Made by a program: the position numbers and the translations under genes
Shown: positions 1-64,000 of the stretch, piece after piece
How the letters are laid out: each line of letters begins with the position of its first letter
Numbering within the stretch: position 1 is the first letter of the stretch
The notes under the pieces: generated by a model
What the model saw: the letters and a program-made list of their open reading frames with translations, nothing else
Database searches by the model: none
What the model was told of the DNA's origin: nothing
IMG/VR virus record: IMGVR_UViG_3300009158_000001
Location: 110,108-174,107 of that record
Direction: 5' to 3' (one strand)
Length of the DNA stretch: 64,000 bases
Source: a virus

Positions 1-3000
1 AAAAGTTTGTCTTCCGCCAACTACAACTTGAGATCCTGTTCTTGCAGATAAAACATTTGTTAAGTAATTTTTACCAGGTTGAGCATATGCCATTTCTCCT
101 GGCCCAGTACCTACTCCTTCGTGAGCTGTTTCAGGGGTGTCAATGCCAGATACGCGCACACTACCTAGCTTTCTTCTGCCCATGCCAAGAAAGCCTTTGC
201 TAATCAATTCAACTGTATCACCGTCACCAACCGCGTAGTCAACCTTTGCACCATCAACTGCCTGGAGTGCAACACCAGCATCATTTGTTTTGTCAATTGG
301 TGCAGTGTATGAAGTCAAAGCACTCTTAATATCTCCGCCAGCGGCATAGTTACCGCCTTCTAAGATTTGTTTCTCATCACCACTCTTTTTTAAAATTGCT
401 TCAGTTGTTGGTTTCCAACTAGGTTGATCAATCATGTAATCGGCTGCAAGAGCAAGCCCAGCACCAACTATTCCACCTATAGCACCAGCAGTTCTTCCTA
501 CATTAGAAACAAACCAACTTGCGTCTTTCAGCGCAGATACCGCAATCTTTCCTCCCGCACCCGCAGGAGAAACAGCATTCGCAAGAAACCTATCTGCGGT
601 TTCTCTCTGTAGTTTTATTTTTCCTAATCCTTGCATTGTCAGGCTAGCCATCGCCTTAAAGTGACCAACACTTTGAGGTCTTGCAAATTTAACAGCACTT
701 AAAGAACTACTCAATTCATGTAGTCCTCTACCTAGACCTCCTATAGTCAGACCATATCCCTTAGAGGAAACATTCTTAAAAATTTGATCTAGAGTTCCTT
801 TAGTCTGTTCTATTATTTGCCGGGTAAGAGCTCCATCACCTTGATCAAATCTCAACTTTAATTCATCAGTCAATTTCTGTCCAAGACTTCCATTTGGTTC
901 CCGAAGTCTTCCTGTTAAAGTCTCAAACCTTTCCATCAAACTTTCTGGAGTTAATCCCCTACTCGCAATGCTTTCACTCTCAGCATACTGCCCAACCATA
1001 TGTTCAAAAACACGCCTATGCGCTGTTTCCGCACTTGCACCGCCTGCAATCAAGTCTGCGTGCATTTTCTTCATATCGTCTACTAGATGATAGTCATGCG
1101 TCTTATTAAAGAAAGAGTATGTTGCTCCATCCTTTGTAACTTTTTCATGCCGGACTTGGCCTTGTCGAGTTCCAAGGTTAAATGGCTCGTAGGCATCAGT
1201 CTGAATATTGATTGGTTCAGTGTGATATTGAATTTCACCACTCAAATCAGCAACTGGCATAGGCCTATTAACTATAACTTCATCTACTATGCCTTCCGCG
1301 TTTTCTAATTTAATAACCTTTCCTGGCTTTTCATCTGGATAAGGCAATTCTCTTTTGATAATAGGATTACCTTCTTCGTCCAATTTTAAAGCATCAACAG
1401 TTAATTCCTTTTTTGCATCAAACAAAGATGCTTGTCCAGATACCAGATTAGCAGTCTCATGAATCCTAAGAAGTTCCTTGTCAATGTTGTAATTTTTTGT
1501 TACATCACCTATTGTTCCCTGATTCCATCTGGCAAGAAGAGGATTTGCACTGCTTTCATCTACATCAAAAAGAACTCTACCTTGTGCATCTGTTGTTATA
1601 GGCTCAAGTTCCGTATCTTTCAAGTATGAAGTAAGACTTAGCCATCCTCTTTTCTTGCTGTCAAACAGTATACTTGTTGCCGCAATAAGGGACTTCATCT
1701 GTCCACCAATTGACGCGGTTTCTTTTCCTTGGTTTACGGTATAGACATCTTTAACTGTTTCATACAGTTTTGCATCTGTTAAAAGTTTTCCCTGAAGAAC
1801 TGTGTCCATCAAAGCTAAATGCTCTTCCTTTGCTCCATAGAAGGCCCTAGATGCCCAGTCAATTTTTGTACCAGAAAATACATCTGGCCCTGTTGGAATA
1901 TATCCAGTTTGCATAAGACCAGAAAATAACATCTTAGTAAGTTCAAGCTGATCTTTGTTATGAAGTCCTTGTCCTATATTTTTTTCCCACATTGGGAAAA
2001 GACTAATCATTTCATTGGTTTTCCCTTCCATTCTTAATCTATCCACACCTTGTGTATAGTGATAGTTGGTAGGATCCATAATGTTTCTTTTATACTGTGA
2101 CTTCCAGTATGCATCAAACATTTGTCTAATTTCTGATAGATCTTGAATTCCTTCTGGTCCAGTCCTGAAAGCTTTCATAATATCAGGATCTTGATTTAAA
2201 GGAACACGGTCCTCTGGGAACATTGCTACATTGTAATTGCCTTTGAAATCCCTGACATGCGCTCCTATTCCGTCATCTGCTGGTCGAATAACAGATATCT
2301 GTCTTTCTCCTGCGTCATCCACAGAAGGAACAATAGCGGTAAAGAATTTATTCTTGTTTGGTAATTTGCTTTTATCAGAAACATTCTGGGTAAAGTATTC
2401 CCAAAGTTTGCCAAGTCTGAAGGATTCAAAGGTCATATTTGCAGCAATTAATGCTTTATTATTGTCACTTCCTTGCTTCGCAAATATCATAGACCACTTA
2501 GCAGCTTCTCTTTGGCTATAAATACGCTGGCCGTCTGCAAGTTCAACAAACCCTTGCTCTTCTAGTTTTTTAAAGATGCCTGTAATCTTCTCATCATCTA
2601 TGGCACCATCAGCACCTGCATTTTCTTCATAGAACTTTTTAAGGAAATCATATTTACTTTCTGCCCATCCTCCAAAGAGTGTTCTGAAACTATCTAAGCT
2701 TTCAGGGGTGTGCTCAACAACTCTATATGTTCTTTCTCTTGCTTCACCTGCGGCATTCTCCGCTGCAGTGTCAGTAAGCAAAGCAGTAGGCATCATATCT
2801 AAAGCAAGAAATCCTTTTTCCATTTGCTCAGAAGGTGACATCCGAGTAATCGAAGTTCTACCTTCTTGGGTTGAAATTAACTTGTCGATCTGATTTAGAT
2901 TTTCCATATCAATCATGGCAAGCTGAAGTATTGGAGCATTTCTTCCAAGACCACCAGTCTCAATGTCCACAATCATAGCATTTCTAATAATGTCAGGTGT

Positions 3001-3486
3001 CTTAAAGTTAAAGACTGACATTGCCGAAAGTTTTAATTTTAAATCCCTAATGCCTTGACTTGAAGCTCCACTCAGTATTTGTCCAAAAGTATCGCCTTGG
3101 CCTGCTGCAGCATAAGATGCTAATTTCGCAGTTACATCTTTAAATAATGCTGTCTTTTCTGCAAGTACAGTCTCTGTAAAGTTAATAAAGTTTTTACCAG
3201 GAGCAGCACCAATTAACTGTGCGCCCTTGCCTATCGCAGTATCTGTAGCAGTCATCAAGTACTGCTTGAAATTAGTCTTATCGTTTAGCGCTTTAACAAC
3301 CTCAGATCCAAATCTGAATGTTCCTTTAGCAATACTTTTAACAAGAGTAAAAGTACCACGTGCACTAGCATCAACTTCAGAAAGATAGTTACTACCTCTG
3401 TACTTGCCTGCCAAAGCAGTGATTCCTTTTATAGGATCTGCATCTGGATTTAAAAGATAATCTTTTAATGTGTATGCAGAGGCCAT
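1..3486 (-). CDS. Large multidomain protein (>1162 aa, runs off the window edge) with DEDDh 3'-5' exonuclease-like and thermonuclease (SNase) domains; possibly a virion protein
   Basis: Absent from the ORF track. Read by hand from ATG at 3486 (MASAYTLKDY...) with no in-frame stop down to base 1. ExoI IVDIETGG..ILQLA (2950-2967), ExoII-like AANMTFE (2425-2445), ExoIII HLALMD (1804-1821); SNase motifs DGDT (214-225) and RVSGIDTPE (130-156). Confidence 0.8.
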   Translation of the reverse strand, partial: MASAYTLKDYLLNPDADPIKGITALAGKYRGSNYLSEVDASARGTFTLVKSIAKGTFRFGSEVVKALNDKTNFKQYLMTATDTAIGKGAQLIGAAPGKNFINFTETVLAEKTALFKDVTAKLASYAAAGQGDTFGQILSGASSQGIRDLKLKLSAMSVFNFKTPDIIRNAMIVDIETGGLGRNAPILQLAMIDMENLNQIDKLISTQEGRTSITRMSPSEQMEKGFLALDMMPTALLTDTAAENAAGEARERTYRVVEHTPESLDSFRTLFGGWAESKYDFLKKFYEENAGADGAIDDEKITGIFKKLEEQGFVELADGQRIYSQREAAKWSMIFAKQGSDNNKALIAANMTFESFRLGKLWEYFTQNVSDKSKLPNKNKFFTAIVPSVDDAGERQISVIRPADDGIGAHVRDFKGNYNVAMFPEDRVPLNQDPDIMKAFRTGPEGIQDLSEIRQMFDAYWKSQYKRNIMDPTNYHYTQGVDRLRMEGKTNEMISLFPMWEKNIGQGLHNKDQLELTKMLFSGLMQTGYIPTGPDVFSGTKIDWASRAFYGAKEEHLALMDTVLQGKLLTDAKLYETVKDVYTVNQGKETASIGGQMKSLIAATSILFDSKKRGWLSLTSYLKDTELEPITTDAQGRVLFDVDESSANPLLARWNQGTIGDVTKNYNIDKELLRIHETANLVSGQASLFDAKKELTVDALKLDEEGNPIIKRELPYPDEKPGKVIKLENAEGIVDEVIVNRPMPVADLSGEIQYHTEPINIQTDAYEPFNLGTRQGQVRHEKVTKDGATYSFFNKTHDYHLVDDMKKMHADLIAGGASAETAHRRVFEHMVGQYAESESIASRGLTPESLMERFETLTGRLREPNGSLGQKLTDELKLRFDQGDGALTRQIIEQTKGTLDQIFKNVSSKGYGLTIGGLGRGLHELSSSLSAVKFARPQSVGHFKAMASLTMQGLGKIKLQRETADRFLANAVSPAGAGGKIAVSALKDASWFVSNVGRTAGAIGGIVGAGLALAADYMIDQPSWKPTTEAILKKSGDEKQILEGGNYAAGGDIKSALTSYTAPIDKTNDAGVALQAVDGAKVDYAVGDGDTVELISKGFLGMGRRKLGSVRVSGIDTPETAHEGVGTGPGEMAYAQPGKNYLTNVLSARTGSQVVVGGRQTF

Positions 3487-3498
3487 CTATCTTCTTAC

Positions 3499-4812
3499 TT
3501 ATTCATCATAGTCAAAGGGATCATCTTTATTATCTCTTATTAGACTATTAATCTTACTTAATGCAGCAGACATTTTTGTCATAGTTGAACTAACACTCTC
3601 AACCTTAGTAGACTCCATCTTAGCCTTAGCATTTAACTTGGCTTCTGGGGTGCTTAACAGTTCCTTCATTAGCTGACTGCGCATCTTTTGGAAACGTTCC
3701 TTTAACGCAAAAGCAGGATGTTCCTTCATCGCAGTCTTAACAGGATTGCCGTGTAAGTCGCTACTTAGTACAGCCTCCTGCATCAAGTCTCTACCCTCGC
3801 CAAGGCTATCTCCTTGACTTAATAGCATATTAACCCGGATCTCATAGATATCCAGTTCGGCAAGCTTAGTCGCCAAGCTAATAACACTAGGAGTAATATT
3901 ATTCATATCTCTAAAGTTCTCACTACAGTATTGCTTAACCTTAACCTGGAGAATACTTGCTTCTACGGGGCAAGGTTGCAGTACTGGGAATTTACTAGAG
4001 GCAAGATCAACACTTCCATTGTCTCTCTTAACAGCAAACCAGCATGAGCTGCGAATAGGGCAACTCTCATATCCTTTACATATTAAGGGCACACTAGCAT
4101 AAGTACCATGCTTAACAGCAGCAAGGTGCGACCTCATTCTAGCAGCACTCTGAGGTGTTATATGTAAGTCCTTATATAAGTCAGGATCACTACCAAGAAA
4201 AGTCCCAAGACTACTGTTAGAGAAGAAAGCATTAACATCTATAGTATTAGGATCACTGGCGTCTAAGGCACTCTGAAAAGCTTCCTTAAGACTGATACTC
4301 GTAGCACTACTTTGATCAAGAGGCTCAGCCCTCTCTAGTAAATCTAAGTCACTATCTAGTATCTCCCCCACCCTATCAAGTAGCACTTGTGTACTGGCCT
4401 CCACGCCGCCAAGACCATTAGTATTACGGTTCCCAGAGACCATACTAGAGTCCTTTAACAGGGGGCTAGTCTTAGTAAAGGACTTATCCTCACTGATAGA
4501 CATCTCCCTAGTAGGAAGGCCCTTTGCTGTCTCAGCTACGCTAATGTTAGTATCCTCTAAAGCCTGTAAGTCAAAAGGCATACCGTCTTCCTTAGGGGAA
4601 AACTCTAACGAGTTCCCCAAGGTGTATGGGTCAATAACTTGTCCAGATAACGTTCCAGTATAAGTAGGCTGAGAAAGCCGCGCCGCATTCTTATATAGAT
4701 TATCGGCTCCACGCCCTGCACTGTTGTCGTGGGAAGATCTAGGCTTCTTACCATTAGCCTTGTTTATATCATTGTAATGAGCCAAAACAGAGTACTTCTT
4801 ACTAGTAATCAA
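3499..4812 (-). CDS. Hypothetical protein, possible terminase small subunit (true start may be internal)
   Basis: 437-aa ORF with a Cys cluster PLICKGYESCPIRSSC..PCP. C-terminal KEHPAFALKERFQKMRSQLMKELLSTPEAK resembles the P27-type TerS signature (HPA...ELGLTP..R). Confidence 0.4.
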   Translation of the reverse strand: MITSKKYSVLAHYNDINKANGKKPRSSHDNSAGRGADNLYKNAARLSQPTYTGTLSGQVIDPYTLGNSLEFSPKEDGMPFDLQALEDTNISVAETAKGLPTREMSISEDKSFTKTSPLLKDSSMVSGNRNTNGLGGVEASTQVLLDRVGEILDSDLDLLERAEPLDQSSATSISLKEAFQSALDASDPNTIDVNAFFSNSSLGTFLGSDPDLYKDLHITPQSAARMRSHLAAVKHGTYASVPLICKGYESCPIRSSCWFAVKRDNGSVDLASSKFPVLQPCPVEASILQVKVKQYCSENFRDMNNITPSVISLATKLAELDIYEIRVNMLLSQGDSLGEGRDLMQEAVLSSDLHGNPVKTAMKEHPAFALKERFQKMRSQLMKELLSTPEAKLNAKAKMESTKVESVSSTMTKMSAALSKINSLIRDNKDDPFDYDE

Positions 4813-5161
4813 ACTAAAGTTTAAACTTTATTAACTTGATACCATAAGGAGCCTTATATATGTATAAGGACAAAACCTCTATATATATTTGGGGAAAAAA
4901 TCTAGGGGAAAAGCTAGGGGGAAAGGGGTATAGGTCTGGGAAAGACGTAGACTTGCCTAAAGAACTCTATATAGGTTTATATATTTATATTTTTATTTTT
5001 ATGGAAAAGAGTGGGTACTTTATATACTGGGACCCTTAAACAACCCATACCCCTATTCGTTTTAGCCCACCCCCTTTAAACGTAAAACTCTGACCGTTAG
5101 GGTGGGACATTGGGTTCCAAAAAGCCCTGCAATTGAGCAGGCACGCGTCTAGGAGTCTGCC

Positions 5162-8100
5162 ATGACTATTGCCCTTATCGTCCTCGCCATCTTCGTCTGC
5201 ATTGTCATCCTTTCCAACACGGTGAGCTATCTCATGACCGCCAACAAGACCGCGCCCATCACCCCCGCCGAGGTTCGTATGAACAACAACAACCACCCCC
5301 TCATCGTCCTGGCCATCGTCACCCTGGTTGTCATTGGTGGCCTTGTCACCTTCGGCATCGGCAAGACTGCTGGCCTGTGGGCTCAGCCCTCCTTCGAGGA
5401 TCTCGTTGACCCCTACGCTGTCGCTGAGTATGAGCAGGTTGCCCTGCGCATTACCAGCTTCCCCCACCCTGGTGTTGGCCAGTACTCGCCTGATGAGGGT
5501 ACCAATTGCACGGGCTGGGCCTGGAAGGGCCACATGTACGGCATTACCCATTGTGATGTCGACACATACATCATTGGCAAGGAGACGGGTGAGACCCCTG
5601 ATCCAGTGGTCCGTATCAACACGGATCACGTTGTCAGTGTCCCTGTATTGGGCAATGACCTCTACACCGTTGGCATGGAATGCAGCCCTGACCTTCGCTG
5701 GTGGGGTGCTACCACTGGTGAGTGGCGTAACCTCGATTGGAGCGACATCGACGTTGAGACATTCAGCCCTAACAACCGCGCTGCTAGCCTCATGCTTGAG
5801 CGCTGGCATGGTAGCGTAAACCGAGCACAGGACGCACTGGCTCAGCAGAACGAGTACAGCGCTAGCCTGTACACCAACACCGCCCTGTTCCAGCAGGGTG
5901 AGTGGGAGATCCTTAGCAAGGGTCAGCGCTACTGCTACGACAGCCAGGATGATGTGGTTGGCCATGGTGGCTGGTTCCGTAGTGGCGATAGCGGTGGTGT
6001 CCTTCTCGCAGGGGATGAGCCCATCGGCGCTGTTAGCTACAGCAACGGGTCTGAGACCCGCAACTGCTTCAGCGCAATTGCGTTGTCGCAGGAGAAGTCC
6101 TACCAGGACTTTGAGTTCCGGGAACTCTCTTCGACCACCATGGACCTGACTGGGAAGTTCAAGACCGCTGCTTCCCACTCGGGTATGCAGGGGCGGATTT
6201 TCCGTAGCCTCAACACCGAAACCACCAACGCCCATCAGGGCAAGGAGAATTTCATGCCTTACCTCATCCTCGCCATCCTCGGCCTCATCCTCGCTGCCGC
6301 CACCACGACCATCAAGGTCAAGGAGTTTCTCATGTCCAACCTTCGCACCATCGTCATTGGTTTCCTGATTGTCCTGGGCCTTGTGGTCCCGATCGTTCTG
6401 GCGTGGAACCACGCCCTCACGGTTTGTCCTGTCACGGACGCATGGTTCAGTGTCAACTTTATGAACGGTGCCCTGGTTAGCATCGTCGTTGAAATGGCTG
6501 CAATTGCGGCTGTTCTCGCCATGGCAACGCTTATCTCTGAGATGAGCTGCCCAAAGTGGATGGTTAAGCCTATCCTCGCCATCACCCCCAACCTTGCCAC
6601 CATCACGGCCAATAAGGCCAAGGAGTCTGTCATGCCTATTCGCCTGTACATTGCAATCATCCTCACAATCGCCATCTTCGTCCCCATGGCGCTTATCGCC
6701 ACCTTCCGAGAGGCCTTCGTGTGTATCTTGGGCCTTGGCCCCCTTGCATTCACGGCTATTGACCTCATTCTGCATGTGGAGTACCACTACCATGTGCGTG
6801 AGCTTTCTATCGTGACCAAGAAGCTCATCGCCCACCAGAAGCTGCACAAGCTGCTCTTTGGCGGTATGGCTCTTCTCGCCATGGTTCTTGGTGGGTGCGG
6901 CGATACCATCCAGCAGGCTCCTGCTGGTATGGGCGAAATCGTCGCCGCTCACAACGGCGAATGCAGCGCCTTCCACTGGCAGGGCCAGATCAGGACGGCG
7001 GCTCACTGCACCTATGCCAGCACCGATTGGCGGGACAACGCAACAGCCGTTCTTCACCAGCAGCAAGGAAAGCATGCTATCCCAGAAGACTTGGCAGATA
7101 TCGGCCAAGAGTGTAGCCCCGACCTGCGTTGGTGGGGTGCCACCACTGGTCGGACTCTGCCTGTGGAGGACGTCAAATTCTACGCTGTAAAGCGTGGGCA
7201 AAACGTCTGGGACCTTGGCGAACAAGTTCCTCCATGGACTCCTGGAGCACAGGCCTGCTTCACCCAGACCCTGCACAACCGCTTCTCCGACGGAGATAGC
7301 GGAGGACCCCTTCTCGCCGGTGATGAGCCGGTGGGCAGCGTCTCCTGGAGCAGCAACCTGCCTTGGGGCATGGCCTGCTTCGGCCGACTGGAAAAACAAC
7401 CAATGTGGGGAAATCTCTCCACGTCTTCCCCGCAAGGGGGTAAGGGCTTCCGCATGAAGTCCATCGAAATGACTGACAGCCTCGCTGTCACTTTGACCCA
7501 GGTCTTCACGGACCTTGCCATTGCAGGAGCAATCCTGGCGCTGGCCTTCCTTCTGGCCCGAGTCCGGGCCAAGTTCCGCACGCACGACGAAACCAACGCC
7601 GGCAATTCTGCTGGCCTCATTGGGGCTAAGAACCCCAGTAAGGGACACATGTCCCCCATTTTGGCCTTCGTGGCCCGCCTGACGAGCGTAATCGTCATCC
7701 TCCTCCTTGGTGTCTGCCTGCTGGCAGCACCCGGCGTGACCCCGCTGGTCTCTTCGAACAACAGCCCGACCATCGAGACGGGCATCGACCCTGAGGCCAT
7801 TGCCAAGATTGTCCAGCGCTTGAAGAAGCGCCTGGCGTACGGCATGCGGATGGCCAAGAAGAAGCGGTGGACCGTGCGTCGCTTGAACCGCTGGCTCGTT
7901 GCAAACGGTTACAAGGCCAAGGCCAAGAAGGCCAAGAAGGCGGTCGCAAAGGCCGTTGTCAAGTTTGACCGTGCGGGTATGACCCGCCGTCAGCGTCGCG
8001 CAAAGGCCCATAAGGCCAAGGTTGCAGCAACGAAGGCAGAAACCAAGGCTCGTGGCGTTAAGCGCCGCGCAGAAGCCAAGGCAACGAACGACGCAATCGC

Positions 8101-11100
8101 CAAGCTGGAGGCTGCGATTGCCTTCCTCGGGCTCATTGCCCGCGTGGCCCGTCACCAACGGCGCATGGAAGTGTCGGCTGCGCGGTCGAAGCGCAAGGTG
8201 GCTCGCAAGGCCACTGCTAAGCCCGCCGCCAAGAAGATCATTGTCAGGGCCGAGGGTGCAGGTCGTCCCACCTTCCACCCCCGCCGCAGCAAAGTCCAGG
8301 GATACAACCCTGCCGCACAAAGCCGACAGGAGATCATCACCTCACGCGAAAAGCGGGAAGAGCGTCGCCTTGCACGCGAGGCTCGGCACCTCACGCTCCT
8401 TAATAGGGCATATGCTGCCCTCCTCAACATGGTCGTTGAGGGAACGGCATTCAAAGCAGGCTGGACCCTTCGAGGTGCATGCATGCTGCTGGCGGACAAC
8501 ATGGCTTGGGTTGCCGCCCAGGCCGAGATCCAAACGTTCGATCAAGATGACGACGTGGCCTGGCAGTATGAGGCAGCCGTCCGCAACATCCCCTTCGAGA
8601 TTAAGCGGGAGGTTGAGAACGCAGAGGTCGACGCAGCATGGGCGCTCATCGAGGCCAACGACAAGAAAGTCCTTGCCGAGATCAAGCAAGCGAACGCTAA
8701 GGCGCGGGCCAAGAGGAAGGCAGAGCGTGAAGAGCGCATTGCCACTCACAGGGCGAAGGTCGACGCAGAGCGGGCCGAACGTGAAGCCGCCAAGGCCGTA
8801 AAGGCCGAAGAGCGCAGGAAGCGGGAAATGGCAAAGGCGGAGCGCCTGGTTGAAGCCCTCAAGGCCCGTGAGGCCAAGAAGGGCAAGACCACCAAGGTGG
8901 ATGTTACTCCTGTGTCTCCCGTGGCTAAGCTGCGGGAAGTCCAGGCAAACAGCCCCGTTCTCGCCGTTGTCGCAGGTCTTGGGCTTGCGACTGGCATGGT
9001 GGCCGTTGCCGTCATTGCCCTTGCTGCAATTGCCTTCTTCGCTATTCGCAAGAATCGTGCCGAAGACTGCAAAGAAGAAACGGTCGACGCAGATTGGGGC
9101 GATCTGCTTGAAGCTCCTGCTGAGCCACAGCCCCAGTCCCTGTTGCTGCGTCTGACAGAGCTCTTGGGCCAAGAGTCTCCTGCGCGGGAGGTTGTTGCAT
9201 ATGAACCTGCTCCTGCACCAGTTACTGTACCTGCCGAGCCAGAGCCGCAATCTCTTCTTGGGCGTCTTATTGAGCTTCTGCCTGAGGCTGAGGCGCGTGC
9301 TACTGAGCCTGCCACCTGCGCTTGCGGAATACCGCAGGAAGAAGGCTACGTCTGCGATACCTGCGTACTCAATGAGTATGCTGCTGGTATGGCAAATGCC
9401 CTCGAAAATGCGGTCGAAGAGTTTCCCTTCACCGATCCTGGTGACTGGGATGGCGGGGCAATCGATGACGTGTATGCGGCTCAGCTCATGGCGGCTGACC
9501 GTGAAGCCGCGCAACGCGATGCGGCAGACTTGGAAGAGCACCTGCAGGTTCTTGCGGCAGAAGCTGCTCTTGCAGACCTCGACCAGGAAGCAGAACAGGA
9601 CATTGATCCGCTAGATCTTCTAGTGGAGAAGGCCAAGGAGGAAGAGATGGAAGAGGAAAAGACCCCTGAGCAGGTCTGGGCAGAAATCTGCAATGAGCTG
9701 ACGGTATCCCCTAGGAACTACTCGGCTAATGCTGCAATGAACATCTTGATTGAGATGTATCAGCGCAAGATTGACCTGTTCCGTTTCCGCCATTTCGGCA
9801 CTACTCGTACGTTCACCCGCAAAGACAAAGACGGGGATAGGCGTACCAGTAAGACAAAGACTCTGCGCAAGGACGTTATTGTCCGGTTTGCCAGCATCCT
9901 GCGTCAGGACAAGGAGATGGCAACGTGGTTTGCGGAAGCAAGTCACGATCCCTCTTGGGAGCAGTTCTGGGTTGGCATCGAGTCCCTTATGAAGGACAAG
10001 AAGCAGGCTTGGACTGCCCAGGATTGGCGTATCCTTCGAGCCAGGTACGAAGCGGCTGTCTTGGTCGTTAACGACCTCTGCATCGAGTTCCTCGGTCAGT
10101 CGAAGAGCAAGCCAAAGTTCATGGCAAGTGAAGTCTCTTGTCTTGTAACCAAAGACACCTTCCGCTACCGTGCAGTTGGTGCGCAGGAAGCGATGGAAGC
10201 CTGCAAGCGCATTAACGCAAAGCACAAAGGTGGCTTCTGTGTGGCTCGTGGTGTCTACCAAGAGCAAATGCTTAGCGGCTCTCACCTGCCCTGGGTTGTT
10301 GATAAGGCTGACGGGGAAGGCAACTGGCTGGAGTTTGGCTTTGTTCTCACCACCAGCGCTGGTGTTGCAGACTGGGGCTTTGGCCGTGAAAACCGCAACA
10401 ATAGCAGTGTTGAGCTGAAGACTGCCACAGAAATGCTTGGTGGAATTGTCCAGCTTGATCAGTACAAGCCAGAACGTGCGTACATCGAGATGTTCCACAA
10501 GAACTGGACCTTGATGAAGAAGCCCAGCCTTAACGACTGGAAGACTTTCATTAAGACAGCCTTTGCCAATGGCAACATGTTATTCATTAACCCAACGACA
10601 ATGGATACCAGGCATGTCGCCAAGAACGGCACCAGTTACAGTAAGTCTGTAACTGACAATGGCACAACAGCCAGCACGGTCCATACTTTCTTCAACGATG
10701 GTAGCGTGACCACGGTAATGACGCGCAAGACTCTTGATGCAAATTCGAAAGGCTTTGCTCACAAGTTCAGCAGTGCGCGGACGACTATCAGGAAGTTCTT
10801 CTTGAAACACTCTGGTATTCGTGATCTCAAGGTTCTTCCTTGGGAAGTTGTCGAAAGCCGAGATGAGCTGGCAACAAAGTTTGGCAATGAGTCGTATGAC
10901 CAATACCAGGCATGCCGTAAAGCAATCTCTGCTGATCGCAATCATCGGCTAGACGTTGTAGTTCTTAGCCGCGTGAACAATGCACGGTTTGAGGCTTGGG
11001 CTACTGAGTATGTGCAGAATAAGCAATCATCGGTTGTTTATCACATCAAGACTCGGCAGCCTTTGACGCTCAGCCAGCTCAACAAGCAGAATAAGGCCCT

Positions 11101-14100
11101 TGCAAAGCTGCAGGGTAATTACTTCTTGGCTCAAACTGAGTTGGAAACTAGCCGCGCTGGTATTGCAGCCATTAGGCATACGATTGAGACGAGTGCTTAT
11201 ACGTCTCAAGAACTGTCTTCTGATTTGATTGAGGCCTTCAAAGAAGGTTACCAATGGATGAAGACTCCTGGTGGCTATCAGTTGGTTAGCGCAAGAAAAG
11301 CTGCAGCAAACCCAGAGAAGATTCTCAAGGGCGAAGCTCTTGCTGCTGTGCTGGATGCGTGGATCAAGACTGCCATTGACGTTCAGGCAGACTCTCTTCG
11401 CGCAGAGGGTGCGAAGATTGTGCGCAGGTACGAAGAAGCACTTCAGCTTCTGCTTCCTGGGTACAGCTGCAAGGTCAATGGTGAGGATTGTCTCATGGCT
11501 GCATACAATAAAGCAGAACATGCGAAAAAGACAGACCCCAGCAATCCTGAGATTGCCTTGCTTCTTGCAGCGTACTATGCGGAGTACGAGAAAGAGCAAG
11601 CGGAGTACGAGAATGAGCAAGCGAAAATCCAAGCGCGTTACGAGAAAACCCATAAGGAATGTCAGGAGTATGAGCAGCGCGTTAAGGAGCAGGAAGGATG
11701 GGATGAAATCCCGTTCTGTAAAGCAGGTGCCGTTCTTTCGGCATTGGCTCTTGCAGCTGGGCTTCCTGCCTTCGTGGTAGTGTTGCCGCTTGCACTGACG
11801 GCACTGGCTGCTTTCATGAAGATGGAAAACTCTGACGTTGAAGGTGAGGAGATCCTCGCTGACAATGCAGAGTTCTGCCTGTACAGTACACCAATTGTCC
11901 GTCACACAACAGGCAAGTGGACTGCAGTCAAAGACAACAACACTGGGGAATCCGCCCCAGTCGAAGCTGGCGAAAGCCAGAAGGAGAAGCCCATGAGCTT
12001 CCTTGACAAGATGAACCAGACCATCCGAAATGTCTGGAACGAGCTCACCGGCCGTGAGAGAATTGGTACTGACGTGAAGACCAAGGCACCTGCCACGTAC
12101 GGCTCTATCCTTGCTGCCAGCAAGGTTGAGCACACGGCACTTACCCGTATCTGCGGTGGTAAGATCCGTGAGATGCAAGTCACCGAACTCAGCAGTGAAG
12201 AGCTGCGTGAGATCAAAGACTTCATCCGCCGTGATGGTGACACCTGGATCATTGTCCGCGACTCTCAGAAGTTCCACTTCCCGAACTGGGCAATGGAGAA
12301 GCTGGTGTCTGAGATTGTGATTGCAGGTCACGCTGTCGACAAGAAGGTCAGCCAGCAGGAAGTGAATAAGTATTTCGGCAGCTTGCTTTGGGCTCCTGCT
12401 GAGATTGTTTCCTTCCAGGCTAGCGAAGCCAAGGTCATGAGTGATGGGCTTGCCGCCATGTACGACGGTACCAACCTGATGAGCGATGAGCTTGCATCGA
12501 CTATCGACTGGGTTGGCTATGCAATTCGTCGACTGCTTACGGTACTCGGCTTGTTCAAGGGTATGTTCATTATCCTTCCTGCTGGGTACTTCCCGTCTGG
12601 GGTCAAGCTATTCGGCAGTGAGGTGAAGAAGCACCTTCGTCTGCGTCGGGATAGCGGTCGTGCACTTGCACTGCAGCCTCAGGCTAACGGTCACAGTGAT
12701 GTGGCTAGGACTCTAGGCATGCAGCTTTGGTCCATGCTGTTGGGCCCCTGGATTGCTAGTGTTGGTTTTGCCAATCTAGCGAAGGGAGCGTACGGCTATG
12801 CAATGTCGAACCTGAACAAGGCTAATGAGCGTCTTCTTGCTCCTGCAGAGGAAGAAGAAGAAGGCCGCGATGCCTTGATGGCTGAGGCTAGCCGCCTGCA
12901 CGGGTTCAATCCAATTGCTGTATTCAGGTCTTTTGCGACCAGCATGGCAAACGGGCTCACGAAGTCCTTCAATCCCAACAAGGTGAACATTGCACCTGTT
13001 GACGAGAAGGGCAGAAGCCTTGTGCCAAACGGCTATCCGATGATGCTGCCTTGGCTTGCGCTGGCAGAGCTGTGGCTCAAGGTCACGGGCAAAGTGCCAG
13101 AAGAGCTTGCTAAGAAGGTTGAAGATACCGAAAAGCTTCGTCTGCGGCTCTTTAAGCTTGCGAACGGCGCAATTCCAGTGCTTGTGCACAACATGCACCG
13201 CCTTGATGCGGCTAAGGTTGCAGGCATTCGTCGCATGGCTATTGCTGCTATTGCGACTCGCATCCCGACTGGCAAGACCAGCGGTATCGAGGTTATGCTC
13301 TTCGACGCAGAAGAGTATGGGGCAGATCTACTGCCTGAGATCGTTGGCCGTAAGAAGAACGACATTGAGTTCTGGCTCTTCCCTTGCGAGGAGACCACGG
13401 CCTTCAAGGTTGCTTCTGAGGGCGGCGACGACGACGACCTGTACGAGTTCCTCCTGGGAATTCTGCACAAGCTGGCTCGCCTTGGCCTTGAGTGGCGGGC
13501 AAAGATCCTCGATGTGAGTGCCGATACGCAAAAGGCCATGGACGAAATCAAAGTTCGCTTTGCTCGTCAGGTGGCAGCATTCAAAGAAGACCGTAAGCTT
13601 CTTGCAAAGCTGATGGAGATGCCTTATGCAAAAGTCTTCACGGCAAATGGCAAGGTCAGGGCAGGCTGGCCGTCTCTCTTGGGTGTTACCATGGCACCAG
13701 GTGGATGGCAGATCCGTCACACGGAAGCTGTTGAAGATATCATCGTGATGACCGAGGAGTCCCGTGAAGATATCGCCACCCAGGCTCGCCTCTTTGCTGA
13801 GGTAATGACAGCAAACAACGACAGCCCGTTCACCAGCGCCATTGGCACTGTTGCGCAGAGCCACAAGTTTGCCACTGGCATCTTGACTGGAAACGTTGTG
13901 CTGACGAACAGTATCGGTGCTCTGGATAAGATCTGGGCACTCTTTGTTCTTGCTACCATTCTGCTGTCGGATATGGTAGACGCTTGCAACAAGGGCAAGA
14001 AGTACGCAGAGGCTGGTGCTGCACTCATGTACCTTAACTGGGCATGGGGCTGGCTGTGCTATCGTATTGCTAGCAATCCAGATGCTAAGGTTATCTGCCC

Positions 14101-16453
14101 TGCGCAGTATCTAGTATCTGTGCCTCCTGCTGCCAAAGAGCTGTTCAACGCACGTCATGCTAATAAGATGACTGTTGATGGCAAAGTTGTTCAGCCGGGC
14201 AAGCTTCTCAACAATCTCTATGAGAACCATAGAGAGCTTGGCGAGACGGTCGAGGCTATGATCCGCGAAGAGCACAACCGTGCTGAGTTCTCGGCTACGG
14301 TAACTGCGATGCTTCAGACTGTTAGCGTTCCTGTGCCTGGGGCTGCTTCTGCTCAGGGTATGGGCTCGGAAGTCTGGGCTGAAGTCTGGACTGCAAGCGG
14401 CCGCAAGAAGATCTACCTGGATGGTCTCAAGCAGAAGTCTGCTATGAGGTTCGAAGACATTCGGGCAGAGCAGCGTTACATGGCAGAACTCAACAATGCA
14501 ACCGTCTACGCAGCACATGCTGAGTTTGACCGTATTGTCATGGGTCGCCTTGTGAAAGCTGATCCTAACGCTACTAGTGAGGAGATTGCAGCTATGTTCA
14601 AGCTTTGCAAGCTTGGCATGGTCTACTCGTATGCTTTCAAGACTGTTGGCTACGAAGAGAACTGCGTCAAGATCCTTATGGATGAAGAGGGAGAGTTCGG
14701 CGCTTCTGGCGGCGTTCCTACCTACATCATCCCTGTCAGCGGCAACTGCACCTTTATCGGCAACTTTGCAGGTAGCAGCGAGATCCTCCTTGAGTGGATG
14801 ATGAATCCTGCTACACTCGCACTTGTTGCTGAGATCAAAGCCAAGGCTGGCGACTTCAAGTACGTCGTTCTCTCCATGAAGGGTGAAGCCTTTGGAGAGA
14901 TGATTGACGGCGGTCGTGACCTCAGGTACAGCGAGGCTGACTTTGATGGCAAATCCATCACGGAGATCCTCTGTATGCCTGGCGTTGCTCTTGCTGGCAA
15001 TCAGCGTGAAGAAAGCCACGTTGATCAGAGCACCTGGCTTGCAAGTGTAGCAGACACGGTCACGCAACGTCGCAACGACATTCTTCGCAAGCTGAAGGCG
15101 GAGAACAAAGCAGCAGAAGCATTGCTTCGCGGCAAGACTTTCGGAGAGCTTCTTCAGGAGTTCAACGTAACGGTCGTCGCAGAGTCCGTCACTGGCACTG
15201 CCAAGGTCGAAAAGATCGAGGCGTTCAAGTGGATGGACAAGAAGCATGCGGGTCGTACGTACCCAAACACCTTTGTCATTGTTCGCTTCGGGAATGAAGC
15301 AGATCCTGTGACTGAGGAGATGGAAGAGGATGATATTACCATCTTCCTTGCTGACGAAGTGATTGAGGCTGCTCCTGACACCAAGGAGAACATTACGATC
15401 GAGGCCTCTGCTCCTGTGGTTGAAAAGACTGCAGAAGCAAAAAAAGACAGCATAAGCGATAAGCTCAACCGCATCTTCGGCAAGAAGGAGGCTGTTAAGC
15501 CCCCTGCTCCTATCGAAGTCGTGCCTGCTGCTGTTGTTGCGGCTGCTACTGGACAAGAGGAGCTCAAGATCCTGAGCATTTCTGAGCCTGCCTTTGCGAA
15601 AGAAGGATGGTCCCAGACCAGCGAAGGAAAGCTTGTGCGCCGCACTTTCAGCAAGACCAAAGTCAAGGAAGTCTTTGCTGCTGGCTGGAACTTCTGCTTC
15701 TGCGAGGGCGATGGAGACAAGTGGGTCATTGCAGACACCCGCTTTGGTTTTGTCATTGGCCGCGGACAGACTCAGGTCATAGCGTTGCAAAGGGCAATTG
15801 CAAACACCCAGGCTGCTAAGGTTGGACGCAACCTTCTTGACGAAGTCCAGTTCTCGAACTGGCTCTTTGACCGTGCAACTCAGGCTCAGCGTCCGCTTGT
15901 TGACCTGATTGCAGAGCACAACAAGAAGGAAGAGCCCGTGGCCGAGGCAACTCCTGCTACTCCTGTTGTTGTCGCAGAGACTGCTGGTACTAAGCCTACT
16001 AGCCGTTGCGTTGGTAACTTCGCATTGGCTGGCCTTCAGCACTCTAGTAACGTCAATGTTGCTGAGCGTGAGCTTGTTGAGGGCGTAAAGATTACTCTCA
16101 TCCGCAATGTGGCTCACCCCAAGGATGCAAATGCCGTTGAGGTCCATGTGAATGGTTACCGCTTCGGGTATGTTCCTAAGGAAGCCGCTGCAAGGCTGGC
16201 TCCTCGGATGGACATCGGCGTGAAGGCGTGGGCCATTGTCACGGGATGGGAAAACGGGTACGCCCGCTTCGATCTGTTCCTTGGCAAGACGCCCACTACC
16301 TTGGAGACGTTCAACTACCAGCGTGACGAAATCGAGCGTGCATGCGAGGGGCTTGCCTGGCTGGAGTCGTACGACGCGACCGATGAACAGAAGGCTCCGG
16401 CTAATGCCCTCCTTGCGCACTTTGCTGCCCTTTGTGGTAGCCTTAAGCTCTGA
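5162..16453 (+). CDS. 3763-aa polyprotein-like ORF: membrane segments, two trypsin-like serine proteases, basic/coiled-coil and acidic regions, two-barrel RNA polymerase, HIRAN domain
   Basis: Open frame with SD AGGAG at 5151; domain motifs are listed in the sub-features; several in-frame internal SD+ATG sites. Confidence 0.85.
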   Translation: MTIALIVLAIFVCIVILSNTVSYLMTANKTAPITPAEVRMNNNNHPLIVLAIVTLVVIGGLVTFGIGKTAGLWAQPSFEDLVDPYAVAEYEQVALRITSFPHPGVGQYSPDEGTNCTGWAWKGHMYGITHCDVDTYIIGKETGETPDPVVRINTDHVVSVPVLGNDLYTVGMECSPDLRWWGATTGEWRNLDWSDIDVETFSPNNRAASLMLERWHGSVNRAQDALAQQNEYSASLYTNTALFQQGEWEILSKGQRYCYDSQDDVVGHGGWFRSGDSGGVLLAGDEPIGAVSYSNGSETRNCFSAIALSQEKSYQDFEFRELSSTTMDLTGKFKTAASHSGMQGRIFRSLNTETTNAHQGKENFMPYLILAILGLILAAATTTIKVKEFLMSNLRTIVIGFLIVLGLVVPIVLAWNHALTVCPVTDAWFSVNFMNGALVSIVVEMAAIAAVLAMATLISEMSCPKWMVKPILAITPNLATITANKAKESVMPIRLYIAIILTIAIFVPMALIATFREAFVCILGLGPLAFTAIDLILHVEYHYHVRELSIVTKKLIAHQKLHKLLFGGMALLAMVLGGCGDTIQQAPAGMGEIVAAHNGECSAFHWQGQIRTAAHCTYASTDWRDNATAVLHQQQGKHAIPEDLADIGQECSPDLRWWGATTGRTLPVEDVKFYAVKRGQNVWDLGEQVPPWTPGAQACFTQTLHNRFSDGDSGGPLLAGDEPVGSVSWSSNLPWGMACFGRLEKQPMWGNLSTSSPQGGKGFRMKSIEMTDSLAVTLTQVFTDLAIAGAILALAFLLARVRAKFRTHDETNAGNSAGLIGAKNPSKGHMSPILAFVARLTSVIVILLLGVCLLAAPGVTPLVSSNNSPTIETGIDPEAIAKIVQRLKKRLAYGMRMAKKKRWTVRRLNRWLVANGYKAKAKKAKKAVAKAVVKFDRAGMTRRQRRAKAHKAKVAATKAETKARGVKRRAEAKATNDAIAKLEAAIAFLGLIARVARHQRRMEVSAARSKRKVARKATAKPAAKKIIVRAEGAGRPTFHPRRSKVQGYNPAAQSRQEIITSREKREERRLAREARHLTLLNRAYAALLNMVVEGTAFKAGWTLRGACMLLADNMAWVAAQAEIQTFDQDDDVAWQYEAAVRNIPFEIKREVENAEVDAAWALIEANDKKVLAEIKQANAKARAKRKAEREERIATHRAKVDAERAEREAAKAVKAEERRKREMAKAERLVEALKAREAKKGKTTKVDVTPVSPVAKLREVQANSPVLAVVAGLGLATGMVAVAVIALAAIAFFAIRKNRAEDCKEETVDADWGDLLEAPAEPQPQSLLLRLTELLGQESPAREVVAYEPAPAPVTVPAEPEPQSLLGRLIELLPEAEARATEPATCACGIPQEEGYVCDTCVLNEYAAGMANALENAVEEFPFTDPGDWDGGAIDDVYAAQLMAADREAAQRDAADLEEHLQVLAAEAALADLDQEAEQDIDPLDLLVEKAKEEEMEEEKTPEQVWAEICNELTVSPRNYSANAAMNILIEMYQRKIDLFRFRHFGTTRTFTRKDKDGDRRTSKTKTLRKDVIVRFASILRQDKEMATWFAEASHDPSWEQFWVGIESLMKDKKQAWTAQDWRILRARYEAAVLVVNDLCIEFLGQSKSKPKFMASEVSCLVTKDTFRYRAVGAQEAMEACKRINAKHKGGFCVARGVYQEQMLSGSHLPWVVDKADGEGNWLEFGFVLTTSAGVADWGFGRENRNNSSVELKTATEMLGGIVQLDQYKPERAYIEMFHKNWTLMKKPSLNDWKTFIKTAFANGNMLFINPTTMDTRHVAKNGTSYSKSVTDNGTTASTVHTFFNDGSVTTVMTRKTLDANSKGFAHKFSSARTTIRKFFLKHSGIRDLKVLPWEVVESRDELATKFGNESYDQYQACRKAISADRNHRLDVVVLSRVNNARFEAWATEYVQNKQSSVVYHIKTRQPLTLSQLNKQNKALAKLQGNYFLAQTELETSRAGIAAIRHTIETSAYTSQELSSDLIEAFKEGYQWMKTPGGYQLVSARKAAANPEKILKGEALAAVLDAWIKTAIDVQADSLRAEGAKIVRRYEEALQLLLPGYSCKVNGEDCLMAAYNKAEHAKKTDPSNPEIALLLAAYYAEYEKEQAEYENEQAKIQARYEKTHKECQEYEQRVKEQEGWDEIPFCKAGAVLSALALAAGLPAFVVVLPLALTALAAFMKMENSDVEGEEILADNAEFCLYSTPIVRHTTGKWTAVKDNNTGESAPVEAGESQKEKPMSFLDKMNQTIRNVWNELTGRERIGTDVKTKAPATYGSILAASKVEHTALTRICGGKIREMQVTELSSEELREIKDFIRRDGDTWIIVRDSQKFHFPNWAMEKLVSEIVIAGHAVDKKVSQQEVNKYFGSLLWAPAEIVSFQASEAKVMSDGLAAMYDGTNLMSDELASTIDWVGYAIRRLLTVLGLFKGMFIILPAGYFPSGVKLFGSEVKKHLRLRRDSGRALALQPQANGHSDVARTLGMQLWSMLLGPWIASVGFANLAKGAYGYAMSNLNKANERLLAPAEEEEEGRDALMAEASRLHGFNPIAVFRSFATSMANGLTKSFNPNKVNIAPVDEKGRSLVPNGYPMMLPWLALAELWLKVTGKVPEELAKKVEDTEKLRLRLFKLANGAIPVLVHNMHRLDAAKVAGIRRMAIAAIATRIPTGKTSGIEVMLFDAEEYGADLLPEIVGRKKNDIEFWLFPCEETTAFKVASEGGDDDDLYEFLLGILHKLARLGLEWRAKILDVSADTQKAMDEIKVRFARQVAAFKEDRKLLAKLMEMPYAKVFTANGKVRAGWPSLLGVTMAPGGWQIRHTEAVEDIIVMTEESREDIATQARLFAEVMTANNDSPFTSAIGTVAQSHKFATGILTGNVVLTNSIGALDKIWALFVLATILLSDMVDACNKGKKYAEAGAALMYLNWAWGWLCYRIASNPDAKVICPAQYLVSVPPAAKELFNARHANKMTVDGKVVQPGKLLNNLYENHRELGETVEAMIREEHNRAEFSATVTAMLQTVSVPVPGAASAQGMGSEVWAEVWTASGRKKIYLDGLKQKSAMRFEDIRAEQRYMAELNNATVYAAHAEFDRIVMGRLVKADPNATSEEIAAMFKLCKLGMVYSYAFKTVGYEENCVKILMDEEGEFGASGGVPTYIIPVSGNCTFIGNFAGSSEILLEWMMNPATLALVAEIKAKAGDFKYVVLSMKGEAFGEMIDGGRDLRYSEADFDGKSITEILCMPGVALAGNQREESHVDQSTWLASVADTVTQRRNDILRKLKAENKAAEALLRGKTFGELLQEFNVTVVAESVTGTAKVEKIEAFKWMDKKHAGRTYPNTFVIVRFGNEADPVTEEMEEDDITIFLADEVIEAAPDTKENITIEASAPVVEKTAEAKKDSISDKLNRIFGKKEAVKPPAPIEVVPAAVVAAATGQEELKILSISEPAFAKEGWSQTSEGKLVRRTFSKTKVKEVFAAGWNFCFCEGDGDKWVIADTRFGFVIGRGQTQVIALQRAIANTQAAKVGRNLLDEVQFSNWLFDRATQAQRPLVDLIAEHNKKEEPVAEATPATPVVVAETAGTKPTSRCVGNFALAGLQHSSNVNVAERELVEGVKITLIRNVAHPKDANAVEVHVNGYRFGYVPKEAAARLAPRMDIGVKAWAIVTGWENGYARFDLFLGKTPTTLETFNYQRDEIERACEGLAWLESYDATDEQKAPANALLAHFAALCGSLKL
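5500..6080 (+). other. Trypsin-like serine protease domain 1 of the giant ORF
   Basis: CTG..GITHC (His, 5546-5554), GNDLY (Asp), GDSGG (5984-5998), then LLAGDEPIGAVS; preceded by a signal-anchor. Confidence 0.7.
6940..7390 (+). other. Trypsin-like serine protease domain 2 of the giant ORF, preceded by a lipobox-like LGGC
   Basis: CSA..TAAHC (6995-7009), EDLA (Asp), GDSGGPL (7292-7312), GSVSW; LGGC at 6887-6898 follows a basic and hydrophobic stretch. Confidence 0.8.
11993..15300 (+). other. Single-subunit double-psi-barrel RNA polymerase domain (YonO / cellular-RdRP-like); C-terminal boundary approximate
   Basis: Motifs in family order: YDGTNLMS (12461), FKGMF (12554), TRIP (13256), GGDDDD (13421-13438), AIG (13838), SDMVDACNKG (13967-13996). 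Has its own SD AAGGAG + ATG at 11993. Confidence 0.75.
16019..16285 (+). other. HIRAN domain at the C-terminus of the giant ORF
   Basis: FALAGLQH...ITLIRNVAHPKDANAVEV..GYRFGYVPKEAAARLAPRMD matches the HIRAN consensus. Confidence 0.85.
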
Positions 16454-16475
16454 GGTTACTATGAAGGAGATCCTC

Positions 16476-16733
16476 ATGAAGTACATGGGTGGTGCTAAGT
16501 ATCCTGGTCCTTGCCGCAATTGCAGCCGCTACTGTGGTTGTGATACACTGCGGCTCTTCCGAGATGACCGATATAAGGCAGCGAAGTGGGTCACAATCTG
16601 CACAGATTGCTGTGAAGAATGGGATGCCCGCTTCAACAAGCCCAAGGCCATTGTGGCTCCTCAACCTGCTCCTGTAAAGGAAGTGAAGGTTGTGGAAGTC
16701 GCTAAGCCAAAGCAACTTTCGTTGTTCGGCTAG
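16476..16733 (+). CDS. Small Cys-rich (zinc-finger-like) protein
   Basis: SD AAGGAG before ATG 16476 (alternative in-frame ATG at 16461); CRNC..CTDC. Confidence 0.6.
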   Translation: MKYMGGAKYPGPCRNCSRYCGCDTLRLFRDDRYKAAKWVTICTDCCEEWDARFNKPKAIVAPQPAPVKEVKVVEVAKPKQLSLFG

Positions 16734-16777
16734 AGAACTGACAGTTTGAACTAAAGCCCTATTCTACAACCCTTTTC

Positions 16778-16806
16778 AAAAGAGCTCACTTTGTGAGCTT
16801 TTTTTT
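16778..16806 (+). terminator. Intrinsic terminator
   Basis: AGCTCAC-TTT-GTGAGCT followed by a T-tract. Confidence 0.8.
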
Positions 16807-16897
16807 ACTACTTACTTACAGAGGCCAAACGACTCCGCTACTCCGCTCCCCCTCGAAAGCCTGTGTGTATTTTGTAATTTCTGCACCCCCTTGGAGA

Positions 16898-16912
16898 GGC
16901 TCCTGCGTCGCC
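16898..16912 (+). promoter_or_regulatory. Hairpin motif copy 1 (putative phage-RNAP promoter)
   Basis: GGC-TCCTGCGTC-GCC. Confidence 0.65.
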
Positions 16913-16970
16913 CAGAGCATTGTAGGCTTCGCTCCCTGGCAACAAAGCTAGACCAACGAGAGGTCTGGTG

Positions 16971-16987
16971 GGCCTCCTGCGTCGGCC
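16971..16987 (+). promoter_or_regulatory. Hairpin motif copy 2
   Basis: GGCC-TCCTGCGTC-GGCC. Confidence 0.65.
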
Positions 16988-16989
16988 AG

Positions 16990-17152
16990 ATATAGTGAGC
17001 GTTCACGCTTGCTATACTGGCGGATCCGTCCCAGTAGATGCGAGAGATAACGGATAGGTACCTCCCAAACGTCTACCTTGTCGGGTGTGGGAAGGCCGAA
17101 AACGCTGACAAGGAAAGAACCTCTGGCCTCACGGCTGGGGGTTCTTTTTTTT
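16990..17152 (+). ncRNA. Putative structured small RNA ending in an intrinsic terminator
   Basis: No credible ORF. Stems TATAGTGAGCG/CGCTTGCTATA and CCTTGTCGG/CTGACAAGG; terminator at 17115-17152. Confidence 0.45.
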
Positions 17153-17201
17153 CCACTCCGCTGAATAACCAGATAACTTGTGGCAACCAGGGGTCTTACG
17201 A

Positions 17202-17216
17202 GGCTCCTTCGTCGCC
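17202..17216 (+). promoter_or_regulatory. Hairpin motif copy 3
   Basis: GGC-TCCTTCGTC-GCC. Confidence 0.65.
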
Positions 17217-17219
17217 CAA

Positions 17220-17457
17220 AGCATCGGATGGTGGCTGCCGCTACCCGTATCAGAGAAGGCCTGTCGGTCTCTGGTATGTATCAGACAGGGGCGGTTGCCA
17301 GTCCGCCTAACAGAAAAACTGGCCGTCATCCCCTTTAGGATGGCATGTTTACGTCCCCTCTTGGACGGGTTCCTGGTAGTGGTAATCCTACTTACTGCGT
17401 ACCAGGATAGAGAGGTAAAGCCCCAGCACAGTAGGATGTGTTGGGGTTTTATTTTTG
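17220..17457 (+). ncRNA. Putative structured small RNA ending in an intrinsic terminator
   Basis: No SD-led ORF. Stems CCTGTC/GACAGG, GCCAGT/ACTGGC, GCCGTC/GATGGC, TCCTGGTA/TACCAGGA; terminator at 17417-17457. Confidence 0.45.
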
Positions 17458-17508
17458 TTACTCCGCTATATAAGTAGATTACTAGTAACTATATAGTGGT
17501 TTGTTGGC

Positions 17509-17523
17509 GGCTCCTACGTCGCC
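17509..17523 (+). promoter_or_regulatory. Hairpin motif copy 4
   Basis: GGC-TCCTACGTC-GCC. Confidence 0.65.
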
Positions 17524-17526
17524 CAA

Positions 17527-17674
17527 AGCACTGGGCGTTGACGCTCTGCCATCTCCGTTGGTAGAGACTAGCTTTAAAACACGGGGAGTCCCAGGTCGGC
17601 CTTACGGGCTTGGATAAGACTATTGGCAGAAGGACAGATTCCCACTACTAGGCCGGTAGTGGGTTTCTTTTTTT
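17527..17674 (+). ncRNA. Putative small RNA ending in an intrinsic terminator
   Basis: No SD-led ORF; terminator CCCACTAC/GTAGTGGG + T-tract at 17641-17674. Confidence 0.4.
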
Positions 17675-17692
17675 GGCCTCCTTCGTCGGCCA
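17674..17692 (+). promoter_or_regulatory. Hairpin motif copy 5
   Basis: TGGCC-TCCTTCGTC-GGCCA. Confidence 0.65.
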
Positions 17693-17736
17693 GAGATTAT
17701 GAGGCACTTTCGCCTCTCGGTCCTTAGGAGGACACC

Positions 17737-17949
17737 ATGAAGGCAGGTAAGTATCACTCGTACGACTGGCGAACCGAGCGGGATGCGGATGCTGATAGGA
17801 GCGTCTTCGTCCAGGCCTGGAAAGCCAAGTTCCCTGGGGTCGTGCCGCAGTTCGCCATCATCCTGGATGACGGCAGTTGCCACTGGTGGAACGAATGGCC
17901 AGACGGGCGGACTCGGCGGCTTCCGCCTAGCACATTCAAGATCGGCTAA
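17737..17949 (+). CDS. Hypothetical protein (70 aa)
   Basis: SD TAGGAGG; lies between motif copy 5 and a terminator. Confidence 0.75.
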   Translation: MKAGKYHSYDWRTERDADADRSVFVQAWKAKFPGVVPQFAIILDDGSCHWWNEWPDGRTRRLPPSTFKIG

Positions 17950-17955
17950 AGATAG

Positions 17956-17987
17956 ACCCTCGGCTTCGGTTGGGGGTTTTTCTTTTC
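17956..17987 (+). terminator. Intrinsic terminator with C-UUCG-G loop
   Basis: ACCCTCGGC-TTCG-GTTGGGGGT + T-tract. Confidence 0.8.
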
Positions 17988-18126
17988 TCACTCCGCTACA
18001 CAGTGGGGTGGCTCCAGCTCCCGGACTCTTCGGCGGTCAGCAGGTAGGAACCCAATAGCAAAAAGAGGCGAAAAAATATAGACTCCGCTATAGGCCGGAA
18101 AGGTTATATCAACTAGTAGTGTTGAG

Positions 18127-18141
18127 AGCTCCTGCGTCGCC
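18127..18141 (+). promoter_or_regulatory. Hairpin motif copy 6
   Basis: AGC-TCCTGCGTC-GCC. Confidence 0.6.
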
Positions 18142-18144
18142 TAA

Positions 18145-18408
18145 GTGTTGTGAGGTAATCGCGGACCTCTTAGTCATGTTCCAACCCTGGGGAGCATGAT
18201 GAGCCTAGTTAGACAAGGCAAAACGAACAAAGGGAGTAGGTGTCCATCCGCCGAAGTTAAGAGCACCTGTACGCGGGACTCGGGATGGAACTCATGTGCT
18301 GGATCTCCTAAGGAGGCACATGTTTAAACAGAAGAGGGGATGACCTGCGCATGTCACAAAACTGCCCCAATTTTAACCCTCTGGCTTCGGTCGGAGGGTT
18401 TTTCTTTT
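18145..18408 (+). ncRNA. Putative structured RNA ending in an intrinsic terminator
   Basis: Stems GAGGT/ACCTC, CATGTTCC/GGAGCATG, TCCATCC/GGATGGA; UUCG terminator at 18376-18408; only a 6-codon SD-led micro-ORF. Confidence 0.4.
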
Positions 18409-18426
18409 GGCCTCCTGCGTCGTCCA
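18408..18426 (+). promoter_or_regulatory. Hairpin motif copy 7
   Basis: TGGCC-TCCTGCGTC-GTCCA. Confidence 0.6.
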
Positions 18427-18466
18427 GAGAAAGTGGGCAACTTTCGCCCCAAACGGAGAAGAGAAC

Positions 18467-18646
18467 ATGCAGTACGATCTTACAGTGACACAAAGCCCCA
18501 GCGGACTCGTATACTTTCGGGTATACAGCAAAGAGACCGGTGATTGCAAGTGCATCCTGAGCATCGACCCCAAGGACGGGTCTCTCGAGGCGGCAACGGG
18601 TGACGAGGAGTTCACGGGCTACTCCATCGTTGGAGAACTCGTCTAA
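18467..18646 (+). CDS. Hypothetical protein (59 aa)
   Basis: SD GGAG before ATG 18467 (MQYDLTV...). Confidence 0.65.
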   Translation: MQYDLTVTQSPSGLVYFRVYSKETGDCKCILSIDPKDGSLEAATGDEEFTGYSIVGELV

Positions 18647-18650
18647 GAGA

Positions 18651-18680
18651 GACCCTGGCTTCGGCTGGGGTTTCTTTTTT
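18651..18680 (+). terminator. Intrinsic terminator with C-UUCG-G loop
   Basis: GACCCTGGC-TTCG-GCTGGGGTT + T-tract. Confidence 0.8.
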
Positions 18681-18682
18681 CA

Positions 18683-18697
18683 GGCTCCTTCGTCGCC
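18683..18697 (+). promoter_or_regulatory. Hairpin motif copy 8
   Basis: GGC-TCCTTCGTC-GCC. Confidence 0.65.
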
Positions 18698-18740
18698 CAA
18701 GGAAAATGGGTAATGTCACCCTTCCTTTACGGAGTCGAAG

Positions 18741-19145
18741 ATGAACAGTGTCAATTTTGTCGGGTTTCTTACTTCCACCCATAAGGAAGTGGGCGATGTC
18801 CTCTGTGTCGTCGTGAAGAGTGTCGATGGGAACAGTGCTCCCACTGTGCGTTTCACGGGCAAGCAGCGTGAGGCTCTCAAGAAGTGGGGCACCCCCGGAC
18901 GTCTTGTGAGCATCAGTGGCAGCTTCGGAACGGAGGTGAATGGCAAGGTGAAGGACTCCTTCATCGCCTGCGCCTACAGCCGTTTCTTGGACAAGCAGGA
19001 GACTGTGGCTAAGGCTGCTGCTCCTGTTGCGGCACCTGTCGTGGCTGCTGCACCTGTCAAGGCTGCAAAGGCTCCCAAGGCTGCAAAGGCCACAAAGGCT
19101 GCTCCTCCCGCGAATGTCGATCCTGACGACGTTCCGTGGGCGTAA
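18741..19145 (+). CDS. Divergent SSB-like OB-fold protein
   Basis: MNSVNFVGFLT start, GRLVSISGSF strand, Ala/Lys/Pro linker and acidic tail DPDDVPWA. Confidence 0.6.
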   Translation: MNSVNFVGFLTSTHKEVGDVLCVVVKSVDGNSAPTVRFTGKQREALKKWGTPGRLVSISGSFGTEVNGKVKDSFIACAYSRFLDKQETVAKAAAPVAAPVVAAAPVKAAKAPKAAKATKAAPPANVDPDDVPWA

Positions 19146-19147
19146 CT

Positions 19148-19180
19148 AACCCCTGGCTTCGGCTGGGGGTTCTTTTTCTT
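19148..19180 (+). terminator. Intrinsic terminator with C-UUCG-G loop
   Basis: AACCCCTGGC-TTCG-GCTGGGGGTT + T-tract. Confidence 0.8.
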
Positions 19181-19271
19181 GACTCCGCTATGGGCCGGTG
19201 CAGTTCCAGCTCCGAGACGTCTGGCGGCTGTCAGGGAGAAGACCATCATCAAAAAGAGGCGAAAATAAATG

Positions 19272-19286
19272 GGCTCCTGCGTCGCC
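19272..19286 (+). promoter_or_regulatory. Hairpin motif copy 9
   Basis: GGC-TCCTGCGTC-GCC. Confidence 0.65.
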
Positions 19287-19327
19287 TAGGTACAGTGAGG
19301 GTTTGTCCTCGTTGCCAGGAGTCTGTC

Positions 19328-19468
19328 ATGTTTGAGAAAGTGTCGCTTGAAGACTGTTACGGTATCGCTGTGGGTGGTGAGGACGAGATGATCGCCCGCA
19401 TCGACGAGGCCAATGAGTACGTGTACAACCACGATGAGTTGGATGACTTCGACTACAGCGAAGGTTGA
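19328..19468 (+). CDS. Small acidic protein (46 aa)
   Basis: AGGAGTCTGTC-ATG start; terminator at 19470-19498 follows. Confidence 0.65.
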   Translation: MFEKVSLEDCYGIAVGGEDEMIARIDEANEYVYNHDELDDFDYSEG

Positions 19469-19509
19469 AGAGATGGCCCGAAAGGGTCTTTTCTTTTCTA
19501 AGACAAAGG

Positions 19510-19526
19510 GGCCTCCTGCGTCGGCC
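19510..19526 (+). promoter_or_regulatory. Hairpin motif copy 10
   Basis: GGCC-TCCTGCGTC-GGCC. Confidence 0.65.
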
Positions 19527-19529
19527 ATA

Positions 19530-19970
19530 TGTCTTGAGTCTCGGCTCTACAGTTTACGGCGTCGAGTAGGTTACATTGCGAATAATAGGGGATGTAAACC
19601 CTATTGCTCGTACTGCAAGACGTCATCCTTTGAGAGTTTACTAGTAAAATCATAAGTGCGCCTGCCGCTTATGGGAACCTAGTGAGAGTCAGGGTTGCAA
19701 ACCTGGCTATAACAAATAGGCTGACTATTATGGGACCCTGCCCTGGTAGTTATATGAACATGGGGTGGTCTGCTGCAGCGGGCCTTTGATCAGTCGGGTG
19801 TTCGCTATACAGATACTGAACGGGTGACCACGCCCACAGTTGAGTGCAAGGCTCAGCAATTAGGATTCCTACGAGAAGGGTTCAATCCCCTTTTTCATCG
19901 GCCACATGCCATGTAGGGTTCAGTATCAGCGCAATGTATGGCTATGGGTTCGAGTCCCATATGATTGAAT
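19530..19970 (+). ncRNA. Putative ~440-nt multi-stem RNA or structured leader with two T-loop hairpins
   Basis: No SD-led ORF. Nested stems GTCTTG/CAAGAC, AATAGGG/CCCTATT, CATAAG/CTTATG, AGTCAG/CTGACT; T-loop-like GGTTCAATCC (19879) and GGTTCGAGTCC (19947). Confidence 0.45.
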
Positions 19971-19998
19971 TACTTTACACCGTCCTAAGGAGGACAAC

Positions 19999-20577
19999 AT
20001 GGATAAGAGCATGATCTTCAATTTCAATACCGTTGTCTTGTTTGCGACCGAGATCGCCAAGAGGATGAACTTCCTGGGATACGATACGACCTACAGCGTC
20101 TCTATGACCGAGTTCAGTGGCCCGACCATCTCGGCTGCCATCAGGGGCAACACCGAGAAAGAAGGGTGGTACATTGTGGAGCACGGGATGTTCCATGATG
20201 CGCACAAAGGCTTCGAGGTCAATTTCACGATTGGCCTCCCCAGCGCAGAGGGTGAGTACATCTCCGAGTGGGTGAAGGCCAAGATCAACAGGATCCGCCT
20301 CCGTGACTGCTTGGAGATCAACGAGACCCTGTACTCCGTTCCGACTCTGGAAGTTTACTCGGAGCGGTTTGGAGGGACGTATGCTTTCTACAGTGCAATC
20401 CCCACCTTGACGAAACACTTCGACTTCACGGTCAAGAACGTCAAGGGTGACATGGATGGCCTCATCGATCTGTTCTGGGGACAGAAGGGCCTCCTCAGCA
20501 AGATTGAAGACCCCGACTGTGCAATCGAAGAGTTCAACAACCTCCTGGTTGAGTTGGGCGATTCTGTCTCGTCCTAG
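19999..20577 (+). CDS. Hypothetical protein (192 aa)
   Basis: SD AAGGAGG; open frame. Confidence 0.8.
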   Translation: MDKSMIFNFNTVVLFATEIAKRMNFLGYDTTYSVSMTEFSGPTISAAIRGNTEKEGWYIVEHGMFHDAHKGFEVNFTIGLPSAEGEYISEWVKAKINRIRLRDCLEINETLYSVPTLEVYSERFGGTYAFYSAIPTLTKHFDFTVKNVKGDMDGLIDLFWGQKGLLSKIEDPDCAIEEFNNLLVELGDSVSS

Positions 20578-20732
20578 TAGTCCAATAGGTCCACAGCCTG
20601 CAACCTGCCCGTTGGTAGGCTAACCTATCAGATGTCATGTCTGGTAGCCACAAAGGCTGCATCACTTCCTTATGGTAATAGATAGGTTCGAATCCTATCA
20701 GGAAGACTTTACCCCCTTATATAGGTGACAAG

Positions 20733-20936
20733 ATGAAACATGTGCCCGGACATAGTTCGATGGATGAGCAGGCTATGGAGACTGTAATCTCTCATGGGAA
20801 GTTTCTTCTTGAGAGAGCAAATGCAGTACTACATTTATATCCCCAGCTCCAAGAGTATAGGGATGCACTGGTAGAGATGCAGAAGTATGCCGAGAAGGCA
20901 ATGGATAATGGACACTTCCCCGATTCCGACCTCTAA
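20733..20936 (+). CDS. Hypothetical protein
   Basis: SD AGGT; operon-like packing. Confidence 0.65.
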   Translation: MKHVPGHSSMDEQAMETVISHGKFLLERANAVLHLYPQLQEYRDALVEMQKYAEKAMDNGHFPDSDL

Positions 20937-20954
20937 CGTCCTTAGGAGGACACC

Positions 20955-21137
20955 ATGCGAATAAAGCATAACATTATCGTTACGTGGAAAGATTGTGACA
21001 AGGGGTGCTGCGAGGACTATAGGGTATTCCAGTTCTCTGGTAGTCCCGGACAGGCAATTAGGTTTTCCCAAGAGGTAGCAAAACTTCATCCTACTACATT
21101 CCGTATTAGGATCTATCAATACGACAACGAGGAATAA
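20955..21137 (+). CDS. Hypothetical protein
   Basis: SD TAGGAGG. Confidence 0.7.
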   Translation: MRIKHNIIVTWKDCDKGCCEDYRVFQFSGSPGQAIRFSQEVAKLHPTTFRIRIYQYDNEE

Positions 21138-21139
21138 TC

Positions 21140-21598
21140 ATGAATATGAATACCGTTGAGGATATGCACAAGATCTTGAGAATCCTGGATGCCGAAGTAG
21201 CAAAGAGGAAGATTCCTTTTGATGTGATTCCAGAGAGAACAGCGGCGGAGTATCGTGCCCTGGCCGAAGACCATGAAGAGTATGTTGCTCTTCTTGCAAG
21301 AGAGAGGAAGGTAATCAATGCCTACTTCAATGCCGTTCAGATGCAGGAGTGGGCACAGAACCACAAGCGCTGGATACAGACGGGATTGAACGGTTATACT
21401 ACCCATGAGTTGAGCCCTGTTGGCAAAGAGACCCTGAACAGATACCTCAACAAAGTAGTTGAGGAAATCTGGTGGGATGCCAATGAGGACCGTCTTGTGA
21501 CAGAATTCGAAAGTTCCCGCCAGTACCTCGGCGATGATGATCGCAACTTTGAGTGGTACATCAACAGGGAATATGAAACTTACCTTCAAACCCTCTAA
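21140..21598 (+). CDS. Hypothetical protein (152 aa)
   Basis: SD GAGG; adjacent to the previous stop. Confidence 0.75.
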   Translation: MNMNTVEDMHKILRILDAEVAKRKIPFDVIPERTAAEYRALAEDHEEYVALLARERKVINAYFNAVQMQEWAQNHKRWIQTGLNGYTTHELSPVGKETLNRYLNKVVEEIWWDANEDRLVTEFESSRQYLGDDDRNFEWYINREYETYLQTL

Positions 21599-21609
21599 CA
21601 GGAAAAACA

Positions 21610-21783
21610 ATGAAAATGATACCTGTTGATCTTTGGATGAACTTTGATGGATGGCTAGACGAAAACTACGATCTTCTTGATAAGGAGTTCGTTGAGATCT
21701 ATGGAAAGGATGGATCAAGTAAAGACTTTGGCCAGTTCGCTGCAAGTAAACACAATGAATACTGTGAATCCCTTAAGAAGTAA
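21610..21783 (+). CDS. Hypothetical protein (57 aa)
   Basis: Read by hand (MKMIPVDLW...); SD AGGA; fills the gap between neighbours. Confidence 0.6.
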   Translation: MKMIPVDLWMNFDGWLDENYDLLDKEFVEIYGKDGSSKDFGQFAASKHNEYCESLKK

Positions 21784-21793
21784 GAGGTGTACT

Positions 21794-21958
21794 GTGAATA
21801 AGTTTATCAATGTGACTGTCCGCGTTCCTACGTCCAACATCGTAATCAGTGAGTCTCATGACGACATTGATACTGCGATGTGTAGGGGAGAAATTCTGTC
21901 TAAGGCCTTGGGCGGTTCTTGGACTATGACCTTCAATGCTAACCAGGTCAAGATCTAA
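21794..21958 (+). CDS. Hypothetical protein
   Basis: SD GAGGT + GTG start. Confidence 0.55.
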   Translation: MNKFINVTVRVPTSNIVISESHDDIDTAMCRGEILSKALGGSWTMTFNANQVKI

Positions 21959-22024
21959 TGGTCTGGTATACTTGGCAATTTCGTTTCTTCCTTGCCTTTT
22001 GGCAACTTTACCTGTGAGGTTATA

Positions 22025-22418
22025 ATGCACGAAATTAAGATTGATGATCATGTTGTCCAGCTCAATAACTGGCAGTTCGGTACTTTGTTCTTCTTTTGTT
22101 TGTCGGGGCTTGGCGCTCTCTCCATGGTTCTCATGGTTATCATCGACATCATCCGTTGGAGTATGCAATGAAGATTACATTCAATGTTAACGAGTCCTTC
22201 GCTGAGGTTCATAGCCTTGGCTTCGCAACAACTTGCCTTCTTTTTGCCAGTCTCATCTCTGGCATCTCTTACTGGATCATCGCAGCAGTGATGTTCTTTG
22301 ATTCCAGTTACGTATAGGACATATAATGAAGATGACGTTTCTGTATATCCTGGCAATCACCTTACTTATTACTGTGATCAAGATCATTCAGATCCTTGAT
22401 CCTACTTACTGGAGTTAG
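22025..22418 (+). CDS. Three tiny membrane-peptide genes (22025-22171, 22168-22317, 22326-22418)
   Basis: Hand-read hydrophobic ORFs of 48, 49 and 30 aa with SDs and an ATGA overlap. Confidence 0.5.
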
Positions 22419-22420
22419 TC

Positions 22421-22585
22421 ATGAGCAAGACAAAGAAGTTTGAAAAGGTTCCCCGCCGTGATGTCGCCGCAATGACGCTTGCTTGCGGTGGTTTCAAGAA
22501 CGGTAACCATGGAGATCCCCGCAAGGAGGAATCCAAGAATGGTTGCCGCAAGTTCAAGTTCAACAACAATTCCTCGGAGGAATAG
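22421..22585 (+). CDS. Small basic protein (54 aa)
   Basis: SD GGAG; MSKTKKFEK... Confidence 0.55.
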   Translation: MSKTKKFEKVPRRDVAAMTLACGGFKNGNHGDPRKEESKNGCRKFKFNNNSSEE

Positions 22586-22867
22586 ATGTACGAGACAAAG
22601 AGTCTGATCATTGATGGGTTCCGTCACCTTACTTACGTTAGCCTTACCGCTAGCACACGTGATGGTCGAAAGGAACAACTTCGAGAGTACCGGACAGCAT
22701 TCAATTTGCTTCAGGATACCGCTCCTCTTTGGGATGAACACTTTGACATCAAAGAAGGATCCCGGAAGGCGCGTTACCGTATGGACTATCTCGAAAAGCA
22801 CTTCGAGAATCTTGAGTGTATCATCCTTGTAGCAGAGGCAATCGCCCGCGCTGAAAACATCAAGTAG
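22586..22867 (+). CDS. Hypothetical protein
   Basis: SD GGAGG. Confidence 0.7.
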   Translation: MYETKSLIIDGFRHLTYVSLTASTRDGRKEQLREYRTAFNLLQDTAPLWDEHFDIKEGSRKARYRMDYLEKHFENLECIILVAEAIARAENIK

Positions 22868-22876
22868 GAGAAGAAC

Positions 22877-23062
22877 ATGGAAAACGTAGATCCTATGGAC
22901 AATGTCGACTCGCGCCTCTTTCAAATCAACTACCGAAACGCCGAAAACATTGCCTACCTAGTAGCAATGCTGGAAACAGTCTGGGGAGTTGACCGTATCA
23001 ATACACTAATGCTTGCTGTGCGGGACATTCGTATCAGTCAAGAAAACCACCAGGAGATCTAA
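22877..23062 (+). CDS. Hypothetical protein
   Basis: SD AGGAG. Confidence 0.7.
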   Translation: MENVDPMDNVDSRLFQINYRNAENIAYLVAMLETVWGVDRINTLMLAVRDIRISQENHQEI

Positions 23063-23214
23063 TGAGAAGCATCCTTATGAGTACTGTATCCTTTACTATG
23101 GAGCATATCAATGGAACTGCAAACATTGTAGTCCCTGTGTGGTTTGTGTTTCTCTATACTGCGGCTAGTTTGATCTGGCCAGCCATTGCTATCTTGGCCC
23201 TCGTAAATAGAGGG

Positions 23215-23233
23215 TAGCCTCCTTCGTCGGCTA
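23215..23233 (+). promoter_or_regulatory. Hairpin motif copy 11
   Basis: TAGCC-TCCTTCGTC-GGCTA. Confidence 0.65.
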
Positions 23234-23409
23234 GTTCTTCCCTATTGGAGAGTAAACCTAAGATAGAGAAAACAATGATCAATGAAATCAAACAACTTCT
23301 ATTAGGAGCCGCAGGTCTCGCAGGTGCATTTCTTATAGTGCTTCTGTGCTTTGAAGTCTTGATCGCAATCAAAGACATCGCAATAGTTATGATTAACTAG
23401 ATAAAGGAG

Positions 23410-23428
23410 TAGCCTCCTGCGTCGGCTA
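23410..23428 (+). promoter_or_regulatory. Hairpin motif copy 12
   Basis: TAGCC-TCCTGCGTC-GGCTA. Confidence 0.65.
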
Positions 23429-23493
23429 GATGTCGTGCTATTGTGTCCTATTCAATAAGTTTCCTTCGATAAGAAGGGTAAGTGAGAGTTGTC

Positions 23494-23955
23494 ATGAAAG
23501 ATAAGAATCGTGTTGAACTTCGTGGTCGTCTTGGTGCAGATCCTATTCTCTCTACTACGGAGACCGGACGTAGTCGGACTAGCCTTCGTCTCTGTACTAA
23601 TTACGAGTATAAGACTGCTGATGGTACGGAAGTAAAGAACTCCGAGTGGCACACTATCGTTGTCTGGGGTAAGGCTGCCGAGAACGCAGTCAAGTACCTG
23701 TCAAAGGGTAGTGAAGCAGAGGTCGAGGGTCGTCTTCAGTCCCGTAAGTACACGGACAAGGCGGGAGTTGAGCGTTACACTACGGAGATCGTGGCGAACG
23801 AGATCAACTATGGTCGTCGTCCTACTGCTAAGACTGCAGAGGAAGCGGCCCCAGCTGCTCAGGCCAGTCCTGTTCAGCGTACTACGGTTCGTCGCCGAGA
23901 GAATGAGGTTACTGCTTCTAGTAACTTTCAGTCTGATGACGAGATTCCGTTCTAG
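23494..23955 (+). CDS. ssb: Single-stranded DNA-binding protein
   Basis: NRVELRGRLGADP, EWHTIVVWGKAAE, KGSEAEVEGRLQSRKYTDK, YTTEI, C-terminal DDEIPF. Confidence 0.95.
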   Translation: MKDKNRVELRGRLGADPILSTTETGRSRTSLRLCTNYEYKTADGTEVKNSEWHTIVVWGKAAENAVKYLSKGSEAEVEGRLQSRKYTDKAGVERYTTEIVANEINYGRRPTAKTAEEAAPAAQASPVQRTTVRRRENEVTASSNFQSDDEIPF

Positions 23956-23983
23956 TCAACTACTAGGGTAAAACCTAGGCTGC

Positions 23984-24058
23984 GTGCCCGTAGCACAGTT
24001 GGATAGTTGCAACGGCCTTCTAAGCCGTAGGTCACTGGTTCAAGTCCAGTCGGGCACA
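23984..24058 (+). tRNA. tRNA-Arg(TCT)
   Basis: Acceptor GTGCCCG/CGGGCAC; anticodon arm ACGGC-CTTCTAA-GCCGT; T-loop TTCAAGT. Confidence 0.92.
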
Positions 24059-24103
24059 CTTTCCCCAAACGCTCTATATTCTAGAGTACAACATGAGAGG
24101 TAT

Positions 24104-24418
24104 ATGATGAGTGATGTTTTGACCGCGAGTGGTGTGATTCGAGTTGGTTCTTCTAACCCTGCAGTTCCTACTGTAGCACGAGTTCGTACAGAGGCTGGGT
24201 CCTTTGTCGTAACCCGTTGCAAGATGGGTGGTGATGATATCGAGGTATGGAGCAATGGGGAGATTGGTGCCGAGGGATTCACCTTGGGCTTCAAGAACCT
24301 TCCTCTATTTCTAAAGCGACACAAGAAGGATGCGACGGGTAAGCCGCTTCATCCAGGTTATCGCGCTATTCAGATTCACGCACCTAATGCAGGTGCATTC
24401 TATCGAGTGGAGGGTTAA
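24104..24418 (+). CDS. Hypothetical protein
   Basis: SD GAGAGG after the tRNA. Confidence 0.7.
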   Translation: MMSDVLTASGVIRVGSSNPAVPTVARVRTEAGSFVVTRCKMGGDDIEVWSNGEIGAEGFTLGFKNLPLFLKRHKKDATGKPLHPGYRAIQIHAPNAGAFYRVEG

Positions 24419-24421
24419 GTT

Positions 24422-24796
24422 ATGGCTGAAGGAGCAGTTGAGGCAGGAGTTATGGCAAAGGCGGCAAGCGCTGGCATGGCAGGTGCCCTGTGGGGTATCT
24501 TCGCTAGTGCCTTCCTTGTCATTCCAGCAATCTTTGGTTCGCTATTCGCACCAGCGCTAAAGAAGACTCATTCGACTATCACACGAAAGTTGGATGAGAC
24601 TAAGGTTGGGCAAGGCAAAACCACAGTACAGATGGCAGGCAAGAAGATGAGTAAGGTAGAGCGTGAACATCAGGCTCGTCTTGCTGAGATTAATGCCGAC
24701 CTTGAGGAGCAGAAGTTGCGTCAGGAACTGGCACGACTTTCTTCTCGTCGGAAGACAAAGAGCAGCGGACGTAACGCTAGCGCCCAGTCTATCTAA
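24422..24796 (+). CDS. Membrane protein with coiled-coil tail
   Basis: Hydrophobic residues 20-45; SD GGAGGG; terminator at 24800-24833. Confidence 0.7.
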   Translation: MAEGAVEAGVMAKAASAGMAGALWGIFASAFLVIPAIFGSLFAPALKKTHSTITRKLDETKVGQGKTTVQMAGKKMSKVEREHQARLAEINADLEEQKLRQELARLSSRRKTKSSGRNASAQSI

Positions 24797-25199
24797 AGAA
24801 GACCCTCATCGCAAGATGGGGGTTTTTTCTTTTCCAAATCAGGGAGATCAGGGAGGCCGGTGCTTCAATAGACCGGTAACAGGATTCCAGCTCCCAGCTC
24901 CGTTCCGAGACCAGGGCAAGGACAAGAGTTACTAGCCAAAAAGAGTCGAGAGATTAACAGTCAAAAAGATAAAACTTTACTAGAAATAAAATGGACAAAA
25001 AGAGTCCAGAGTTACGAAGGCAGCTTTTACCCTATAGGGGTATATACAGTATATAGTATAGAGGTATATAGACTGGTCAAAAAGAGTCGAGAGAATAGCT
25101 TTATATGGCTTTTGGCATATAGGGGTATATAGAGGTATAAGACGGGCTTACGCGAGGACAAGGTATATTGGTATAGTTTGTAGGAGCGGGGTAGGTATA

Positions 25200-25292
25200 G
25201 CAGGGAATATGCAGGGAATCTGCAGGGAATATGCAGGGAATCTGCAAGGTATAACGCAGGGTTTGCAGGGAATATGCAGGGAACTAGCAGGT
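25200..25292. repeat. Tandem ~11-bp GCAGGGAAT(A/C)T repeats (iteron-like)
   Basis: Four tandem 11-mers followed by degenerate copies, inside a 670-bp non-coding gap. Confidence 0.85.
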
Positions 25293-25377
25293 CATAGCAT
25301 AGTCTAATACTGTATCCTCTATATACTCTTATATGCTTTATGCTATTTACTCTTTAAAACACTAGTTTATTTTAGGC

Positions 25378-25394
25378 GGCCTCCTGCGTCGGCT
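25378..25394 (+). promoter_or_regulatory. Hairpin motif copy 13
   Basis: GGCC-TCCTGCGTC-GGCT. Confidence 0.65.
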
Positions 25395-25464
25395 AAATTG
25401 CTTGTATTTACTTTTTGATCTTGTTTACGAAGATCTTTAACTAATCTTTAATGGAGACTTACCT

Positions 25465-26865
25465 ATGTATGACTTTAATGCGTTTGTTGAGGATAAGCAC
25501 TACCTGTGGACTAATATGATTGATCGTCTTGATATCAAGATGAAGAATATGCCGCCCAGAGTCAGTAGCAAGTCAAAAGACGGAGCTCGTAGACTAAGTA
25601 ATAAGTATCACTATATTAAGCCTATGATGTCCCGTCATTCGTCTCTTATTAACTTGGTTGCCAAGTTGGGCTACTGGCATAAGAATATTGACGATAGACT
25701 TGATGCTGCTATCAGCACTATCTCTGCTTGCTATCAGACTACTGAGATGAGTAAGGGTCGTCGTGCCCTTCCTAGGGAGTCTAATGATCTTGTTGATCTT
25801 ACTTGGGCTCTTAAGGATCTTCATAATGCTAAGGGATCCTGGGAAAAGTTCACTGTAAAGCGCGCTTTTAACCATGGGTATTCCTGCTTAAAGTATACTG
25901 ATAGACGGCTAGTTCTTAATAAGATTCCCCAGTCTATTAGGACTATAAAGGCTTGGGATTCTGTTACAGTTTGGCCTACTGGCAGTATTGATGACGATAC
26001 TACTTTGTCTCTAATTCAGAATCATCCTGTTAATGCAGAATTCATTCAAGCTTACAAGTACCGTACCTTTAGTAATCGGCGGCTTAGTTGGTTCCATTCT
26101 GGTCTTGCTGCAGAGTATGTCCAGCTGATTCCTATTAATCATGCTGAACGTACTAGTAGTGATACTCTTCCTAAGCTACTCGCTGAGATTGATAAGAACC
26201 AGGCTACTCTTTATACAAAGATGAGCCGAGTTAATGACGTTAAGATTCTTGATGGCTGGGTAAAGGCTATGAAGGATCTTCATCCTGTTAATGTTGGTAC
26301 TGGTCTTGCAGAGGCTGTAGAGAAGTTTATCAAGGATGGATACCGTATGGGCCTTCCTGGTCTTCGAGCCAGAGATGAGCGTCTTAGTGCTATTGATTAC
26401 GAGAATATGAGTGTTCTTGAAATGATCAATGCTAGTGTTAATAATCATAGAATTGCGGCGGAACAGAATCGTCTTGCCTTGCTTAAGTATGATGTTAATG
26501 TTCCTGACCGTGAGATGCCTACTCTTACTTTGCCTGAGCATCTTGAGACGATTCGGATCAAGACCTCTAATGAAATGAGAATTGCTGGCAGTGACTGTGC
26601 ACACTGTATTGGCAGCTACTATGATGATAGGAGCCATATGTTTTTCCGTAAAGGAAATGTATGTGCTATGGTCAGCATGACTAATGGTCAGATTATTCAG
26701 TGCTTTGACCGGAATAATAAGAGCACTCCAGCTAGTAAGAACTTCTCTTCTTATCTCAACGCTGAGATTAAGAAGGCTAAGTTGGAATATCCTGCTCCTG
26801 CTCCGAAGAAAGTTAAATTTGCTATTCCTGCATATGGTTACGAAATGATTGATCCACCCTACTAA
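25465..26865 (+). CDS. Protein with C-terminal PcfJ-like domain
   Basis: EMRIAGSDCAHCIGSYY...IIQCFDRNN resembles PcfJ (EG..mhHCV.sY...i.Q..g..N). Confidence 0.55.
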   Translation: MYDFNAFVEDKHYLWTNMIDRLDIKMKNMPPRVSSKSKDGARRLSNKYHYIKPMMSRHSSLINLVAKLGYWHKNIDDRLDAAISTISACYQTTEMSKGRRALPRESNDLVDLTWALKDLHNAKGSWEKFTVKRAFNHGYSCLKYTDRRLVLNKIPQSIRTIKAWDSVTVWPTGSIDDDTTLSLIQNHPVNAEFIQAYKYRTFSNRRLSWFHSGLAAEYVQLIPINHAERTSSDTLPKLLAEIDKNQATLYTKMSRVNDVKILDGWVKAMKDLHPVNVGTGLAEAVEKFIKDGYRMGLPGLRARDERLSAIDYENMSVLEMINASVNNHRIAAEQNRLALLKYDVNVPDREMPTLTLPEHLETIRIKTSNEMRIAGSDCAHCIGSYYDDRSHMFFRKGNVCAMVSMTNGQIIQCFDRNNKSTPASKNFSSYLNAEIKKAKLEYPAPAPKKVKFAIPAYGYEMIDPPY

Positions 26866-26878
26866 AAAGGAGAACTAA

Positions 26879-27322
26879 ATGTCCTACATTGGAGCTACTG
26901 TTACTGGTAATGAGAATATTCGTGAGTATCTTAAGAATGAACGCAATGAATTGAACTTTGATGAAATTGCACTTCAGCAAGCTGAAACATTTCATCTAGT
27001 TCATAGTTCTTTTAGTGATCCTGGAGATGATTGGAATTCTTGGCGTCTTTATGATAAAGATCACTACGAGATTGCGCACATAACTCGTTCTGGATATTAA
27101 ATGCCTTTTAACGGAACTATCATTACTGGCAATGGGAACATTCGTACTTATCTCATAGATGGTAAATACGAATTGAAATTCTATGAACATCAACTCAGTA
27201 GAGCTGTTAAGCTTAAGGTAGCTCATAGCTCTCTTAACGACCGTGGAAATGGTTGGAAGTCTTGGCGGCTTTACGATGAGAACAACGATAAGATTGGCGA
27301 TATCACACAATATGGATACTAA
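26879..27322 (+). CDS. Two tandem paralogous 73-aa proteins (26879-27100, 27101-27322)
   Basis: Shared TGN.NIR.YL, HSS..D.G..W.SWRLYD and IT..GY. Confidence 0.8.
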
Positions 27323-27649
27323 ATGGAAATTGAGACAGCTGTGATTGTGTTTTTGATCGTTGCTTTTATTTTAATTTGTTTGCCAATTTAGGCTAAAAAG
27401 AAAGAAAACCTTAGGTTTTATGCTAATTTTAACTATTTTTATTTTACTTTTAACTAGTAAAATAGATAGTCTGGAATACCGCATAGAACCTAGGGTTTTT
27501 TGTTTCTAAAAAATACATCAAAAGTATAACATACTGTAAAGTCTAGTATAATTACACTATGATTTAGGGCTAAACATAACTGTTTAGTTCCCTCTATACA
27601 GGTGGTGAAAATGTTTTAACAATACTATTTATTTATAGAGGATTTTCTA

Positions 27650-28228
27650 ATGTCAAACTCAACCGATTGCCCTAATTCTTTACTTGATTCCATCAACAGT
27701 AAGCTTGATGATCTAAAGAAAAGTCATGAAAAACATGATAAAGCAATCGATGATCTAAAGACAATAGTCCTTGGATCTTATGATGGGAATCCCGGAATAA
27801 ATATGCGTCTTAGAGACGTAGAAAAAGATCTTGATTCGCTTGCTGAACTTCAGCGTCAGCAGATAGAAGCAATTAATAAAACTATAGAGTTAAATAGAAC
27901 TGAGAATGAAAAATTACTTACGCGATTTACGATTGATCAAAATGACCGTATAGCTAAAGAAATTGAGCGTGTAAAAGCCGATATTCGCACAGAAAAAGAG
28001 AAAAAAGAATCAGAAAACCGTGAATGGCTAACTAGAACTATAGTTAGAACAATAATTGGTTTGCTTTTTGGCGGCTTAGCTCTTGGCTTTGCAAGCTTAT
28101 TTAAAAATGAAGTAGCAAAAGCAGTGCAACAGCAACAAATACAAGATAGAGATACTGGATTTTATTACAAAGAACAAGAGTATATAGAAGACTCTGAACT
28201 TTATAAGAAAGTCTTCTCTATTATTTAA
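27650..28228 (+). CDS. Coiled-coil protein with one membrane helix
   Basis: Heptad-like N-terminus; TIIGLLFGGLALGFASLF. Confidence 0.75.
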   Translation: MSNSTDCPNSLLDSINSKLDDLKKSHEKHDKAIDDLKTIVLGSYDGNPGINMRLRDVEKDLDSLAELQRQQIEAINKTIELNRTENEKLLTRFTIDQNDRIAKEIERVKADIRTEKEKKESENREWLTRTIVRTIIGLLFGGLALGFASLFKNEVAKAVQQQQIQDRDTGFYYKEQEYIEDSELYKKVFSII

Positions 28229-28290
28229 GTACTTTTTGATTATTTCTTATTATTAGTTATTTTTAGTAATTAATAATGAGGAGATAATAT

Positions 28291-28551
28291 ATGTACGTTT
28301 ATGCTGATCCAATGAATAAGACTTGTCAGATTGTTGAATCTGAAGATATTCTTGATGCAATTGCTATTTCTAATGGCAGGGGAATTATTTATAAGACTGA
28401 CGACAGCGAAGATGAGCCAGACGCATCATCTATGACAGACAATGAAGTTACCCAAGCTATGTACGATTCAATCGCTTGGAAAGACGGAATTCTTAGCAAA
28501 CTTGGCAAAACTCTAATTGATTATTCAAATTTCAAAAATTATATTGATTAA
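28291..28551 (+). CDS. Hypothetical protein
   Basis: SD GAGGAG. Confidence 0.7.
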   Translation: MYVYADPMNKTCQIVESEDILDAIAISNGRGIIYKTDDSEDEPDASSMTDNEVTQAMYDSIAWKDGILSKLGKTLIDYSNFKNYID

Positions 28552-28909
28552 GGACATTTATGGAAACTCCTGAGAGTCTCAAAAGAAAGCTTAAAGAACT
28601 TGCTTTGATAGTGAAAATAGCTTCACAGACTTTATTTGATAAAAATAAAGTTGTACAGAATCCTCCTAGTCAAAGCCCTGAAAGTTAAATCTTGCAAAGA
28701 TATAACGTAACAGATCTTAATTATTGTATTGTTTATACTTTTATGAAAGATGGGATTAAACAGTATATACTTTTTGGTCCTGATCTCTCTAAGTTTAAGC
28801 AGTTTAATGATGGTCAAGAGCTTGCAGATTATGCAACTTCTAATGGCTTAATATTGCAGTTTAAATAATATTTTTACCTATTAAGTAACACTTAATAAGA
28901 GGTGATAAT

Positions 28910-29308
28910 ATGGGACTTGATATGTATCTTAGGATTGAGAATACAGACAATCCTGAGGAAAACGATGAGGAGATTGCCGCTTGGCGTAAACATGGCGATC
29001 TTAATGCCTGGTTTGAGAGACTATGGCTTACTAAGTATATGCCAGAAGAAACTACTCGTACGATTAAATTTGGCGACGACTATTTTGACGTTAGTGCATT
29101 TAATATTGAAAAAGTTTATCTAGATTTACAGGATCTTCAGGAACTTTTTGATGATTTGATTGCGCAAGAATTGCCAGATGCTAGTGGACCTTTTCATACT
29201 GCTAATGTGTCTAATCTAGATAGGCTTGCATATGATCTTGAAGCCGTAGCTAAGGCTTGTGTAGAAGTTATTCTTGGAAAGAAAGTTTACTATATCTGTT
29301 GGTGGTAA
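28910..29308 (+). CDS. Conserved phage protein (MGLDMYL...WRK...YY.CWW type)
   Basis: Pattern common in phage hypothetical proteins; SD GAGGT. Confidence 0.75.
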   Translation: MGLDMYLRIENTDNPEENDEEIAAWRKHGDLNAWFERLWLTKYMPEETTRTIKFGDDYFDVSAFNIEKVYLDLQDLQELFDDLIAQELPDASGPFHTANVSNLDRLAYDLEAVAKACVEVILGKKVYYICWW

Positions 29309-29440
29309 CATGGGAAGAATGAAAGACCTTGCTATTGATGAGCTTAATAAGCTTGCTGATGAGTCCTCTGATGAATATCTAGAAGACGAAGAGTCTTGGT
29401 ATGTTGAAGACGATTATCTTTTTACAGAAGAGAATGACTA

Positions 29441-29911
29441 ATGAAACAAGAGCTACAAGACCAGCTTTATGCAAAATATCCTGATATCTTTGCTCAGAAA
29501 GATCTTCCTATGAACCAGACATGTATGTGTTGGGGCATTGATACTGGTGATGGCTGGTATCAGATTATTGATGATCTTTGTGCTAAGATTAAGGCTCATG
29601 TTGATGAGACTAAGCTTAAGTACCCTAAGTACAATATTGAGTTTGTTCAAGTAAAAGAGAAGTTTGGTACATTGCGTGTCTCTCTGGACTATAGCCATCC
29701 TGCTATTGATAAGTTTATCTCAGAAGCAGTAGCTCTTAGTGCTAAGACTTGCGATGTTTGTGGTGAGCCCGGACATTGCGGCTCATACAGGGGATGGTGG
29801 ATGACTTTGTGTAAGACTCATAGCGATGAGCATATTGCAGAAACTGGTAATAAGCTTGTAGAGCTTGACTATGAGGAAGACGAAGAGCAAGACGAACCAG
29901 ATGCTGAGTGA
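29441..29911 (+). CDS. Conserved phage protein (QxKEKFGxLR family)
   Basis: GDGW, QVKEKFGTLR, CDVCG.PG, LC..H. Confidence 0.8.
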   Translation: MKQELQDQLYAKYPDIFAQKDLPMNQTCMCWGIDTGDGWYQIIDDLCAKIKAHVDETKLKYPKYNIEFVQVKEKFGTLRVSLDYSHPAIDKFISEAVALSAKTCDVCGEPGHCGSYRGWWMTLCKTHSDEHIAETGNKLVELDYEEDEEQDEPDAE

Positions 29912-29979
29912 TGTTTTACTTTGTCTATTTATGATTACACTATTTACGTATACAGCAATACTACTTTATAGGAATTTAG

Positions 29980-30264
29980 ATGAGTGATTACCAATACGAC
30001 CTTGATTATAGCTTTACATGGAATCATAGAGTCCTTAAAACTACTAGTGAACTTGAAGGATCCGTTTATGAGGATTTTCGCATTGTAGAAGTACAGTATA
30101 GAAATGGACTAATTTCGACTTACTGTGAGCCTTTTACAAGTGCAGAGTCCCTAGATCAGCTACAGAAAACCCTTAATCAGATGCAAGATGCATTGAGTAA
30201 GCCTGTTCTTGTTCTAGAGGATTTTACTGACCTTGAAGAAGATGAGGAAGACGACAATGCCTGA
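29980..30264 (+). CDS. Hypothetical phage protein
   Basis: WNHRV...ALSKPVL; SD AGGA. Confidence 0.7.
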   Translation: MSDYQYDLDYSFTWNHRVLKTTSELEGSVYEDFRIVEVQYRNGLISTYCEPFTSAESLDQLQKTLNQMQDALSKPVLVLEDFTDLEEDEEDDNA

Positions 30265-30387
30265 TGAGTATGATCTGGAATTTAAGATTACTCAGCTTGA
30301 AAGACAAGTTGAGGATTTAATTACAAAAGTTGAAGATATCCGCGAAGATATTCAACATCTATTAAGTATGCAAAGAGAGGATAACTA

Positions 30388-30714
30388 ATGAATAAGGGCG
30401 ATGAAGAGTTTCTTACATATCGAGAACATCTAGAAGCTACGTATAAAATACTTTTTGATAAAGCTAAAGATGGTGTTTGGTATTGTAGGTTTGGCAGATT
30501 TAGATTTGAGATGTGGCTAAATAGTGAAGGGCGATGGGCTACATGTTTTATGCATGCAGATGATCGTGGCACTTTACTTGGCACAGCTTATAGTCTACAT
30601 CCTGTAACTTCATTTGCTCTTGCATTAGAGAAATTTCACAGTATTGCTGCTGATGTTCCTCAACCACAAAGCAAAGATCTTAAGTTTAAGCTTAAGAATC
30701 ATGAACCTACCTAG
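30388..30714 (+). CDS. Hypothetical protein
   Basis: SD GAGGG. Confidence 0.65.
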   Translation: MNKGDEEFLTYREHLEATYKILFDKAKDGVWYCRFGRFRFEMWLNSEGRWATCFMHADDRGTLLGTAYSLHPVTSFALALEKFHSIAADVPQPQSKDLKFKLKNHEPT

Positions 30715-30722
30715 GAGATTTA

Positions 30723-30968
30723 ATGGATAATCTTAATACTGGATTTGATATTGACACGACAGAAGGTCAGTTTGCTTTGCTTATGAGCAGAGGCGCTGGT
30801 TTCTATCCAGATATTCAAGCAACTAGTTCAATTGCGCAAATGCTTAATGCTAGATTTGTAGCTAAAGCTTACAATCTAGATGATTGCGATGTTTATACTG
30901 TTTACGCTGAGATTATAACAATTCTAAACGAGGTAGCTCAGGCCTCAAATTTTGACAAAGGAGAATAA
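30723..30968 (+). CDS. Hypothetical protein
   Basis: SD AGGAG. Confidence 0.7.
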   Translation: MDNLNTGFDIDTTEGQFALLMSRGAGFYPDIQATSSIAQMLNARFVAKAYNLDDCDVYTVYAEIITILNEVAQASNFDKGE

Positions 30969-30970
30969 TT

Positions 30971-31366
30971 ATGAGTGTTGATGGTACTGATCTTTCAAAG
31001 ATTACTGGTGATAGTGCAAAGGTTATCGCTGAGGCTGCGATTGCTGCCGCTGCTCCTAGAGCTGGCTGGTTCCTGTCTCGTGTAGCTGCTGCAGTTCTTG
31101 CATTGGTCCTTCCTCTTCTGGGTGGCGTTGTCGGTTTTGTGACTGGCCGTGCTACTACTGCTCCTGCTGCAGTTGAGACTCCAGCTGGTTCAGGTGTTGG
31201 CTCTGGTTCTGGCAGTGCAGCTACTCCTGAGGTTCGGACTGTTCCTTACGATGCTAAGAGTGTGGCAGCAGAGGCTGTTGTCGGTCCTCTTGGTGGTACT
31301 GGTGAAGTTATTCATCCTGCTCATCCTGCCGATGCAGCTACTGCTGCTGAGGCTGATGCTCAGTAA
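30971..31366 (+). CDS. Ala/Gly-rich membrane protein
   Basis: One long hydrophobic helix; directly upstream of the lysozyme-like gene. Confidence 0.7.
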   Translation: MSVDGTDLSKITGDSAKVIAEAAIAAAAPRAGWFLSRVAAAVLALVLPLLGGVVGFVTGRATTAPAAVETPAGSGVGSGSGSAATPEVRTVPYDAKSVAAEAVVGPLGGTGEVIHPAHPADAATAAEADAQ

Positions 31367-32007
31367 TGAGCACATTACCTTACTACGGTAGGTATTGGAA
31401 GAATAAAGTTCCTCCTGGTATGCCAGCTACTGCTAAGACAGTGGTTGAAATGGGAGATGCGATTGAGCTAATTCAGTCTGTAACTGCAAATGATTCTGTG
31501 GAATTCCAGAGATGGGCAATTCTACTTGCCAAGCATGAGAGCTCAGCTACTCTTTCTTTGCCTGCCAATACCTTTAATTACCTTCCCAAGGAACAAAGGA
31601 ATGGTAAGGCTAAGATTACTGCTTGGGGTTGTTATCAATTTAATGACCCTGCTTATCAGGATCTAAGGCGTAAGCTTAACTGGGTTCCTGGCTATAAGCC
31701 TGAGACAGAAGTTACTATTCCTAAAGATTCAAAACCTTGGAGTATGACTTCAACTCAAGAGATCACTTTAACTCTGAATAGATATAGACAGATTTATCTT
31801 GCGTGTCTTGCTGCAGGTTTCAGTGAGCTTCAAGCTCTTACTATAACTTCACAGTCTCATTGTACAGAGACTGGGGCTAAGAGATTATTTAGGGCTGGAC
31901 CTGATCCTATTAAGCAACAGGAAACTGTTGCTGCGTTTGATAAGATGAATAGGGCTTGGTATGATGGTCATGGTACCAAGATGGCACTGGCAGCAACTCA
32001 CGCTTAA
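31366..32007 (+). CDS. Lysozyme/transglycosylase-fold protein
   Basis: LAKHESS (catalytic Glu) and AWGCYQF motifs. Confidence 0.55.
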   Translation: MSTLPYYGRYWKNKVPPGMPATAKTVVEMGDAIELIQSVTANDSVEFQRWAILLAKHESSATLSLPANTFNYLPKEQRNGKAKITAWGCYQFNDPAYQDLRRKLNWVPGYKPETEVTIPKDSKPWSMTSTQEITLTLNRYRQIYLACLAAGFSELQALTITSQSHCTETGAKRLFRAGPDPIKQQETVAAFDKMNRAWYDGHGTKMALAATHA

Positions 32008-32016
32008 AGGAATATC

Positions 32017-32460
32017 ATGACTGAAGGTTACATTACATATACAGACGGTTGGAAATATCAATTGGCGGAAGATTACACTTGTAAAATAAATGTAATTCCT
32101 CCTTTGAATGTCAAGACCGAATATATAGAACTTCTTGGTGATGGCACATTGACGATTCGTCATGGCTATGCATGGGATGGGCCTTCAGGTCCAACCGTTG
32201 ACAGCAAGAATTTTATGCGTGGATCTTTAGTTCATGATGCTCTTTATCAGCTTATTAGAGAAAAGCATCTTCCTCTCTCTTACAGAGACAAAGCAGATCG
32301 TCTTCTTCAGCAAATGTGCAAAGAAGATGGAATGTGGGCGATTAGAGCTTGGTATGTTTACCAAGGAGTCTCTACTTTTGGTGGAGAAGCTGGAATTAAA
32401 CATGGCAAACATAAAGTTAGTTATGCTCCAAAGAAAATAGCTAAGAAAACTTTAGAATAG
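32017..32460 (+). CDS. DUF1353-family protein
   Basis: GYAWDGPS, SLVHDALY, R..AD, Y.GV..FG. Confidence 0.75.
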   Translation: MTEGYITYTDGWKYQLAEDYTCKINVIPPLNVKTEYIELLGDGTLTIRHGYAWDGPSGPTVDSKNFMRGSLVHDALYQLIREKHLPLSYRDKADRLLQQMCKEDGMWAIRAWYVYQGVSTFGGEAGIKHGKHKVSYAPKKIAKKTLE

Positions 32461-32586
32461 TAATATTCAAATGTAAGTAATAAAGAAGTTCCAAGTAGAA
32501 ATACTTGGGACTTTTTGTTTATCTGTATTTGTTTACAATGTATTCTTTGATATTTGATTTTTAATTATTCATATTAGGATATTTAT

Positions 32587-33291
32587 ATGAATTACGATAA
32601 TATTTTAGAATCACTACAGTCCCCTTCGCAAGAAGTAGACTTTAACCTTATTTGGAATGCTCAGGCTGTTAATGTCAAGACTGGCAATGTTCCTACTTTA
32701 TATATTGGTCATACTAAGCAAGAAGCATGGGAGAGTTGCAATGGATGTAGCCTCAGAGGTAACGGCTGCTACGCTTGGAGTGGCAGTGTCAATATTGGAG
32801 CTAGTTCGACTAGGCGTGCCCTTGCAAAAGGAGCTGATAAGACTTTATCTTACGCCCTTAACAATAGACACAAAACCGCTAGAATGGTTCGTGTATCCGC
32901 CATTGGAGACATTGGCAGATGTCCCTCAACACAAGCATCTCAGATCAAAGAAACTATTGGCAAAACAAAACTTGAGTTAGTAGGGTATACCCATCACTGG
33001 AGAGAAGAGAAAGTAGCTAAGAATTGGCGCGGTTCTCTTATGGCAAGCTGCGAAAAGATTAATGACGCAGATCTTGCTGTTGCTCAGGGATGGAGAGCTA
33101 CTACAATTGTAGGTGAAGATAGCCCTCATGCATTTACTAGTCCAGCTGGTAATAAAGTAGTTGTCTGTCCAGCACAAACCAAAAGCAGTATTACTTGTAA
33201 TCAGTGTAGGCTTTGTAATGGTAGCAAGAAAGCTGCACCTATTATTGCATTTATTGCACATGGTAATCAAATGGAAAAAGCTTTAGCTTAA
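32587..33291 (+). CDS. Cys-rich conserved phage protein (possible Fe-S enzyme)
   Basis: NVKTG, CNGCSLRGNGCYA, GD, YTH, CPAQ..CNQCRLC, F.AHG. Confidence 0.7.
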   Translation: MNYDNILESLQSPSQEVDFNLIWNAQAVNVKTGNVPTLYIGHTKQEAWESCNGCSLRGNGCYAWSGSVNIGASSTRRALAKGADKTLSYALNNRHKTARMVRVSAIGDIGRCPSTQASQIKETIGKTKLELVGYTHHWREEKVAKNWRGSLMASCEKINDADLAVAQGWRATTIVGEDSPHAFTSPAGNKVVVCPAQTKSSITCNQCRLCNGSKKAAPIIAFIAHGNQMEKALA

Positions 33292-33301
33292 GGAGTTAAC
33301 A

Positions 33302-33583
33302 ATGACTGGTCCATCAATTAATTCAGATCTTATTTTTCAAGTCTATAGGCTTCAGCAAATTGATCAGATTAGCAAGAGTGAATTGTATGACATGATTATT
33401 CATGACTTGAATGGCCAGATTCCTGGGCACCTACTATCAACAATGTGGTACTTGTCTAATCAGATGGCAGAGCAAGTTAATGATACTTCATGTCTTTGTA
33501 TTCTAAATGCATTTGTTTCATTACTTAAGGCTATTCATCAATTTAAGGTTGAATACGCCATCGATGGAACAGAAAATTTTTGA
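33302..33583 (+). CDS. Hypothetical protein
   Basis: SD AAGGAG. Confidence 0.7.
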   Translation: MTGPSINSDLIFQVYRLQQIDQISKSELYDMIIHDLNGQIPGHLLSTMWYLSNQMAEQVNDTSCLCILNAFVSLLKAIHQFKVEYAIDGTENF

Positions 33584-33590
33584 TGCACTT

Positions 33591-33605
33591 GCCTCCTGCG
33601 TCGGC
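33591..33605 (+). promoter_or_regulatory. Hairpin motif copy 14
   Basis: GCC-TCCTGCGTC-GGC. Confidence 0.65.
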
Positions 33606-33623
33606 TAAATATTTACTATTTAA

Positions 33624-33842
33624 ATGATACTTAAGTTAAATCTTGCAAAACCAGGTTTTTATACAATTAAAGCTATTGATCCCTGGTCAGTAAGATTACA
33701 AGAAATTGGTTTTCTTACTAATAGAACTATTTATATCTTTGCAAATAATGCTCTTGGTATCCAAGTACGTATTAATAATGCAGTTTATCTTTTTAATGAA
33801 GTGATTGCATCTACAATTTACGTTGAATTAATAGAGGAATAA
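33624..33842 (+). CDS. FeoA-like SH3-fold protein
   Basis: RLQEIGF...IQVRINNAVYLF..IASTIYV follows the FeoA pattern; 72 aa. Confidence 0.5.
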   Translation: MILKLNLAKPGFYTIKAIDPWSVRLQEIGFLTNRTIYIFANNALGIQVRINNAVYLFNEVIASTIYVELIEE

Positions 33843-34222
33843 TGTCTCATTCTATGTACCTTTCTGGTATTCTTGGTAATTATAATGCTGATAGTTCTGA
33901 CTATATGTATATTAAAGTAACAAGCTCAGAGGCTAATAAGAAGTACACAACTTTTATGGTTAGACTTCAGAAGGGGCCACTTACTAATAAGATTATGGGA
34001 GTGCCCGCTGGTAGTGTAATTGGATTGCATAACTGTAAGTTGGGCGATCCGTACATTACTAAACCTTTTGTACCCAAGGGCGAGACAGAAGCTATTAGAG
34101 TAACCTATAATCATATTGTGCATGTTGAGGACATTATTTGTCCTAGTATGCAGAATCAGTCAGCTAAGACCCAAACTTTTACTGCTAGTCAGACTGAAGA
34201 CGCAGTTAAAATGCTTGGATAA
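33842..34222 (+). CDS. Hypothetical protein, possibly OB-fold
   Basis: SD GAGG; MYLSGILG start is weakly SSB-like. Confidence 0.65.
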   Translation: MSHSMYLSGILGNYNADSSDYMYIKVTSSEANKKYTTFMVRLQKGPLTNKIMGVPAGSVIGLHNCKLGDPYITKPFVPKGETEAIRVTYNHIVHVEDIICPSMQNQSAKTQTFTASQTEDAVKMLG

Positions 34223-34325
34223 AATTACTTGACACAATTATACTTGTGTCTAAATATTCAAATAACGCAGGAACATTTTGTTTATTTCCTGTTGTTGTTT
34301 TGTAACTAATTGTTTTTAAAGGAGA

Positions 34326-35027
34326 ATGAATATGGAAGTAAAGTCTAATTTTCGTCAGATTATCGTTTTTGATGCCCCTACCAAGGGATACTACACTGCT
34401 GATCTCCCTGAGGCTGAGGGTCCTGTGACCGTTGCTGGTTTTAATGGCATTTCCGTTGCCAAGCAACTTACTGCACTTTTTCCTCAGTACCAGTTTATCT
34501 ACCAGAAGGATCCTTCTTATGTTTATGACGTTAAGGTTGATCGTGCTGTTCAGTCTCGTGATGCTAGTGAGCATGCACTAATTAGCAATGGTCTTGCCAT
34601 TCTAGAGACTGCCTGTCATGAAGTTCGCAGAGAACTTATTCTAGCGGAAGACGAGAAGCGTGCTCCTCAGTACTCTGAGCTTGTAGCTAAGATTGTCTCC
34701 GCATTTAATACTGCTGATAAGTATTTCTGGATTGTCGAGGATAGAGAGCGTAAGCCTAAGGCACCTGCTGCAAAGTCTGCGTTTCCTGGCCTTCGTTCTC
34801 CTATCTGGACTAAGCAATCTTCAGATTACGAAGGTGATAAGACAAATGAGATGCGCAATAAGGATGTCTGCTGTAAGCAGCAAGACCCATGTTGCAAGCA
34901 GAAGCCTACAGGTTGGATAACAACTAAGCTACCTTTTGGTGTAGGCTATGCGTTTGATGGCGATATTAATGATATTGACAAGTTGACTAAGGAACTTGAG
35001 GCAATCTTTAAGGGATTTCGCCGATAA
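34326..35027 (+). CDS. Hypothetical protein (233 aa)
   Basis: SD AAGGAG. Confidence 0.8.
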   Translation: MNMEVKSNFRQIIVFDAPTKGYYTADLPEAEGPVTVAGFNGISVAKQLTALFPQYQFIYQKDPSYVYDVKVDRAVQSRDASEHALISNGLAILETACHEVRRELILAEDEKRAPQYSELVAKIVSAFNTADKYFWIVEDRERKPKAPAAKSAFPGLRSPIWTKQSSDYEGDKTNEMRNKDVCCKQQDPCCKQKPTGWITTKLPFGVGYAFDGDINDIDKLTKELEAIFKGFRR

Positions 35028-35050
35028 GTTAAATATAAAATAAGGTAAGA

Positions 35051-36430
35051 ATGCAGCAATATACTAAGCCGTTTCGGCTATTGATGAACGACAATCCTTT
35101 CTTTGGATTGTATCTATTGGGTGTCAATAAGTATGAGGTCGATCATTCGATTCCTATCGCGGCAGTTGCGATGGAAGGATACAACTTTAAGTTGTTGCTT
35201 AGAAAAGGTGCGTATCTTGATATGCCCGCTGAGCATCAGGTTGGTGTACTAAAGCATGAGATTCTTCATATCTCACTTGGCCACTTGAGTCCTTACTATC
35301 GTAACCGTTGTCCTGATCATAAGATCTTTAATATTGCTGCTGATCTTGAGATCAATCAGTACATTGAAAGATCCGAGCTCCCAGAAGGCTGTATCCACAT
35401 GGATACCTTCCCAGATTATGACTTGCCTGAGAAGGCAGGTACTGTCTTCTACTATGATTTTCTAAAGCAGAAGATTGAAGACTTGAAAGGAGAGTATCCT
35501 GAGGAATTCTATGGAGATCCCTGTCCTGGTGATGGACCAGACCAGGGCCCTAAGAATCCTGGTGATAGTCCTGATGGCGGTCAGGATGGGCAAGAAGGAT
35601 CTTCTCCTGCTCCATCAGGAGATAAAGATGGTGACTCTGAAAGTCAGTCTGGCAAAGGTCCATCCAAGGCAGATCAGAATCTAATGGATATGTATGGCCA
35701 GGGCGATCCTAGTCATAGCCAGTGGGACAAGCCAGACCTTGAGCCTGGTGAAGATTCTACGGGCTACTGGGAAGCGGTCGATGAGATCCGTCGTCAGCAG
35801 GTTCGTAGAGCTTACCATGAGACTATTCGTCAGTCTGGATCTACTGCTCGCGGCTATATCCCTGGTAACCTACTTTCAGAGATTGATCGTCTTCTTGAAA
35901 AGAAGGATCCAGTTACTAACTGGAAAGCTTACTTCAGAAGATTCATTGCTGCGAGTACTAGCGTAATTGTAAAGAAGACTAAGCGTAAGGAATCTATTCG
36001 TTTTCTTGGTCAGCCTGGTCTCAAGTTCAATCCTAAGCATAAGTTGCTTATTGCAATTGACACTAGCGGTAGCGTTAGTGATCAGGAGTTGGCAAACTTT
36101 ATGGCAGAACTAGAGTTTATCTCTAAGACTGGTGCAAAGATGACGCTTCTTCATTGCGATGCTGCGATTGCTAAGGTTGAAGAATATTCTAAGCAGAATA
36201 CTGTTAAAATCTATGGCCGTGGTGGTACTGATTTTGATCCTCCTGTTCAGTATATGAATAGGAATAAGAGCAAGTATACTTGTCTTGTTTATTTTAGTGA
36301 TGGAGCATGTACTCCTCCGTCTATTAAGACGACTAAGCCTATTCTTTGGGTTATGACTCGCGGTGAACGTGAGCAATACAAGGACCAAAAGTTTCCTGGC
36401 GATGTTGTTATTATGAAGGAAGTTCTTTAG
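35051..36430 (+). CDS. Metallopeptidase-like + VWA domain protein (DUF2201 type)
   Basis: HEILH, NIAADLEINQ, IDTSGS, GRGGTDF, YFSDG. Confidence 0.9.
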   Translation: MQQYTKPFRLLMNDNPFFGLYLLGVNKYEVDHSIPIAAVAMEGYNFKLLLRKGAYLDMPAEHQVGVLKHEILHISLGHLSPYYRNRCPDHKIFNIAADLEINQYIERSELPEGCIHMDTFPDYDLPEKAGTVFYYDFLKQKIEDLKGEYPEEFYGDPCPGDGPDQGPKNPGDSPDGGQDGQEGSSPAPSGDKDGDSESQSGKGPSKADQNLMDMYGQGDPSHSQWDKPDLEPGEDSTGYWEAVDEIRRQQVRRAYHETIRQSGSTARGYIPGNLLSEIDRLLEKKDPVTNWKAYFRRFIAASTSVIVKKTKRKESIRFLGQPGLKFNPKHKLLIAIDTSGSVSDQELANFMAELEFISKTGAKMTLLHCDAAIAKVEEYSKQNTVKIYGRGGTDFDPPVQYMNRNKSKYTCLVYFSDGACTPPSIKTTKPILWVMTRGEREQYKDQKFPGDVVIMKEVL

Positions 36431-36514
36431 AACTTTTTGATTATTAATTAAAGTAAAACAGATTAAAGTATTCTTTACTATTTATCCTAATACCTTATAA
36501 CCAAGGATAAATAA

Positions 36515-37708
36515 ATGTCTCAAATTAAGATTGATGATAGTCTAATTCTCAACTCTCGTGAAATTGTTACGTTTCTCGAGCATGTAATTCGTACCAATAG
36601 GAATCTTCAAGACCGTGGGATGATGCCTACTGCTGTTAACATCGAGGGTCATGCTGGTCTTGGTAAGACTTCTACTGTCCTTCAGGTTGCTCAGCGCAAT
36701 GATCTTCACATGGTCAAGATTAATCTTGCACAGTGTGAGGAGCTTGGCGATATCGTAGGCTTTCCTGTTAAGGAATATGAACGCGAGAATGGTACTTGGA
36801 TTACCAGTGACCACCTTAGTGTCCTTACTGGTGACCATCTTGATAGCAATCCCTTGACTGGTCAGGCTCGTATGGGCTATGCCGTTCCTTCATGGATTCA
36901 GGGCCGGAGTGATAAGGGTGGCATCCTTCTCTTGGATGACTATACTCGTGCAGACCCCCGCTATATGCAGGCTGTCATGGAGCTTATTGACCGTCAGGAG
37001 TACATTAGCTTCAAGCTCCCGAAGGGCTGGACGATTGTCCTGACTAGTAACCCTGCTAATGATAATTACATGGTTCAGGAGATCGACAATGCCATGAAGA
37101 CTCGTTTCATTACGATTCAGTATGGCTTCGATGCAGAGACTTGGGCTACCTGGGCAGAGCAGAATGCGCTAGACCAGCGTTGTATCAACTTTGTTCTTAA
37201 GCATCCTGAGATTATGTCTCCTGAGAAGATTAATCCGCGTTCAATCGTGCATTTCTTTAATCAGATTAGCGACTTCAAGGACTTCAAGAAGCAGCTTAAG
37301 TTTATTCGACTTGTCGGTGATGCCAGCTGTGGTCCTGAGACTACCAGTCTCTTTATCAACTTCATTAATGATGAGCTAGATAAGCTTCCTGATATTCGTG
37401 CTGCTTACGATCACAAGGATGTTGATTTCCTTGGCAATCAGATCCGCAGTGCTACGAATACTGACGGTACCTACAAGGCAGCAATCGCAAGCATTCTTGC
37501 TACTCGACTTGTAATTTTCCTTAATCAGCTTCACTCTAAGAAGCCTGTTGATAAGGGAACCAAGGATCGGCTTACGCATATTGTGAAGGAAAAGATCTTT
37601 ATGGAAGATCTGACCCGTCATATTTGTCAGTCTCTTATTGCGAATAATGATAAGTTCGCAAGTCTTGCAATGCAGCAAGAGTTTTCTAGCTACGTCCTTG
37701 GGGCGTAA
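36515..37708 (+). CDS. MoxR-like AAA+ ATPase
   Basis: Walker A GHAGLGKT, Walker B LLLDD, TSNP, RF, NPRS. Confidence 0.9.
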   Translation: MSQIKIDDSLILNSREIVTFLEHVIRTNRNLQDRGMMPTAVNIEGHAGLGKTSTVLQVAQRNDLHMVKINLAQCEELGDIVGFPVKEYERENGTWITSDHLSVLTGDHLDSNPLTGQARMGYAVPSWIQGRSDKGGILLLDDYTRADPRYMQAVMELIDRQEYISFKLPKGWTIVLTSNPANDNYMVQEIDNAMKTRFITIQYGFDAETWATWAEQNALDQRCINFVLKHPEIMSPEKINPRSIVHFFNQISDFKDFKKQLKFIRLVGDASCGPETTSLFINFINDELDKLPDIRAAYDHKDVDFLGNQIRSATNTDGTYKAAIASILATRLVIFLNQLHSKKPVDKGTKDRLTHIVKEKIFMEDLTRHICQSLIANNDKFASLAMQQEFSSYVLGA

Positions 37709-37722
37709 GGGTAAGGATAACA

Positions 37723-39990
37723 ATGATTGGGAGAAAGTCTAATATAAAGTCTATTGTTCTCGATATTGTTGCAACTAAACCAAATGATTCTAGTACTTAT
37801 CTTCTTAATAATATTAAGTATAATCTAGATAACATTTTGGTGTCCGAGTGGGATACAGTTTGTTGTATTCCCAACCAGGGTACCCGGCATCATTATAATG
37901 GTCGTGGTAGATTGCCTATTCCTTTTTACAACGAAGGCTCATCTTGTGATCTTGTTGTTACTCAGGAAGAAGCAGTGCGTCGTCTTGGAATGCAGTATGT
38001 TGATATCTCAACCAAGCCAATTCCTAATGACTCTACAATTGCTTTTGGCTCTGGCTATTACTCCAATGACGAGCAAAAAGCTTTTGCCTTAAAGTATGAT
38101 TGTAGCATTGCAAAGGCTCCTAGCAAGACACAGTATTATGTTTTGTCTAGCGATGAAGAGCGCTCTCTTAATCATATTGTAAAGTATCCTCAGGGTATGA
38201 TGAAGGCTGCTCCTATTAAGGCAGTTATTGCAACACCACATGCTATTAAGAATGCTCTTGAGCGGCATTTTCTAGACAATCAATTAGAAATCAAGGATAA
38301 CATTGTTAAGTTACTTGTTGGTACTCGTTCAATGGACTCTAGCGGTGCTACTAGTCGCGGCAATTATCAACATAGTCCTTACGAAGGAATACTTGAAGCT
38401 ATTAAGTATGGTTATCTTGGCCCTGTTTATAGCAGTCCTTACTCTGATTTGAAGATAGAGGAAATTCCAGGCAGAGGCCGTGTACTCAGCTCTCCTCATT
38501 TTACCTTTGACTGGGGATGGCAAAATCGCATCCTCAGAGGACTAGATATCCCAAAATCTACTACTGGATTTGCACATATATATAATGTTCCCATGCTTTA
38601 TATGTCTTTTATGTCTGATGCAGACATCTTAGATCTTAAGAATGGCCCTAAGCTTGAAATGCCTTTGGCTCAATGGAATGAGTGGCAGGCTAGGTGGGAA
38701 AGAAAGACTACTGGACAATACTATGGCAATAGCTATGGTCTTAACAGTGGATCATTTTCTTCTGAAGTTATTCCTGCAAAGCTAGAGATTGATCTTTTAG
38801 ATACTGAGCACTACGAAGTTATAAATACTGATAGATATATTGCACTGGAAACTCATTTTGATTCACTAGACCGTTTGTTTGGATTTCTTTCTGAGAATCC
38901 TGACATTACGGTTGTAAGTGAAAGTACGTTTGTCTCTCAGTTAAAGCAAAGTAATCCTACTTTGAATCTTACAACATATGATTCCTTGTATGGAATGTTC
39001 CGAAGCGAAGATCAGAACACTAGAAAGACTGCAAGTAAAATGCTTCAGTCTTTTGACTTGCCTGAACTTGCTCCAGATCAAAACTATAATGGATCTATTT
39101 GGCAAAATTCCGAAGAGCCTAAGTCTTATGCTCTTCATATGGCTATGGATCTTGTGGCTAACTCTAATGTTACAGGCGCAAGCCTCAACAAGTGGGTTCA
39201 AAAGAAGGTTGGCGAGACTCTTACTAGTCTGGTCAATAGTCGTAGCAGAACCAGACATGGATATGCATCGACTCCTTATCAGTATGGCGTAAATAATTAT
39301 AGACGCACATTCTGTGGTTTCAATGAGAAGGATGCTCATCCAGCAATGCCCTATGATGATAGGGCTAAGTGGTACGAGATCGTAAATGCTATTAATGAAC
39401 TTATTCCTGCTTACTTTGACGAGCAGACAAAGCATATGCCTAAGTACTTTAATACTTTTACAATTTCTATTGTAAAGAATAAGACCTTTGAAGCATACAC
39501 TGCAATGTATGTGGATCTTACTAGCAGGGAAGACAGTCTTACCCAAGAGGAAAAGATTAATCTTGGATATCTTCAATTGTTTATGAGACATTACGTCGAG
39601 TATACATTTACAAGATACTACCTTGGTCAGAGCAATAATATTGGCTATGATTTGAATGTCAAATGTGGTGCCGATATCCCAGCTGTTGCCGATGCTAAGC
39701 TTATGAACTCAATTTTTGGTGAGTATAAGAAGAAGTTTATTCAAGCTAAGGCTAAGGCTCTTGCCAATCCTGTCAAGTACATGGAAATTCTAATCAAGAA
39801 CGAGACAGACTATCGAGTAAAGTATATTCATAGTCTTTCTGGATATAGATCTGAGTTAATTGCTGATTATGCTAATCAGTCATTTCTTTTAGGATTTCCT
39901 AAGAATATCATTACTCAAGGTCGTCCTGATATTACAGTACAGTCTACTGAAATTCTAGACGTATTTGACTACTATATCGCTAATCTTTAA
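37723..39990 (+). CDS. Hypothetical protein (755 aa)
   Basis: Long ORF with SD AAGGA; no motif recognised. Confidence 0.8.
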   Translation: MIGRKSNIKSIVLDIVATKPNDSSTYLLNNIKYNLDNILVSEWDTVCCIPNQGTRHHYNGRGRLPIPFYNEGSSCDLVVTQEEAVRRLGMQYVDISTKPIPNDSTIAFGSGYYSNDEQKAFALKYDCSIAKAPSKTQYYVLSSDEERSLNHIVKYPQGMMKAAPIKAVIATPHAIKNALERHFLDNQLEIKDNIVKLLVGTRSMDSSGATSRGNYQHSPYEGILEAIKYGYLGPVYSSPYSDLKIEEIPGRGRVLSSPHFTFDWGWQNRILRGLDIPKSTTGFAHIYNVPMLYMSFMSDADILDLKNGPKLEMPLAQWNEWQARWERKTTGQYYGNSYGLNSGSFSSEVIPAKLEIDLLDTEHYEVINTDRYIALETHFDSLDRLFGFLSENPDITVVSESTFVSQLKQSNPTLNLTTYDSLYGMFRSEDQNTRKTASKMLQSFDLPELAPDQNYNGSIWQNSEEPKSYALHMAMDLVANSNVTGASLNKWVQKKVGETLTSLVNSRSRTRHGYASTPYQYGVNNYRRTFCGFNEKDAHPAMPYDDRAKWYEIVNAINELIPAYFDEQTKHMPKYFNTFTISIVKNKTFEAYTAMYVDLTSREDSLTQEEKINLGYLQLFMRHYVEYTFTRYYLGQSNNIGYDLNVKCGADIPAVADAKLMNSIFGEYKKKFIQAKAKALANPVKYMEILIKNETDYRVKYIHSLSGYRSELIADYANQSFLLGFPKNIITQGRPDITVQSTEILDVFDYYIANL

Positions 39991-39998
39991 AGGAAAGT

Positions 39999-40673
39999 AT
40001 GTATCTTAAGTACGACAAAAGATTACTCTCAAAAGACAAACCATTTATTTTTGCCTGCTCAGGTGGGCCGGATAGTATGGCTTGCTTGCACTTCTTAACA
40101 AAGGGTAAGCATAGTCAGCATGGCATGGTGGTATTTATCCATCATGGCACAATAACCTCCGATCTTTCTGAAAAGATTGTTAGAGATTATTGTAAGGCTC
40201 ATTCTTGGCAGTTTAAGTCCTTGGCTATCAATCCAGATAGACCAATGGCTTCCAGTCAAGAAGAGTACTGGCGCGACGAGAGATACAGACTTTTTGGTCA
40301 AGTAGCAGCGAGTTTTAGCGCTTGTGAAATTATTACAGCTCATCACTTAGATGATGCTGTCGAAACATACCTTTTTAATACGTTGAATGGCAAAGCTTAT
40401 ACTATGCCAGTCAGTCGTCGTTTAAAAGAAGATTCAGATGTCTTTGTAGTTAGACCTTTCATTAGAAACAAAAAAGAATCTTTACTAATGTATTGCAAGG
40501 AAAATAATCTTTGCTATTATGTTGATCCAACTAATTTTGATGGCTCAAACATGAGATCTTACATTAGGAAGAACATTGTGCCTCAAGCACTATTCGTAAA
40601 TGCTGGTCTATATACTGTAGTGGAAAAGATTCTTTATCCACCAAATAATAAAGTACTATTTGAATACATTTAG
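39999..40673 (+). CDS. tilS: tRNA(Ile)-lysidine synthetase (catalytic domain only)
   Basis: PP-loop CSGGPDS, R..RY, TAHHLDDAVET, RPF, DPTN, R..IR. Confidence 0.85.
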   Translation: MYLKYDKRLLSKDKPFIFACSGGPDSMACLHFLTKGKHSQHGMVVFIHHGTITSDLSEKIVRDYCKAHSWQFKSLAINPDRPMASSQEEYWRDERYRLFGQVAASFSACEIITAHHLDDAVETYLFNTLNGKAYTMPVSRRLKEDSDVFVVRPFIRNKKESLLMYCKENNLCYYVDPTNFDGSNMRSYIRKNIVPQALFVNAGLYTVVEKILYPPNNKVLFEYI

Positions 40674-40732
40674 AAAAGTAATTGTACTATGGTGCAATTT
40701 GCTTTTCTTGGGGATGGGATATCCCCTCTTTT

Positions 40733-40813
40733 GGACTGGCCTCCGAATTGGTTACGGAATTCCGCTCATAACGGAACGCGCAAGCTATGTGGGTTCGACC
40801 CCCACCCAGTCTA
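40733..40813 (+). tRNA. tRNA with CAT anticodon (likely Ile2), extended variable region
   Basis: Acceptor GGACTGG/CCAGTCT; D stem TCCG/CGGA; TTCCG-CTCATAA-CGGAA; T arm GTGGG-TTCGACC-CCCAC. Confidence 0.8.
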
Positions 40814-40838
40814 CTTTATAAAAATAAATGAGGATATT

Positions 40839-41345
40839 ATGAATTGTATTTCTTGCGGAAACCAAACTACAAATCCAAAGTTTTGCGCAAGATCTTGTGC
40901 GGCTAAATTTAATAATAAAATAAAGCCAAAGAGAATTTCATCTAATAAATGCAAATCTTGTAGTTTATCAATCTCACATAATAAGACATATTGCATGGTT
41001 TGTGACTCAAAAAGGATTAGATATCCCATAGAGACTAAGACATTGCAAGAATCTATTGATTCTGTTGGTAAGACTGCTAATAGATATAGGTCTATTAGGG
41101 ATTCTGCAAGAAATAAACTTATTGCTTCAGGCATTCCAACCTGTTGTAATAATTGCAATTATAATAAACATGTTGAAGTTTGTCATATTAAATCTATATC
41201 ATCTTTCCCTCTGGATACTAAAATCGCAGAGATTAATAATATTTCTAATTTAATTTATCTTTGTCCAAATTGCCATTGGGAATTTGATAATGATCTGTTG
41301 GATATTAATCTAATTTTTGCGACGGTAACTCAGTTGGTAGAGTAG
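40839..41345 (+). CDS. Free-standing HNH homing endonuclease
   Basis: KFCARSC zinc motif, EVCHIK, NLIYLCPNCH; SD GAGG before ATG 40839. Confidence 0.85.
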   Translation: MNCISCGNQTTNPKFCARSCAAKFNNKIKPKRISSNKCKSCSLSISHNKTYCMVCDSKRIRYPIETKTLQESIDSVGKTANRYRSIRDSARNKLIASGIPTCCNNCNYNKHVEVCHIKSISSFPLDTKIAEINNISNLIYLCPNCHWEFDNDLLDINLIFATVTQLVE

Positions 41346-41391
41346 CGGACTTTTAATCCGTCAGTCGAGGGTTCGAGCCCCTCCCGTCGTA
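41319..41391 (+). tRNA. tRNA-Lys(TTT)
   Basis: GCGACGG/CCGTCGT; GCGGA-CTTTTAA-TCCGT. Confidence 0.92.
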
Positions 41392-41424
41392 CTTGTACGG
41401 TACTTGTACGTGTACTTGTACGGT
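41389..41424. repeat. Three tandem GTACTTGTACG copies in the tRNA spacer
   Basis: Read directly from the sequence. Confidence 0.8.
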
Positions 41425-41438
41425 ATCTTATTGTTAAT

Positions 41439-41513
41439 CGGGATGTAGCGCAGTGGTAGCGCGCTTGCTTTGGGAGCAAGATGTCGCAGGTTCGATCCCT
41501 GTCATCCCGACCA
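41439..41513 (+). tRNA. tRNA-Pro(TGG)
   Basis: CGGGATG/CATCCCG; CTTGC-TTTGGGA-GCAAG; encoded CCA. Confidence 0.95.
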
Positions 41514-41514
41514 T

Positions 41515-41587
41515 GCTTCAATAGCTCAGTTGGTAGAGCCCTGGTTTTGTAAACCAGTGGTCGTAGGTTCGAGTCCTACTTGAAGCA
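41515..41587 (+). tRNA. tRNA-Thr(TGT)
   Basis: GCTTCAA/TTGAAGC; CTGGT-TTTGTAA-ACCAG. Confidence 0.93.
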
Positions 41588-41635
41588 CTTATAATTAGTT
41601 ATTTGAAAATTAATCTGTAACAAAGGAGATATATT

Positions 41636-41950
41636 ATGTTGTATCCTCATGCTGATACTTTTTGGATTCCTAGTCTTGCTGGTGATTATCATACAGTTCA
41701 GACTCCAAGAGGGCCGCTTACGGCTTATATTGTAGAACAGACTGATGAGATTAGACTTATTCGGCGCGATCCGTTTAGCCAAGTGTATTATGTTCTTGAT
41801 CCTCAAATGTCTGGTAGCACATTCATGATGTCTGTTGCAGAATGGAATGGTGGCAAGATGGTACAAGACGCATTCCCTATGCTTAGGTCAGAGGAGCGTG
41901 AATTCCTTCTTACTGGCATGGTAGACAGCTGGCCTGTTAAGGAACTATGA
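41636..41950 (+). CDS. Hypothetical phage protein
   Basis: C-terminal VQDAFPML..EEREFLLTG pattern seen in phage proteins; SD AAGGAG. Confidence 0.75.
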   Translation: MLYPHADTFWIPSLAGDYHTVQTPRGPLTAYIVEQTDEIRLIRRDPFSQVYYVLDPQMSGSTFMMSVAEWNGGKMVQDAFPMLRSEEREFLLTGMVDSWPVKEL

Positions 41951-43086
41951 TCACACTTGGCTATTGTTGTAATAGCATAGGGACGCATAAAACTAACTTT
42001 AAGACTATTACTCTTAAGAAAATTAAGACTCTTGACTTTTGGCCAGTTCCGTTTGATGGCAGTTGGCGTCATCTTGATGACTGGTATGCGCACTATGATC
42101 ATATGGAAAGCGGCGCTAAAGTTCTTTTCAATATCTATGTTCATAATATTAAAGAGCTAATTGCTGTTCTAGATTACAACATTGCTAACAATATTAAGTT
42201 GTATAGAATTAGCAGTAGCCTTTTCCCGTTATGGAGTTATAACGTTAGCATACACCACTTTAAACCATCTAAAGTCTTTATCTCTATGATCAAAGGTAGG
42301 TTTGACGGTGCCTTTAATGGCCTTGAGCTTAAGCTGAAGAAGACTGTTCAAAAATATCTAGAAGGAGGCGGGCGATTAAGCATGCATCCTCCAGAGTTTG
42401 TTAGTCTTGGTGCTTCACCTGTTGTTCAGTTAGCATCTCAGTCAGAGCTCATTGCTCATGCTATGTTTCTTGACTGGATTGGCGCTCCTGAAGACTACTC
42501 TTGCCCTTTGAATATTCATGTTAGCAGAGGCGCTCAAGACCCAGCTATTACTGGAAATAATGTTAATGTTGGGTTACTACATATCCTTAAGATTTTTCCT
42601 AGTGCCTTTAAGCGAATTGTTCTTGAAACAGAGGATAAAGGTTGCTGGACATGGCAAAAACTTATTAAACATTTTCCTGGCATGCCTATTACATTAGATG
42701 TTCATCACTGGAAGATTAACAATGAAGGAGAATCGCTCACTGAAGCTCTTGAAGCATGTGCCGCTACGTGGAAAACACGTACTCCTTATGTTAAGAATAT
42801 TCAGTTTGTAATAGATCATCCTTCTGAGATTAATAATACTTATTCTCAGCTGGATATTAGACGATATACAGACTTCTACTATTGGCGTTCTAAGACATAT
42901 AGTCCTTTAATGCATATTTCAGAAGGTAGAGATAAAGAATACGATAGATCTCATCATGATTATGTAAATGAGATTCCTGAGCTATTACTTTATGCACCTT
43001 TTGATATTAGTCTTGAGGTTGAAGCTAAGGCTAAAGATTTAGCTTATTTTGCATTGCGTGACAAGTATAAAGAACTTGTGGCGTAA
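41947..43086 (+). CDS. uvsE: UV DNA damage endonuclease
   Basis: LGYCC, YRISSSLFP, SMHP.EFVSL, LETED, LDVHH, HISE, H.D, EVEAKAKD. Confidence 0.9.
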   Translation: MITLGYCCNSIGTHKTNFKTITLKKIKTLDFWPVPFDGSWRHLDDWYAHYDHMESGAKVLFNIYVHNIKELIAVLDYNIANNIKLYRISSSLFPLWSYNVSIHHFKPSKVFISMIKGRFDGAFNGLELKLKKTVQKYLEGGGRLSMHPPEFVSLGASPVVQLASQSELIAHAMFLDWIGAPEDYSCPLNIHVSRGAQDPAITGNNVNVGLLHILKIFPSAFKRIVLETEDKGCWTWQKLIKHFPGMPITLDVHHWKINNEGESLTEALEACAATWKTRTPYVKNIQFVIDHPSEINNTYSQLDIRRYTDFYYWRSKTYSPLMHISEGRDKEYDRSHHDYVNEIPELLLYAPFDISLEVEAKAKDLAYFALRDKYKELVA

Positions 43087-43128
43087 TGCCTTTGCTCAGG
43101 TGGCGAAATCGGCATACGCAGCAGACTT

Positions 43129-43816
43129 ATAGAAAATTTGAGCCCTATAGGGGAAACCTTATAGGTGAACACAATCAAATTCGGTGAAGGCTAAACTAGT
43201 TTACTAGCATGCTAATACCGAGCTAAGCCTTAAATGGCAAACGCACAGTTTATTCTCCATTACCTATGCTATAATATTACTATGAGAAAATATAAAGATT
43301 ATACAGATCAGCAAATAATAGATGCTGTTAAGGCTAGTAAAAGCATTTCCCAAGTACTTAAAATTCTTGGGTTAAAGCAAGCTGGAGGTAATTACGCAAA
43401 TGTCCAACGGAATATCCAAAGACTATTGTGTGACACCTCTCACTTTACTGGCAAGGGTTGGAATAAAGATCAACAGTTGAAAGACTGGGGTTCTTATTCT
43501 AAAGCTGCTAATCTAAAACCTCATTTAATAAAAAAGCGTACTCATCAATGCGAACAATGTAATCTTTCAGAATGGCTTTCTGAGCAGATAAAATTGGAAA
43601 TACATCACATTGATGGAGACAGGACAAATAATGTAGAAGAAAACTTGCAGTTGCTTTGTCCAAACTGTCATTCTATGACAGACTCTTGGAGAAAAGCAAA
43701 CCATTTAAGGAAAGTGTAGAGACTAGACGGTTGTTACCTAATGTAGAAATACTATGGTAAAGGTATAGTCCAGACCACAAACGGCATATGCTGGTAGTGA
43801 AAACTATAGTGGTAAG
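43129..43816 (+). mobile_element. Group I intron in the tRNA-Leu anticodon (U^AA site)
   Basis: 5' exon ends in U and the intron ends in G; core elements P AAATTCGGTGAA, Q AATACCGAGC, R GTAGAGACTAGACG, S AAGGTATAGTCC. Confidence 0.9.
43282..43719 (+). CDS. Intron-encoded HNH homing endonuclease (alternative start 43234)
   Basis: CEQC, LEIHHIDGDRTNN, NLQLLCPNCH; enclosed by stem CCTTAAATGG (43228)/CCATTTAAGG (43701). Confidence 0.9.
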   Translation: MRKYKDYTDQQIIDAVKASKSISQVLKILGLKQAGGNYANVQRNIQRLLCDTSHFTGKGWNKDQQLKDWGSYSKAANLKPHLIKKRTHQCEQCNLSEWLSEQIKLEIHHIDGDRTNNVEENLQLLCPNCHSMTDSWRKANHLRKV

Positions 43817-43871
43817 AAAATCTGCCTTCCTCGGAATTACGGGTTCAAGTCCCGTCCTGAGCACTTATATT

Positions 43872-43953
43872 GGGAGTATCGCATAGTGGCAATTGCAGGG
43901 GACTGTAAATCCCCCGACTTCGGTCTACGTTGGTTCGAGTCCATCTACTCCCA
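43872..43953 (+). tRNA. tRNA-Tyr(GTA)
   Basis: GGGAGTA/TACTCCC; GGGGA-CTGTAAA-TCCCC; long variable arm. Confidence 0.92.
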
Positions 43954-43990
43954 CTTATTTATTTACTTTATCACTGGAGATTCTACTAGA

Positions 43991-44392
43991 ATGAAAGATG
44001 AACTAAATGAACTCTTAGATTATTTTGAGAAGTTAGGCCAGCGGGCTATTGCTTGCAAACATTGGCAATGGAAAATTGGCATGTCTACTAGTAGTAATCA
44101 ACGTGTTATTCGCATTGATTCTGATGGATATGTTCTAGGTTATCAAAGCTACATTAATTATCTAACACAGGTAACTCAAGATACAATTCCAGATCTCTCA
44201 GACTCTGCAACGCTTGGTTGCCTCTTGGTTTTGGTGCGCGCTGCCTGGGGCGATCCGTTTGCCATGCTTCTTGGGCATCAAAGTGGGTGGCATGTGCACA
44301 TACCAAGAGTTGACCACGACTATGATGGAGACACCGAAGCCGAGGCTTTAGTAGAAGCTCTTGAGGCTGCCTCACTACAATCCGCGCCATAA
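43991..44392 (+). CDS. Hypothetical protein, paralog of 44563-44928
   Basis: Shared W.W..GM, PD..D.AT.GCLL.LVR.A and ALE.A. Confidence 0.75.
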   Translation: MKDELNELLDYFEKLGQRAIACKHWQWKIGMSTSSNQRVIRIDSDGYVLGYQSYINYLTQVTQDTIPDLSDSATLGCLLVLVRAAWGDPFAMLLGHQSGWHVHIPRVDHDYDGDTEAEALVEALEAASLQSAP

Positions 44393-44562
44393 ATATCTAT
44401 TACTCCCTATTGAAGATCTAAATAATAACTGGAGACTTTTATGGAAGATTACGATCTAGAAGAGAGTGAAACTTATTGGGAAACAGCAATGCTTCATGGT
44501 ATTGCTGGTGTTAATGATTGTTATGATCTTGAGCCACCTTCTGGTGACAGAGAGGAATACTA

Positions 44563-44928
44563 ATGAATATAATTGCAGTTCGAGATACACTTGAGAAGGC
44601 TATTGAGTCTAAGTACTGGAAATGGACCGGAGGTATGCGCGTCTATTTTCCTGAGACTAAATCTTATATCCGCATTCCCGACGGGGAGTACGAAGATCTG
44701 CCTGGTGGACTACCAGACTTTAACGATCCTGCAACAGTAGGATGTTTACTTAGTCTTGTTCGCCTAGCTTACAAAGACAACAGTATTTATGTCCGCCTTG
44801 CTGAAGGCAAAGCCGCAGAAGATCTTTATGCGATTCCCAGATGGGAAGTCAAGGGTAGAGCTTGTAATGCTTGGGGTTATCCCCTTGAAGGGCTAGCTCT
44901 TATTGATGCGCTGGAAGGCGCTCCCTAA
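44563..44928 (+). CDS. Hypothetical protein, paralog of 43991-44392
   Basis: Same shared motifs; SD GAGG. Confidence 0.75.
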   Translation: MNIIAVRDTLEKAIESKYWKWTGGMRVYFPETKSYIRIPDGEYEDLPGGLPDFNDPATVGCLLSLVRLAYKDNSIYVRLAEGKAAEDLYAIPRWEVKGRACNAWGYPLEGLALIDALEGAP

Positions 44929-45000
44929 GGTTTAAAATGTCTTATTTAAGCCATAATATTCCTACAGTTACTTGTAGAGTTTACAACCGTGGAGTAAACC

Positions 45001-46059
45001 TTGAAGTTAGACTTTAAGACTATCTATGTAGAGAATAATAACTATTCACAGTCTGAGCAAAACAGACTTGATTCTGTTCTAAATAGATTTCCTGATGCTC
45101 AGGTTAAAAAAGTTGCTAGCCATTGGAAGATTCCAGATCTAGTAGATATGGATCCTGTTGATTGGATTAAGGCTAAGAAGCACATCTTGGTTCTTGGTAA
45201 GCTTAAGATTCTTGCAAGCACAGTCAACGGTAGAAGTTCTGACTTTATTGCTCCATCTCATAGCAACGGATGCCTAAGTGCATGCCAGTATTGCTACGTT
45301 GCTCGCCGCAAGGGTGGCAGTAATCCTTTGACAGTATTTCTTAATAGTGAGAAGGTTGCTGAAAGCATTGTAGACCACTGCAATGAGCTTGGTCCTAAGA
45401 ACGAGCCTAATCAATGTGATCCCGAATACTGGATCTATGACATTGGCAACAACAATGACGTTAGTATTGACGCAATGATTAGTGACAATCCATTTGTACT
45501 AATGGAAGCTATCAAGAGTACTAAGCATGGTAAGTTGACTTTTGCAACTAAAACTGTTAATATTGATCCATTCTTAAAGTTCAATCCTAAGAGTAGAACT
45601 AGAATTCGTTACAGTTTGATGCCTCAGGCAGTGTCTAAGTATGTTGACATTAGAACTTCGCCGATCGAAGATCGCATTGATGCGATGAACGAACTTGTTG
45701 AAGCAGGCTATGAGGTCCATGCCAACTTTTCTCCTGTCATTATGTACGGAGATAAGCAGTGGAAGAAAGATTGGGTTGAGTTGTGGCGACTTATGGATAG
45801 TAAGCTGACAGACAAAGCCAAGCTTCAGATGAAATCTGAGGTTATTTTCCTAACTCACAGTACTGATTTACATGATATTAACATGCAATGGAATCCTAAG
45901 GGTGAAGAATTTCTTTGGACTCCTGAGATTCAGCAAACTAAAGCTAATAAGCCTGACGTTCTATGCTATCAGTATGGACTTAAAGGTGAAAATGTTAAAG
46001 CTTTTTCTGCTGGTATTAAGAAATTTATTCCCTGGTGTGAAGTTCGCTATGCCTTTTAA
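45001..46059 (+). CDS. Spore photoproduct lyase-family radical SAM protein
   Basis: CxxxCxxC in NGCLSACQYCY; FATK, TRIRYSLMP, NFSPVI. Confidence 0.85.
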   Translation: MKLDFKTIYVENNNYSQSEQNRLDSVLNRFPDAQVKKVASHWKIPDLVDMDPVDWIKAKKHILVLGKLKILASTVNGRSSDFIAPSHSNGCLSACQYCYVARRKGGSNPLTVFLNSEKVAESIVDHCNELGPKNEPNQCDPEYWIYDIGNNNDVSIDAMISDNPFVLMEAIKSTKHGKLTFATKTVNIDPFLKFNPKSRTRIRYSLMPQAVSKYVDIRTSPIEDRIDAMNELVEAGYEVHANFSPVIMYGDKQWKKDWVELWRLMDSKLTDKAKLQMKSEVIFLTHSTDLHDINMQWNPKGEEFLWTPEIQQTKANKPDVLCYQYGLKGENVKAFSAGIKKFIPWCEVRYAF

Positions 46060-46067
46060 GGAAATTT

Positions 46068-47129
46068 ATGCAGTTTGCTAATTCTCGTGAGATTGATACA
46101 GTAGATGTAGTCGTTGGACTTGCTTGGGGTGACGAAGGCAAAGGCAAGGTCGTTAGTTCATTGGTTAATTACCAGCACTATGACTTTGTCTGTCGCTTTA
46201 ACGGCGGCCCTAATGCAGGTCATACTGTTTACTTGGATGGTAAGCAGTACAAGACTCATCTTATTCCTAGTGGTGTATTCCATGGCGTTCCTAGCATTAT
46301 CGGTCCTGCTTGCGTAATTAACGTTAGCAAGTTCATGGCAGAGATTGCCTATCTAGAAGCTAATGGGTTTGATACAAGTCTTGTTAAGGTTTCACCTAAG
46401 GCTCATGTAATTACTCAGGATCACATTAGCTATGACACTAATTATCTTTCGCATCTTGGTACTACCGGACAAGGTATTGCTCCATGTTACTCGGACAAAA
46501 TGTTGCGTAAAGGAATTCGTGCAGCTGAAATCCTTGATCCTAAGTGGATCTGGGATGAAAAACTTTTTGGTTGTATCCTAGCCGAAGGAGCGCAGAGTGT
46601 TTGGCTAGATATCGACCATGGATCATACCCCTACGTTACTAGTAGTTCTACTTTGCCTTATAATGCTTGTTCACTAGGCTTCTCGCCTATGGACATTACT
46701 CGTATTATTGGCATTGGTAAGATGTACGACACTAAGAGCGGCGCTGATCCTATGTTCCCTATTAGCCTAATGGAAGATCCAGTTCTTGCTGAGATTGGCA
46801 GAATTGGCAAGGAGCAAGGTACTACGACCGGACGTCAAAGAATTATTAATTATCTTAATCTTGATAAAATGATTGCTGCAATTCGCTTGTCTGGTGTTAC
46901 TTGCGTTGTACTTAATAAGGGTGACATTCTAACTAAGATAGAAGAAGGTAACCCATTCAAGTTCCGCTACCGTGACGAACTTGTTACATGTAAAACACTC
47001 AAAGAAATGCAGACTACTATTGCAGAGATCATCGAGGGCGAATGCTCTAATCTTCTTGAGGAAGATGTTATTTTCTCTGATCATCCAGAATTTGTTAATT
47101 GGGAGGACTACTTTGCATGGCAGAGCTAG
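46068..47129 (+). CDS. purA: Adenylosuccinate synthetase
   Basis: WGDEGKGK, GGPNAGHT, HLIPSG, GTTGQGI, EGAQ, YPYVTSS, GTTTGR.R. Confidence 0.92.
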   Translation: MQFANSREIDTVDVVVGLAWGDEGKGKVVSSLVNYQHYDFVCRFNGGPNAGHTVYLDGKQYKTHLIPSGVFHGVPSIIGPACVINVSKFMAEIAYLEANGFDTSLVKVSPKAHVITQDHISYDTNYLSHLGTTGQGIAPCYSDKMLRKGIRAAEILDPKWIWDEKLFGCILAEGAQSVWLDIDHGSYPYVTSSSTLPYNACSLGFSPMDITRIIGIGKMYDTKSGADPMFPISLMEDPVLAEIGRIGKEQGTTTGRQRIINYLNLDKMIAAIRLSGVTCVVLNKGDILTKIEEGNPFKFRYRDELVTCKTLKEMQTTIAEIIEGECSNLLEEDVIFSDHPEFVNWEDYFAWQS

Positions 47130-48265
47130 AAACTGTTGATGATAGTGTAACTAATTACTTTTTGCCTACACTTTATAAGAAAGTAAATGGCAATAAGATT
47201 GAGGAATGGACCATTGCCGTTTTAGGTAATGGTTCATTTTATACAACCAGTGGGCATATTGATGGTATTAAGACTACCAGTAAGCCTACTGTTTGCGAGC
47301 CAATGAATGTTGGCAAGAAGAATGCGACTACTGCGGCTGACCAAGCTGCAAAGGAAGCAAAAGCTAAGTGGGATAAGCAGATCAAGAAGGGTTATACTGA
47401 GACTGTCGAAAGCGTAGATGAGGCTCTACCTTATCAGGTAATGCTCGCTAAGAGCTACGATGACTACGCAGATGACATTACTTGGCCTGCCTACACTCAG
47501 CCTAAGCTAGATGGTATTCGATGCCGGATCAATAAGGATGGTATGTGGACTAGAAACAATGAAAAGATTGTATCGTGTCCTCACATTAACTCAGCTCTTG
47601 AGCCATTCTTTGAGAAGTGTCCAGATGTCCAGCTAGATGGTGAACTTTACAATCATGAATTTAAGGATAACTTTAATAGGATTGTAGAACTTGTTAAGCG
47701 CCAAAAAATTGACGATGCTCAGCTTGCTGAAAGCAAGAAGTATATTCAGTTCTGGTGCTACGACAATATGGTAAGTGGTAACTTCATTGACCGCCTTAAG
47801 TTCTTTAAGCAATACAATACGTTTGGTATGAAGCTGATCGACATGAAATATGTCACAACAGTTGAAACACACACTGTAAACAGCCAGGAAGAAGTCCAGG
47901 CTAAGCTTAGTGCATATCTTAAGGAAGGATATGAAGGTCTTATGCTTAGAAGAAATACTGCTTATGAGAATAAGCGAAGTAAGAATCTTCTAAAGCTTAA
48001 GAAGTTTATCGATAGCGAGTATGAGATTGTTAACGTTGTTGAGGGCGAGGGGAACAAGTCTGGCATGGCTGGGGCATTTACCCTAGTCATGTCAGACGGC
48101 CGCCACTTTAATAGTAATATTATGGGCCCCCACGAGTATCTTGTAAGACTATGGGAGAGCAAGGATTCACTTATAGGTAAGCAGGTAACTATTCAATATT
48201 TCAATCTAACCCCTGATGGGGTACCTAGGTTTCCATATGCGAAAGCATTAAGAGACTACGAATAA
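47117..48265 (+). CDS. ATP-dependent DNA ligase
   Basis: QPKLDGIR (KxDG), LDGELY, EGLMLR, LLKLK, PRFP. Confidence 0.92.
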   Translation: MAELETVDDSVTNYFLPTLYKKVNGNKIEEWTIAVLGNGSFYTTSGHIDGIKTTSKPTVCEPMNVGKKNATTAADQAAKEAKAKWDKQIKKGYTETVESVDEALPYQVMLAKSYDDYADDITWPAYTQPKLDGIRCRINKDGMWTRNNEKIVSCPHINSALEPFFEKCPDVQLDGELYNHEFKDNFNRIVELVKRQKIDDAQLAESKKYIQFWCYDNMVSGNFIDRLKFFKQYNTFGMKLIDMKYVTTVETHTVNSQEEVQAKLSAYLKEGYEGLMLRRNTAYENKRSKNLLKLKKFIDSEYEIVNVVEGEGNKSGMAGAFTLVMSDGRHFNSNIMGPHEYLVRLWESKDSLIGKQVTIQYFNLTPDGVPRFPYAKALRDYE

Positions 48266-48277
48266 AGGAAATAATTT

Positions 48278-48673
48278 ATGGAGTATAACCTGAGTAAGAA
48301 AGAACTAGGATATATTCGAGTTGCTATTAAACAAGCTAGACGATCCAGTTATGAAAGGTTCTGCCATGGCGCAGTCCTAATTAAGGGTGGTACAATCATT
48401 AGTACCGGTTTTAACACGGTCAAAGGTTCACCCTTCCTAAAGCATAACTTCCCGAATAGTTTAAGAGATACAATGCACGCTGAGATGACATGTCTACATG
48501 GATTCCCTACTAGCGACCTTAGTGGTGCTAGCTTGTATGTAGTTAGGGTTCAACCTAACACTCTTGAACTTAAGAATAGTAAGCCTTGTGCGCTCTGCGA
48601 AGAGCTCATTAGCTGGTACCCTTTGAAAAAGGTAATCTATTCTAATGGAGGAGGGTTGTTTAGCGCATTGTAA
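48278..48673 (+). CDS. Cytidine/dCMP deaminase-family protein
   Basis: HGAV, GFN, HAE, SKPCALC. Confidence 0.85.
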   Translation: MEYNLSKKELGYIRVAIKQARRSSYERFCHGAVLIKGGTIISTGFNTVKGSPFLKHNFPNSLRDTMHAEMTCLHGFPTSDLSGASLYVVRVQPNTLELKNSKPCALCEELISWYPLKKVIYSNGGGLFSAL

Positions 48674-48685
48674 TACAAGGAGAAA

Positions 48686-49231
48686 ATGCTTACGAAAATA
48701 CTAATGTTGTTGTGGATGTGGAGTACGCCAATGAAGAATTTCATTGAGTATGACGCAATCAAAGCAACAGACACATATCGGATCTTGGATAAATATGAAT
48801 ACATCTCTGATTCAGATAAATACTTAATCTCTGATGCAATTGAAAAAACTTCAATTGACAAAGAATTATCCAAGGAAGAAAAAGCAATTGTTCTAGCCGT
48901 CGCATTCCAAGAAAGCAGATTTACTAAAGAGGCAATGGGCTCTTCTGGCGAATGTGGTCTGTATCAACAGATACCTAAATGGCTACCTAATAAAGAATTG
49001 CGTAAAATGAAATACGATGATGCTTGTGATCTGCTAAAGAACCCATATAGTGGAACTAAAGAGTTCATAAATACCTATAGGCACCTTGAGAAACGCTATA
49101 AACAAGACTGGCCTTGCCATTATAATCAAGGCATTGTTTGCGGAGCTAGAGGCTATGCCTATTTGAAGAATCATTATCGATTGAGGAGACAGTTTGAGCG
49201 TCAGCAAGATAGATACGCCCAGCTTAACTAA
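48686..49231 (+). CDS. SLT/lytic transglycosylase-like protein
   Basis: AVAFQESRF, GLYQ, HYNQG; hydrophobic N-terminus. Confidence 0.7.
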   Translation: MLTKILMLLWMWSTPMKNFIEYDAIKATDTYRILDKYEYISDSDKYLISDAIEKTSIDKELSKEEKAIVLAVAFQESRFTKEAMGSSGECGLYQQIPKWLPNKELRKMKYDDACDLLKNPYSGTKEFINTYRHLEKRYKQDWPCHYNQGIVCGARGYAYLKNHYRLRRQFERQQDRYAQLN

Positions 49232-49778
49232 TGATCAGATTATCTGGCAAATAGTAATATGGTTCTATACTCAAGTATTAGATATTACTGATTATTTCAG
49301 TGATACACTTTTAGTTGATGTAAAAGATATTACCTTTCCAGAAACTCTAAATACTTTAGACTTAGATAAATACTATTATGATTTAAATAGTTATACAGCT
49401 ATAGAAGACTATACAAAAAAATTCAAACAACATCCCGACTCTAGAGCGTTCTTTGTATTTGAGTTAGCTATATTCTTTTATCTGCATGCTAAATTAGGTC
49501 ATAACATAGTGTTTTATCCTAGTGAAAGTTTTAGGAAGAAGAACGTATTCTTTATAGAGGAGGAAAACACCGTCTACTATATTAAATATGGGGACGATGC
49601 AACCTATGATTCTATAAGGAATATTGTTCTTGATCTTAGTAAGAAGCATAAGATATGCAAGTACAAAATATTAACTTTAGATAAAGACTTTAAAAAAACT
49701 AAGATGTTTAAACGTTTTGTTTTTGATCTTTCTAGTTTGAAAGATTTAAATAAAATGACAAAACATCTTGAGGAGTAA
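49194..49778 (+). CDS. Hypothetical protein
   Basis: Open frame; GGAG before a TTG start. Confidence 0.65.
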   Translation: MSVSKIDTPSLTNDQIIWQIVIWFYTQVLDITDYFSDTLLVDVKDITFPETLNTLDLDKYYYDLNSYTAIEDYTKKFKQHPDSRAFFVFELAIFFYLHAKLGHNIVFYPSESFRKKNVFFIEEENTVYYIKYGDDATYDSIRNIVLDLSKKHKICKYKILTLDKDFKKTKMFKRFVFDLSSLKDLNKMTKHLEE

Positions 49779-49779
49779 G

Positions 49780-50412
49780 ATGCAGATTGAAAAAGTTATT
49801 GCTACTATTAGAAAATCTAATATAGGCAGTGTCCTTTATAAGGCCAAGCCAACAGGTAATTTTTTAGGAGTATTTGGAGTAAAAGAAAGACCGTTAGACG
49901 ACGTGTTTCTTGAAACTGGAGATCTTATGGATTTAGATTTAGCTCCTCTAGTCATTCAATCGTATAAACGTTTTAGGAAATCTATTCCTAAGGATTTTGC
50001 ATTGATTGCATATCCTGAAGCTTTTACTAAGATTGGAGATGAGACTTTTATCTCTAACCAATTTCATATGATTGATTTGGATTTGTATACCTACCTTATA
50101 ACTATTGAAGCAATTAATAAGACTAATGTAAATATTCAATCTACCAATTATGGAGAATTGTTTTATTTAGATGGTCGGCTAGTTGATTATAGTTCCCTAA
50201 TTCAAAAGAATATATTTGATTACTCTTTTATTCTTAATCAACATAGTGTTCTTGTTCCTTATATTTATAAGAAACGAGATGCAAACTTTTTTACAGACCA
50301 AACAGTTGAAGACTTTTTGTTTAACTTTAAGAAGTCATTTAGTAATCTTGATATTGAAGCAAGTTTTAATTCATTAGAAATATTGTCTAATATTGGAAAT
50401 CTTACAACATAA
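49780..50412 (+). CDS. Hypothetical protein
   Basis: SD GAGGAG. Confidence 0.7.
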   Translation: MQIEKVIATIRKSNIGSVLYKAKPTGNFLGVFGVKERPLDDVFLETGDLMDLDLAPLVIQSYKRFRKSIPKDFALIAYPEAFTKIGDETFISNQFHMIDLDLYTYLITIEAINKTNVNIQSTNYGELFYLDGRLVDYSSLIQKNIFDYSFILNQHSVLVPYIYKKRDANFFTDQTVEDFLFNFKKSFSNLDIEASFNSLEILSNIGNLTT

Positions 50413-50421
50413 GGATATAGA

Positions 50422-50937
50422 ATGTCAAATACTAATAATTCAGAGACTCAGCCTACTATTCGTTACACTTCCGAGTACAATGTTACTGCTTACTGGCGTA
50501 GCATTGATACTTACAACACGACTCGCAATGAGAACTTTGCTGTTCGTGCTCGTGATATCGGCCGTTCATGCGGTATTTCAACTACTCAGGTTAGTAAGGA
50601 CCTGAATATCTCTACGACTACTCTTACCAATCTTATTCGTAATCGCAATAAGACTGACGGTCGCTTTGACAACGTCATTACGACGCTTGTACAGGCTCGT
50701 GAGTACCGTACCCGCACAGGTAAGGTGCATCCTATGCATCGTTCACTTGTCCATGCTGTATCAACCAAGTATTCAACGCGTATTGCTGCTGCATTGGCTG
50801 GTATCTCACCTAGCACTGCTAGCGTTTGGACTCAGCAGGAGCGTAAGGAGATTTCTCGTCGCTTTGCCGAGTCGTTTCTCACTGACCTTTCTAGCATTGG
50901 TTCTTCCACTTTCCAAGTTACAAATACTAGAAAGTAA
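50422..50937 (+). CDS. Putative HTH DNA-binding protein
   Basis: Two HTH-like segments: TTQVSKDLNISTTTLTNLI and TRIAAALAGISPSTASVW. Confidence 0.6.
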   Translation: MSNTNNSETQPTIRYTSEYNVTAYWRSIDTYNTTRNENFAVRARDIGRSCGISTTQVSKDLNISTTTLTNLIRNRNKTDGRFDNVITTLVQAREYRTRTGKVHPMHRSLVHAVSTKYSTRIAAALAGISPSTASVWTQQERKEISRRFAESFLTDLSSIGSSTFQVTNTRK

Positions 50938-50953
50938 ACTAGAGGTTTAAATT

Positions 50954-51214
50954 ATGGGACTTATTTTAGCTGCTATATTTTTTGGAATATTACTAGGTTA
51001 TTCAACCTACCATACATTTACAAAATTACCAATGAAGATTCAAATGTTTTGCTTTAAACACGAATTCTTTTTTGATGCTGCAGTTACAATTGCAAATCTA
51101 CTGTTTATAACTGGCATTTCAATGTCATTTATGGCAGTAGCTGCAGGTGTAGTTAGCGAATTTACTTGTCTAGCTTTATTTGCAAATCGTAAACGACAAT
51201 TAATGTCCGCATAG
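50954..51214 (+). CDS. Small membrane protein
   Basis: Two to three hydrophobic stretches. Confidence 0.7.
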   Translation: MGLILAAIFFGILLGYSTYHTFTKLPMKIQMFCFKHEFFFDAAVTIANLLFITGISMSFMAVAAGVVSEFTCLALFANRKRQLMSA

Positions 51215-51250
51215 CGACTATTATAATTACCTTAATTATGGAGAATTACT

Positions 51251-51994
51251 TTGAGTGATGTTAAGTTTGCTAGTCTACTAGCTATTAGAGAGTTTGATAG
51301 ACATCGGAACATTACAGTGCTTGAGCCCAAAGACTTCGTTGATATGCCTGTTGAAAAGCATATTAAGGCTCTTGCAGCTTTTGCACGTGATAAGCAAAGG
51401 GCTTTGTCTTTGCTTAAAATTGCCAATGAAGACCGTTACGACAGAGATCTTAGTGACTCCGACTTGGAACTAATCGACATTCTTCTAGATAGCTATATGC
51501 GTTTCTCTACTACTGAGGCTTATGATGCTAGATGTATTAGCATTGCCTATAAGGAAGTTGGACTTTATTCCTATGACTTTGGGATTGCTATTACATCTCC
51601 TGAGGATCAGTACAATAAGTATCTTGGTAGAAACCTTGCTGCTATTAGATTAGAAGATTCTTCTTCGCCGTTTTGTTGGCATGTTGATATTAAGGAAACT
51701 GACACTGATAGATCAGTTAAAGTTTACTCACGTGCAGAAAACAATCTTCGATATGTAGATGAAGTTATTCTTCCGATTGCAGATCTTACCTATGGTACGG
51801 CTGAGTGCCCTAATATAAGATCAATTACCAAGATCATCTATCAGACACTTAGTACTCTTAGAGATGTTCCTTGGAGTCCTTCCCTTTTTAGTTGGAGAGA
51901 TTATGAGCGCCGACTCCTTGAATTCAGAAACTATCCTTACAGTAGCGCAGACTTTAGGAACCCTCGTTTCACAGAAGAATGCTGCATATGGTGA
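51251..51994 (+). CDS. Hypothetical phage protein
   Basis: GIAITSPEDQYNKYLGRNLA..RL pattern; GGAG + TTG start. Confidence 0.7.
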   Translation: MSDVKFASLLAIREFDRHRNITVLEPKDFVDMPVEKHIKALAAFARDKQRALSLLKIANEDRYDRDLSDSDLELIDILLDSYMRFSTTEAYDARCISIAYKEVGLYSYDFGIAITSPEDQYNKYLGRNLAAIRLEDSSSPFCWHVDIKETDTDRSVKVYSRAENNLRYVDEVILPIADLTYGTAECPNIRSITKIIYQTLSTLRDVPWSPSLFSWRDYERRLLEFRNYPYSSADFRNPRFTEECCIW

Positions 51995-52208
51995 TGCATT
52001 TTCTCAGGCTGGTGATGTCATTCGGGTCTTGTACCCGGATGGCGTCAAGCCAGAGCAATACGTTGACCTTTTGGTTACTGTCCGTATCGTAGATAAGTTA
52101 TTTCGCATTGCTAATCGAAAAGATGCCTTTGGTGAAAGTCCCTGGCAGGATGTTGCTGGCTATGGTTTACTAATGACAGCTTACGACAAAGTAAATACAA
52201 TTAAATAA
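51903..52208 (+). CDS. Nucleotide-modification-associated (DUF1599-like) helical protein
   Basis: KNAAYGDAF, RIVDKLFRI, ESPWQDVAGY. Confidence 0.65.
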   Translation: MSADSLNSETILTVAQTLGTLVSQKNAAYGDAFSQAGDVIRVLYPDGVKPEQYVDLLVTVRIVDKLFRIANRKDAFGESPWQDVAGYGLLMTAYDKVNTIK

Positions 52209-52336
52209 ATCTGTTATCTTATTAAAGGTTATTCATGACAGACATAGAGTTAGCTAGAATATTAATGAAAACAATCAATAAGAAGAATTATTTTTCTATT
52301 GTTAATTACCAATAAATTAGAGGATTACTAGTAATT

Positions 52337-52549
52337 ATGGGCAGAAGCTATAGAGATGATTACACTGAGCATGAGGTTAAAGCTTTTAATGCACAGAGAA
52401 GCAATACAAGAGAACTTAAAACTTTTATAACTGTGTCTGAAGAAGACGGAGTTAGTTGCCCTAAGTGCAAAAAGTTTTTAACTTATATTTACTTGGCTCG
52501 TAACACTAAATGTTATAGCTGTAGCACAGAAATCGAAGTCAATGACTAG
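52337..52549 (+). CDS. Small zinc-ribbon protein
   Basis: CPKC...CYSC. Confidence 0.6.
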   Translation: MGRSYRDDYTEHEVKAFNAQRSNTRELKTFITVSEEDGVSCPKCKKFLTYIYLARNTKCYSCSTEIEVND

Positions 52550-52802
52550 ATTGCTGATTGCTAGTAATTCCAAAGTCCAACGTGCAGTATTGGAGATGCA
52601 AAATATCTATATTGCACATGGACCTATCCTTAGTCAGATAGACGACGGAGTAAATGAGGCAACTCTTTATTTCCGTCGCTCTGTCTGGTCTAAAGAACTT
52701 GATCTTACTTTAAGATCACTTGCAGATCTATTAGAGTGTTCTGTTACCGAATATCTTTATGATAAAGATTCAGGACAAATTATTGTGTGCTTTAAACGAT
52801 AA
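52542..52802 (+). CDS. Hypothetical protein
   Basis: Overlapping start and operon packing. Confidence 0.6.
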   Translation: MTRLLIASNSKVQRAVLEMQNIYIAHGPILSQIDDGVNEATLYFRRSVWSKELDLTLRSLADLLECSVTEYLYDKDSGQIIVCFKR

Positions 52803-52811
52803 GGAGGTCCT

Positions 52812-53705
52812 ATGACTTGCATTCTAGGATATTCAAATACAGGTATTGATACTACTACTGGCATGCCTACTAACATGGATCTTGATCCATTGCTTAAGTC
52901 AGTTTTACTAAAGGCAGACAGTCGAGTAAGTTATGCTGATTACGGCTTTATGCTTAAGCAGCCTAAGATTTTTATTCGTGATGACATTATGTTTGGTTAC
53001 GCTGGCGTTCTTAAGGATGCCCAGCTGTTCCAACATACTTATTACGAGCTTGTTCGGCCTGAGGATGTAAGCGATATTGCTTATATTCACAACGTACTTA
53101 ACGAGATTATTCCTGCAAGTATGCAGAGTAAGATGGTTAGTAAAGGCCGTGGAACAGATGACATGGATCCATTGCCAGCAAGCAATCTTAACCTACTGGT
53201 TGGCTATCGCGGTAACCTTTATCATGTAGATGCATTCCTTTGCGTTACACTACTTGCTGAGCCTTTTCAGGCTACAGGGAGTGGCCAACCTACTGCGCTT
53301 GGCGCCTATGCGTTAGCTCGTCGTCTAGGTCTTCTTGATCCTACAGATGATGATTCTATCCATCTTGACGGTGAGCAACTACTAGATACTGTTATGGATT
53401 CAGTTTGTGATATTCATATGGGTGTAGCTGGTCCATTCTGTATGGTCGAACAAGTATATAATACTGAAACAAAAGAGACAATTTATGTTGTAAAGGAAAC
53501 TTACAGTGAAGTAGATACTATTTTCACTAAGCCTTTCCCCCACAAGCTATCTATTATTTATGATACTGATGACCAGTTTGTTCAATATGGCAAAGTCCAT
53601 AGTCCTAAAACAAAATCAACTCCAAAGCTAGCTTCGCCTAAGAAGTCTAAGGGTAAATCAAAGAAGAATTCTGCAACTGATAAGAAAAAGAAAGGATCCG
53701 ATTAA
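52812..53705 (+). CDS. Ntn-hydrolase (HslV/proteasome-beta-like) protein
   Basis: N-terminal MTCI, ADSRVS, PKIF, GYAG, ATGSG. Confidence 0.7.
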   Translation: MTCILGYSNTGIDTTTGMPTNMDLDPLLKSVLLKADSRVSYADYGFMLKQPKIFIRDDIMFGYAGVLKDAQLFQHTYYELVRPEDVSDIAYIHNVLNEIIPASMQSKMVSKGRGTDDMDPLPASNLNLLVGYRGNLYHVDAFLCVTLLAEPFQATGSGQPTALGAYALARRLGLLDPTDDDSIHLDGEQLLDTVMDSVCDIHMGVAGPFCMVEQVYNTETKETIYVVKETYSEVDTIFTKPFPHKLSIIYDTDDQFVQYGKVHSPKTKSTPKLASPKKSKGKSKKNSATDKKKKGSD

Positions 53706-53707
53706 TT

Positions 53708-54223
53708 ATGTCTGACTACAAATACAATGGTTTACATTTAATTTATGATGCTGGCGCAAAGTCAGTACCATCAACCGATAGATTAAATCCTCTTAATGAT
53801 CCTAGTATGGGTCATAAAGTTGTATCAGCCCTTGTAGATGCTATAGACATGACATTAATTGTTCCTCCACTTACTATAGAATTCCCACATAACAAGTGTG
53901 AACTTGAGCGAGTCCTTCAGCGTTTAGATGCTGAGGGTCTTGCTGACTCTGCCACTGCTCAGTTTATTGCAAATGCTCTGAGAGAGCGTGCTGAACAAAC
54001 ATATGGATATAGTACAATTGCAATGATTGCAGAATCGCATATTGCATTTCATACATTCCCTGAGCAAGGCTTTGTCACAGCAGATGTTTACTCTTGTAAA
54101 GATTTTGATGCAAAGCTTGTTGAAGAAATATTTGACAGGATGTTCTTTCCTGGAAAACAAGATATTGAGAAGAGTGTTCATATGGTCCGTAGAACTTTGG
54201 ACCTGTCTCGTTTCGCGGAGTAA
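53708..54223 (+). CDS. speD: S-adenosylmethionine decarboxylase proenzyme
   Basis: GLHLIYD, IAESHIAFHTFPE, DVYSC. Confidence 0.85.
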   Translation: MSDYKYNGLHLIYDAGAKSVPSTDRLNPLNDPSMGHKVVSALVDAIDMTLIVPPLTIEFPHNKCELERVLQRLDAEGLADSATAQFIANALRERAEQTYGYSTIAMIAESHIAFHTFPEQGFVTADVYSCKDFDAKLVEEIFDRMFFPGKQDIEKSVHMVRRTLDLSRFAE

Positions 54224-54225
54224 AA

Positions 54226-55299
54226 ATGTTTTTTAAGTTTGAGGATGCGGTAGCTGCTAATTATCAGCTTACCTATGATGACGTTTTGCTTAATCAAGCG
54301 CCAGTGTCCGACATTAATAGCCGATATGGAGCTAATATTAATCCATATCATAGGAATGAAAATGGTTACTATCAGAAACCTTTTGATGCTTTGCCAATTG
54401 TTGCTAGTCCTATGCCAAGCATTGCTTGTCATGCCTTTATGGATGCAATTACTGACTCCAGCTATAAGCCATTTGCTATCTTCGCTGATAGGTTCAGGCC
54501 TGAACATGAGCTAGATGAAATGTATATGCGAGGCTGTGGCATTAGCATTGGCCTTGACTATCCTATCGATAAGCTACTTCACAAAGTAAGCGAGTATGAA
54601 ATTGCGCATGTCTTAGTTGACATTGCTAATGGTAATCTTGATAGTCTCTATGATTATCTAATCAAGCTTCAAGATCTTCGCTTTGACGAAGGTGTCTTTA
54701 TCTGGGCCGGTAACGTAACAAATGAGCTTGCTTATAGCCGCATTGCTAGTCTGTGTGACTATGTTCGTGTCGGCATTGGCGGAGGTAGTGCATGTACTAC
54801 TCGTATTAATACAGGAGTGGGCGCTGGTAATGTTACTACCCTAGCTCGTTGTAGTGCAGAACGTAAGCGTTTGCTTTATACTTATCCTAAGGATGTAGCT
54901 GCACCTGCTTATATTGTTGCTGACGGCGGAATTCGTAATAACGGTGACGTTTGCAAGGCTCTAGCGTCAGGCGCTGATCTTGTAATGCTTGGCAAGATGC
55001 TTGCTGCTACTACAGAAAGTGCTGCCACTCCAGTAATCAATGAAGCAACTGGAATCTGGTACAAAGAGTATGCAGGTCTAGCTAGCTCCTCTTACAACAA
55101 TAAGAGCAGCATTGAGGGTCAATCTGGTCTTATTCCTATGGGTGAGCCTGTTACCTCCATGCTTAAGGGTCTAGAGGGGAATTTACGGAGTGCTATGAGC
55201 TATACCAATAGTCATACGCTTGCGGAATTCCAAAGTGCGACAAAGCTTATTTGTTCTCCTACTATTACAACTGAAAATAACACTTCACTAGTGAGATAA
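54226..55299 (+). CDS. GMP reductase / IMP dehydrogenase family
   Basis: LTYDDVLL, DIANG, AGNV, VGIGGGSACTTR, ADGGI, GADLVMLG, LRSAMSY. Confidence 0.9.
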   Translation: MFFKFEDAVAANYQLTYDDVLLNQAPVSDINSRYGANINPYHRNENGYYQKPFDALPIVASPMPSIACHAFMDAITDSSYKPFAIFADRFRPEHELDEMYMRGCGISIGLDYPIDKLLHKVSEYEIAHVLVDIANGNLDSLYDYLIKLQDLRFDEGVFIWAGNVTNELAYSRIASLCDYVRVGIGGGSACTTRINTGVGAGNVTTLARCSAERKRLLYTYPKDVAAPAYIVADGGIRNNGDVCKALASGADLVMLGKMLAATTESAATPVINEATGIWYKEYAGLASSSYNNKSSIEGQSGLIPMGEPVTSMLKGLEGNLRSAMSYTNSHTLAEFQSATKLICSPTITTENNTSLVR

Positions 55300-55301
55300 A
55301 A

Positions 55302-55760
55302 ATGGAAGAAGATTTTGATATCAATGCATTTATTGATGAACATGCAGACGAAGATCTTGATACATTATCAATCTTTATCCCTGATGAGCTAAAGGTTGAG
55401 AGTGATGAAGAGGAAGAAGATCTTGGTAAGTACCAACATGAAGAGTTACATAGGTCTACTCTAAGTCTAGTAGCAGCTGTTCATCTTACAGAAGATCGTA
55501 TCACTAGAGATGCTGCTATTGCTGTCTATCCTACGACTAATCCAAAGCAAGAGACTTTATCTTATATTGGTAGCTGGTTTGATTACTATACTGCTGACGA
55601 TAAGAAGTACTGTAATGAAGTTAATCTTTATTTAGAGATTACTGATCTTTCAGACTGGTCTCTTGGTCAAGTTGATATTCTTCAATTTGATTCCCTTAAA
55701 GATTCTAAGCATAGGAATGATCGTAAGATTTATTCTGCACTAATTAACCGAATTCTATAA
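55302..55760 (+). CDS. Acidic hypothetical protein
   Basis: Open frame, operon packing. Confidence 0.7.
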   Translation: MEEDFDINAFIDEHADEDLDTLSIFIPDELKVESDEEEEDLGKYQHEELHRSTLSLVAAVHLTEDRITRDAAIAVYPTTNPKQETLSYIGSWFDYYTADDKKYCNEVNLYLEITDLSDWSLGQVDILQFDSLKDSKHRNDRKIYSALINRIL

Positions 55761-56296
55761 TGCCTAACATCTTTAGCTTATTTAAGTTTAAAGATAAATT
55801 TGGAACTGATATAGAAGAAAAAGTTAAATATAACTTAATAGCTGACAAGCCAACAAGCTTAGTCGGCTATTATTGTTTTGCTTATCTTCATAGTTTAATA
55901 TCTACAGTAGGTACTAACTTTCCCACTGGGTCTTTTGCTGTTACAGAAAAAGATATTAAGAATGTTCATAGAACAATGAATGACTTTGGCATTCTTGGTA
56001 TATATGAATTTTCTTATTTGCCCATTGTTTGTCATTATCTCTGGCGAGATAAGCTTGCTGAACTTCGAGCTAAAAATAAAAAACAAAGATTCCTTATCTT
56101 ATTTGATAAGCAAAGCAAACATTTTGTTTTCTTTTGGTTAAGTTTTAGTTTTAGAAAAGCTAGAGTAAAGCCTAGTTTTCAAGTACTATCTTTAGACACA
56201 CTTAAAAAAGATATTGCAACTGCCAATGCTTGTCAGACTGATAACGCTTTGGGCATTATTAAAGAAGGAAACCTTTTACTTTCGGCTATCGAATGA
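55760..56296 (+). CDS. Hypothetical protein
   Basis: TAATG overlap with the previous gene. Confidence 0.7.
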   Translation: MPNIFSLFKFKDKFGTDIEEKVKYNLIADKPTSLVGYYCFAYLHSLISTVGTNFPTGSFAVTEKDIKNVHRTMNDFGILGIYEFSYLPIVCHYLWRDKLAELRAKNKKQRFLILFDKQSKHFVFFWLSFSFRKARVKPSFQVLSLDTLKKDIATANACQTDNALGIIKEGNLLLSAIE

Positions 56297-56946
56297 TTTT
56301 TAATAAAGAAGTTTTTAATTCATTAATTAATAAACCTACAATTAAAGAATGTGTGAAGTGCGACGCCTTATGTGCGAGTAGAACACAGGTTGTAGTTGAC
56401 AAGTATACTAAGTCTACTGTTGCACCTTGGGAAGAAAAGACTTTGCCTATTATGATTATTGGCGAAGCTCCCGGTGAGACAGAAGATAAAGTTGGTATGC
56501 CATTCATGGGCGTTAGCGGCAAGGTCTTGGACCAATACCTATTAACCCATGAGCTACAATCTTATAGCTACATTACTAATATAGTTAAGTGTAGACCCGA
56601 GAAGAATCGGACTCCAACTACAGAAGAGATTAAGAATTGCGCGCCCTATTTAGAGCAGCAAATTAAAGCTCTTGCTCCTAAGGTAATTATTACTCTTGGT
56701 AAAAGTGCTATGGCTGGTCTTCAGACTATAGGTGAGATAGTCAATCCTAAAACAATTGACTGGAAAAATTCAGAGGTTTCTTCATATTTTAACTTTCAAG
56801 ATATTTGCTACCCAGTTATTCCGATTTATCATCCTAGCTATTACTTAAGACAGAAAAATGCTTTGACGCAAGACCAATGGGCTGCGTTTGAGTCTAATTA
56901 TAATGCTAAATTTTTAAAGATTAAATCTTATATTTCCTATTCTTAA
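56293..56946 (+). CDS. Uracil-DNA glycosylase, family 4
   Basis: CVKC..LC..R, IGEAPG, PFMG.SG, TNIVKCRP, HPSY. Confidence 0.92.
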   Translation: MIFNKEVFNSLINKPTIKECVKCDALCASRTQVVVDKYTKSTVAPWEEKTLPIMIIGEAPGETEDKVGMPFMGVSGKVLDQYLLTHELQSYSYITNIVKCRPEKNRTPTTEEIKNCAPYLEQQIKALAPKVIITLGKSAMAGLQTIGEIVNPKTIDWKNSEVSSYFNFQDICYPVIPIYHPSYYLRQKNALTQDQWAAFESNYNAKFLKIKSYISYS

Positions 56947-56987
56947 ATATATAATGTCTCATTCTACGATTACTTTGTCTCTGAAAT

Positions 56988-57004
56988 GGCCTCCTACGTC
57001 GGCT
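56988..57004 (+). promoter_or_regulatory. Hairpin motif copy 15
   Basis: GGCC-TCCTACGTC-GGCT. Confidence 0.65.
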
Positions 57005-57038
57005 AAATTTTCTGTAGATAAAAACAACGGAGGACAAT

Positions 57039-59012
57039 ATGAGTAAGAAAATGAATATTGATTTTGCTAGCTTTGACGAAAACGAGTATAGCATCCAGCA
57101 CTGGACTCCTGCTTCTCTGGATTACACAGGTGCTTATGGTAATGCAGAAGCTCAGTATGCAGCTGTCAACTTTTTAAATATTGGTGATGTAGGAGATCCT
57201 GAATGGAGAGACGCCCGGAGGCTACCATTTGGAGATGAAGCATTAGATGCTTTTTATCCAGGTAGTAGAACTATTAGTTTTATCCAGTACCCTTGGGAAC
57301 ATCCAGATGCTGACCAGTCAGATGCTGGACCAGTCAATCGGATGATTGAAAGTGATCCTGCTCTTGAGTGGACACTAACTGAGATGAGTAAACTTGAGGC
57401 CAGAGGTGAAGTAGGCTCAGATCGCTACAATGGCCTTGCTAGTATGGTAGCAGAGATCAGAGGATACGAGGCTCGCCAAGTTGAGGAGGAAGGCTTTATT
57501 CATGCTCCCTCGTGGGCAATGGACGCGATTATCTATGCACAAGAACACGCTTATGACGCTGAGGCTACTCGACTAGTAGAGGAGTTTACTGCAAGTGGAG
57601 CTAATGCTGGACGTGTAATCTCGAGTGTACCTTATGCAGATGTTCAGTCTGTCAAAGTGATGCGCGATATCCATGATGAATACGAGATTAAACTTCCTGA
57701 AGGAAGCCGTCAATACGGCTTTGCTCTTAGAGATGGTAGGAAAGTCTTTGGTCCATATGGTCCTAGAATCAGCGCTTTAAAGCTTTATAAGAGTGCTAAT
57801 TCTTTCCAAGGCAATACTTCTGCATTTAGACAAGAAGAAATGCATAAAGTCCTACAGGCAAGCGGAATCCTTCCAGTCTATAACCAAGACAACAAGCTTG
57901 ACTACATTGATCATTTGCCTGTTACTCCAGATAATCTATTAGAAGCTAAGAAGAACTACTCTTATCTTGCTGATGCAATCAATGAAGCTAATGGCATTAC
58001 TGCATTTATTGTCGGCCACATTAAGTTGCTGACCGAAGATCTATACTGGGATAAGCTTAAGCAACACCTAGTATCTGATAGATCTTATAATGACGTTATG
58101 AATTGGAGCGCAGATCTTTCTAAAGATAAAAAGCGTGCAAGTTGTCTTAGGGCTATTGGCCATAGCGGCTTAGAAGAATTGATTGATGATTATCTAACAC
58201 TGAGAACTAAGATTACAGAAAGAATTAATACTAGTTATTATGTTTTGACTGTTGGTAAGAATACACCATTTGCCATTACCTCAAGTAAAGAAGCAGCAGA
58301 CGTATTCAAGACTGGTAATGCAGAAGATGCTATCTACTTTATGTTGCCAAAGAATCTTCAAGAAAAGCTTGGCTATCTTAGTAAGACTATTGAGATGTAT
58401 GGCTATCAAAGTGCAGAGTATGCATCTTGGAAAGACACTGCATTCAAGTATCTAAACAGTCCAAAGTCAAATTACCGCAAAGATACAATTCAAAATCTAA
58501 TTAAGCTATACAATAGCAATAGACGAGTTAAGACAGTAACCAGCCGTACAATGAAAGAGTATGGCTGGCTACTAGGCGAGCTGCCGTTTACTCGTAAAGA
58601 GTTTGACATTTTGAATGATTGCCTTGAAGCTTATGGCAGAGCTATTGTTTCTGCTCAGCAGAAGGTTCCTATCATTCGTCAGGTCTTTGGTCGCCTTAAG
58701 ACTGTTCTAGAGCAAGACATTATCAATGGCCTAGTACCTGAAAGCGCTTTAAAGCAGATTGCAACTTTAGGAACAGCAAGCTTTGTTTATAAAGTTCGTA
58801 ACAGATCACTACCCGAAGATGTAAAGGCCAGGAAATCTTTGTATGATGTAGGCCTTGTTAGCTCAGAAGAGCTAAGATCGGGCAGCTATCTTGCTATTAA
58901 GTTACATTATGAATACGATTTTACAGAACCTAGTGATGTATTTCGTTTTGTAAGTAAATTTAATGCAAGCCCAAATGCAATTAAACTTGCAAACGATAGA
59001 TTAGTTTGTTAA
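57039..59012 (+). CDS. Hypothetical protein (657 aa)
   Basis: SD GGAGGA; terminator-like ACCCTC/GAGGGT + T-tract at about 59025-59049. Confidence 0.85.
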   Translation: MSKKMNIDFASFDENEYSIQHWTPASLDYTGAYGNAEAQYAAVNFLNIGDVGDPEWRDARRLPFGDEALDAFYPGSRTISFIQYPWEHPDADQSDAGPVNRMIESDPALEWTLTEMSKLEARGEVGSDRYNGLASMVAEIRGYEARQVEEEGFIHAPSWAMDAIIYAQEHAYDAEATRLVEEFTASGANAGRVISSVPYADVQSVKVMRDIHDEYEIKLPEGSRQYGFALRDGRKVFGPYGPRISALKLYKSANSFQGNTSAFRQEEMHKVLQASGILPVYNQDNKLDYIDHLPVTPDNLLEAKKNYSYLADAINEANGITAFIVGHIKLLTEDLYWDKLKQHLVSDRSYNDVMNWSADLSKDKKRASCLRAIGHSGLEELIDDYLTLRTKITERINTSYYVLTVGKNTPFAITSSKEAADVFKTGNAEDAIYFMLPKNLQEKLGYLSKTIEMYGYQSAEYASWKDTAFKYLNSPKSNYRKDTIQNLIKLYNSNRRVKTVTSRTMKEYGWLLGELPFTRKEFDILNDCLEAYGRAIVSAQQKVPIIRQVFGRLKTVLEQDIINGLVPESALKQIATLGTASFVYKVRNRSLPEDVKARKSLYDVGLVSSEELRSGSYLAIKLHYEYDFTEPSDVFRFVSKFNASPNAIKLANDRLVC

Positions 59013-59072
59013 TATATTCCCTATACCCTCTTACTGAGGGTTTTATTTATCAACCTATAACCATGGTGTTAT

Positions 59073-59609
59073 ATGAAGTATACTCTACAAGAGTTGTTTG
59101 AGAATTTTGAAATTAGATTTGATCCTAAGTCAGTTTTTGTTGAGACCGAAACTGGCGATTGGCATTATAAGAATGAAACAGTTATTACTGCAGACGAACC
59201 CCATTTAGTTACAATGCCTGTTGTTGCTGAGTGGGAAGAGGGCAGATTGCTTTCATTCCCAGACTTTACAATGCGTATGTCATTGGCAAATCCCAACGAT
59301 CCTGATAGGATTGTTGTTGCAGTAATTCCATTCTCTAGTAAAGTATTTGAGAAAGGAACCTATGAGACACGTGAAGAATCTGATCATGCTTATATGGCAT
59401 GGGAATGGGGTCTTCAGCTTTGGCAGTTTGTATATAACACGGTAAAAAAGACGCCAGCTGCGGCTGAGTGTGCGTTCTTATATCGTAAGTATAACAACGT
59501 ATGCCATGGTTGCTATGGTGACGGCATTGATCCAAATGCTCCTCCTGAGGTTCCTACAGTTTGTTACATCTGTAATGGCTCAGGATACTTTGAGCATGTG
59601 AAGAAGTAA
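59073..59609 (+). CDS. Protein with a C-terminal DnaJ-type zinc finger
   Basis: CHGCYGDG...CYICNGSG. Confidence 0.7.
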   Translation: MKYTLQELFENFEIRFDPKSVFVETETGDWHYKNETVITADEPHLVTMPVVAEWEEGRLLSFPDFTMRMSLANPNDPDRIVVAVIPFSSKVFEKGTYETREESDHAYMAWEWGLQLWQFVYNTVKKTPAAAECAFLYRKYNNVCHGCYGDGIDPNAPPEVPTVCYICNGSGYFEHVKK

Positions 59610-60340
59610 TGGCTTCTCTAACACTAATAATTGCATTACTAGGTGTTGGTGGTCTTACGTATACTCTTCTATCTAGCCTTAATAAGATAATTAAAACAAT
59701 TTATTATTGGGAACGAGAGATTATCTTTACTGATTATGTTAATCCTAAGGAAATTTATATTCAATTTCCAAACGAGGCATTAACTAGTGAAACTCTTTCA
59801 AAGGATATTGAAGTAGATGACCTTCATGAGAGATTCCAATTTGCAGTTAGCGAGAACGAAACTGTCTATGTTCCCTATGCAAGTACACTTGCGGGGATTG
59901 TTGATATCTTTCTAGGTTATAGAAATGTAATCGGCGCGCTGCAGAATGCAGAAGAAGAATATAACGAAGACCCAGAAGAGCTAGAACTGTTTAAGACCGC
60001 TAAGAAGTTTGACTTTCCTAGCGTAATGAATGGAATTGATACCTATAACATGTATACAAAATATACTTTATGGGATCTTGAAGAAGATAAAGAAATTCGT
60101 ATTTCATCTGCTAACGACTACTCTGCTTTTGTTAAACAAGTCATTGACAATAAGTCTAATCTTTCATATAGAACACACTATATGGTCTATAAGAAAGTTG
60201 GTACAAAAGAAAATGGTGAGCTTATAAGTGAATTGACCACTATTTTTAATATTGGCCAAGCTTATAATGATTTATCAAACAGAACCCCAGTAATGGATGT
60301 TACCCATTTGTCGGAGAAGAAGGATGTTGGAAAGAACTAA
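59609..60340 (+). CDS. Membrane-anchored hypothetical protein
   Basis: N-terminal hydrophobic helix. Confidence 0.75.
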   Translation: MASLTLIIALLGVGGLTYTLLSSLNKIIKTIYYWEREIIFTDYVNPKEIYIQFPNEALTSETLSKDIEVDDLHERFQFAVSENETVYVPYASTLAGIVDIFLGYRNVIGALQNAEEEYNEDPEELELFKTAKKFDFPSVMNGIDTYNMYTKYTLWDLEEDKEIRISSANDYSAFVKQVIDNKSNLSYRTHYMVYKKVGTKENGELISELTTIFNIGQAYNDLSNRTPVMDVTHLSEKKDVGKN

Positions 60341-61211
60341 TGATTTAATTCCATGTCTCGATCATGGCTATGTTAAGTTAATTGATGTTATGCCTCATGC
60401 TGATGCAGAAGATCTTTCATTTAATACTAACATTGCTGACTATGCAATTATTGATGCTGCTAGAGTTAGCTACCAGTCAGGTACGACGCGCAAGCAGTCA
60501 GATAAGCAATTGTTACGTTATCTTATGCGCCACTGGCACACCAGCCCTTTCGAGATGGTAGAGTTTAAGTTTGAGATGCGTTTGCCTATCTTTGTTATGC
60601 GCCAGCTAGTTCGTCATAGAACTGCTAGTCTTAACGAGGAAAGCGCACGCTACAGTGTCATGGAAGATGTATTCTATGAGCCTGATACTCTTAGAGCTCA
60701 AAGTACTACTAATAAGCAAGGAAGTGCTGAAGGAGATTTCAATCCCTTCATTGGCCCCAAGGAGACAGCAACAGCAGTTATGAATCATCAAACTGATGAA
60801 GCCTATAAGCTTTATCAGCAGTTGATTGAGACTGGTGTTAGTCGTGAGCAGGCCCGCATGGTACTTCCTGTCAATCTCTATACCCGAGTTGTCTGGAAGT
60901 GTGACTTACTCAATCTTCTTAAAATGCTTAGACTTCGCTTAGATTCTCATGCTCAGTATGAGATCCGCGTATTCGCAGAAGCAATTGCAGAGTTTGTAAA
61001 ACTACATTGTCCTTGGACTTGGGAAGCATTCGAAGACTACTGGCAAGGTGGAGTTACTTTTAGTAAGGTAGAACTAGACGCTTTACGTTATCTCATCCCC
61101 TTTACTGGTAAAGAAGCTTTCAATGCAGCTATTCAAGGAACTAACTTTAGCAAAGGCGAGTTGTTAGAGTTTGAAGAGAAATTTAATAGGATTGCTAATG
61201 GGGATCATTAG
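60324..61211 (+). CDS. thyX: Flavin-dependent thymidylate synthase
   Basis: AARVSY, HTSPFE, QLVRHRTASLNEESARY, ARMVLP, HAQYEIR. Confidence 0.95.
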   Translation: MLERTNDLIPCLDHGYVKLIDVMPHADAEDLSFNTNIADYAIIDAARVSYQSGTTRKQSDKQLLRYLMRHWHTSPFEMVEFKFEMRLPIFVMRQLVRHRTASLNEESARYSVMEDVFYEPDTLRAQSTTNKQGSAEGDFNPFIGPKETATAVMNHQTDEAYKLYQQLIETGVSREQARMVLPVNLYTRVVWKCDLLNLLKMLRLRLDSHAQYEIRVFAEAIAEFVKLHCPWTWEAFEDYWQGGVTFSKVELDALRYLIPFTGKEAFNAAIQGTNFSKGELLEFEEKFNRIANGDH

Positions 61212-61635
61212 AAGAACTCTTAATAGATTTTTTAGCAAGGCGGAAGAAGTGATTGAGTTTACCCCTGAGAAGAATAATTCTAAGTTTGAAATGATTCCAG
61301 GTAAGAAACTTACCTTAGAAGAAGTTATTCAAGAAAATAAAATTATAATTTCCACATTGGATCCTAAACTTATGTTTTTGATCCATCTTGTTTCTGAAGT
61401 TAAACAAGAGGATATGCTACAAACAATAGCTGAGAACTCACTAAATATGGACGATTGGCTTGCCCATATTACTTACAAAACAAAAATGGAAAACTTTAAT
61501 AATCTTCTTAATGGTAGGAATTTAAAGTCACTTGACCCCAATGCTTTAGTTCCCAAAAAACATAGAAAAGAATTTTCAGGGAAAACAATAAAATGCCTTA
61601 CAGATTTGCCGCTACAAAAAAGTCTTTTGAACTAA
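61198..61635 (+). CDS. Hypothetical protein
   Basis: SD AGGA. Confidence 0.65.
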   Translation: MGIIRRTLNRFFSKAEEVIEFTPEKNNSKFEMIPGKKLTLEEVIQENKIIISTLDPKLMFLIHLVSEVKQEDMLQTIAENSLNMDDWLAHITYKTKMENFNNLLNGRNLKSLDPNALVPKKHRKEFSGKTIKCLTDLPLQKSLLN

Positions 61636-62060
61636 CAAGTATAGAAGAAATGAAAAATCATTCTCAGCTTTTTATTATAAAAGAAGAAAATGATTACAAA
61701 GGAGTAGGCTTTGGGTTTGTTTGGGACAGACTAGACCTTGACACGTTCAAGCTTACTTGCTATCACAAAGGAGTCTTTAGTGAAATGAATGAAGAATTCA
61801 AATCACTAATCGAAGAACAACCTTTAGGTATAGTTAATACTATTTTGTTTAAAGAATTATTCAATGTTAGTTATAAGACTAACTCAGTTCCAGACTATAA
61901 AAATTTAGTCTATACTGAAGAAATCAACTTTAAGTTTTTAGAACTTTTTGAAGATGAAAATGTTGTTAATTTTTATATTGCAAGATTAGTTGAAAAATTT
62001 AATTGGAAACTTCAAACTCAAGAGCCAGGTTTTGATACTTGGGAAGATTTTATTATTTAA
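61593..62060 (+). CDS. Hypothetical protein
   Basis: Open frame. Confidence 0.65.
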   Translation: MPYRFAATKKSFELTSIEEMKNHSQLFIIKEENDYKGVGFGFVWDRLDLDTFKLTCYHKGVFSEMNEEFKSLIEEQPLGIVNTILFKELFNVSYKTNSVPDYKNLVYTEEINFKFLELFEDENVVNFYIARLVEKFNWKLQTQEPGFDTWEDFII

Positions 62061-62094
62061 TATTGTAGGAAATAATTAGAACAAAAGAGGAAAA

Positions 62095-62622
62095 ATGTCA
62101 AAGCAATTTCAGATTGTCAAGAAGAGTAGTGCACTCCAGATCTCTTATATTCCAGTAACCACTAAGGATAGTGATTATGGCAAGCAAGTAGAGAAGGAAG
62201 GCGCAGTATATCTCCAGTTTGCTCGTGCGACTGGTGGGAAGAATGAAGGTGGACACAACACCTTTGATTGGGGTAACAAGATTGTTTTTGCTGTAGGCAT
62301 TAACGATATCTATCAGATCCTTAGTTTTTACAACGGCGTAATGAATGGTTGGGTTGACACCTCACAGCGTCAAACTCTAAACCTTATTCATGTTCCACCC
62401 GGAGCTAGTGAGGATAATGTCAAGAAACTTACATTCCAAAGTGGCGTAGATAAGTATCTTGGCACTTACATGCTTACGATGCGTAACGAAGCTGGTGATA
62501 GTATCTCTACGTCAATGACGTCAGGAGAGATGGATATTTTTATCAATCTCTGTCGCACTGCCAGTATCTATATGACTGGTTTGCATCTTGATCTTCACCG
62601 CGAAAGAGAACCTAAGAAGTAA
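62095..62622 (+). CDS. Whirly-like ssDNA-binding protein
   Basis: KKSSAL, EGAVYLQFA.A, FDWGNKIVFAV, IHVP, VKKL align by eye with Whirly motifs KGKAAL, EG.v.LQFAPA, YDW.rKQVFSL, FHDP, VRKVL. Confidence 0.65.
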   Translation: MSKQFQIVKKSSALQISYIPVTTKDSDYGKQVEKEGAVYLQFARATGGKNEGGHNTFDWGNKIVFAVGINDIYQILSFYNGVMNGWVDTSQRQTLNLIHVPPGASEDNVKKLTFQSGVDKYLGTYMLTMRNEAGDSISTSMTSGEMDIFINLCRTASIYMTGLHLDLHREREPKK

Positions 62623-62630
62623 AATCTACT

Positions 62631-63176
62631 ATGAAGAATTTTTATTATAAAGTATTAGATAAAATTCGGACTTATATGTGGACTATGGCTTTCTCCTTTG
62701 GATATAGCTTTAGTCCTAAAATTGGATTCCCATATAGACATGGTCTTTGGACTCATATTGGACTATTTTTTGACGACGAAGAACAGATGATTGTTTATAG
62801 ATATGGATCCACCGAAGGTCCAGATATAGACATGGATAAGACAGATTTCTTTGTCTATAAGTATAAAGAACTGTTGCCTGAAGGTTACGATATCTACACT
62901 AGAACTACTTTTTTACTTGCAAGTCTTGCACTAAAACAGTATACTGCTGGCTTAGGATTTAATAACCTAATGATAGGAACAAAGCTTAGAATCTATACCA
63001 ATAGTCCTTTTGTAGCCGGAGAGCTTCGTAATCACTTAAGTAGATTTAAAGATCCATACGGATACAATCCATATTTCTTCCAAGCAATGGGAATGAAACC
63101 TATGGATCAGCATGGTATTCCCTATAATTTCACACATGAGAATGGAAACTTATTTATAACGTACACCAAAGAGTAA
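62631..63176 (+). CDS. Hypothetical protein
   Basis: Open frame. Confidence 0.7.
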   Translation: MKNFYYKVLDKIRTYMWTMAFSFGYSFSPKIGFPYRHGLWTHIGLFFDDEEQMIVYRYGSTEGPDIDMDKTDFFVYKYKELLPEGYDIYTRTTFLLASLALKQYTAGLGFNNLMIGTKLRIYTNSPFVAGELRNHLSRFKDPYGYNPYFFQAMGMKPMDQHGIPYNFTHENGNLFITYTKE

Positions 63177-63185
63177 AGGATTTTT

Positions 63186-63542
63186 ATGCGCACTGAAAAG
63201 AAAGTTATATATGCAACAGCTCAAGATGGCGAACAAGTTCCAGTTGGAGCTATTTTCCAGAAGATTGTTAATGAGATTAGTAACTCTGAAAAAGTTGCTC
63301 AGTCAAAGGGTAGATTTATTGTCTCCCATTTTATGGATGACCTAATGACTCAAGAAGACCCCTTTTTGAAGTCTCTTGCTATTCTTGGCGGACAAACAAC
63401 AGTAAACGCTTTAGGTGTTCTACTTTTTGTTATGTTCCAAGCAGGTCATACTTTTGGATCTGAGAAATACAATCTTAATCCTGAAGACTTTAAGCACCTG
63501 ATGGATGAAGATCAGGACAACGAGAGCAACGAAGCAGAGTAA
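63186..63542 (+). CDS. Hypothetical protein
   Basis: SD AAGGA. Confidence 0.7.
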   Translation: MRTEKKVIYATAQDGEQVPVGAIFQKIVNEISNSEKVAQSKGRFIVSHFMDDLMTQEDPFLKSLAILGGQTTVNALGVLLFVMFQAGHTFGSEKYNLNPEDFKHLMDEDQDNESNEAE

Positions 63543-63721
63543 AGACAAATTTATTAGAACCAATAATCTATATTAGGAGATTATGTATTATTACTTATTG
63601 AAAAACAAATATGCCATTAAACAGGCTATTGTAATTGCAGCGCCAGTCATTTTTGAGATTGGCCTAAACTTGCTCGCCAAGCACAATGAACGAAAGCTTG
63701 GCAAAACCAAAGAGGTAAATT

Positions 63722-64000
63722 ATGGAAATTAGAGTTCGCGTGAATCCCCTTAGCAATCCCACTGGCCCTGTTGTTGCTATGGGTGATGTAACCCTTGTAA
63801 CTGACGATGGCGATCTAATCCTCAAGGGATGGAAGGTAGTCAATGGAAAGAACGGTCTATTCGCTGGTGCCCCTAGCGCAAAGCGCGGTGAGGCATATGA
63901 GGATACGATTATTGCCCCTAAGGAGAGCGGTCAGTTCCTTCTTGATATTAAGGAGGCACTTGTTGCTGAGTATGAAAGCCAGACGGGCGGCTCAACGCGC
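63722..64000 (+). CDS. SpoVG-family nucleic-acid-binding protein (truncated by the window)
   Basis: Read by hand: MEIRVRV...LILKGWKVVNGKNGLFAGAPSAKRGEAYEDTI; SD GAGGT. Confidence 0.75.
   Translation, partial: MEIRVRVNPLSNPTGPVVAMGDVTLVTDDGDLILKGWKVVNGKNGLFAGAPSAKRGEAYEDTIIAPKESGQFLLDIKEALVAEYESQTGGSTR

Follow-up and report, generated by a model that had tools for sequence, protein, structure and literature searches.

A 174-kb tailed phage from freshwater, not yet cultured, begins its rightward (early) arm with an open reading frame (ORF) that is a genuine, conserved composite gene. By structural modelling, the C-terminal 1486 residues comprise a single-chain two-barrel RNA polymerase of a new sequence family, predicted to be catalytic, and a HIRAN domain after it. 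The first 2277 residues are exchangeable cassettes, with a membrane hairpin predicted to tether the polymerase. The best reading, to which we give a probability of roughly 0.55, is an early, non-virion gene whose translation begins both at the first ATG and at conserved internal SD+ATG sites; therefore, its products would include at least a membrane-anchored long form and a soluble form that consists of the polymerase and HIRAN and starts at Met2278. This polymerase would transcribe the small early genes just downstream from hairpin-type TCCTDCGTC promoters. All positions refer to the window, the whole 64,000-nt stretch of the phage genome that was analyzed.

The giant ORF and its modules

The preliminary description had claimed an open frame without any stop codon, and the frame is as claimed. 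Giant versions of 3725–4057 codons were present in four diverged relatives from other samples, independent assemblies kept ORFs of 3725, 3963, and 4057 aa, and segment identities across these assemblies were 27–98%. Whole-protein searches (Pfam, PHROGs, NCBIfam, PDB, and tblastn against 50,697 phage records) returned only HIRAN and a weak Trypsin match. Two long minus-strand ORFs (5036–8320 and 14111–16519) were rejected as genes, and the domain matches sit in the sense frame. These antisense ORFs are long because the sense frame avoids TTA and CTA. In one relative, gene callers shortened the giant ORF and called antisense ORFs; therefore, such genes are likely under-annotated in viromes.

Several blocks of the upstream region were invariant even in L001 and L011, whose polymerases are less than 50% identical, and the pairing of the leader hairpin was kept through base changes. 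The TCCTDCGTC motif was absent from this region, no strict or strong sigma-70 promoter match was found upstream of the gene, and an intergenic repeat resembling CTCTATATA was not clearly over-represented genome-wide.

Table 1. Features of the giant gene and its surroundings (window positions).
Feature	Position	Strand	Basis
Conserved upstream region and 5' leader, with hairpin 5126–5141 just before the SD	4813–5161	+	Alignment A3
Giant ORF (P0001), 3763 aa	5162–16453	+	Open frame of 11,292 nt; homologous giant ORFs in relatives
Two N-terminal membrane helices, aa 3–21 and 48–66	5162–5368	+	Hydropathy scan
S1 (trypsin-like) protease module 1, triad H130/D166/S277	5369–6196	+	Alignment A2, PDB profile search
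Five to six membrane helices; lipobox-like LGGC ending at Cys579 (6896–6898)	6254–6889	+	Hydropathy scan
S1 protease module 2, triad H615/D643/S713	6890–7456	+	Pfam Trypsin, alignment A2, PDB profile
Membrane helices, aa 774–792 (weak) and 833–851	7481–7714	+	Hydropathy scan
Very basic Lys/Arg/Ala-rich region, aa 852–1276	7715–8989	+	Composition, up to 32 K+R per 100 aa
Membrane segment, aa 1277–1295, then acidic Pro-rich region with a twice-repeated amphipathic peptide motif	8990–9646	+	
680-aa module starting at in-frame AAGGAGG-N5-ATG	9647–11701	+	Homologues P0003, P0007, P0028, P0027
Membrane hairpin, aa 2183–2221, predicted anchor of the polymerase	11708–11824	+	Hydropathy scan
Conserved internal SD+ATG, AAGGAG-N6-ATG, Met2278, at the N-terminal edge of the polymerase fold	11981–11995	+	
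Single-chain two-barrel RNA polymerase core (modelled), aa 2278–3385	11993–15316	+	AF2, Foldseek, VIA-align, BFVD
HIRAN domain, aa 3620–3693	16019–16240	+	Pfam PF08797
14 stem-flanked TCCT(G/T/A)CGTC hairpins, candidate promoters	16898–25390	+	Motif scan, contexts

The modules named earlier from the reading frame (two serine proteases, membrane helices, basic and acidic regions, RNA polymerase, and HIRAN) were all borne out, with both proteases belonging to the S1 class. The N-terminal ~2200 residues hold about 12 membrane helices, the proteases, the basic and acidic regions, and the 680-aa module. The eight S1 modules of alignment A2 share an invariant His, Asp, and Ser in TAAHC, D, and GDSGG contexts in the right order, and trypsin-type cysteines are conserved. 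Module 2, scanned alone, reached 21.9 bits against Pfam Trypsin (cut-off 20.6) and the stand-alone protease gene of L001 reached 33.2 bits, while the A2 profile matched only S1 proteases in the PDB, with both the His and Ser motifs aligned. The basic region had no Pfam family match. The 680-aa module was 30–57% identical to its four listed homologues; for aa 1490–2185 no Pfam match was found and atlas scores stayed below 0.9, and its AF2 model from a 5-sequence alignment was unusable (pLDDT 46).

The gene had also been described as a chain of separate genes, and this view was supported by relatives, where locus comparison indicates that the cassettes stand as adjacent genes, take another order, or have been exchanged by recombination. 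L001 has the protease as a gene of its own that overlaps the start of the polymerase gene by 1 base. In L007, a 591-aa membrane gene is followed by a stop, a hairpin, an AAGGAG-N6-ATG start, and the remaining cassettes, and L009 encodes the SLOG/DUF4326 module in its own gene downstream. A metallophosphatase cassette replaces the equivalent of the 6254–6889 membrane-helix cluster in L003. All closer homologues have a membrane helix directly before the polymerase.

The AF2 model of the polymerase was obtained with a pLDDT of 83.4 and a pTM of 0.78. Foldseek against the PDB placed QDE-1 first (E 1.5e-7), followed by P32 gp64 (E 4e-5), P74 gp62, RDR2, and, weakly, crAss gp66 (E 2.4e-3). VIA-align gave Z scores of 13.0 for ZmRDR2, 11.9 for QDE-1 (627 residues aligned), 11.4 for P74 gp62, and 10.2 for gp96, and the BFVD matches were P23-45 gp64 and phage proteins labelled 'RdRP'. 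Thus, the top matches of two independent aligners were all two-barrel RNA polymerases, and isolated DPBB domains matched residues 430–580 of the model, which supports a two-DPBB catalytic core. A right-hand T7/N4-type fold was not indicated, with no T7/N4-type sequence match in Pfam or the PDB.

Two-barrel RNA polymerases carry an aspartate triad as a DxDxD signature on one barrel (PMC7824862). In the giant ORF, D2756, D2758, and D2759 were invariant in 23 sequences, in a G-D-x-D-D spacing unlike the canonical D-x-D-x-D. In the sequence alignment, K2403 and K2466 were invariant in the region of the first barrel, and an invariant R2700-x-P2702 accompanies the three Asp residues in the second. 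This order, basic residues in the first barrel and Asp in the second, is that of QDE-1, plant RDR2, and the phage YonO type. QDE-1 and RDR2 are the best structural matches, at only ~10–13% identity, and the context of the giant ORF is that of a phage early gene. The polymerase had no sequence match in Pfam, PHROG, or the PDB, nor did its profile against the PDB, and the family comprised only 20 clusters among 1.84 billion representatives. HIRAN was detected above its gathering score (E 3.5e-8, 33.6 bits against a cut-off of 24.7) and also occurred in P0003–P0005, P0007–P0009, P0011, and P0012.

Expression class, candidate promoters, and protease topology

The codons read by the phage's own tRNAs were avoided in the giant ORF (AGA 0.02, AAA 0.15, ACA 0.08, ATA 0.02, TTA 0.00). 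The late structural genes used them extensively (AGA 0.59, AAA 0.65, ACA 0.37, ATA 0.31, TTA 0.30) and the middle genes to an intermediate degree. This avoidance points to early expression. In L009 and L010, small early-type ORFs surround the giant gene. Both the codon-usage class and the gene neighbourhood argue for early intracellular synthesis over virion packaging, and the gene is probably expressed early as a non-virion product.

Downstream of the gene, TCCTDCGTC was matched 18 times in the window (0.7 expected), always on the + strand, and none was found on the minus arm of the genome. The hairpin can be written GGC-TCCTGCGTC-GCC. Each of the 14 in the array is followed 40–70 nt later by a small gene, and a terminator often lies directly ahead of the hairpin. 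In six relatives, as in the window, the motif occurred only downstream of the polymerase gene, and the G variant of the loop was found only with the window-type polymerase allele (window and L007). From these associations, the hairpin motifs are most likely promoters read by the giant-ORF polymerase. They could instead belong to a different, injected polymerase, since L003-type polymerases, only 27–33% identical, adjoin the same motif and a 1953-aa structural-arm protein is 93% identical between an L003-type phage and the window phage. This protein had no match in the PDB, PHROGs, the atlas, or phage tblastn beyond the one 93% homologue, and hhalign did not match it to the polymerase profile.

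These data bear on an alternative that we consider unlikely, a single giant 'polyvalent' protein that would be synthesized late, carried in the capsid, and injected together with the DNA, as for N4 vRNAP, crAss gp66, and P23-45 gp96. Its helices and proteases would serve envelope penetration, its polymerase would transcribe the first genes from the hairpin promoters, and internal initiation would not occur. The giant size and the modular architecture are in keeping with such a protein, as are the many unrelated effector-type domains in one phage polypeptide (two proteases, RNA polymerase, and HIRAN) and the SLOG, NADAR, DUF4326, metallophosphatase, and PIF1 add-ons fused in relatives, which are typical of polyvalent proteins (PMC5512222). 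Furthermore, gp96 joins a two-barrel RNA polymerase with peptidase and membrane domains (PMC10770324), the giant gene adjoins the structural arm, and the hairpin promoters begin right after it. However, its codon usage lies at the opposite extreme from all structural genes, it stands among small early ORFs in the two relatives mentioned above, and an N-terminal signal anchor with ~12 helices would send the nascent chain to the membrane and not to proheads. Virion packaging also leaves the conserved SD+ATG at the polymerase edge unexplained, and the 1953-aa protein of the structural arm, with a putative DFDxD-like motif, is a separate candidate for that role.

Both protease modules sit behind signal-anchor, signal-like, or lipobox segments. 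In L003 and L004, module 2 is preceded by an SD+ATG and a canonical lipoprotein signal peptide. Since these segments precede them and the trypsin-type cysteines are kept, both proteases are probably extracytoplasmic and face the periplasm; therefore, they would not reach cytoplasmic junctions. This topology weighs against a second unlikely alternative, an RNA-virus-style polyprotein cut into separate proteins by its own serine proteases together with host signal and lipoprotein peptidases. The intact triads in both modules are compatible with such processing, as are the lipobox before protease 2, the lipoprotein signals in L003 and L004, the similar F-R-x-K/E-S/L stretches after both proteases, and the stand-alone L001 protease gene that ends exactly at the next gene. 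Peptidase-mediated processing has also been proposed for polyvalent proteins (PMC5512222). Against it, the anchored or lipobox-bearing proteases with their conserved cysteines would lie away from the pre-polymerase junction, no repeated cleavage motif was found at the junctions, and many relatives (P0009, P0010, P0011) have an anchored polymerase without any protease module. Thus, the proposal that the ORF's own proteases release the polymerase was not supported, and self-cleavage by them is topologically doubtful. Cleavage at periplasmic junctions could still accompany the early gene with internal starts that we favour.

Internal SD+ATG sites

Eight in-frame SD+ATG sites had been listed in the preliminary description. 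All eight ATGs exist, but a strong SD (AAGGAG or AAGGAGG, spacing 5–6) precedes only five of them (6254, 6332, 6632, 9647, and 11993). The other three are weak, with GAGG at 5279 and nothing better than AAGGG-like sequences, in structured RNA, at 7454 and 7649. The 14-mer AGGAGTCTGTCATG recurs as had been described, at 6621–6634 and identically at a bona fide gene start (19317–19330), with one base different at 5151–5164.

In-frame AGGAG-N5-8-ATG occurred 5 times, compared with 0.67 expected from 2000 codon shuffles (P ~0.0005), and 0 and 1 times in the other two frames. A similar in-frame excess was observed in L003, L004, and L006, and thirteen other ORFs of 750–2460 aa in the same genome were depleted, with one such site in total. 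At the polymerase N-terminus, AGGAG-N6-ATG was present in 10 of the 10 loci with DNA. The corresponding [K/Q]-E-x-x-M was conserved in 13 homologues within an otherwise unconserved linker, including polymerases 27–33% identical. AF2 confidence rises at the residue next to Met2278, the first ordered residue of the fold. The sites at 6254, 6332, and 6632 (all AAGGAG-N6-ATG) fall in the membrane-helix cluster, and the equivalent of 6632 was kept in L004 and L006 (aa 100); the 9647 site was not conserved in relatives. Apart from the polymerase-edge site, other internal sites stand ahead of membrane helices or of an entire lipoprotein signal peptide.

Low local RNA structure favours 5279, 6332, 6632, and 9647 but not 11993, 7454, or 7649, and the RNA around ATG 11993 was no less structured than average (rank 46/98). 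Codon choice at the 11993 SD is only weakly informative because Lys and Glu are preferentially encoded by AAG and GAG here, and [K/Q]-E-x-x-M could in principle be a conserved peptide signal instead. Every anchored homologue keeps an open frame ahead of the polymerase; therefore, the long form matters. The enrichment and positional conservation of the sites, chiefly at the polymerase N-terminus, fit the nested C-coterminal products proposed earlier and suggest that internal starts are used to give several products.

A rather improbable alternative keeps the early timing and the membrane anchor but supposes one unprocessed giant protein, with the SD+ATG sites as silent fusion relics or as translational pause sites before helices. 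It is consistent with the open frame conserved everywhere, with the frequent fusion and fission at the locus, and with the sites that are weak or, as at 9647, not conserved. It does not fit the polymerase-edge site, which is kept with an exact N6 across ~30%-identical polymerases with unalignable linkers, or the depletion of such sites in ordinary long phage genes. The GC step from 0.39 to 0.58 at the gene would be in keeping with an error of sequencing or assembly, such as frameshifts, missed stop codons, or the chimeric joining of a GC-rich contig to an AT-rich phage. Such an artefact can hardly be credited, because this step, the identical junction, and the open frame were found again in independent assemblies that come from different samples and sources, and an assembly chimera was rejected on this repetition.

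The favoured early gene with two kinds of product can be extended, tentatively, to an 'operon without stop codons', an early super-gene in which at least three conserved internal ribosome-binding sites would give nested C-coterminal proteins all ending in the polymerase. The long forms would tether the polymerase to the inner membrane beneath the periplasmic proteases, which may link transcription to the entry of the genome or to an early compartment at the envelope. The free polymerase, reading the hairpin promoters, would be the shortest form, and cassettes would be swapped between phages at the internal starts.

Comparison with known systems

Nested in-frame phage genes expressed by internal initiation include lambda C/Nu3 and T7 gene 4A/4B. 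As in these, one ORF is predicted to give C-coterminal long and short products, with an SD+ATG at a domain border. In contrast, the giant ORF extends over 11.3 kb and contains five strong internal sites, of which three or more are conserved in position, and in its predicted short form a polymerase would be released from the membrane anchor. Flavivirus-type positive-strand RNA virus polyproteins combine membrane spans, a chymotrypsin-fold serine protease, a C-terminal polymerase, and internal signal sequences in one ORF. The giant ORF likewise has membrane segments, serine protease, internal signals, and a polymerase in its C-terminal third, whereas it belongs to a DNA phage, its polymerase fold is unrelated, and its proteases are probably across the membrane from the polymerase junction.

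The earlier statement that a protease joined to a polymerase is foreign to tailed DNA phages was too strong. Fusion of a two-barrel RNA polymerase with a metallopeptidase and membrane domains is already known from P23-45 gp96 (PMC10770324), and N4-type polyvalent proteins carry peptidases (PMC5512222). The Thermus phage P23-45 has two such polymerases, the non-virion gp64 and the virion gp96, which is fused to the tape measure and for which membrane-coupled transcription of the entering DNA was proposed (PMC10770324). The giant-ORF polymerase shares with both the single-chain two-barrel fold, and with that phage a polymerase gene among the first-expressed genes, a timing that we infer here, but has no sequence similarity to them. 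Unlike gp96, the membrane and protease part is N-terminal, the proteases are S1 serine and not metallopeptidases, and the partner is not a tape measure. The early-type codons, HIRAN after the polymerase, the D-x-D-D spacing, and the conserved predicted internal start are further differences from P23-45.

crAss phi14:2 gp66, N4 vRNAP, and the polyvalent proteins (PMC5512222) are likewise giant multi-module phage proteins with a polymerase, and the polyvalent proteins also share peptidase modules and the SLOG, NADAR, phosphoesterase, and helicase add-ons seen in relatives. They are late and virion-packaged, whereas the giant ORF has ~12 membrane helices and early-type codons. N4 vRNAP has a T7-like fold, and the giant-ORF polymerase a two-barrel one.

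The family adds a sequence orphan to the phage/plasmid clade of two-barrel RNA polymerases, in an unprecedented setting: membrane-anchored, behind putatively exported serine proteases, and followed by HIRAN, with a conserved internal start that would free the polymerase from its anchor. Three-tier codon usage matched to the phage tRNA set offers a sequence-only assignment of temporal class in uncultured phages. Should translation indeed begin at the internal sites, no larger instance of nested-gene decoding would be known from a phage, and the locus would illustrate how genes in nature fuse and separate at ribosome-binding sites.

Domain architecture and codon usage of the giant open reading frame

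The giant ORF runs from the ATG at 5162 to the stop codon at 16451–16453 without interruption (3763 codons), which confirms the 11.3 kb open frame of the preliminary description. With a probability of about 0.55, it is a composite gene, expressed early, with two products: a long form anchored in the membrane and, from Met2278, a free polymerase–HIRAN form that transcribes the early genes downstream. Its features are listed together with those of its surroundings (Table).

Table. Positions of features in and around the giant ORF; aa numbers refer to its product
Feature	Position	Strand	Remark
S1 protease module 1	aa 70–345		
S1 protease module 2	aa 577–765		
Polymerase core common to all homologues	aa 2190–3385		pairwise comparison
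HIRAN domain	aa 3620–3693		after the polymerase
Antisense ORF over the giant gene	5036–8320	-	1094 aa
Antisense ORF over the giant gene	14111–16519	-	802 aa
Phage tRNAs	23984, 40733, 41319, 41439, 41515, 43872		
TCCT(G/T/A)CGTC hairpins, GGC/GCC-flanked	16898–25390, 33594, 56992	+	18 copies vs 0.7 expected
1953-aa structural-arm protein	genome C1:63898–69759 (= L005:7899–13760)	-	

Hydropathy analysis placed about 12 membrane helices in the N-terminal 2200 residues, and a helix pair at aa 2183–2221 abuts the polymerase. The helix just before the polymerase was found in every closer homologue and was absent from distant stand-alone forms. The His (TAAHC-type motif), Asp, and Ser (GDSGG) residues were invariant in all eight copies of the S1 protease, with cysteines at trypsin-like positions. 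Module 2 and the stand-alone protease gene of the related locus L001 passed the Pfam Trypsin cut-off, and a profile of the modules matched only kallikreins, cathepsin G, trypsins, and granzymes in the PDB. Both proteases are preceded by a membrane segment. Furthermore, a lipobox-like LGGC lies upstream of protease 2 in the window, a textbook lipoprotein signal peptide was present there in the relatives L003 and L004, and the L001 protease carries an N-terminal signal anchor. Based on these signals, the proteases are most likely located outside the cytoplasm. A self-processing polyprotein, although partly compatible with the composite gene, is therefore unlikely; once exported, the proteases would work in the envelope and not on the cytoplasmic junctions of the chain.

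The remaining N-terminal sequence comprises a strongly basic region, an acidic region rich in Pro that contains a repeated amphipathic motif, and a 680-aa module for which searches including Pfam gave no family identification. The motif E-P-Q-P..S-L-L-x-R-L-x-E-L-L occurs twice in the acidic region (9047–9646; aa 1296–1495), is also duplicated in L003, and may serve as a short linear motif for binding.

When 1.84 billion representatives were searched exhaustively with HMMER, the polymerase family comprised only 20 clusters, among them stand-alone proteins of 1081–1250 aa and proteins fused to PIF1 helicase or YpsA-SLOG. The AlphaFold2 model of the core, calculated from the polymerase alignment A1 (23 sequences), had a pLDDT of 83.4 and a pTM of 0.78, with disordered residues up to core position 89. 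The top Foldseek match in the PDB was QDE-1 (E 1.5e-7), followed in order by Thermus phage P32 gp64 and P74 gp62, plant RDR2, crAss-like phi14:2 gp66, P23-45 gp96, and Pol II Rpb1. A second, independent all-against-all aligner gave Z scores of 13.0 for ZmRDR2, 11.9 for QDE-1 (627 residues), 11.4 for P74 gp62, and 10.2 for gp96, and it matched isolated double-psi barrels to residues 430–580 of the model. Matches in the viral structure library were P23-45 gp64 and phage proteins labelled 'RdRP'. The modelled structure thus places the polymerase in the phage/plasmid/RdRP clade of two-barrel enzymes.

Residues K2403 and K2466 in the first predicted barrel, and R2700-x-P2702 and three aspartates in the second, were invariant, and these columns appear to fit the active-site logic of the two-barrel superfamily (PMC7824862). 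However, the aspartate spacing is G-D-x-D-D, compared to D-x-D-x-D in the superfamily. No sequence method, including PDB searches, linked the family to a solved polymerase. Judged by its sequence, it is a new family with a variant Asp signature.

Codon usage was divided into three tiers: the giant ORF with the early block, the middle genes, and the late genes. The codons AGA, AAA, ACA, CCA, ATA, and TTA were nearly excluded from the giant ORF, intermediate in the middle genes, and heavily used in the late genes. The phage tRNAs read AGA, AAA, CCA, and ACA, with one further tRNA of CAT anticodon, and the tiers track the codons that they serve. GC3 was 0.51–0.73 in the early block and 0.27–0.38 elsewhere. 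Because the giant ORF nearly excludes the codons of the phage tRNAs, its codon usage is consistent with translation on host tRNAs as soon as infection begins. The tiers and the tRNA set argue against a late, packaged product, which makes an injected polyvalent virion protein improbable.

Internal start sites

All eight in-frame ATGs proposed earlier as internal starts exist. A strong Shine-Dalgarno sequence at 5–6 nt precedes five of them (6254, 6332, 6632, 9647, and 11993), and weak ones precede 5279, 7454, and 7649. The 14-mer at 6621–6634 matches, as previously reported, the start context of the small gene at 19328 at every base and that of the giant ORF itself at all but one. In relatives, the gene opens with this AGGAGTCT..ATG context as well. 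In-frame AGGAG-N5-8-ATG occurred five times in the giant ORF; the other two frames had 0 and 1 such sites, and codon shuffles gave a mean of 0.67 (P about 0.0005). The relatives L003, L004, and L006 had 3, 4, and 3 such sites versus about 0.67 expected, and 13 other long ORFs of the same genome had one in total, less than expected. The sites coincide with cassette starts, ahead of membrane helices (aa 365, 391, and 491; L003, L004, and L006 have equivalent sites), of the protease 2 lipoprotein signal (L003 and L004), and of the polymerase.

The site at the polymerase edge, as (A/C/G)AGGAG-N6-ATG, was present in 10 of 10 loci with DNA. K/Q-E-x-x-M was kept in 13 homologues within a linker that otherwise cannot be aligned and varies in length, and Met2278 is the final disordered residue ahead of the polymerase fold in the AlphaFold2 model. 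The edge site is the strongest evidence for internal starts. However, the RNA around 11993 shows an average degree of local structure, and AAG and GAG are in any case the preferred codons. The proposed nested C-coterminal products are thus favored by enrichment and by conservation at the polymerase edge, and weakened by these two points. One unprocessed product, with the start sites as relics, is distinctly improbable. Since the frame upstream of the polymerase is open in every anchored homologue, the long anchored form is under selection too.

Integrity of the frame and exchange of cassettes among relatives

The source genome is a single contig of 174,107 bp, with the window as its final 64 kb, and is probably complete because its termini overlap by 124 bp. 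A word-indexed search found eight homologues of residues 1650–3763. Single open frames recur in the contigs of L006 (3725 aa), L003 (3963 aa), and L004 (4057 aa) from separate samples, so that an artefact is scarcely credible as an explanation of the giant ORF. The GC content rises from about 0.39 to 0.58 at the giant gene, and an assembly chimera was ruled out for this GC-rich block because an equal jump recurs in L001, L003, and L004. In L003, the gene caller shortened the real ORF and annotated two antisense ORFs instead (561 and 634 aa; L003 6299–9982, minus strand). Long antisense ORFs were rejected as genes, since they are accounted for by TTA and CTA avoidance in the sense frame.

The earlier reading of the ORF as a chain of separate genes agrees with relatives that hold modules as their own genes. 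In L001 and L002, the protease has a gene of its own (293–313 aa), and the stop of this gene overlaps the start of the one for a 2176-aa anchor-polymerase-SLOG-HIRAN protein. In L007, a 591-aa membrane-protein gene is followed by a stop, a hairpin, AAGGAG-N6-ATG, and a 2088-aa protease-polymerase-HIRAN gene. YpsA+DUF4326 is a separate downstream gene in L009 and is fused in the homologous protein P0009. A metallophosphatase cassette was found in L003, L004, and L011; the calcineurin-like domain is complete and in-frame at L003 aa 395–620 and L011 aa 4–197. The cassette starts at its natural N-terminus with a Met of its own, and a membrane-helix cluster occupies its place in the window.

Segment identities were strongly mosaic. 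L003 was 90–92% identical to the window over aa 1–355 and 70–92% at the HIRAN end, but only 27–33% in the polymerase. The homologous protein P0003 showed 92–98% in the polymerase and 47–80% elsewhere, with its N-terminal modules in another order.

Gene setting and predicted early function

The giant gene is the first in the rightward arm, and large structural genes make up a leftward arm that diverges from it. Alignment A3 shows stronger conservation in the region upstream than in the coding sequence, and the hairpin motif is missing from this region. This divergent intergenic region (4813–5161) is also more conserved than the flanking genes, with blocks invariant where polymerases are less than 50% identical, and compensatory changes maintain pairing in a leader hairpin ahead of the Shine-Dalgarno sequence. 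Its role could be that of a promoter for a different polymerase or of a genome-end or packaging signal.

Directly downstream of the giant gene, 14 stem-flanked TCCT(G/T/A)CGTC copies precede small, individually terminated genes, and none was found in the leftward/structural arm. In six relatives, the motif lies downstream of the polymerase gene only, and the G loop variant occurs with the window-type polymerase allele only. L003-type polymerases are very divergent yet stand beside the same motif. The 1953-aa structural-arm protein, which no sequence method identified, is 93% identical between the window phage and the L003 phage, compared to about 30% for the early polymerase cores. These comparisons are a caveat on which enzyme would read the motif.

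The window also encodes an adenylosuccinate synthetase homologue in the replication/nucleotide block (46068–47129; Pfam 1.1e-78). PurA-like genes of phages can be PurZ, the maker of 2-aminoadenine DNA. At 35051–37708, a DUF2201 metallopeptidase/VWA-like protein adjoins a MoxR-type AAA ATPase.

The statement that such a protein is unknown in DNA phages was overstated, because P23-45 gp96, a two-barrel polymerase fused to peptidase and membrane domains, and giant modular phage proteins (PMC5512222) were already known. New in this case are a membrane anchor on the N-terminal side, the S1 proteases, HIRAN, the setting as an early gene, and the conservation of an internal start at the edge of the polymerase. 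In the composite gene, expressed early, the long product would hold the polymerase at the membrane, and the form started at Met2278 would be free to transcribe the early genes. T7 gene 1 offers a parallel to this arrangement. In P23-45, the pre-early genes are transcribed by an injected polymerase; one of them encodes a second polymerase, which then reads its own promoters (PMC10770324). The arrangement of the giant gene parallels this two-polymerase scheme.

Follow-up and report, generated by a model that had tools for sequence, protein, structure and literature searches.

The window, the 64,000-nucleotide stretch of viral DNA analysed here (IMG/VR record IMGVR_UViG_3300009158_000001, positions 110,108 to 174,107), contains a stop-free open reading frame (ORF) of 3,763 codons (positions 5162–16453, + strand) that we consider reasonably likely to be an operon written in one reading frame, its modules chained through joints that keep complete translation-initiation regions. 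Cistrons that are separate in relatives would here have been joined in frame without stop codons, and one message probably gives both the giant fusion and separate proteins. On sequence comparison, at least three joints keep a ribosome-binding site, a start codon and hairpins under selection; the RNA structure itself looks selected. The first-pass annotation had described these segments as fossil intergenic regions translated inside the ORF. That they are intergenic-type start regions read in frame is borne out by a stop codon at one joint in a relative, by separate ORFs in three others and by stand-alone homologues of the polymerase module. The word fossil is wrong, because the structures and the pairs of Shine–Dalgarno (SD) motif and ATG are maintained start regions, translated in frame, and are not decaying.

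Modules of the giant ORF

The ORF runs from a transmembrane (TM) module with a first S1-type protease through small TM proteins, a lipobox with a second S1-type protease, TM modules and a long K/R/A-rich region to a two-barrel RNA polymerase and then a HIRAN domain at the C-terminal end (16019–16240, + strand; Pfam PF08797, E = 3.5e-8). Its GC content is 0.55 against about 0.39 in the flanks, a contrast that the relatives share. Protease 2 (6884–7396, + strand) carries TAAHC and GDSGGP motifs behind a lipobox-like segment; TAAHC and GDSGG motifs are present for the S1 assignment of the peptidases, the match to PF00089 being weak and below the cut-off. The AlphaFold model of residues 558–857 has a pLDDT of 40.

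The module that follows site 4 (11993–14611, + strand; AlphaFold pLDDT 86) starts at M2278 and is, by its modelled fold, a two-barrel RNA polymerase of the QDE-1/YonO type, with predicted activity. Foldseek aligns it with QDE-1 over about 900 columns (probability 1.00, E = 6.5e-7 to 1.2e-5), with further matches to RDR2, P32 gp64, P74 gp62, P23-45 gp96 and phi14:2 gp66. A G-x-D-x-D-D motif is invariant in 17 polymerase sequences, the Gly of the canonical DxDGD-type metal-binding loop being replaced. Distant homologues are stand-alone proteins of 1,081–1,971 residues, collinear with M2278 from their residue 1 onward.

Joints as gene boundaries

In the predicted gene layouts of relatives (designated by L numbers) the joints are gene boundaries. 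L002–L008, L011 and L012 differ through shuffling, loss or gain of modules, which are reordered among relatives and occupy separate ORFs in L005, L006 and L008. In L005 and L009 a true ORF begins with the lipobox-protease module, which in L003, L004 and L007 follows an internal SD–ATG. SD and ATG are retained at homologous joints in four to eight relatives, and at the joint before protease 2 the usable SD has been lost in the window. Four relatives, L002, L003 and L004 among them, keep the frame open through every joint, over 3,729–4,061 codons, which argues that the fusion protein is also selected. L009 and L005 are 93% identical over 950 nt, with TAG in the former against GAG in the latter five codons before the ATG of site 2 (7454 in the window). 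This TAG falls inside the second hairpin of the site, and the next gene in L009 is called at the equivalent of the site-2 ATG; the stop implies, indirectly, that the downstream start works.

It is conceivable, and in our view highly improbable, that the joint sequences serve as recombination linkers, favouring the shuffling of modules, and are conserved through exchange, not through RNA folding. Module order does vary, and breakpoints coincide with joints (at site 1, for example, the 91% identity of the window to L004 gives way to none), and cassette types recur at non-homologous joints; shared ancestry does not, however, predict the compensated pairs, the one-strand G·U pairs or the GNRA and UUCG retention described below. 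Shuffling at the joints is compatible with the operon explanation as a side effect.

Two types of start cassette

An SD motif at canonical spacing before an in-frame ATG lies inside the longer ORF at 6254, 6332, 6632, 7454, 7649 and 11993. The ORF contains 10 AAGGAG hexamers, five of which have an in-frame ATG exactly 6 nt on, the chance of ATG at a given codon being about 0.026; strong SD–ATG sites in the ORF as a whole are not above synonymous shuffles in number (8 against 5.8 ± 2.0). Read from the alignments, the SD–ATG pairs are non-random and conserved and the hairpins are kept by compensatory changes.

Two of the joints belong to a hairpin-bearing type (class II), in which a pair of short stable hairpins precedes the SD; the second of them, often with a GNRA or UUCG loop, would abut the SD, and a third hairpin would hold the 3′ part of the SD together with the AUG. 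Site 2 (7405–7462, + strand) consists of h1 (7405–7422), h2 (7427–7440, with a GNRA loop), an SD-like motif (7441–7446) and h3 (7444–7462), which encloses ATG 7454; site 3 (7595–7655, + strand) has h1 (7598–7615), h2 (7621–7637), an SD-like motif (7639–7645) and h3 (7642–7655) around ATG 7649. The SD-like motif ahead of both ATGs is of the UAAGGG type. Site 4 (11942–11995, + strand) would be a variant of this plan, with h1 (11942–11961), h2 (11967–11980, with a GAAA loop), AAGGAG (11981–11986), a 6-nt spacer and ATG 11993. The inverted repeats listed in the first-pass annotation are all present at the positions it gives, its two GNRA loops lie at 7432–7435 and 11972–11975, and at 6254, 7454, 7649 and 11993 an SD-like motif with its in-frame ATG does follow immediately on the hairpins.

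The site-1 joint (6215–6256, + strand) is a second cassette type (class I), with a C/A-rich, weakly structured to unstructured leader, AAGGAG (6242–6247), a 6-nt spacer and ATG 6254. The same AAGGAG, six bases and ATG would define class I at 6320–6334 (+ strand; ATG 6332), which corresponds to the real ORF start of L002 and L003, and at 6620–6634 (+ strand; ATG 6632), the start of a small TM module, where SD and ATG are conserved in L002, L003, L005a, L006a and L008a. Cassettes of the site-1 type are found at other joints in L003, L004, L006, L007, L008 and L011. The GCCC-ATCA-GGGC hairpin at 6230–6241, singled out earlier as an element of the same kind as the others, has 4 bp and −5.9 kcal/mol and is at chance level (its folding segment is at the 80th percentile of the ORF, z = +0.2); it is missing from those other copies of the cassette. 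Hairpins are absent from three joints.

For comparison, the true leader of the ORF (5126–5164, + strand) holds a 5-bp hairpin (5126–5141), the SD AGGAG (5151–5155) and ATG 5162, and is common to the L002 and L003 ORFs despite their different first module. The real 5′ leader of the SSB gene in L008 has a plan like that of the hairpin-bearing joints (two hairpins, SD, ATG). A paralogous joint in L012 repeats the plan of three hairpins, its stems being unrelated and its loop UUCG, and tetraloops elsewhere remain GNRA.

A pair of stable tetraloop hairpins side by side, directly 5′ of an SD, is reminiscent of the 5′ stabilisers of bacterial and phage mRNAs. The hairpin pairs could accordingly be processing or stability elements, endonuclease cuts releasing hairpin-protected sub-messages and so setting module levels, a role that can coexist with internal initiation. 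The like plan of the L008 leader speaks for this; the stems are, however, too short for RNase III, the hairpins have no match in Rfam and class I joints lack hairpins altogether, and we judge such a role very unlikely.

Folding and covariation

Folding of the 45 nt just 5′ of each of ATG 7454, 7649 and 11993 gives about −21 kcal/mol, which places them at the 0.3 percentile when all codon-phased segments of the ORF are ranked (mean −10.6, sd 3.75 kcal/mol). Against synonymous-codon shuffles z is −2.4 (7454), −3.3 (7649) and −2.8 (11993), where background segments have a mean of −0.56 and sd of 1.15, with 8.6% at ≤ −2. The expectation that regions ahead of the internal ATGs would be more structured than such shuffles therefore held at these three and failed at site 1.

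These values bear on the possibility that the hairpins are by-products of composition (linkers of Gly GGN and Pro CCN codons at 55–58% GC) and the SD–ATG pairs decaying relics without function. Most stems are indeed pairs of G-runs and C-runs from Gly, Pro, Trp and Ser codons. The ORF has 39 clusters of segments at ≤ −19 kcal/mol, equally stable and mostly away from any start; the stretch 7300–8300 is GC-rich, conserved and stably folding throughout, in all relatives. Chance often places a hairpin of ≥ 5 bp around an ATG (32 of 97 ATGs), and GNRA loops cap 5.5% of the tetraloop hairpins in the ORF, so that two of six at the sites gives p of only about 0.04. The chance-level hairpin of site 1, the SD count and the protease-2 joint without a usable SD in the window point the same way. 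The shuffles nevertheless preserve the GG and CC of Gly and Pro codons and still leave z at −2.4 to −3.3. Composition also does not account for double changes at three sites that keep the pair while replacing amino acids, for tetraloops that stay GNRA or UUCG, for the frozen codons around ATG 7454 or for the stop in L009 with its implied downstream start. We regard this explanation as quite unlikely.

The double changes are clearest at site 3. Its three adjacent hairpins have 17 of 17 pairs paired in all six sequences, against 27–52% in slid controls; five of the 17 pairs have changed on both sides, mostly with a change of amino acid, and the covariation score is reached by none of 500 shuffles. 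The covariation all comes from one split between two clades, plus L007, among few relatives; L007 has a third variant of h1 with one more compensated pair. In the comparison of the window with L006, 39% of the changed pairs in background hairpins stay paired and 9% are compensated, whereas site 3 keeps six of six and compensates five of six (p about 0.003 and about 4e-5); two further hairpins away from joints also carry a compensated pair against L006. At site 2, h2 shows a double change of the C-G to U-A type through amino-acid replacements with its GNRA loop retained, the formal test being weak (one covarying pair; 56–58 of 500 shuffles score as high). At site 4, h1 has changed from G-C to A-U in L002 through amino-acid replacements, one double change among three sequences. 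Every relative retains the h3 hairpins with SD and AUG inside (7444–7462 and 7642–7655); at site 3 an A-U pair has become U-A. G·U pairs are also conserved, which places the structure on the sense strand.

Around ATG 7454 the codons are identical in six sequences, while the fully conserved catalytic motif of the protease varies at nearly every synonymous site. The earlier suggestion that the segments carry RNA-level and protein-level information at once is thus upheld by the compensatory non-synonymous double changes, the frozen codons around ATG 7454 and the open frame, and does not extend to the hairpin of site 1.

Ribosomes can be slowed by stable hairpins, and a similar effect has been proposed for internal SD-like motifs. 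The protein might then be made from ATG 5162 only, motifs and hairpins being programmed pauses for module folding or membrane insertion. The joint elements do sit at module borders, following a protease or TM segment, and the frame is open in four relatives. A pause, however, could do without an ATG, whereas every joint keeps one in frame at canonical spacing; those ATGs are real gene starts in relatives, modules open with signal or lipobox segments of N-terminal type, and in L009 the frame is broken just ahead of the ATG. Pausing as the sole function is unlikely.

Discussion

Under the operon explanation, ribosomes would initiate at the internal ATGs and make individual products in addition to the complete fusion. 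The lipoprotein-type protease and the RNA polymerase, for instance, would each also exist as a free protein, as would small membrane proteins. The hairpins on the upstream side may insulate or stabilise the start region, and the hairpin enclosing the AUG would tie internal initiation to unfolding by upstream ribosomes, as in translational coupling. Initiation within an actively translated frame is usually inefficient. For the phage group as a whole we put forward a wider proposal, tentatively and as one possibility: the same stop-free message may yield a polyprotein of about 3,700–4,000 residues, which unites protease, membrane modules, RNA polymerase and HIRAN and might serve packaging and ejection, as well as individual proteins through at least five conserved, hairpin-regulated internal start cassettes, and stops at the joints may come and go without loss of viability.

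Use of the internal starts would mean that at least five real proteins of this phage group escape gene callers and proteome predictions, among them the lipoprotein-type protease and the single-subunit RNA polymerase in free form. Operons and polyproteins would then interconvert through the gain or loss of a single stop at a joint with a working start region. The joints also form a natural set of compact hairpin–SD–AUG cassettes whose regulatory logic is directly testable.

The coat and replicase genes of MS2 are translationally coupled through a hairpin that occludes the start site in a polycistronic mRNA. As there, the downstream SD and AUG here lie in a hairpin, which ribosomes arriving from upstream would have to open; classical coupling has a stop of the upstream cistron near the start site, whereas here the upstream ribosome reads through the joint. 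In-frame nested genes expressed from internal starts include lambda C/Nu3 and T7 gene 4A/4B. Further in-frame internal starts are those of two-polypeptide phage endolysins (PMC9430671) and of Cas11b (PMC11899642). Like these, the joints combine an SD and a start in frame inside a longer ORF, conserved among relatives, and a long and a short product with a common C-terminus are expected from one message. Nested genes have one internal start per gene, whereas at least five or six are predicted here in a single frame of 3,763 codons. Unlike them, each start borders a module that is a separate gene elsewhere, some starts have conserved leader hairpins, and the stop toggles at a joint between close relatives.

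The polyvalent proteins of phages and conjugative elements (Iyer, Burroughs, Anand, de Souza and Aravind, 2017; PMC5512222) are likewise giant multi-domain phage proteins of variable architecture with peptidase domains of their own. The concept has them delivered with the DNA and their parts released by proteolysis, typically through a zincin-like peptidase; the peptidases encoded here belong to the S1 type and carry a membrane or lipobox anchor, and Pfam finds no zincin-like (MPTase) domain in the giant ORF. A term search of that paper gives no mention of start codons. It counts N4-like virion RNA polymerases among the polyvalent proteins, unlike which the polymerase here is of the two-barrel type. 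Giant virion-packaged RNA polymerases are known from N4 (vRNAP) and from the crAss-like phage phi14:2 (gp66; bioRxiv 10.1101/2020.03.07.982082; PDB 6vr4), and no sequence similarity to either is detectable. The module here matches the QDE-1/YonO/gp66 fold class. As in those proteins, the polymerase is embedded in a phage protein of several thousand residues; unlike them, the protein here is made up over its N-terminal two thirds of protease and membrane modules that have start sites of their own.

A giant reading frame in a GC-rich island

The virus record is 174,107 bp long with direct terminal repeats, and the window is its last 64 kb. The giant ORF occupies 5162-16453 on the plus strand (3,763 codons) and forms a GC-rich island [GC 0.55 versus ~0.39 in the flanks]; this contrast, with a GC-high gene and AT-rich flanks, is common to all relatives for which flanks are available. 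GC is 0.50-0.60 throughout the giant gene and the early region that follows it (window positions 5000-25000, and likewise in the relatives), the remaining phage DNA being at ~0.38-0.41. In the giant ORF, Pfam identifies a HIRAN domain at the C-terminus, a trypsin match below threshold and nothing else. Two S1-type protease modules are evident from their TAAHC-like and GDSGG motifs, and hydrophobic segments are numerous.

The giant relatives come from ENA and Logan assemblies, and all relatives were reached via the protein collection, their DNA then being fetched. A tblastn search of deposited phages gave no match, and scans of viral and metagenome contigs with peptide and DNA patterns gave no relatives. 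The frame is open over 3,729, 4,061 and 3,967 codons in the related sequences L002, L003 and L004, and L005, L006 and L008 have it as two ORFs. In L004 the frame is open from 6416 to 18313; the gene caller shortened the gene (start at 10001) and placed two shadow genes on the minus strand across the 5' third of the frame (6299-9982).

Internal joints as gene boundaries in relatives

Pairwise maps of the relatives show that the gene is built of modules and that these are shuffled. The order in the window is protease 1, small TM proteins, protease 2. L004 is 91% identical to the window in the first module and divergence begins exactly at site 1, the joint before the in-frame ATG 6254. The TM module that follows ATG 6332 in the window opens the ORFs of L002 and L003, and in L005, L006 and L008 it is part of a different ORF, located upstream. 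The lipobox-protease 2 module comes first in a true ORF in L005 and L009, and follows an internal SD-ATG in L003, L004 and L007. At the corresponding joint of the window (6840-6870) a G-rich motif abuts the ATG and a usable SD is absent; since the relatives have a strong SD, this joint, alone among the joints, may really be decaying.

The module downstream of ATG 11993 (site 4) is predicted to adopt the QDE-1/YonO-type two-barrel RNA polymerase fold (pLDDT 86). Its distant homologs, identified by an exhaustive profile-free search, are stand-alone proteins of 1,081-1,971 aa; right from their N-terminal residues they are collinear with the segment that begins at M2278, which is encoded by ATG 11993. 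Two other ATGs with strong SD scores were rejected as joints: ATG 9647 is not conserved in L002, and ATG 12803 lies inside the polymerase module.

At site 2, the joint before ATG 7454, two close relatives differ by a stop codon. L009, a 950-nt contig recorded in three samples and 93% identical to L005, carries a TAG in place of the L005 GAG five codons 5' of the ATG that corresponds to 7454, and the next gene is called at that ATG. No suppressor tRNA is found among the tRNA genes of the window, so read-through of the TAG by recoding is unsupported there; the six tRNA genes (Arg-TCT, Met, Lys, Pro, Thr, Tyr) lie at 23984-24059 and 40733-43954. The L009 stop is the most direct evidence on the nature of the joints.

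Start signals and codon conservation

The ORF contains ten AAGGAG hexamers, five of which have an in-frame ATG exactly six bases on; SD-ATG pairing is not random. This hexamer-spacing test took the place of a count of strong SD-ATG sites, whose excess over synonymous shuffles (8 versus 5.8 ± 2.0) is not significant. Six sequences agree at seven of the nine codons around ATG 7454, in contrast to the invariant protease motif in which nearly every codon varies synonymously. A window scan of synonymous sites places sites 2 and 3 (the latter before ATG 7649) among the top windows and flags neighbouring stretches too. The promoter and terminator scan returned nothing at the joints. The joints before ATG 6254, 6332 and 6632 have no hairpin; that at 6254 represents a second type of cassette, one whose leader is rich in C and A, and six relatives have this type at other joints. 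A near-identical start cassette with the SD within a small inverted repeat is present at three early-region genes (17717-17739, 19979-20001 and 20935-20957).

Stability of the leader hairpins

The inverted repeats described in the first-pass annotation were all located where it had placed them, and both GNRA loops are real. Folding energies were calculated for 45-nt windows ending 8 nt before the candidate start, with all codon-phased windows of the ORF as reference. The values before ATG 7454, 7649 and 11993 are ~-21 kcal/mol, the 0.3 percentile of this reference. Relative to synonymous shuffles that preserve both protein sequence and codon pool, the z-scores are -2.4, -3.3 and -2.8 respectively (background windows: mean -0.56, sd 1.15, 8.6% at -2 or lower). 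The proposal that stable hairpins precede the internal ATGs thus holds for sites 2, 3 and 4 but fails for site 1, where the hairpin is weak (-5.9 kcal/mol) and the window is less structured than the ORF average. Stability alone is not decisive, because 39 equally stable window clusters occur elsewhere in the ORF, most of them far from any start; hairpins around ATGs are common by chance. Conservation of fold stability in four relatives does not single out the joints, as conservation and high GC extend over all of 7300-8300. The AlphaFold model of aa 558-857 has a pLDDT of 40, and the Rfam search gave no family match.

Covariation

Site 3 consists of three adjacent hairpins, the third of which encloses the AUG and the 3' part of the SD. 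The alignment used is a plain nucleotide alignment of six sequences, a protein-guided codon alignment having misplaced the first hairpin in L006. All 17 pairs are paired in all six sequences (slid controls: 27-52% paired). Both sides have changed at five pairs and the covariation score is reached by none of 500 shuffles, the signal coming mostly from one clade split; six to eight sequences are informative per site. All other window hairpins between 6900 and 7700 served as internal control against L006: of their changed pairs, 39% can still form and 9% are double-compensated, whereas site 3 retains six of six changed pairs, five of them double-compensated. The site-3 covariance model finds a third variant of the first hairpin in L007, with one further compensated pair. 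Conserved G·U pairs assign the hairpin structures to the sense strand. The same model weakly matches a true 5' leader, that of the SSB gene, in L008 (19500-19594) and L006 (13118-13169) (E ~0.005-0.02, a rough value); in both, this leader has two tetraloop hairpins, then the SD, then the ATG.

In the GNRA hairpin of site 2, one C-G pair has become U-A in six of eight sequences via Pro/Ser and Gly/Glu replacements, and the loop remains GNRA. The first hairpin of site 2 has two length variants, both of which fold; the formal covariation test at this site is weak. In L002 the first hairpin of site 4 has both sides of one pair changed, from G-C to A-U. A paralogous joint in the related sequence L012 follows the same plan of three hairpins, its stems being unrelated and its loop UUCG. 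Two explanations of the hairpins, as an artefact of composition or as purely pausing signals, are disfavoured by the compensatory changes and by conserved ATGs that serve as real starts in relatives.

Compensated pairs are also seen in a few hairpins outside the joints. Three double changes preserve the pairing of a 14-nt palindromic hairpin within the ORF (10063-10076), not at a joint, in L002, L003 and L004. Downstream of the giant ORF, directly after the terminator at ~16786-16812, two hairpin elements (16896-16912 and 16971-16988) have a common fixed 9-nt loop and short G/C stems.

Interpretation and comparison with known systems

Judged from these comparisons, the joints are probably start regions of cistrons fused in frame. 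The earlier view of them as fossil intergenic regions was not borne out; the start regions are maintained. Processing sites and recombination linkers are rival explanations of the joints. The single frame is itself under selection, as four relatives that differ in module order have every joint in phase and free of stops. A selected frame with maintained start regions makes dual use the natural reading: the whole chain would be translated from ATG 5162, and module proteins would also be translated separately from the internal ATGs. The N-terminal-type signal and lipobox segments directly after internal ATGs fit such dual use, as does the L009 stop. Of the three hairpins, the two upstream may serve to insulate the start region or to stabilise it, and the third, which encloses the AUG, may link initiation to ribosomes passing through from upstream.

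Genes with one in-frame internal start are well known, as in lambda C/Nu3 and T7 4A/4B. Further examples are endolysins (PMC9430671) and Cas11b (PMC11899642). Giant polyvalent proteins of phages, which carry the peptidases that process them, have also been described (PMC5512222). We have not found described the combination of internal start cassettes in such number, covarying leader hairpins at some of them and a stop that toggles at a joint between close relatives. Where the known cases have a single internal start, the giant ORF has at least five or six start cassettes in a chain along one stop-free frame, each located at a module border.

Follow-up and report, generated by a model that had tools for sequence, protein, structure and literature searches.

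The giant open reading frame and its modules

The window, a 64,000-nucleotide stretch of a viral genome, contains an uninterrupted open reading frame of 3763 codons on the + strand (5162..16453). Its 3763-aa product joins an N-terminal transmembrane and protease part to a C-terminal RNA polymerase and HIRAN part. The N-terminal part carries transmembrane helices, a basic region and a Cys-rich segment. Along the whole chain we counted about 13 hydrophobic stretches and two trypsin-like modules, with GDSGG at aa 275 and 711; the Pfam trypsin match to the protein was sub-threshold. A hydropathy scan placed a hydrophobic, transmembrane-like segment (aa 2183-2223; 11708..11830, +) directly 5' of the polymerase module. 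The motif FCLYSTP (aa 2238-2244; 11873..11893, +) is a candidate module boundary or processing site, and in six relatives it lies 507-540 aa before the Asp loop of the polymerase.

The RNAP-HIRAN module (aa 2278-3763; 11993..16453, +) begins at an in-frame ATG and is a separate gene in relatives; in distant relatives the polymerase gene is free-standing and without transmembrane segments. AAGGAG with a 6-nt spacer lies 5' of the ATG at 11993 (aa 2278), which makes an internal translation start possible at this codon. The two-barrel polymerase core (aa 2340-3020; 12179..14221, +), which is the part that was modelled, is common to all 19 family members. Beyond the core, the polymerase body continues to about aa 3385 (14222..15316, +); this C-terminal extension is conserved only in closer relatives (42-54% identical; P0007 and P0010), whose matches reach position ~1085 of a query beginning at aa 2300. 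An Atlas search with aa 3021-3619 gave no usable match, and the linker between polymerase and HIRAN is flexible.

The HIRAN domain (PF08797; aa 3620-3693; 16019..16240, +) scored above the Pfam cut-off (E 3.5e-8, 33.6 bits vs 24.7) in the same chain as the polymerase; the fusion claimed in the original prediction is real. HIRAN is also found in P0004, P0005, P0008, P0010 and P0011 (35.6-42.5 bits in relatives), and it recurs in relatives with only 28% identity. Other relatives carry a YpsA/SLOG or PIF1 helicase module at its place. Fusion of the polymerase to HIRAN, YpsA/DprA-like SLOG, PIF1 helicase, metallophosphatase and SSB, or its adjacency to them, is recurrent. The HIRAN domain of HLTF, a member of the same Pfam family, contacts the 3'-OH of single-stranded DNA through the Asp of its NPYD motif. 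A weak alignment to HLTF keeps this Asp and a downstream Lys, whereas the stacking Tyr before the Asp is replaced by Lys. The domain's partners in HLTF are a SWI/SNF translocase and RING, whereas its partner here is a polymerase.

Motifs and predicted fold of the polymerase core

Sequence searches returned little for the core. Pfam and PHROGs searches of the whole protein found HIRAN and the sub-threshold trypsin only, a Pfam search of all 19 family cores found nothing relevant, and PF05183 had no match at E<=0.1 in the query protein (P0001) and none at E<=1 in the 19 members. No match to aa 2278-3763 was found by tblastn among 50,697 GenBank phages. Phmmer and profile searches of PDB sequences gave weak HIRAN or chance matches only, and a peptide-pattern scan of IMG/VR with the single protein found no relatives. 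Hhalign comparisons of the family profile with single YonO, gp64 and gp96 sequences were not significant, nor was the comparison with a 7-member YonO alignment (E 0.035, probability 1.5%). Because the core has no Pfam, PHROG, PDB-sequence or GenBank-phage match, these searches indicate that it is the founding case of a small, previously undescribed family within a known kind of enzyme.

The family alignment comprises 19 members, whose identity to the query spans 20-66%; the mean column identity is 29%. Six ordered motifs had been claimed for the core, and all six are at the places given for them in ORF 5162-16453 (+): DGTNLMS (aa 2435), LFKGM (2464), TRIPTG (2699), GGDDDDL (2754), SAIGT (2892) and VDACNKG (2939). 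Five of the six coincide with invariant or near-invariant columns. Invariant in all 19 members are R2700, P2702, G2754, D2756, D2758, D2759, A2898, S2936, D2940, A2941 and A2951; K2403, Y2404, D2435, G2436, K2466, G2467, P2478, Q2521, S2707, G2910, K2944 and G2945 are near-invariant.

The first-barrel motifs D2435-G2436 and K2466-G2467 (12464..12562, +) are the counterparts of D709 and K743 in QDE-1 and of D248 and K270 in YonO; D2435 and K2466 align with these YonO residues in the sole hhalign block, which is non-significant (E 0.035). The second basic residue of the first barrel (R738 in QDE-1) would be expected five positions ahead of K2466 and has no equivalent there; most members, though not all, retain R2457, which precedes K2466 by nine positions. 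The RxP of the second, beta-prime-type barrel (R2700-I-P2702; 13259..13267, +) is invariant and lies 56 residues before D2756, where ~45 residues before the Asp loop is the superfamily expectation. The predicted catalytic loop, G2754-G-D2756-D-D2758-D2759 (13421..13438, +), follows helix 404-412 and precedes strand 422-425 in the model, and S2936..D2940-A2941..K2944-G2945 (13967..13996, +) is the counterpart of the RdRP/YonO motif VD..K.G.

The Mg-binding signature DxDxD has been called invariant in the two-barrel superfamily (PMC2919709; PMC10770324). The family departs from it: D2757, the second Asp of the run, is variable, and the conserved loop is G-x-D-x-D-D in 19 of 19 members, with the third Asp one position early and the predicted metal-binding loop one residue shorter. 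The loss of the Gly of DxDGD, noticed originally in the single protein, thus extends to the whole family. The active-site residues match six of the eight called universal in PMC2919709, as well as invariants of the YonO-family alignment. That the Asp loop is under purifying selection speaks in favour of catalysis.

The AF2 model of aa 2340-3020 had a pLDDT of 89.3 and a pTM of 0.84. All 21 Foldseek matches in the PDB at E<1e-3 were two-barrel RNAPs (QDE-1, RDR2, P23-45 gp64 homologues and gp96). The five best VIA-align matches were all two-barrel RNAPs of the single-subunit kind, with Z 9.3-13.1 and 320-487 residues aligned; they included maize RDR2 (Z 13.1 over 432 aa), P74-26 gp62 (Z 12.5 over 396 aa), QDE-1 (Z 11.8 over 487 aa) and P23-45 gp96 (Z 9.8). 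Values then fell to Z 6.5, for isolated DPBB domains on model residues 280-430. The best ESM Atlas match (TM 0.61 over 527 aa) was to a Bacillota cluster with 78% PF05183 RdRP (YonO-like), and the best BFVD matches were phage proteins named RdRP, P23-45 gp64 and pieces of crAss-like RNAPs. The AF2 model, with 320-527 residues matched, thus has two DPBB domains, the beta-like one followed by the beta-prime-like one.

Model residues 354-425 run strand, RxP, strand, strand, helix, Asp loop, strand. In beta-prime, the order of strands and helix around NRAPTLH...NADFDGD is the same. Placed by the secondary-structure order of the model, the predicted Asp loop occupies the NADFDGD place of beta-prime, and it is well packed (pLDDT 85-93, model blocks 411-430). 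The fold check proposed with the original prediction was run with AF2, Foldseek, VIA-align and the Atlas, and it gave two double-psi barrels with the Asp residues in the active-site loop. The name 'YonO/RdRP-like' held by structure (Atlas TM 0.61) but not by sequence (hhalign E 0.035, probability 1.5%); with no significant sequence link to YonO, it rests on structure. A T7/N4-type right-hand RNAP was considered and rejected, as the fold of the model is two-barrel instead. PF00940, the Pfam family of that type, had no match in the genome; the same search had no match in control genomes either.

Comparison with known polymerases

YonO (SPbeta prophage, Bacillus; PF05183) is likewise a single chain with two double-psi barrels, and YonO-like proteins are the best predicted-structure match (TM 0.61 over 527 aa). 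The motif order DG, KG, RxP, Asp loop, D..K is common to both, with 243 aa from DG to RxP in YonO and 265 aa here, and in both cases the gene is carried by large tailed phages. The two differ in several respects: YonO has no significant sequence similarity to the family, its loop is DNDGD rather than DxDD, and its R265, five residues before the KG lysine, is missing here. The protein described here also has ~400 aa of conserved C-terminal extension and a HIRAN domain, inside a 3763-aa chain. Among solved structures, QDE-1 (Neurospora) and plant RDR2 are the best matches (Foldseek E 5e-6). They have the active-site residue set of PMC2919709 in common with the family, minus the exceptions given above, at 11-13% identity; their loops are of the DYDGD type, they lack HIRAN, and they copy RNA or single-stranded DNA in silencing.

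P23-45 gp64 and P74-26 gp62 (non-virion) and gp96 (virion) are phage single-subunit two-barrel transcriptases, as is proposed for the present protein. P23-45 encodes two polymerases of this kind, and the genome described here has a second candidate (P0025). Gp64 and gp96 have no sequence similarity to the family, and their loops are DxDxD. Gp96 is an example of such a polymerase as part of a giant chain that also has membrane and peptidase modules (PMC10770324); its polymerase is N-terminal on the tape measure, whereas here the polymerase is C-terminal on a chain with serine-protease modules. P23-45 promoters are linear AT- or GC-rich motifs, in contrast to the hairpins found here.

The crAss-like virion RNAP phi14:2 gp66 is also a giant phage two-barrel protein, but it matched weakly (Z 4.4 over 468 aa), and the likeness is much weaker than that to the YonO/RDR branch. 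Its loop is DFDxD, compared with GDDDD here. The gp66 gene lies in the structural block, whereas the present gene lies outside the block on the opposite strand, and in motif and gene position the protein does not fit the crAss-like virion RNAPs, packaged DFDxD giants of the structural block; P0025 fits the description of gp66 better. N4 gp50, a giant polymerase, reads promoters in hairpin form with the help of ssDNA-binding functions. It would resemble the present enzyme only if the hairpins here are promoters; its fold is unrelated (right-hand, T7-like), and the stems and loops of its hairpins measure 5-7 bp and 3 nt, compared with 3-6 bp and 9 nt here.

Genome context and hairpin elements

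The polymerase gene adjoins, and is divergent from, a late/structural block, in which genes for large proteins, among them one of 437 aa and a 1329-aa SNase, are followed by those for terminase and portal. In strand and in its unusual composition it agrees with the small early-type genes and differs from the structural genes. For the terminase, the closest counterparts come from Moorella phage MTATph1 and Bacillus phage 0305phi8-36, the latter of which carries a gene for a YonO-like protein (PMC2919709). In three of four orthologues, the conserved 437-aa neighbour has a weak Pfam vRNAP_dom match (E 0.003-0.024, below cut-off), which was not confirmed by a profile search of PDB sequences. An adenylosuccinate-synthase homologue fits PurA better than PurZ, both below cut-off, and we make no claim of a Z-genome.

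Within the structural block, the 1953-aa protein P0025 is a second candidate polymerase, with the motif ADFDHD. It had no PHROG, Pfam, PDB or GenBank-phage match, only two homologues were found, and it showed no profile similarity to the RNAP-HIRAN family. An Atlas feature search was uninformative, and the AF2 model of aa 700-1760 is of low confidence (pLDDT 38.7). The phage also encodes a sigma-70 factor, suggesting that host RNAP is used at some stage, and a DnaG-type primase in one 857-aa frame (DNAG_N 36 bits, Toprim_2 43 bits).

Directly downstream of the polymerase gene and co-oriented with it are 15 hairpin elements: ten at 16895..19528 (+), three at 23214, 23409 and 25376 (23214..25396, +), and one each at 33588..33608 (+) and 56986..57006 (+). 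The ten in the first group are candidate promoters of the RNAP-HIRAN polymerase. Each element has a G+C stem of 3-6 bp and the 9-nt loop TCCT[G/T/A]CGTC. TCCTDCGTC has 18 matches in the genome (0.7 expected), every one of them on the + strand of the window; stems accompany 15, and the distance from the polymerase stop codon to the first is 442 nt. Several elements in 16895..19528 follow a terminator, and several have a ACTCCGCT box 47-60 nt upstream. No hairpin element was found upstream of the polymerase gene itself.

The same array lies downstream of the polymerase gene in two related phages, L017 (polymerase 51% identical) and L025 (28%), and the terminator-plus-hairpin units before small ORFs form a conserved array. 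The stems covary: 91% of cells are paired, and 18 cells show double changes compared with 6.8 ± 1.9, a count reached in none of 500 shuffles. Conservation in the two related phages and stem covariation suggest that the hairpin elements are likely promoters. A 17-mer hairpin scan of IMG/VR found 21 loci, about the estimated chance number, with the RNAP-HIRAN family's polymerase only on a relative contig that was already known. The hairpin loop is nearly unchanged in the phage with the 28%-identical polymerase; co-variation of polymerase and promoter could not be demonstrated with so constant a loop, and the comparison therefore does not tell which polymerase reads the hairpins. They might be recognised by another polymerase, or act in RNA.

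Proposed function of the polymerase and alternative explanations

Model and motifs together identify aa 2278-3763 as a predicted phage single-subunit two-barrel RNA polymerase of the clade of YonO, QDE-1, RDR2, gp64 and gp96. Its first barrel would supply D2435 and K2466, and its second R2700-x-P2702 and the metal loop D2756-x-D2758-D2759. We consider it likely that the enzyme works as a polymerase and that its template is DNA. Whether it transcribes the co-oriented small genes directly downstream from the 15 hairpins (GGCC-TCCTKCGTC-GGCC) is an even call. HIRAN, or the alternative ssDNA-handling modules, would tether the enzyme to template DNA that is single-stranded or melted. A soluble enzyme could arise in either of two ways: translation may start internally at AAGGAG-ATG 11993, or the chain's own trypsin-like modules may cut it. 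Taken as a whole, a two-barrel RNAP with HIRAN, hairpin-marked genes and synthesis after infection is probably the right explanation.

As to timing, synthesis of the enzyme after infection, on the pattern of T7 gene 1 or P23-45 gp64, seems to us slightly more likely than its carriage in the virion. This is because the gene is upstream of and co-oriented with the hairpins, an arrangement like that of T7 gene 1 and its promoters, because the polymerase gene of distant relatives is free-standing, and because of the internal SD-ATG at aa 2278, the second candidate polymerase (ADFDHD) in the structural block and the sigma-70 factor gene, which points to use of host RNAP at some stage. Virion delivery, to which we give somewhat less than an even chance, would have the 3763-aa chain or its pieces packaged, as for N4 gp50, phi14:2 gp66 and P23-45 gp96: hydrophobic modules would enter the envelope, the proteases would cut, and RNAP-HIRAN would enter with the DNA and transcribe the hairpin-marked early genes. 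It would account for the ~13 hydrophobic stretches and two GDSGG modules in one chain, for the transmembrane segments right before the polymerase in P0004, P0005 and P0006 with the conserved boundary F[CR]LYS[TG]P, for the L017 protease gene that abuts the polymerase gene, for the absence of a hairpin upstream of the gene and for its position beside, and divergent from, the late/structural block. The known giant phage RNAP proteins are, moreover, all virion proteins (PMC10770324; bioRxiv 2020.03.07.982082). The transmembrane/protease fusion and giant size resemble virion-delivered N4 gp50, phi14:2 gp66 and P23-45 gp96, an observation that speaks against synthesis after infection. Virion delivery is harder to reconcile with a gene that shares strand and composition with small early-type genes and not with structural genes, with the free-standing polymerases of distant relatives that lack transmembrane segments, with the internal SD-ATG at the module start and with P0025 as a separate candidate virion polymerase in the structural block.

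Other roles for the fold would replace transcription altogether. A replication or repair RNA synthase on single-stranded DNA, primase-like or QDE-1-like, with HIRAN on the 3' end, PIF1 unwinding and SSB coating, would explain the recurrent fusion or adjacency of HIRAN, YpsA/DprA-like SLOG, PIF1, metallophosphatase and SSB; QDE-1, among the best structural matches, uses ssDNA templates according to PMC9508822. We judge such a synthase unlikely: the primase reading is marked down because the phage has its own DnaG-type primase, the conserved terminator-plus-hairpin array before small ORFs resembles transcription units, and those of the clade's phage enzymes that have been characterised (YonO, gp64, gp96 and gp66) are transcriptases (PMC5467207, PMC10770324). 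The broken DxDxD spacing, in a loop that the literature calls invariant (PMC2919709; PMC10770324), could instead mark a catalytically dead fold with a structural or DNA-binding role. The three Asp, RxP, DG and KG are fixed at 20-28% identity, where drift would be expected in a dead enzyme, and the loop region of the model shows good packing (pLDDT 85-93), which makes this very unlikely. An RNA-dependent RNA polymerase that copies phage or host RNA, for example in making dsRNA or amplifying small RNAs, would fit RDR2 and QDE-1 as the best solved-structure matches and the Pfam RdRP family of the best Atlas match. YonO, of the same branch, is DNA-dependent (PMC5467207), the phage is a dsDNA phage whose HIRAN, PIF1 and SSB are DNA modules, and nothing within the window points to an RNA template; we regard this reading as extremely improbable.

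With the predicted transcriptase as the preferred reading, a bolder version can be formulated: a two-barrel lineage with a re-engineered DxDD loop would read hairpin-DNA promoters with the aid of fused HIRAN, SLOG or PIF1, reinventing the N4 strategy on a cellular-type fold, and the enzyme would come from a polyprotein, tethered to the membrane and able to process itself, by which DNA entry and first transcription are coupled. We hold this combination to be doubtful.

The family would be a further branch among the few known single-chain cellular-type phage polymerases. DxDxD has been called invariant across the surveyed cellular, viral, phage and RNA-silencing two-barrel RNAPs, and this family departs from it: DxDD in 19 diverged members is a natural test of the tolerance of the two-metal site, and solving the structure with Mg and NTP, or inserting one residue into the DxDD loop, is now directly feasible. 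The new partners HIRAN, SLOG and PIF1 point to single-stranded or structured templates. With a candidate promoter set of ~21 nt conserved in three phages, promoter recognition by a minimal two-barrel enzyme becomes testable, and the polymerase and its candidate promoters might form a compact orthogonal transcription system.

Reading frame and family of the polymerase

The window is the final 64 kb of a 174,107-bp IMG/VR phage record whose two ends share a 123-bp repeat, which may be a mere assembly overlap. The RNA polymerase-HIRAN module forms the C-terminal 1,486 residues of a single open frame of 3,763 codons at 5162-16453 (+). This frame was backed by homologues, fold and Pfam; opposite-strand frames (e.g. 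14111-16519) were rejected as by-products of high G+C. Every motif of the original prediction was located: DGTNLMS at residue 2435, LFKGM at 2464, TRIPTG at 2699, GGDDDDL at 2754, SAIGT at 2892 and VDACNKG at 2939. HIRAN was found in the same chain, as had been claimed: its Pfam profile matches aa 3620-3693 with a score exceeding the curated cut-off.

Searched exhaustively with HMMER, 1.84 billion cluster representatives yielded 19 proteins, eight with E values under 1e-30; a word-indexed search recovered five family proteins. All members share aa 2360-3000, and the conserved polymerase body extends over about aa 2300-3385 in the closer relatives. The core matched no Pfam family (all 19 cores searched) and no PHROG family (query searched), tblastn against GenBank phages gave no match to the polymerase, and PDB sequences gave none to the core, family profile search included. 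Mean column identity in the 19-core alignment was 29%. R2700, P2702, G2754, D2756, D2758, D2759, A2898, S2936, D2940, A2941 and A2951 were invariant, and D2435-G2436, K2466-G2467, K2944-G2945 and a few other columns were more than 90% conserved. Because the second Asp of the four-Asp run varied, the conserved loop reads G-x-D-x-D-D: the Gly of DxDGD is missing, as predicted.

The polymerase body is followed by an acidic Pro/Ala-rich linker, a further stretch of about 120 residues, HIRAN and a tail of 70 residues. C-terminal modules varied within the family: HIRAN in the query (P0001), P0003, P0004, P0005, P0008, P0010 and also P0011, with a core of just 28% identity; YpsA/SLOG (DprA-like) in P0005, P0006, P0010, P0013 and P0016; a PIF1/RecD-type helicase in P0014 and P0018; and no recognisable module in members about 1,100 residues long. 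In three related contigs, SSB genes are found a few kb past the polymerase. These partners (HIRAN, YpsA/SLOG, PIF1/RecD and SSB) are all handlers of single-stranded DNA or DNA ends. The helicase fusion belongs to distant relatives (L023 6445-11976, with P0014 and P0018); in contig L023 a metallophosphatase gene precedes the fused gene, and YpsA-DUF4326 and SSB genes follow it.

Upstream of the polymerase body, closer relatives carry in order transmembrane (TM) segments, a basic W-T motif, a Cys-rich segment, an EHLQVLA helix, a further TM segment and F[CR]LYS[TG]P, whose distance to the Asp loop stays at 507-540 residues. A trypsin-like gene adjoins the polymerase gene in related contig L017, and L019, L023 and L024 encode the polymerase as a gene of its own. 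In the window the protease, TM and polymerase units are fused in one frame and AAGGAG-N6-ATG is retained exactly at aa 2278, so that a soluble polymerase-HIRAN protein could arise by internal initiation or cleavage, both candidate routes read from the sequence. Within the N-terminal 2277 residues (5162-11992) lie two trypsin-like modules, with GDSGG at aa 275 and aa 711, together with about 13 hydrophobic stretches, a region rich in Lys, Arg and Ala, a Cys-rich segment and, at aa 1496-2180, an insert of some 680 aa. In the giant frame, six internal ATGs (aa 365, 391, 491, 1496, 2278 and 3145) have a Shine-Dalgarno sequence of the AAGGAG type, and most of them sit at module boundaries.

Fold and active site

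An AlphaFold2 model of aa 2340-3020, built from the 19-sequence alignment, reached pLDDT 89.3 and pTM 0.84. Foldseek against the PDB gave 21 matches below E 1e-3, all to single-subunit two-barrel RNA polymerases: QDE-1, maize and Arabidopsis RDR2, Thermus phage gp64-type polymerases and P23-45 gp96. RNA polymerase II Rpb1 ranked beneath them. An independent all-against-representatives structural alignment placed RDR2 first (Z 13.1, 432 residues), followed by P74-26 gp62 (Z 12.5, 396), QDE-1 (Z 11.8, 487) and gp96 (Z 9.8 and 9.3); Z then fell to 6.5 for isolated double-psi barrels aligned to model residues 280-430, and phi14:2 gp66 reached only Z 4.4. The model therefore has the two-barrel fold anticipated by the original prediction, with two-barrel RNA polymerases as its top structural matches. 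Best matches in a viral predicted-structure library were uncharacterised phage proteins (two of which bear the annotation RNA-dependent RNA polymerase), P23-45 gp64 and crAss-like polymerase pieces. The best ESM Atlas match (TM 0.61 by query, 527 residues) belongs to a mostly Bacillota cluster with Pfam RdRP PF05183 in 78% of members, which is the YonO-like group.

The description "YonO/RdRP-like" holds by fold (RDR2, QDE-1, the PF05183 cluster) but not by sequence: the Pfam RdRP profile gave no match, and the sole hhalign block between the family and YonO profiles, pairing DG with DG and KG with KG, was not significant (E 0.035, probability 1.5%). Fold and most active-site residues place the modelled polymerase in the two-barrel superfamily, on its YonO/RdRP/gp64 side.

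Eight residues have been listed as common to all two-barrel polymerases: QDE-1 D709, R738, K743, R962, P964, D1007, D1009 and D1011 (Ruprich-Robert and Thuriaux, PMC2919709). In a YonO-family alignment assembled from annotated phage records, the invariant columns include exactly their counterparts (D248, R265, K270, R491, P493, D534, D536 and D538). The new family keeps six of the eight: D2435, K2466, R2700, P2702, D2756 and D2758. The third loop Asp, D2759, is shifted one position early, departing from the strict DxDxD of the superfamily. The Arg five residues before K2466 is absent; R2457, nine residues before, is common but not invariant in the 19 cores. The model runs from a strand ending in R-x-P (354-361) through strands 370-376 and 397-400, helix 404-412 and the Asp loop (413-421) to strand 422-425. 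The same order surrounds NRAPTLH...NADFDGDQMAVH in beta-prime, and the geometry of the three loop Asp residues is inferred from it. Active-site residues fixed across members sharing 20-28% identity argue for a catalytically active enzyme, and make an inactive polymerase less likely.

Neighbouring genes and a second candidate polymerase

Divergent from the giant frame, a 437-aa protein (3499-4812, -) with a conserved Cys cluster is 82-88% identical in phages whose polymerases are 28-51% identical. It gave a repeated sub-threshold Pfam match to vRNAP_dom (PF21769, aa 337-426), unconfirmed by PDB-sequence profile search. Beyond it, a protein of 1329 aa whose C-terminal part is a staphylococcal-nuclease domain (1-3486, -; full gene L007:9604-13593) neighbours the polymerase module in four of four contigs examined. 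The divergent intergenic region (4812-5162) contains many TATATA and GGGGAAA(A) repeats and may be a regulatory region or replication origin; similar TATATAGGGGTATA repeats occur at L017 24835-25107 and L025 25558-25644. Six tRNA genes (Arg-tct, Met, Lys, Pro, Thr, Tyr) span 23984-43954. Three consecutive genes at 45001-48265 encode a member of the spore-photoproduct-lyase family, a short homologue of adenylosuccinate synthase and an ATP-dependent DNA ligase; the homologue scored higher for PurA than PurZ, both below cut-off, and its PurZ-type name comes from PHROG only.

Outside the window (G000:C1:14910-16669) the phage has a 373-aa frame for a sigma-70 family protein and an 857-aa frame for a primase of the DnaG type. 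The genome contains no match to multisubunit beta-prime and none to T7-type polymerase, a search that matched no control genome either. The structural block (terminase, portal, head protein) includes P0025 (1953 aa; G000:C1:63898-69759, L005:3898-9759, -), whose ADFDHD aligns with SDYDGD of a 29%-identical homologue. P0025 had no match in PHROG, Pfam, PDB or GenBank phages, and its AlphaFold2 model was poor (pLDDT 38.7). Its motif makes it a candidate second two-barrel polymerase, possibly of the virion. If so, the phage would resemble P23-45, whose virion enzyme transcribes pre-early genes, among them the one that encodes a further, non-virion polymerase (PMC10770324). The 149-kb Logan contig L025 has a 435-aa neighbour that shares 88% identity with that of the window, and P0026, attributed to L025 on matching length, is 92% identical to P0025. 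Judged by sequence identity, divergence is far faster in the polymerase, whose core is only 28% identical in L025, than in the genes beside it.

Hairpin elements and proposed role

The loop TCCTDCGTC occurs 18 times in the genome (0.7 expected), always on the plus strand and inside the window. Complementary G+C triplets or quadruplets flank 15 copies, ten of these at 16.9-19.5 kb, the first starting 442 nt past the polymerase stop codon. Several elements come after a terminator-like hairpin and T-run, and several have a ACTCCGCT box 47-60 nt upstream. This box (seven copies, +, 16832-19190, just past terminator-like T-runs) is also repeated in L017 and L025, and may belong to a composite promoter or form a promoter class of its own. 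After the polymerase gene, the hairpin recurs in 11 copies in L017, whose polymerase is 51% identical, and in about 10 copies in L025, where the loop of some reads TCCGTTGTC. Over 37 copies of the 4-bp stem, 91% of cells were paired and 18 double-sided changes were counted, against 6.8±1.9 in shuffles (0 of 500 reaching); slid controls were all much weaker. The elements are thus real and structured, and their positions are those of promoters or 5' leaders that head short transcription units. The polymerase gene and hairpin-marked block form a G+C-rich island (5162-25400; 50-61% versus about 38% for the phage), also seen at L017 10001-21000 and L019 9001-15327; its presence in these two phages, with polymerases only 51% and about 26% identical, marks it as maintained rather than recently imported.

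The enzyme is probably a DNA-dependent single-chain transcriptase; a primase-like enzyme and an RNA-dependent polymerase are less likely. That it reads the downstream hairpin-marked genes we regard as an even call. The main argument is the constant association of the elements with its gene; against it, the loop is barely altered in L025, where polymerase identity is down to 28%, and a copy of the second candidate, 92% identical, is also attributed to that contig. HIRAN or its substitutes would aid the polymerase on a melted or single-stranded template.

We lean modestly towards synthesis of the polymerase after infection, because of the position and orientation of its gene, like those of T7 gene 1, the stand-alone polymerases of distant relatives, the internal start and the separate candidate in the virion block. 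Delivery in the virion is a serious possibility, favoured by the great size of the protein, its fusion with membrane and protease modules and the adjoining late block.

Full-text literature searches pairing HIRAN with phage or two-barrel polymerases gave general reviews only, and no published description of this polymerase. It represents a new family in which the catalytic loop is altered and the domain partners are new.
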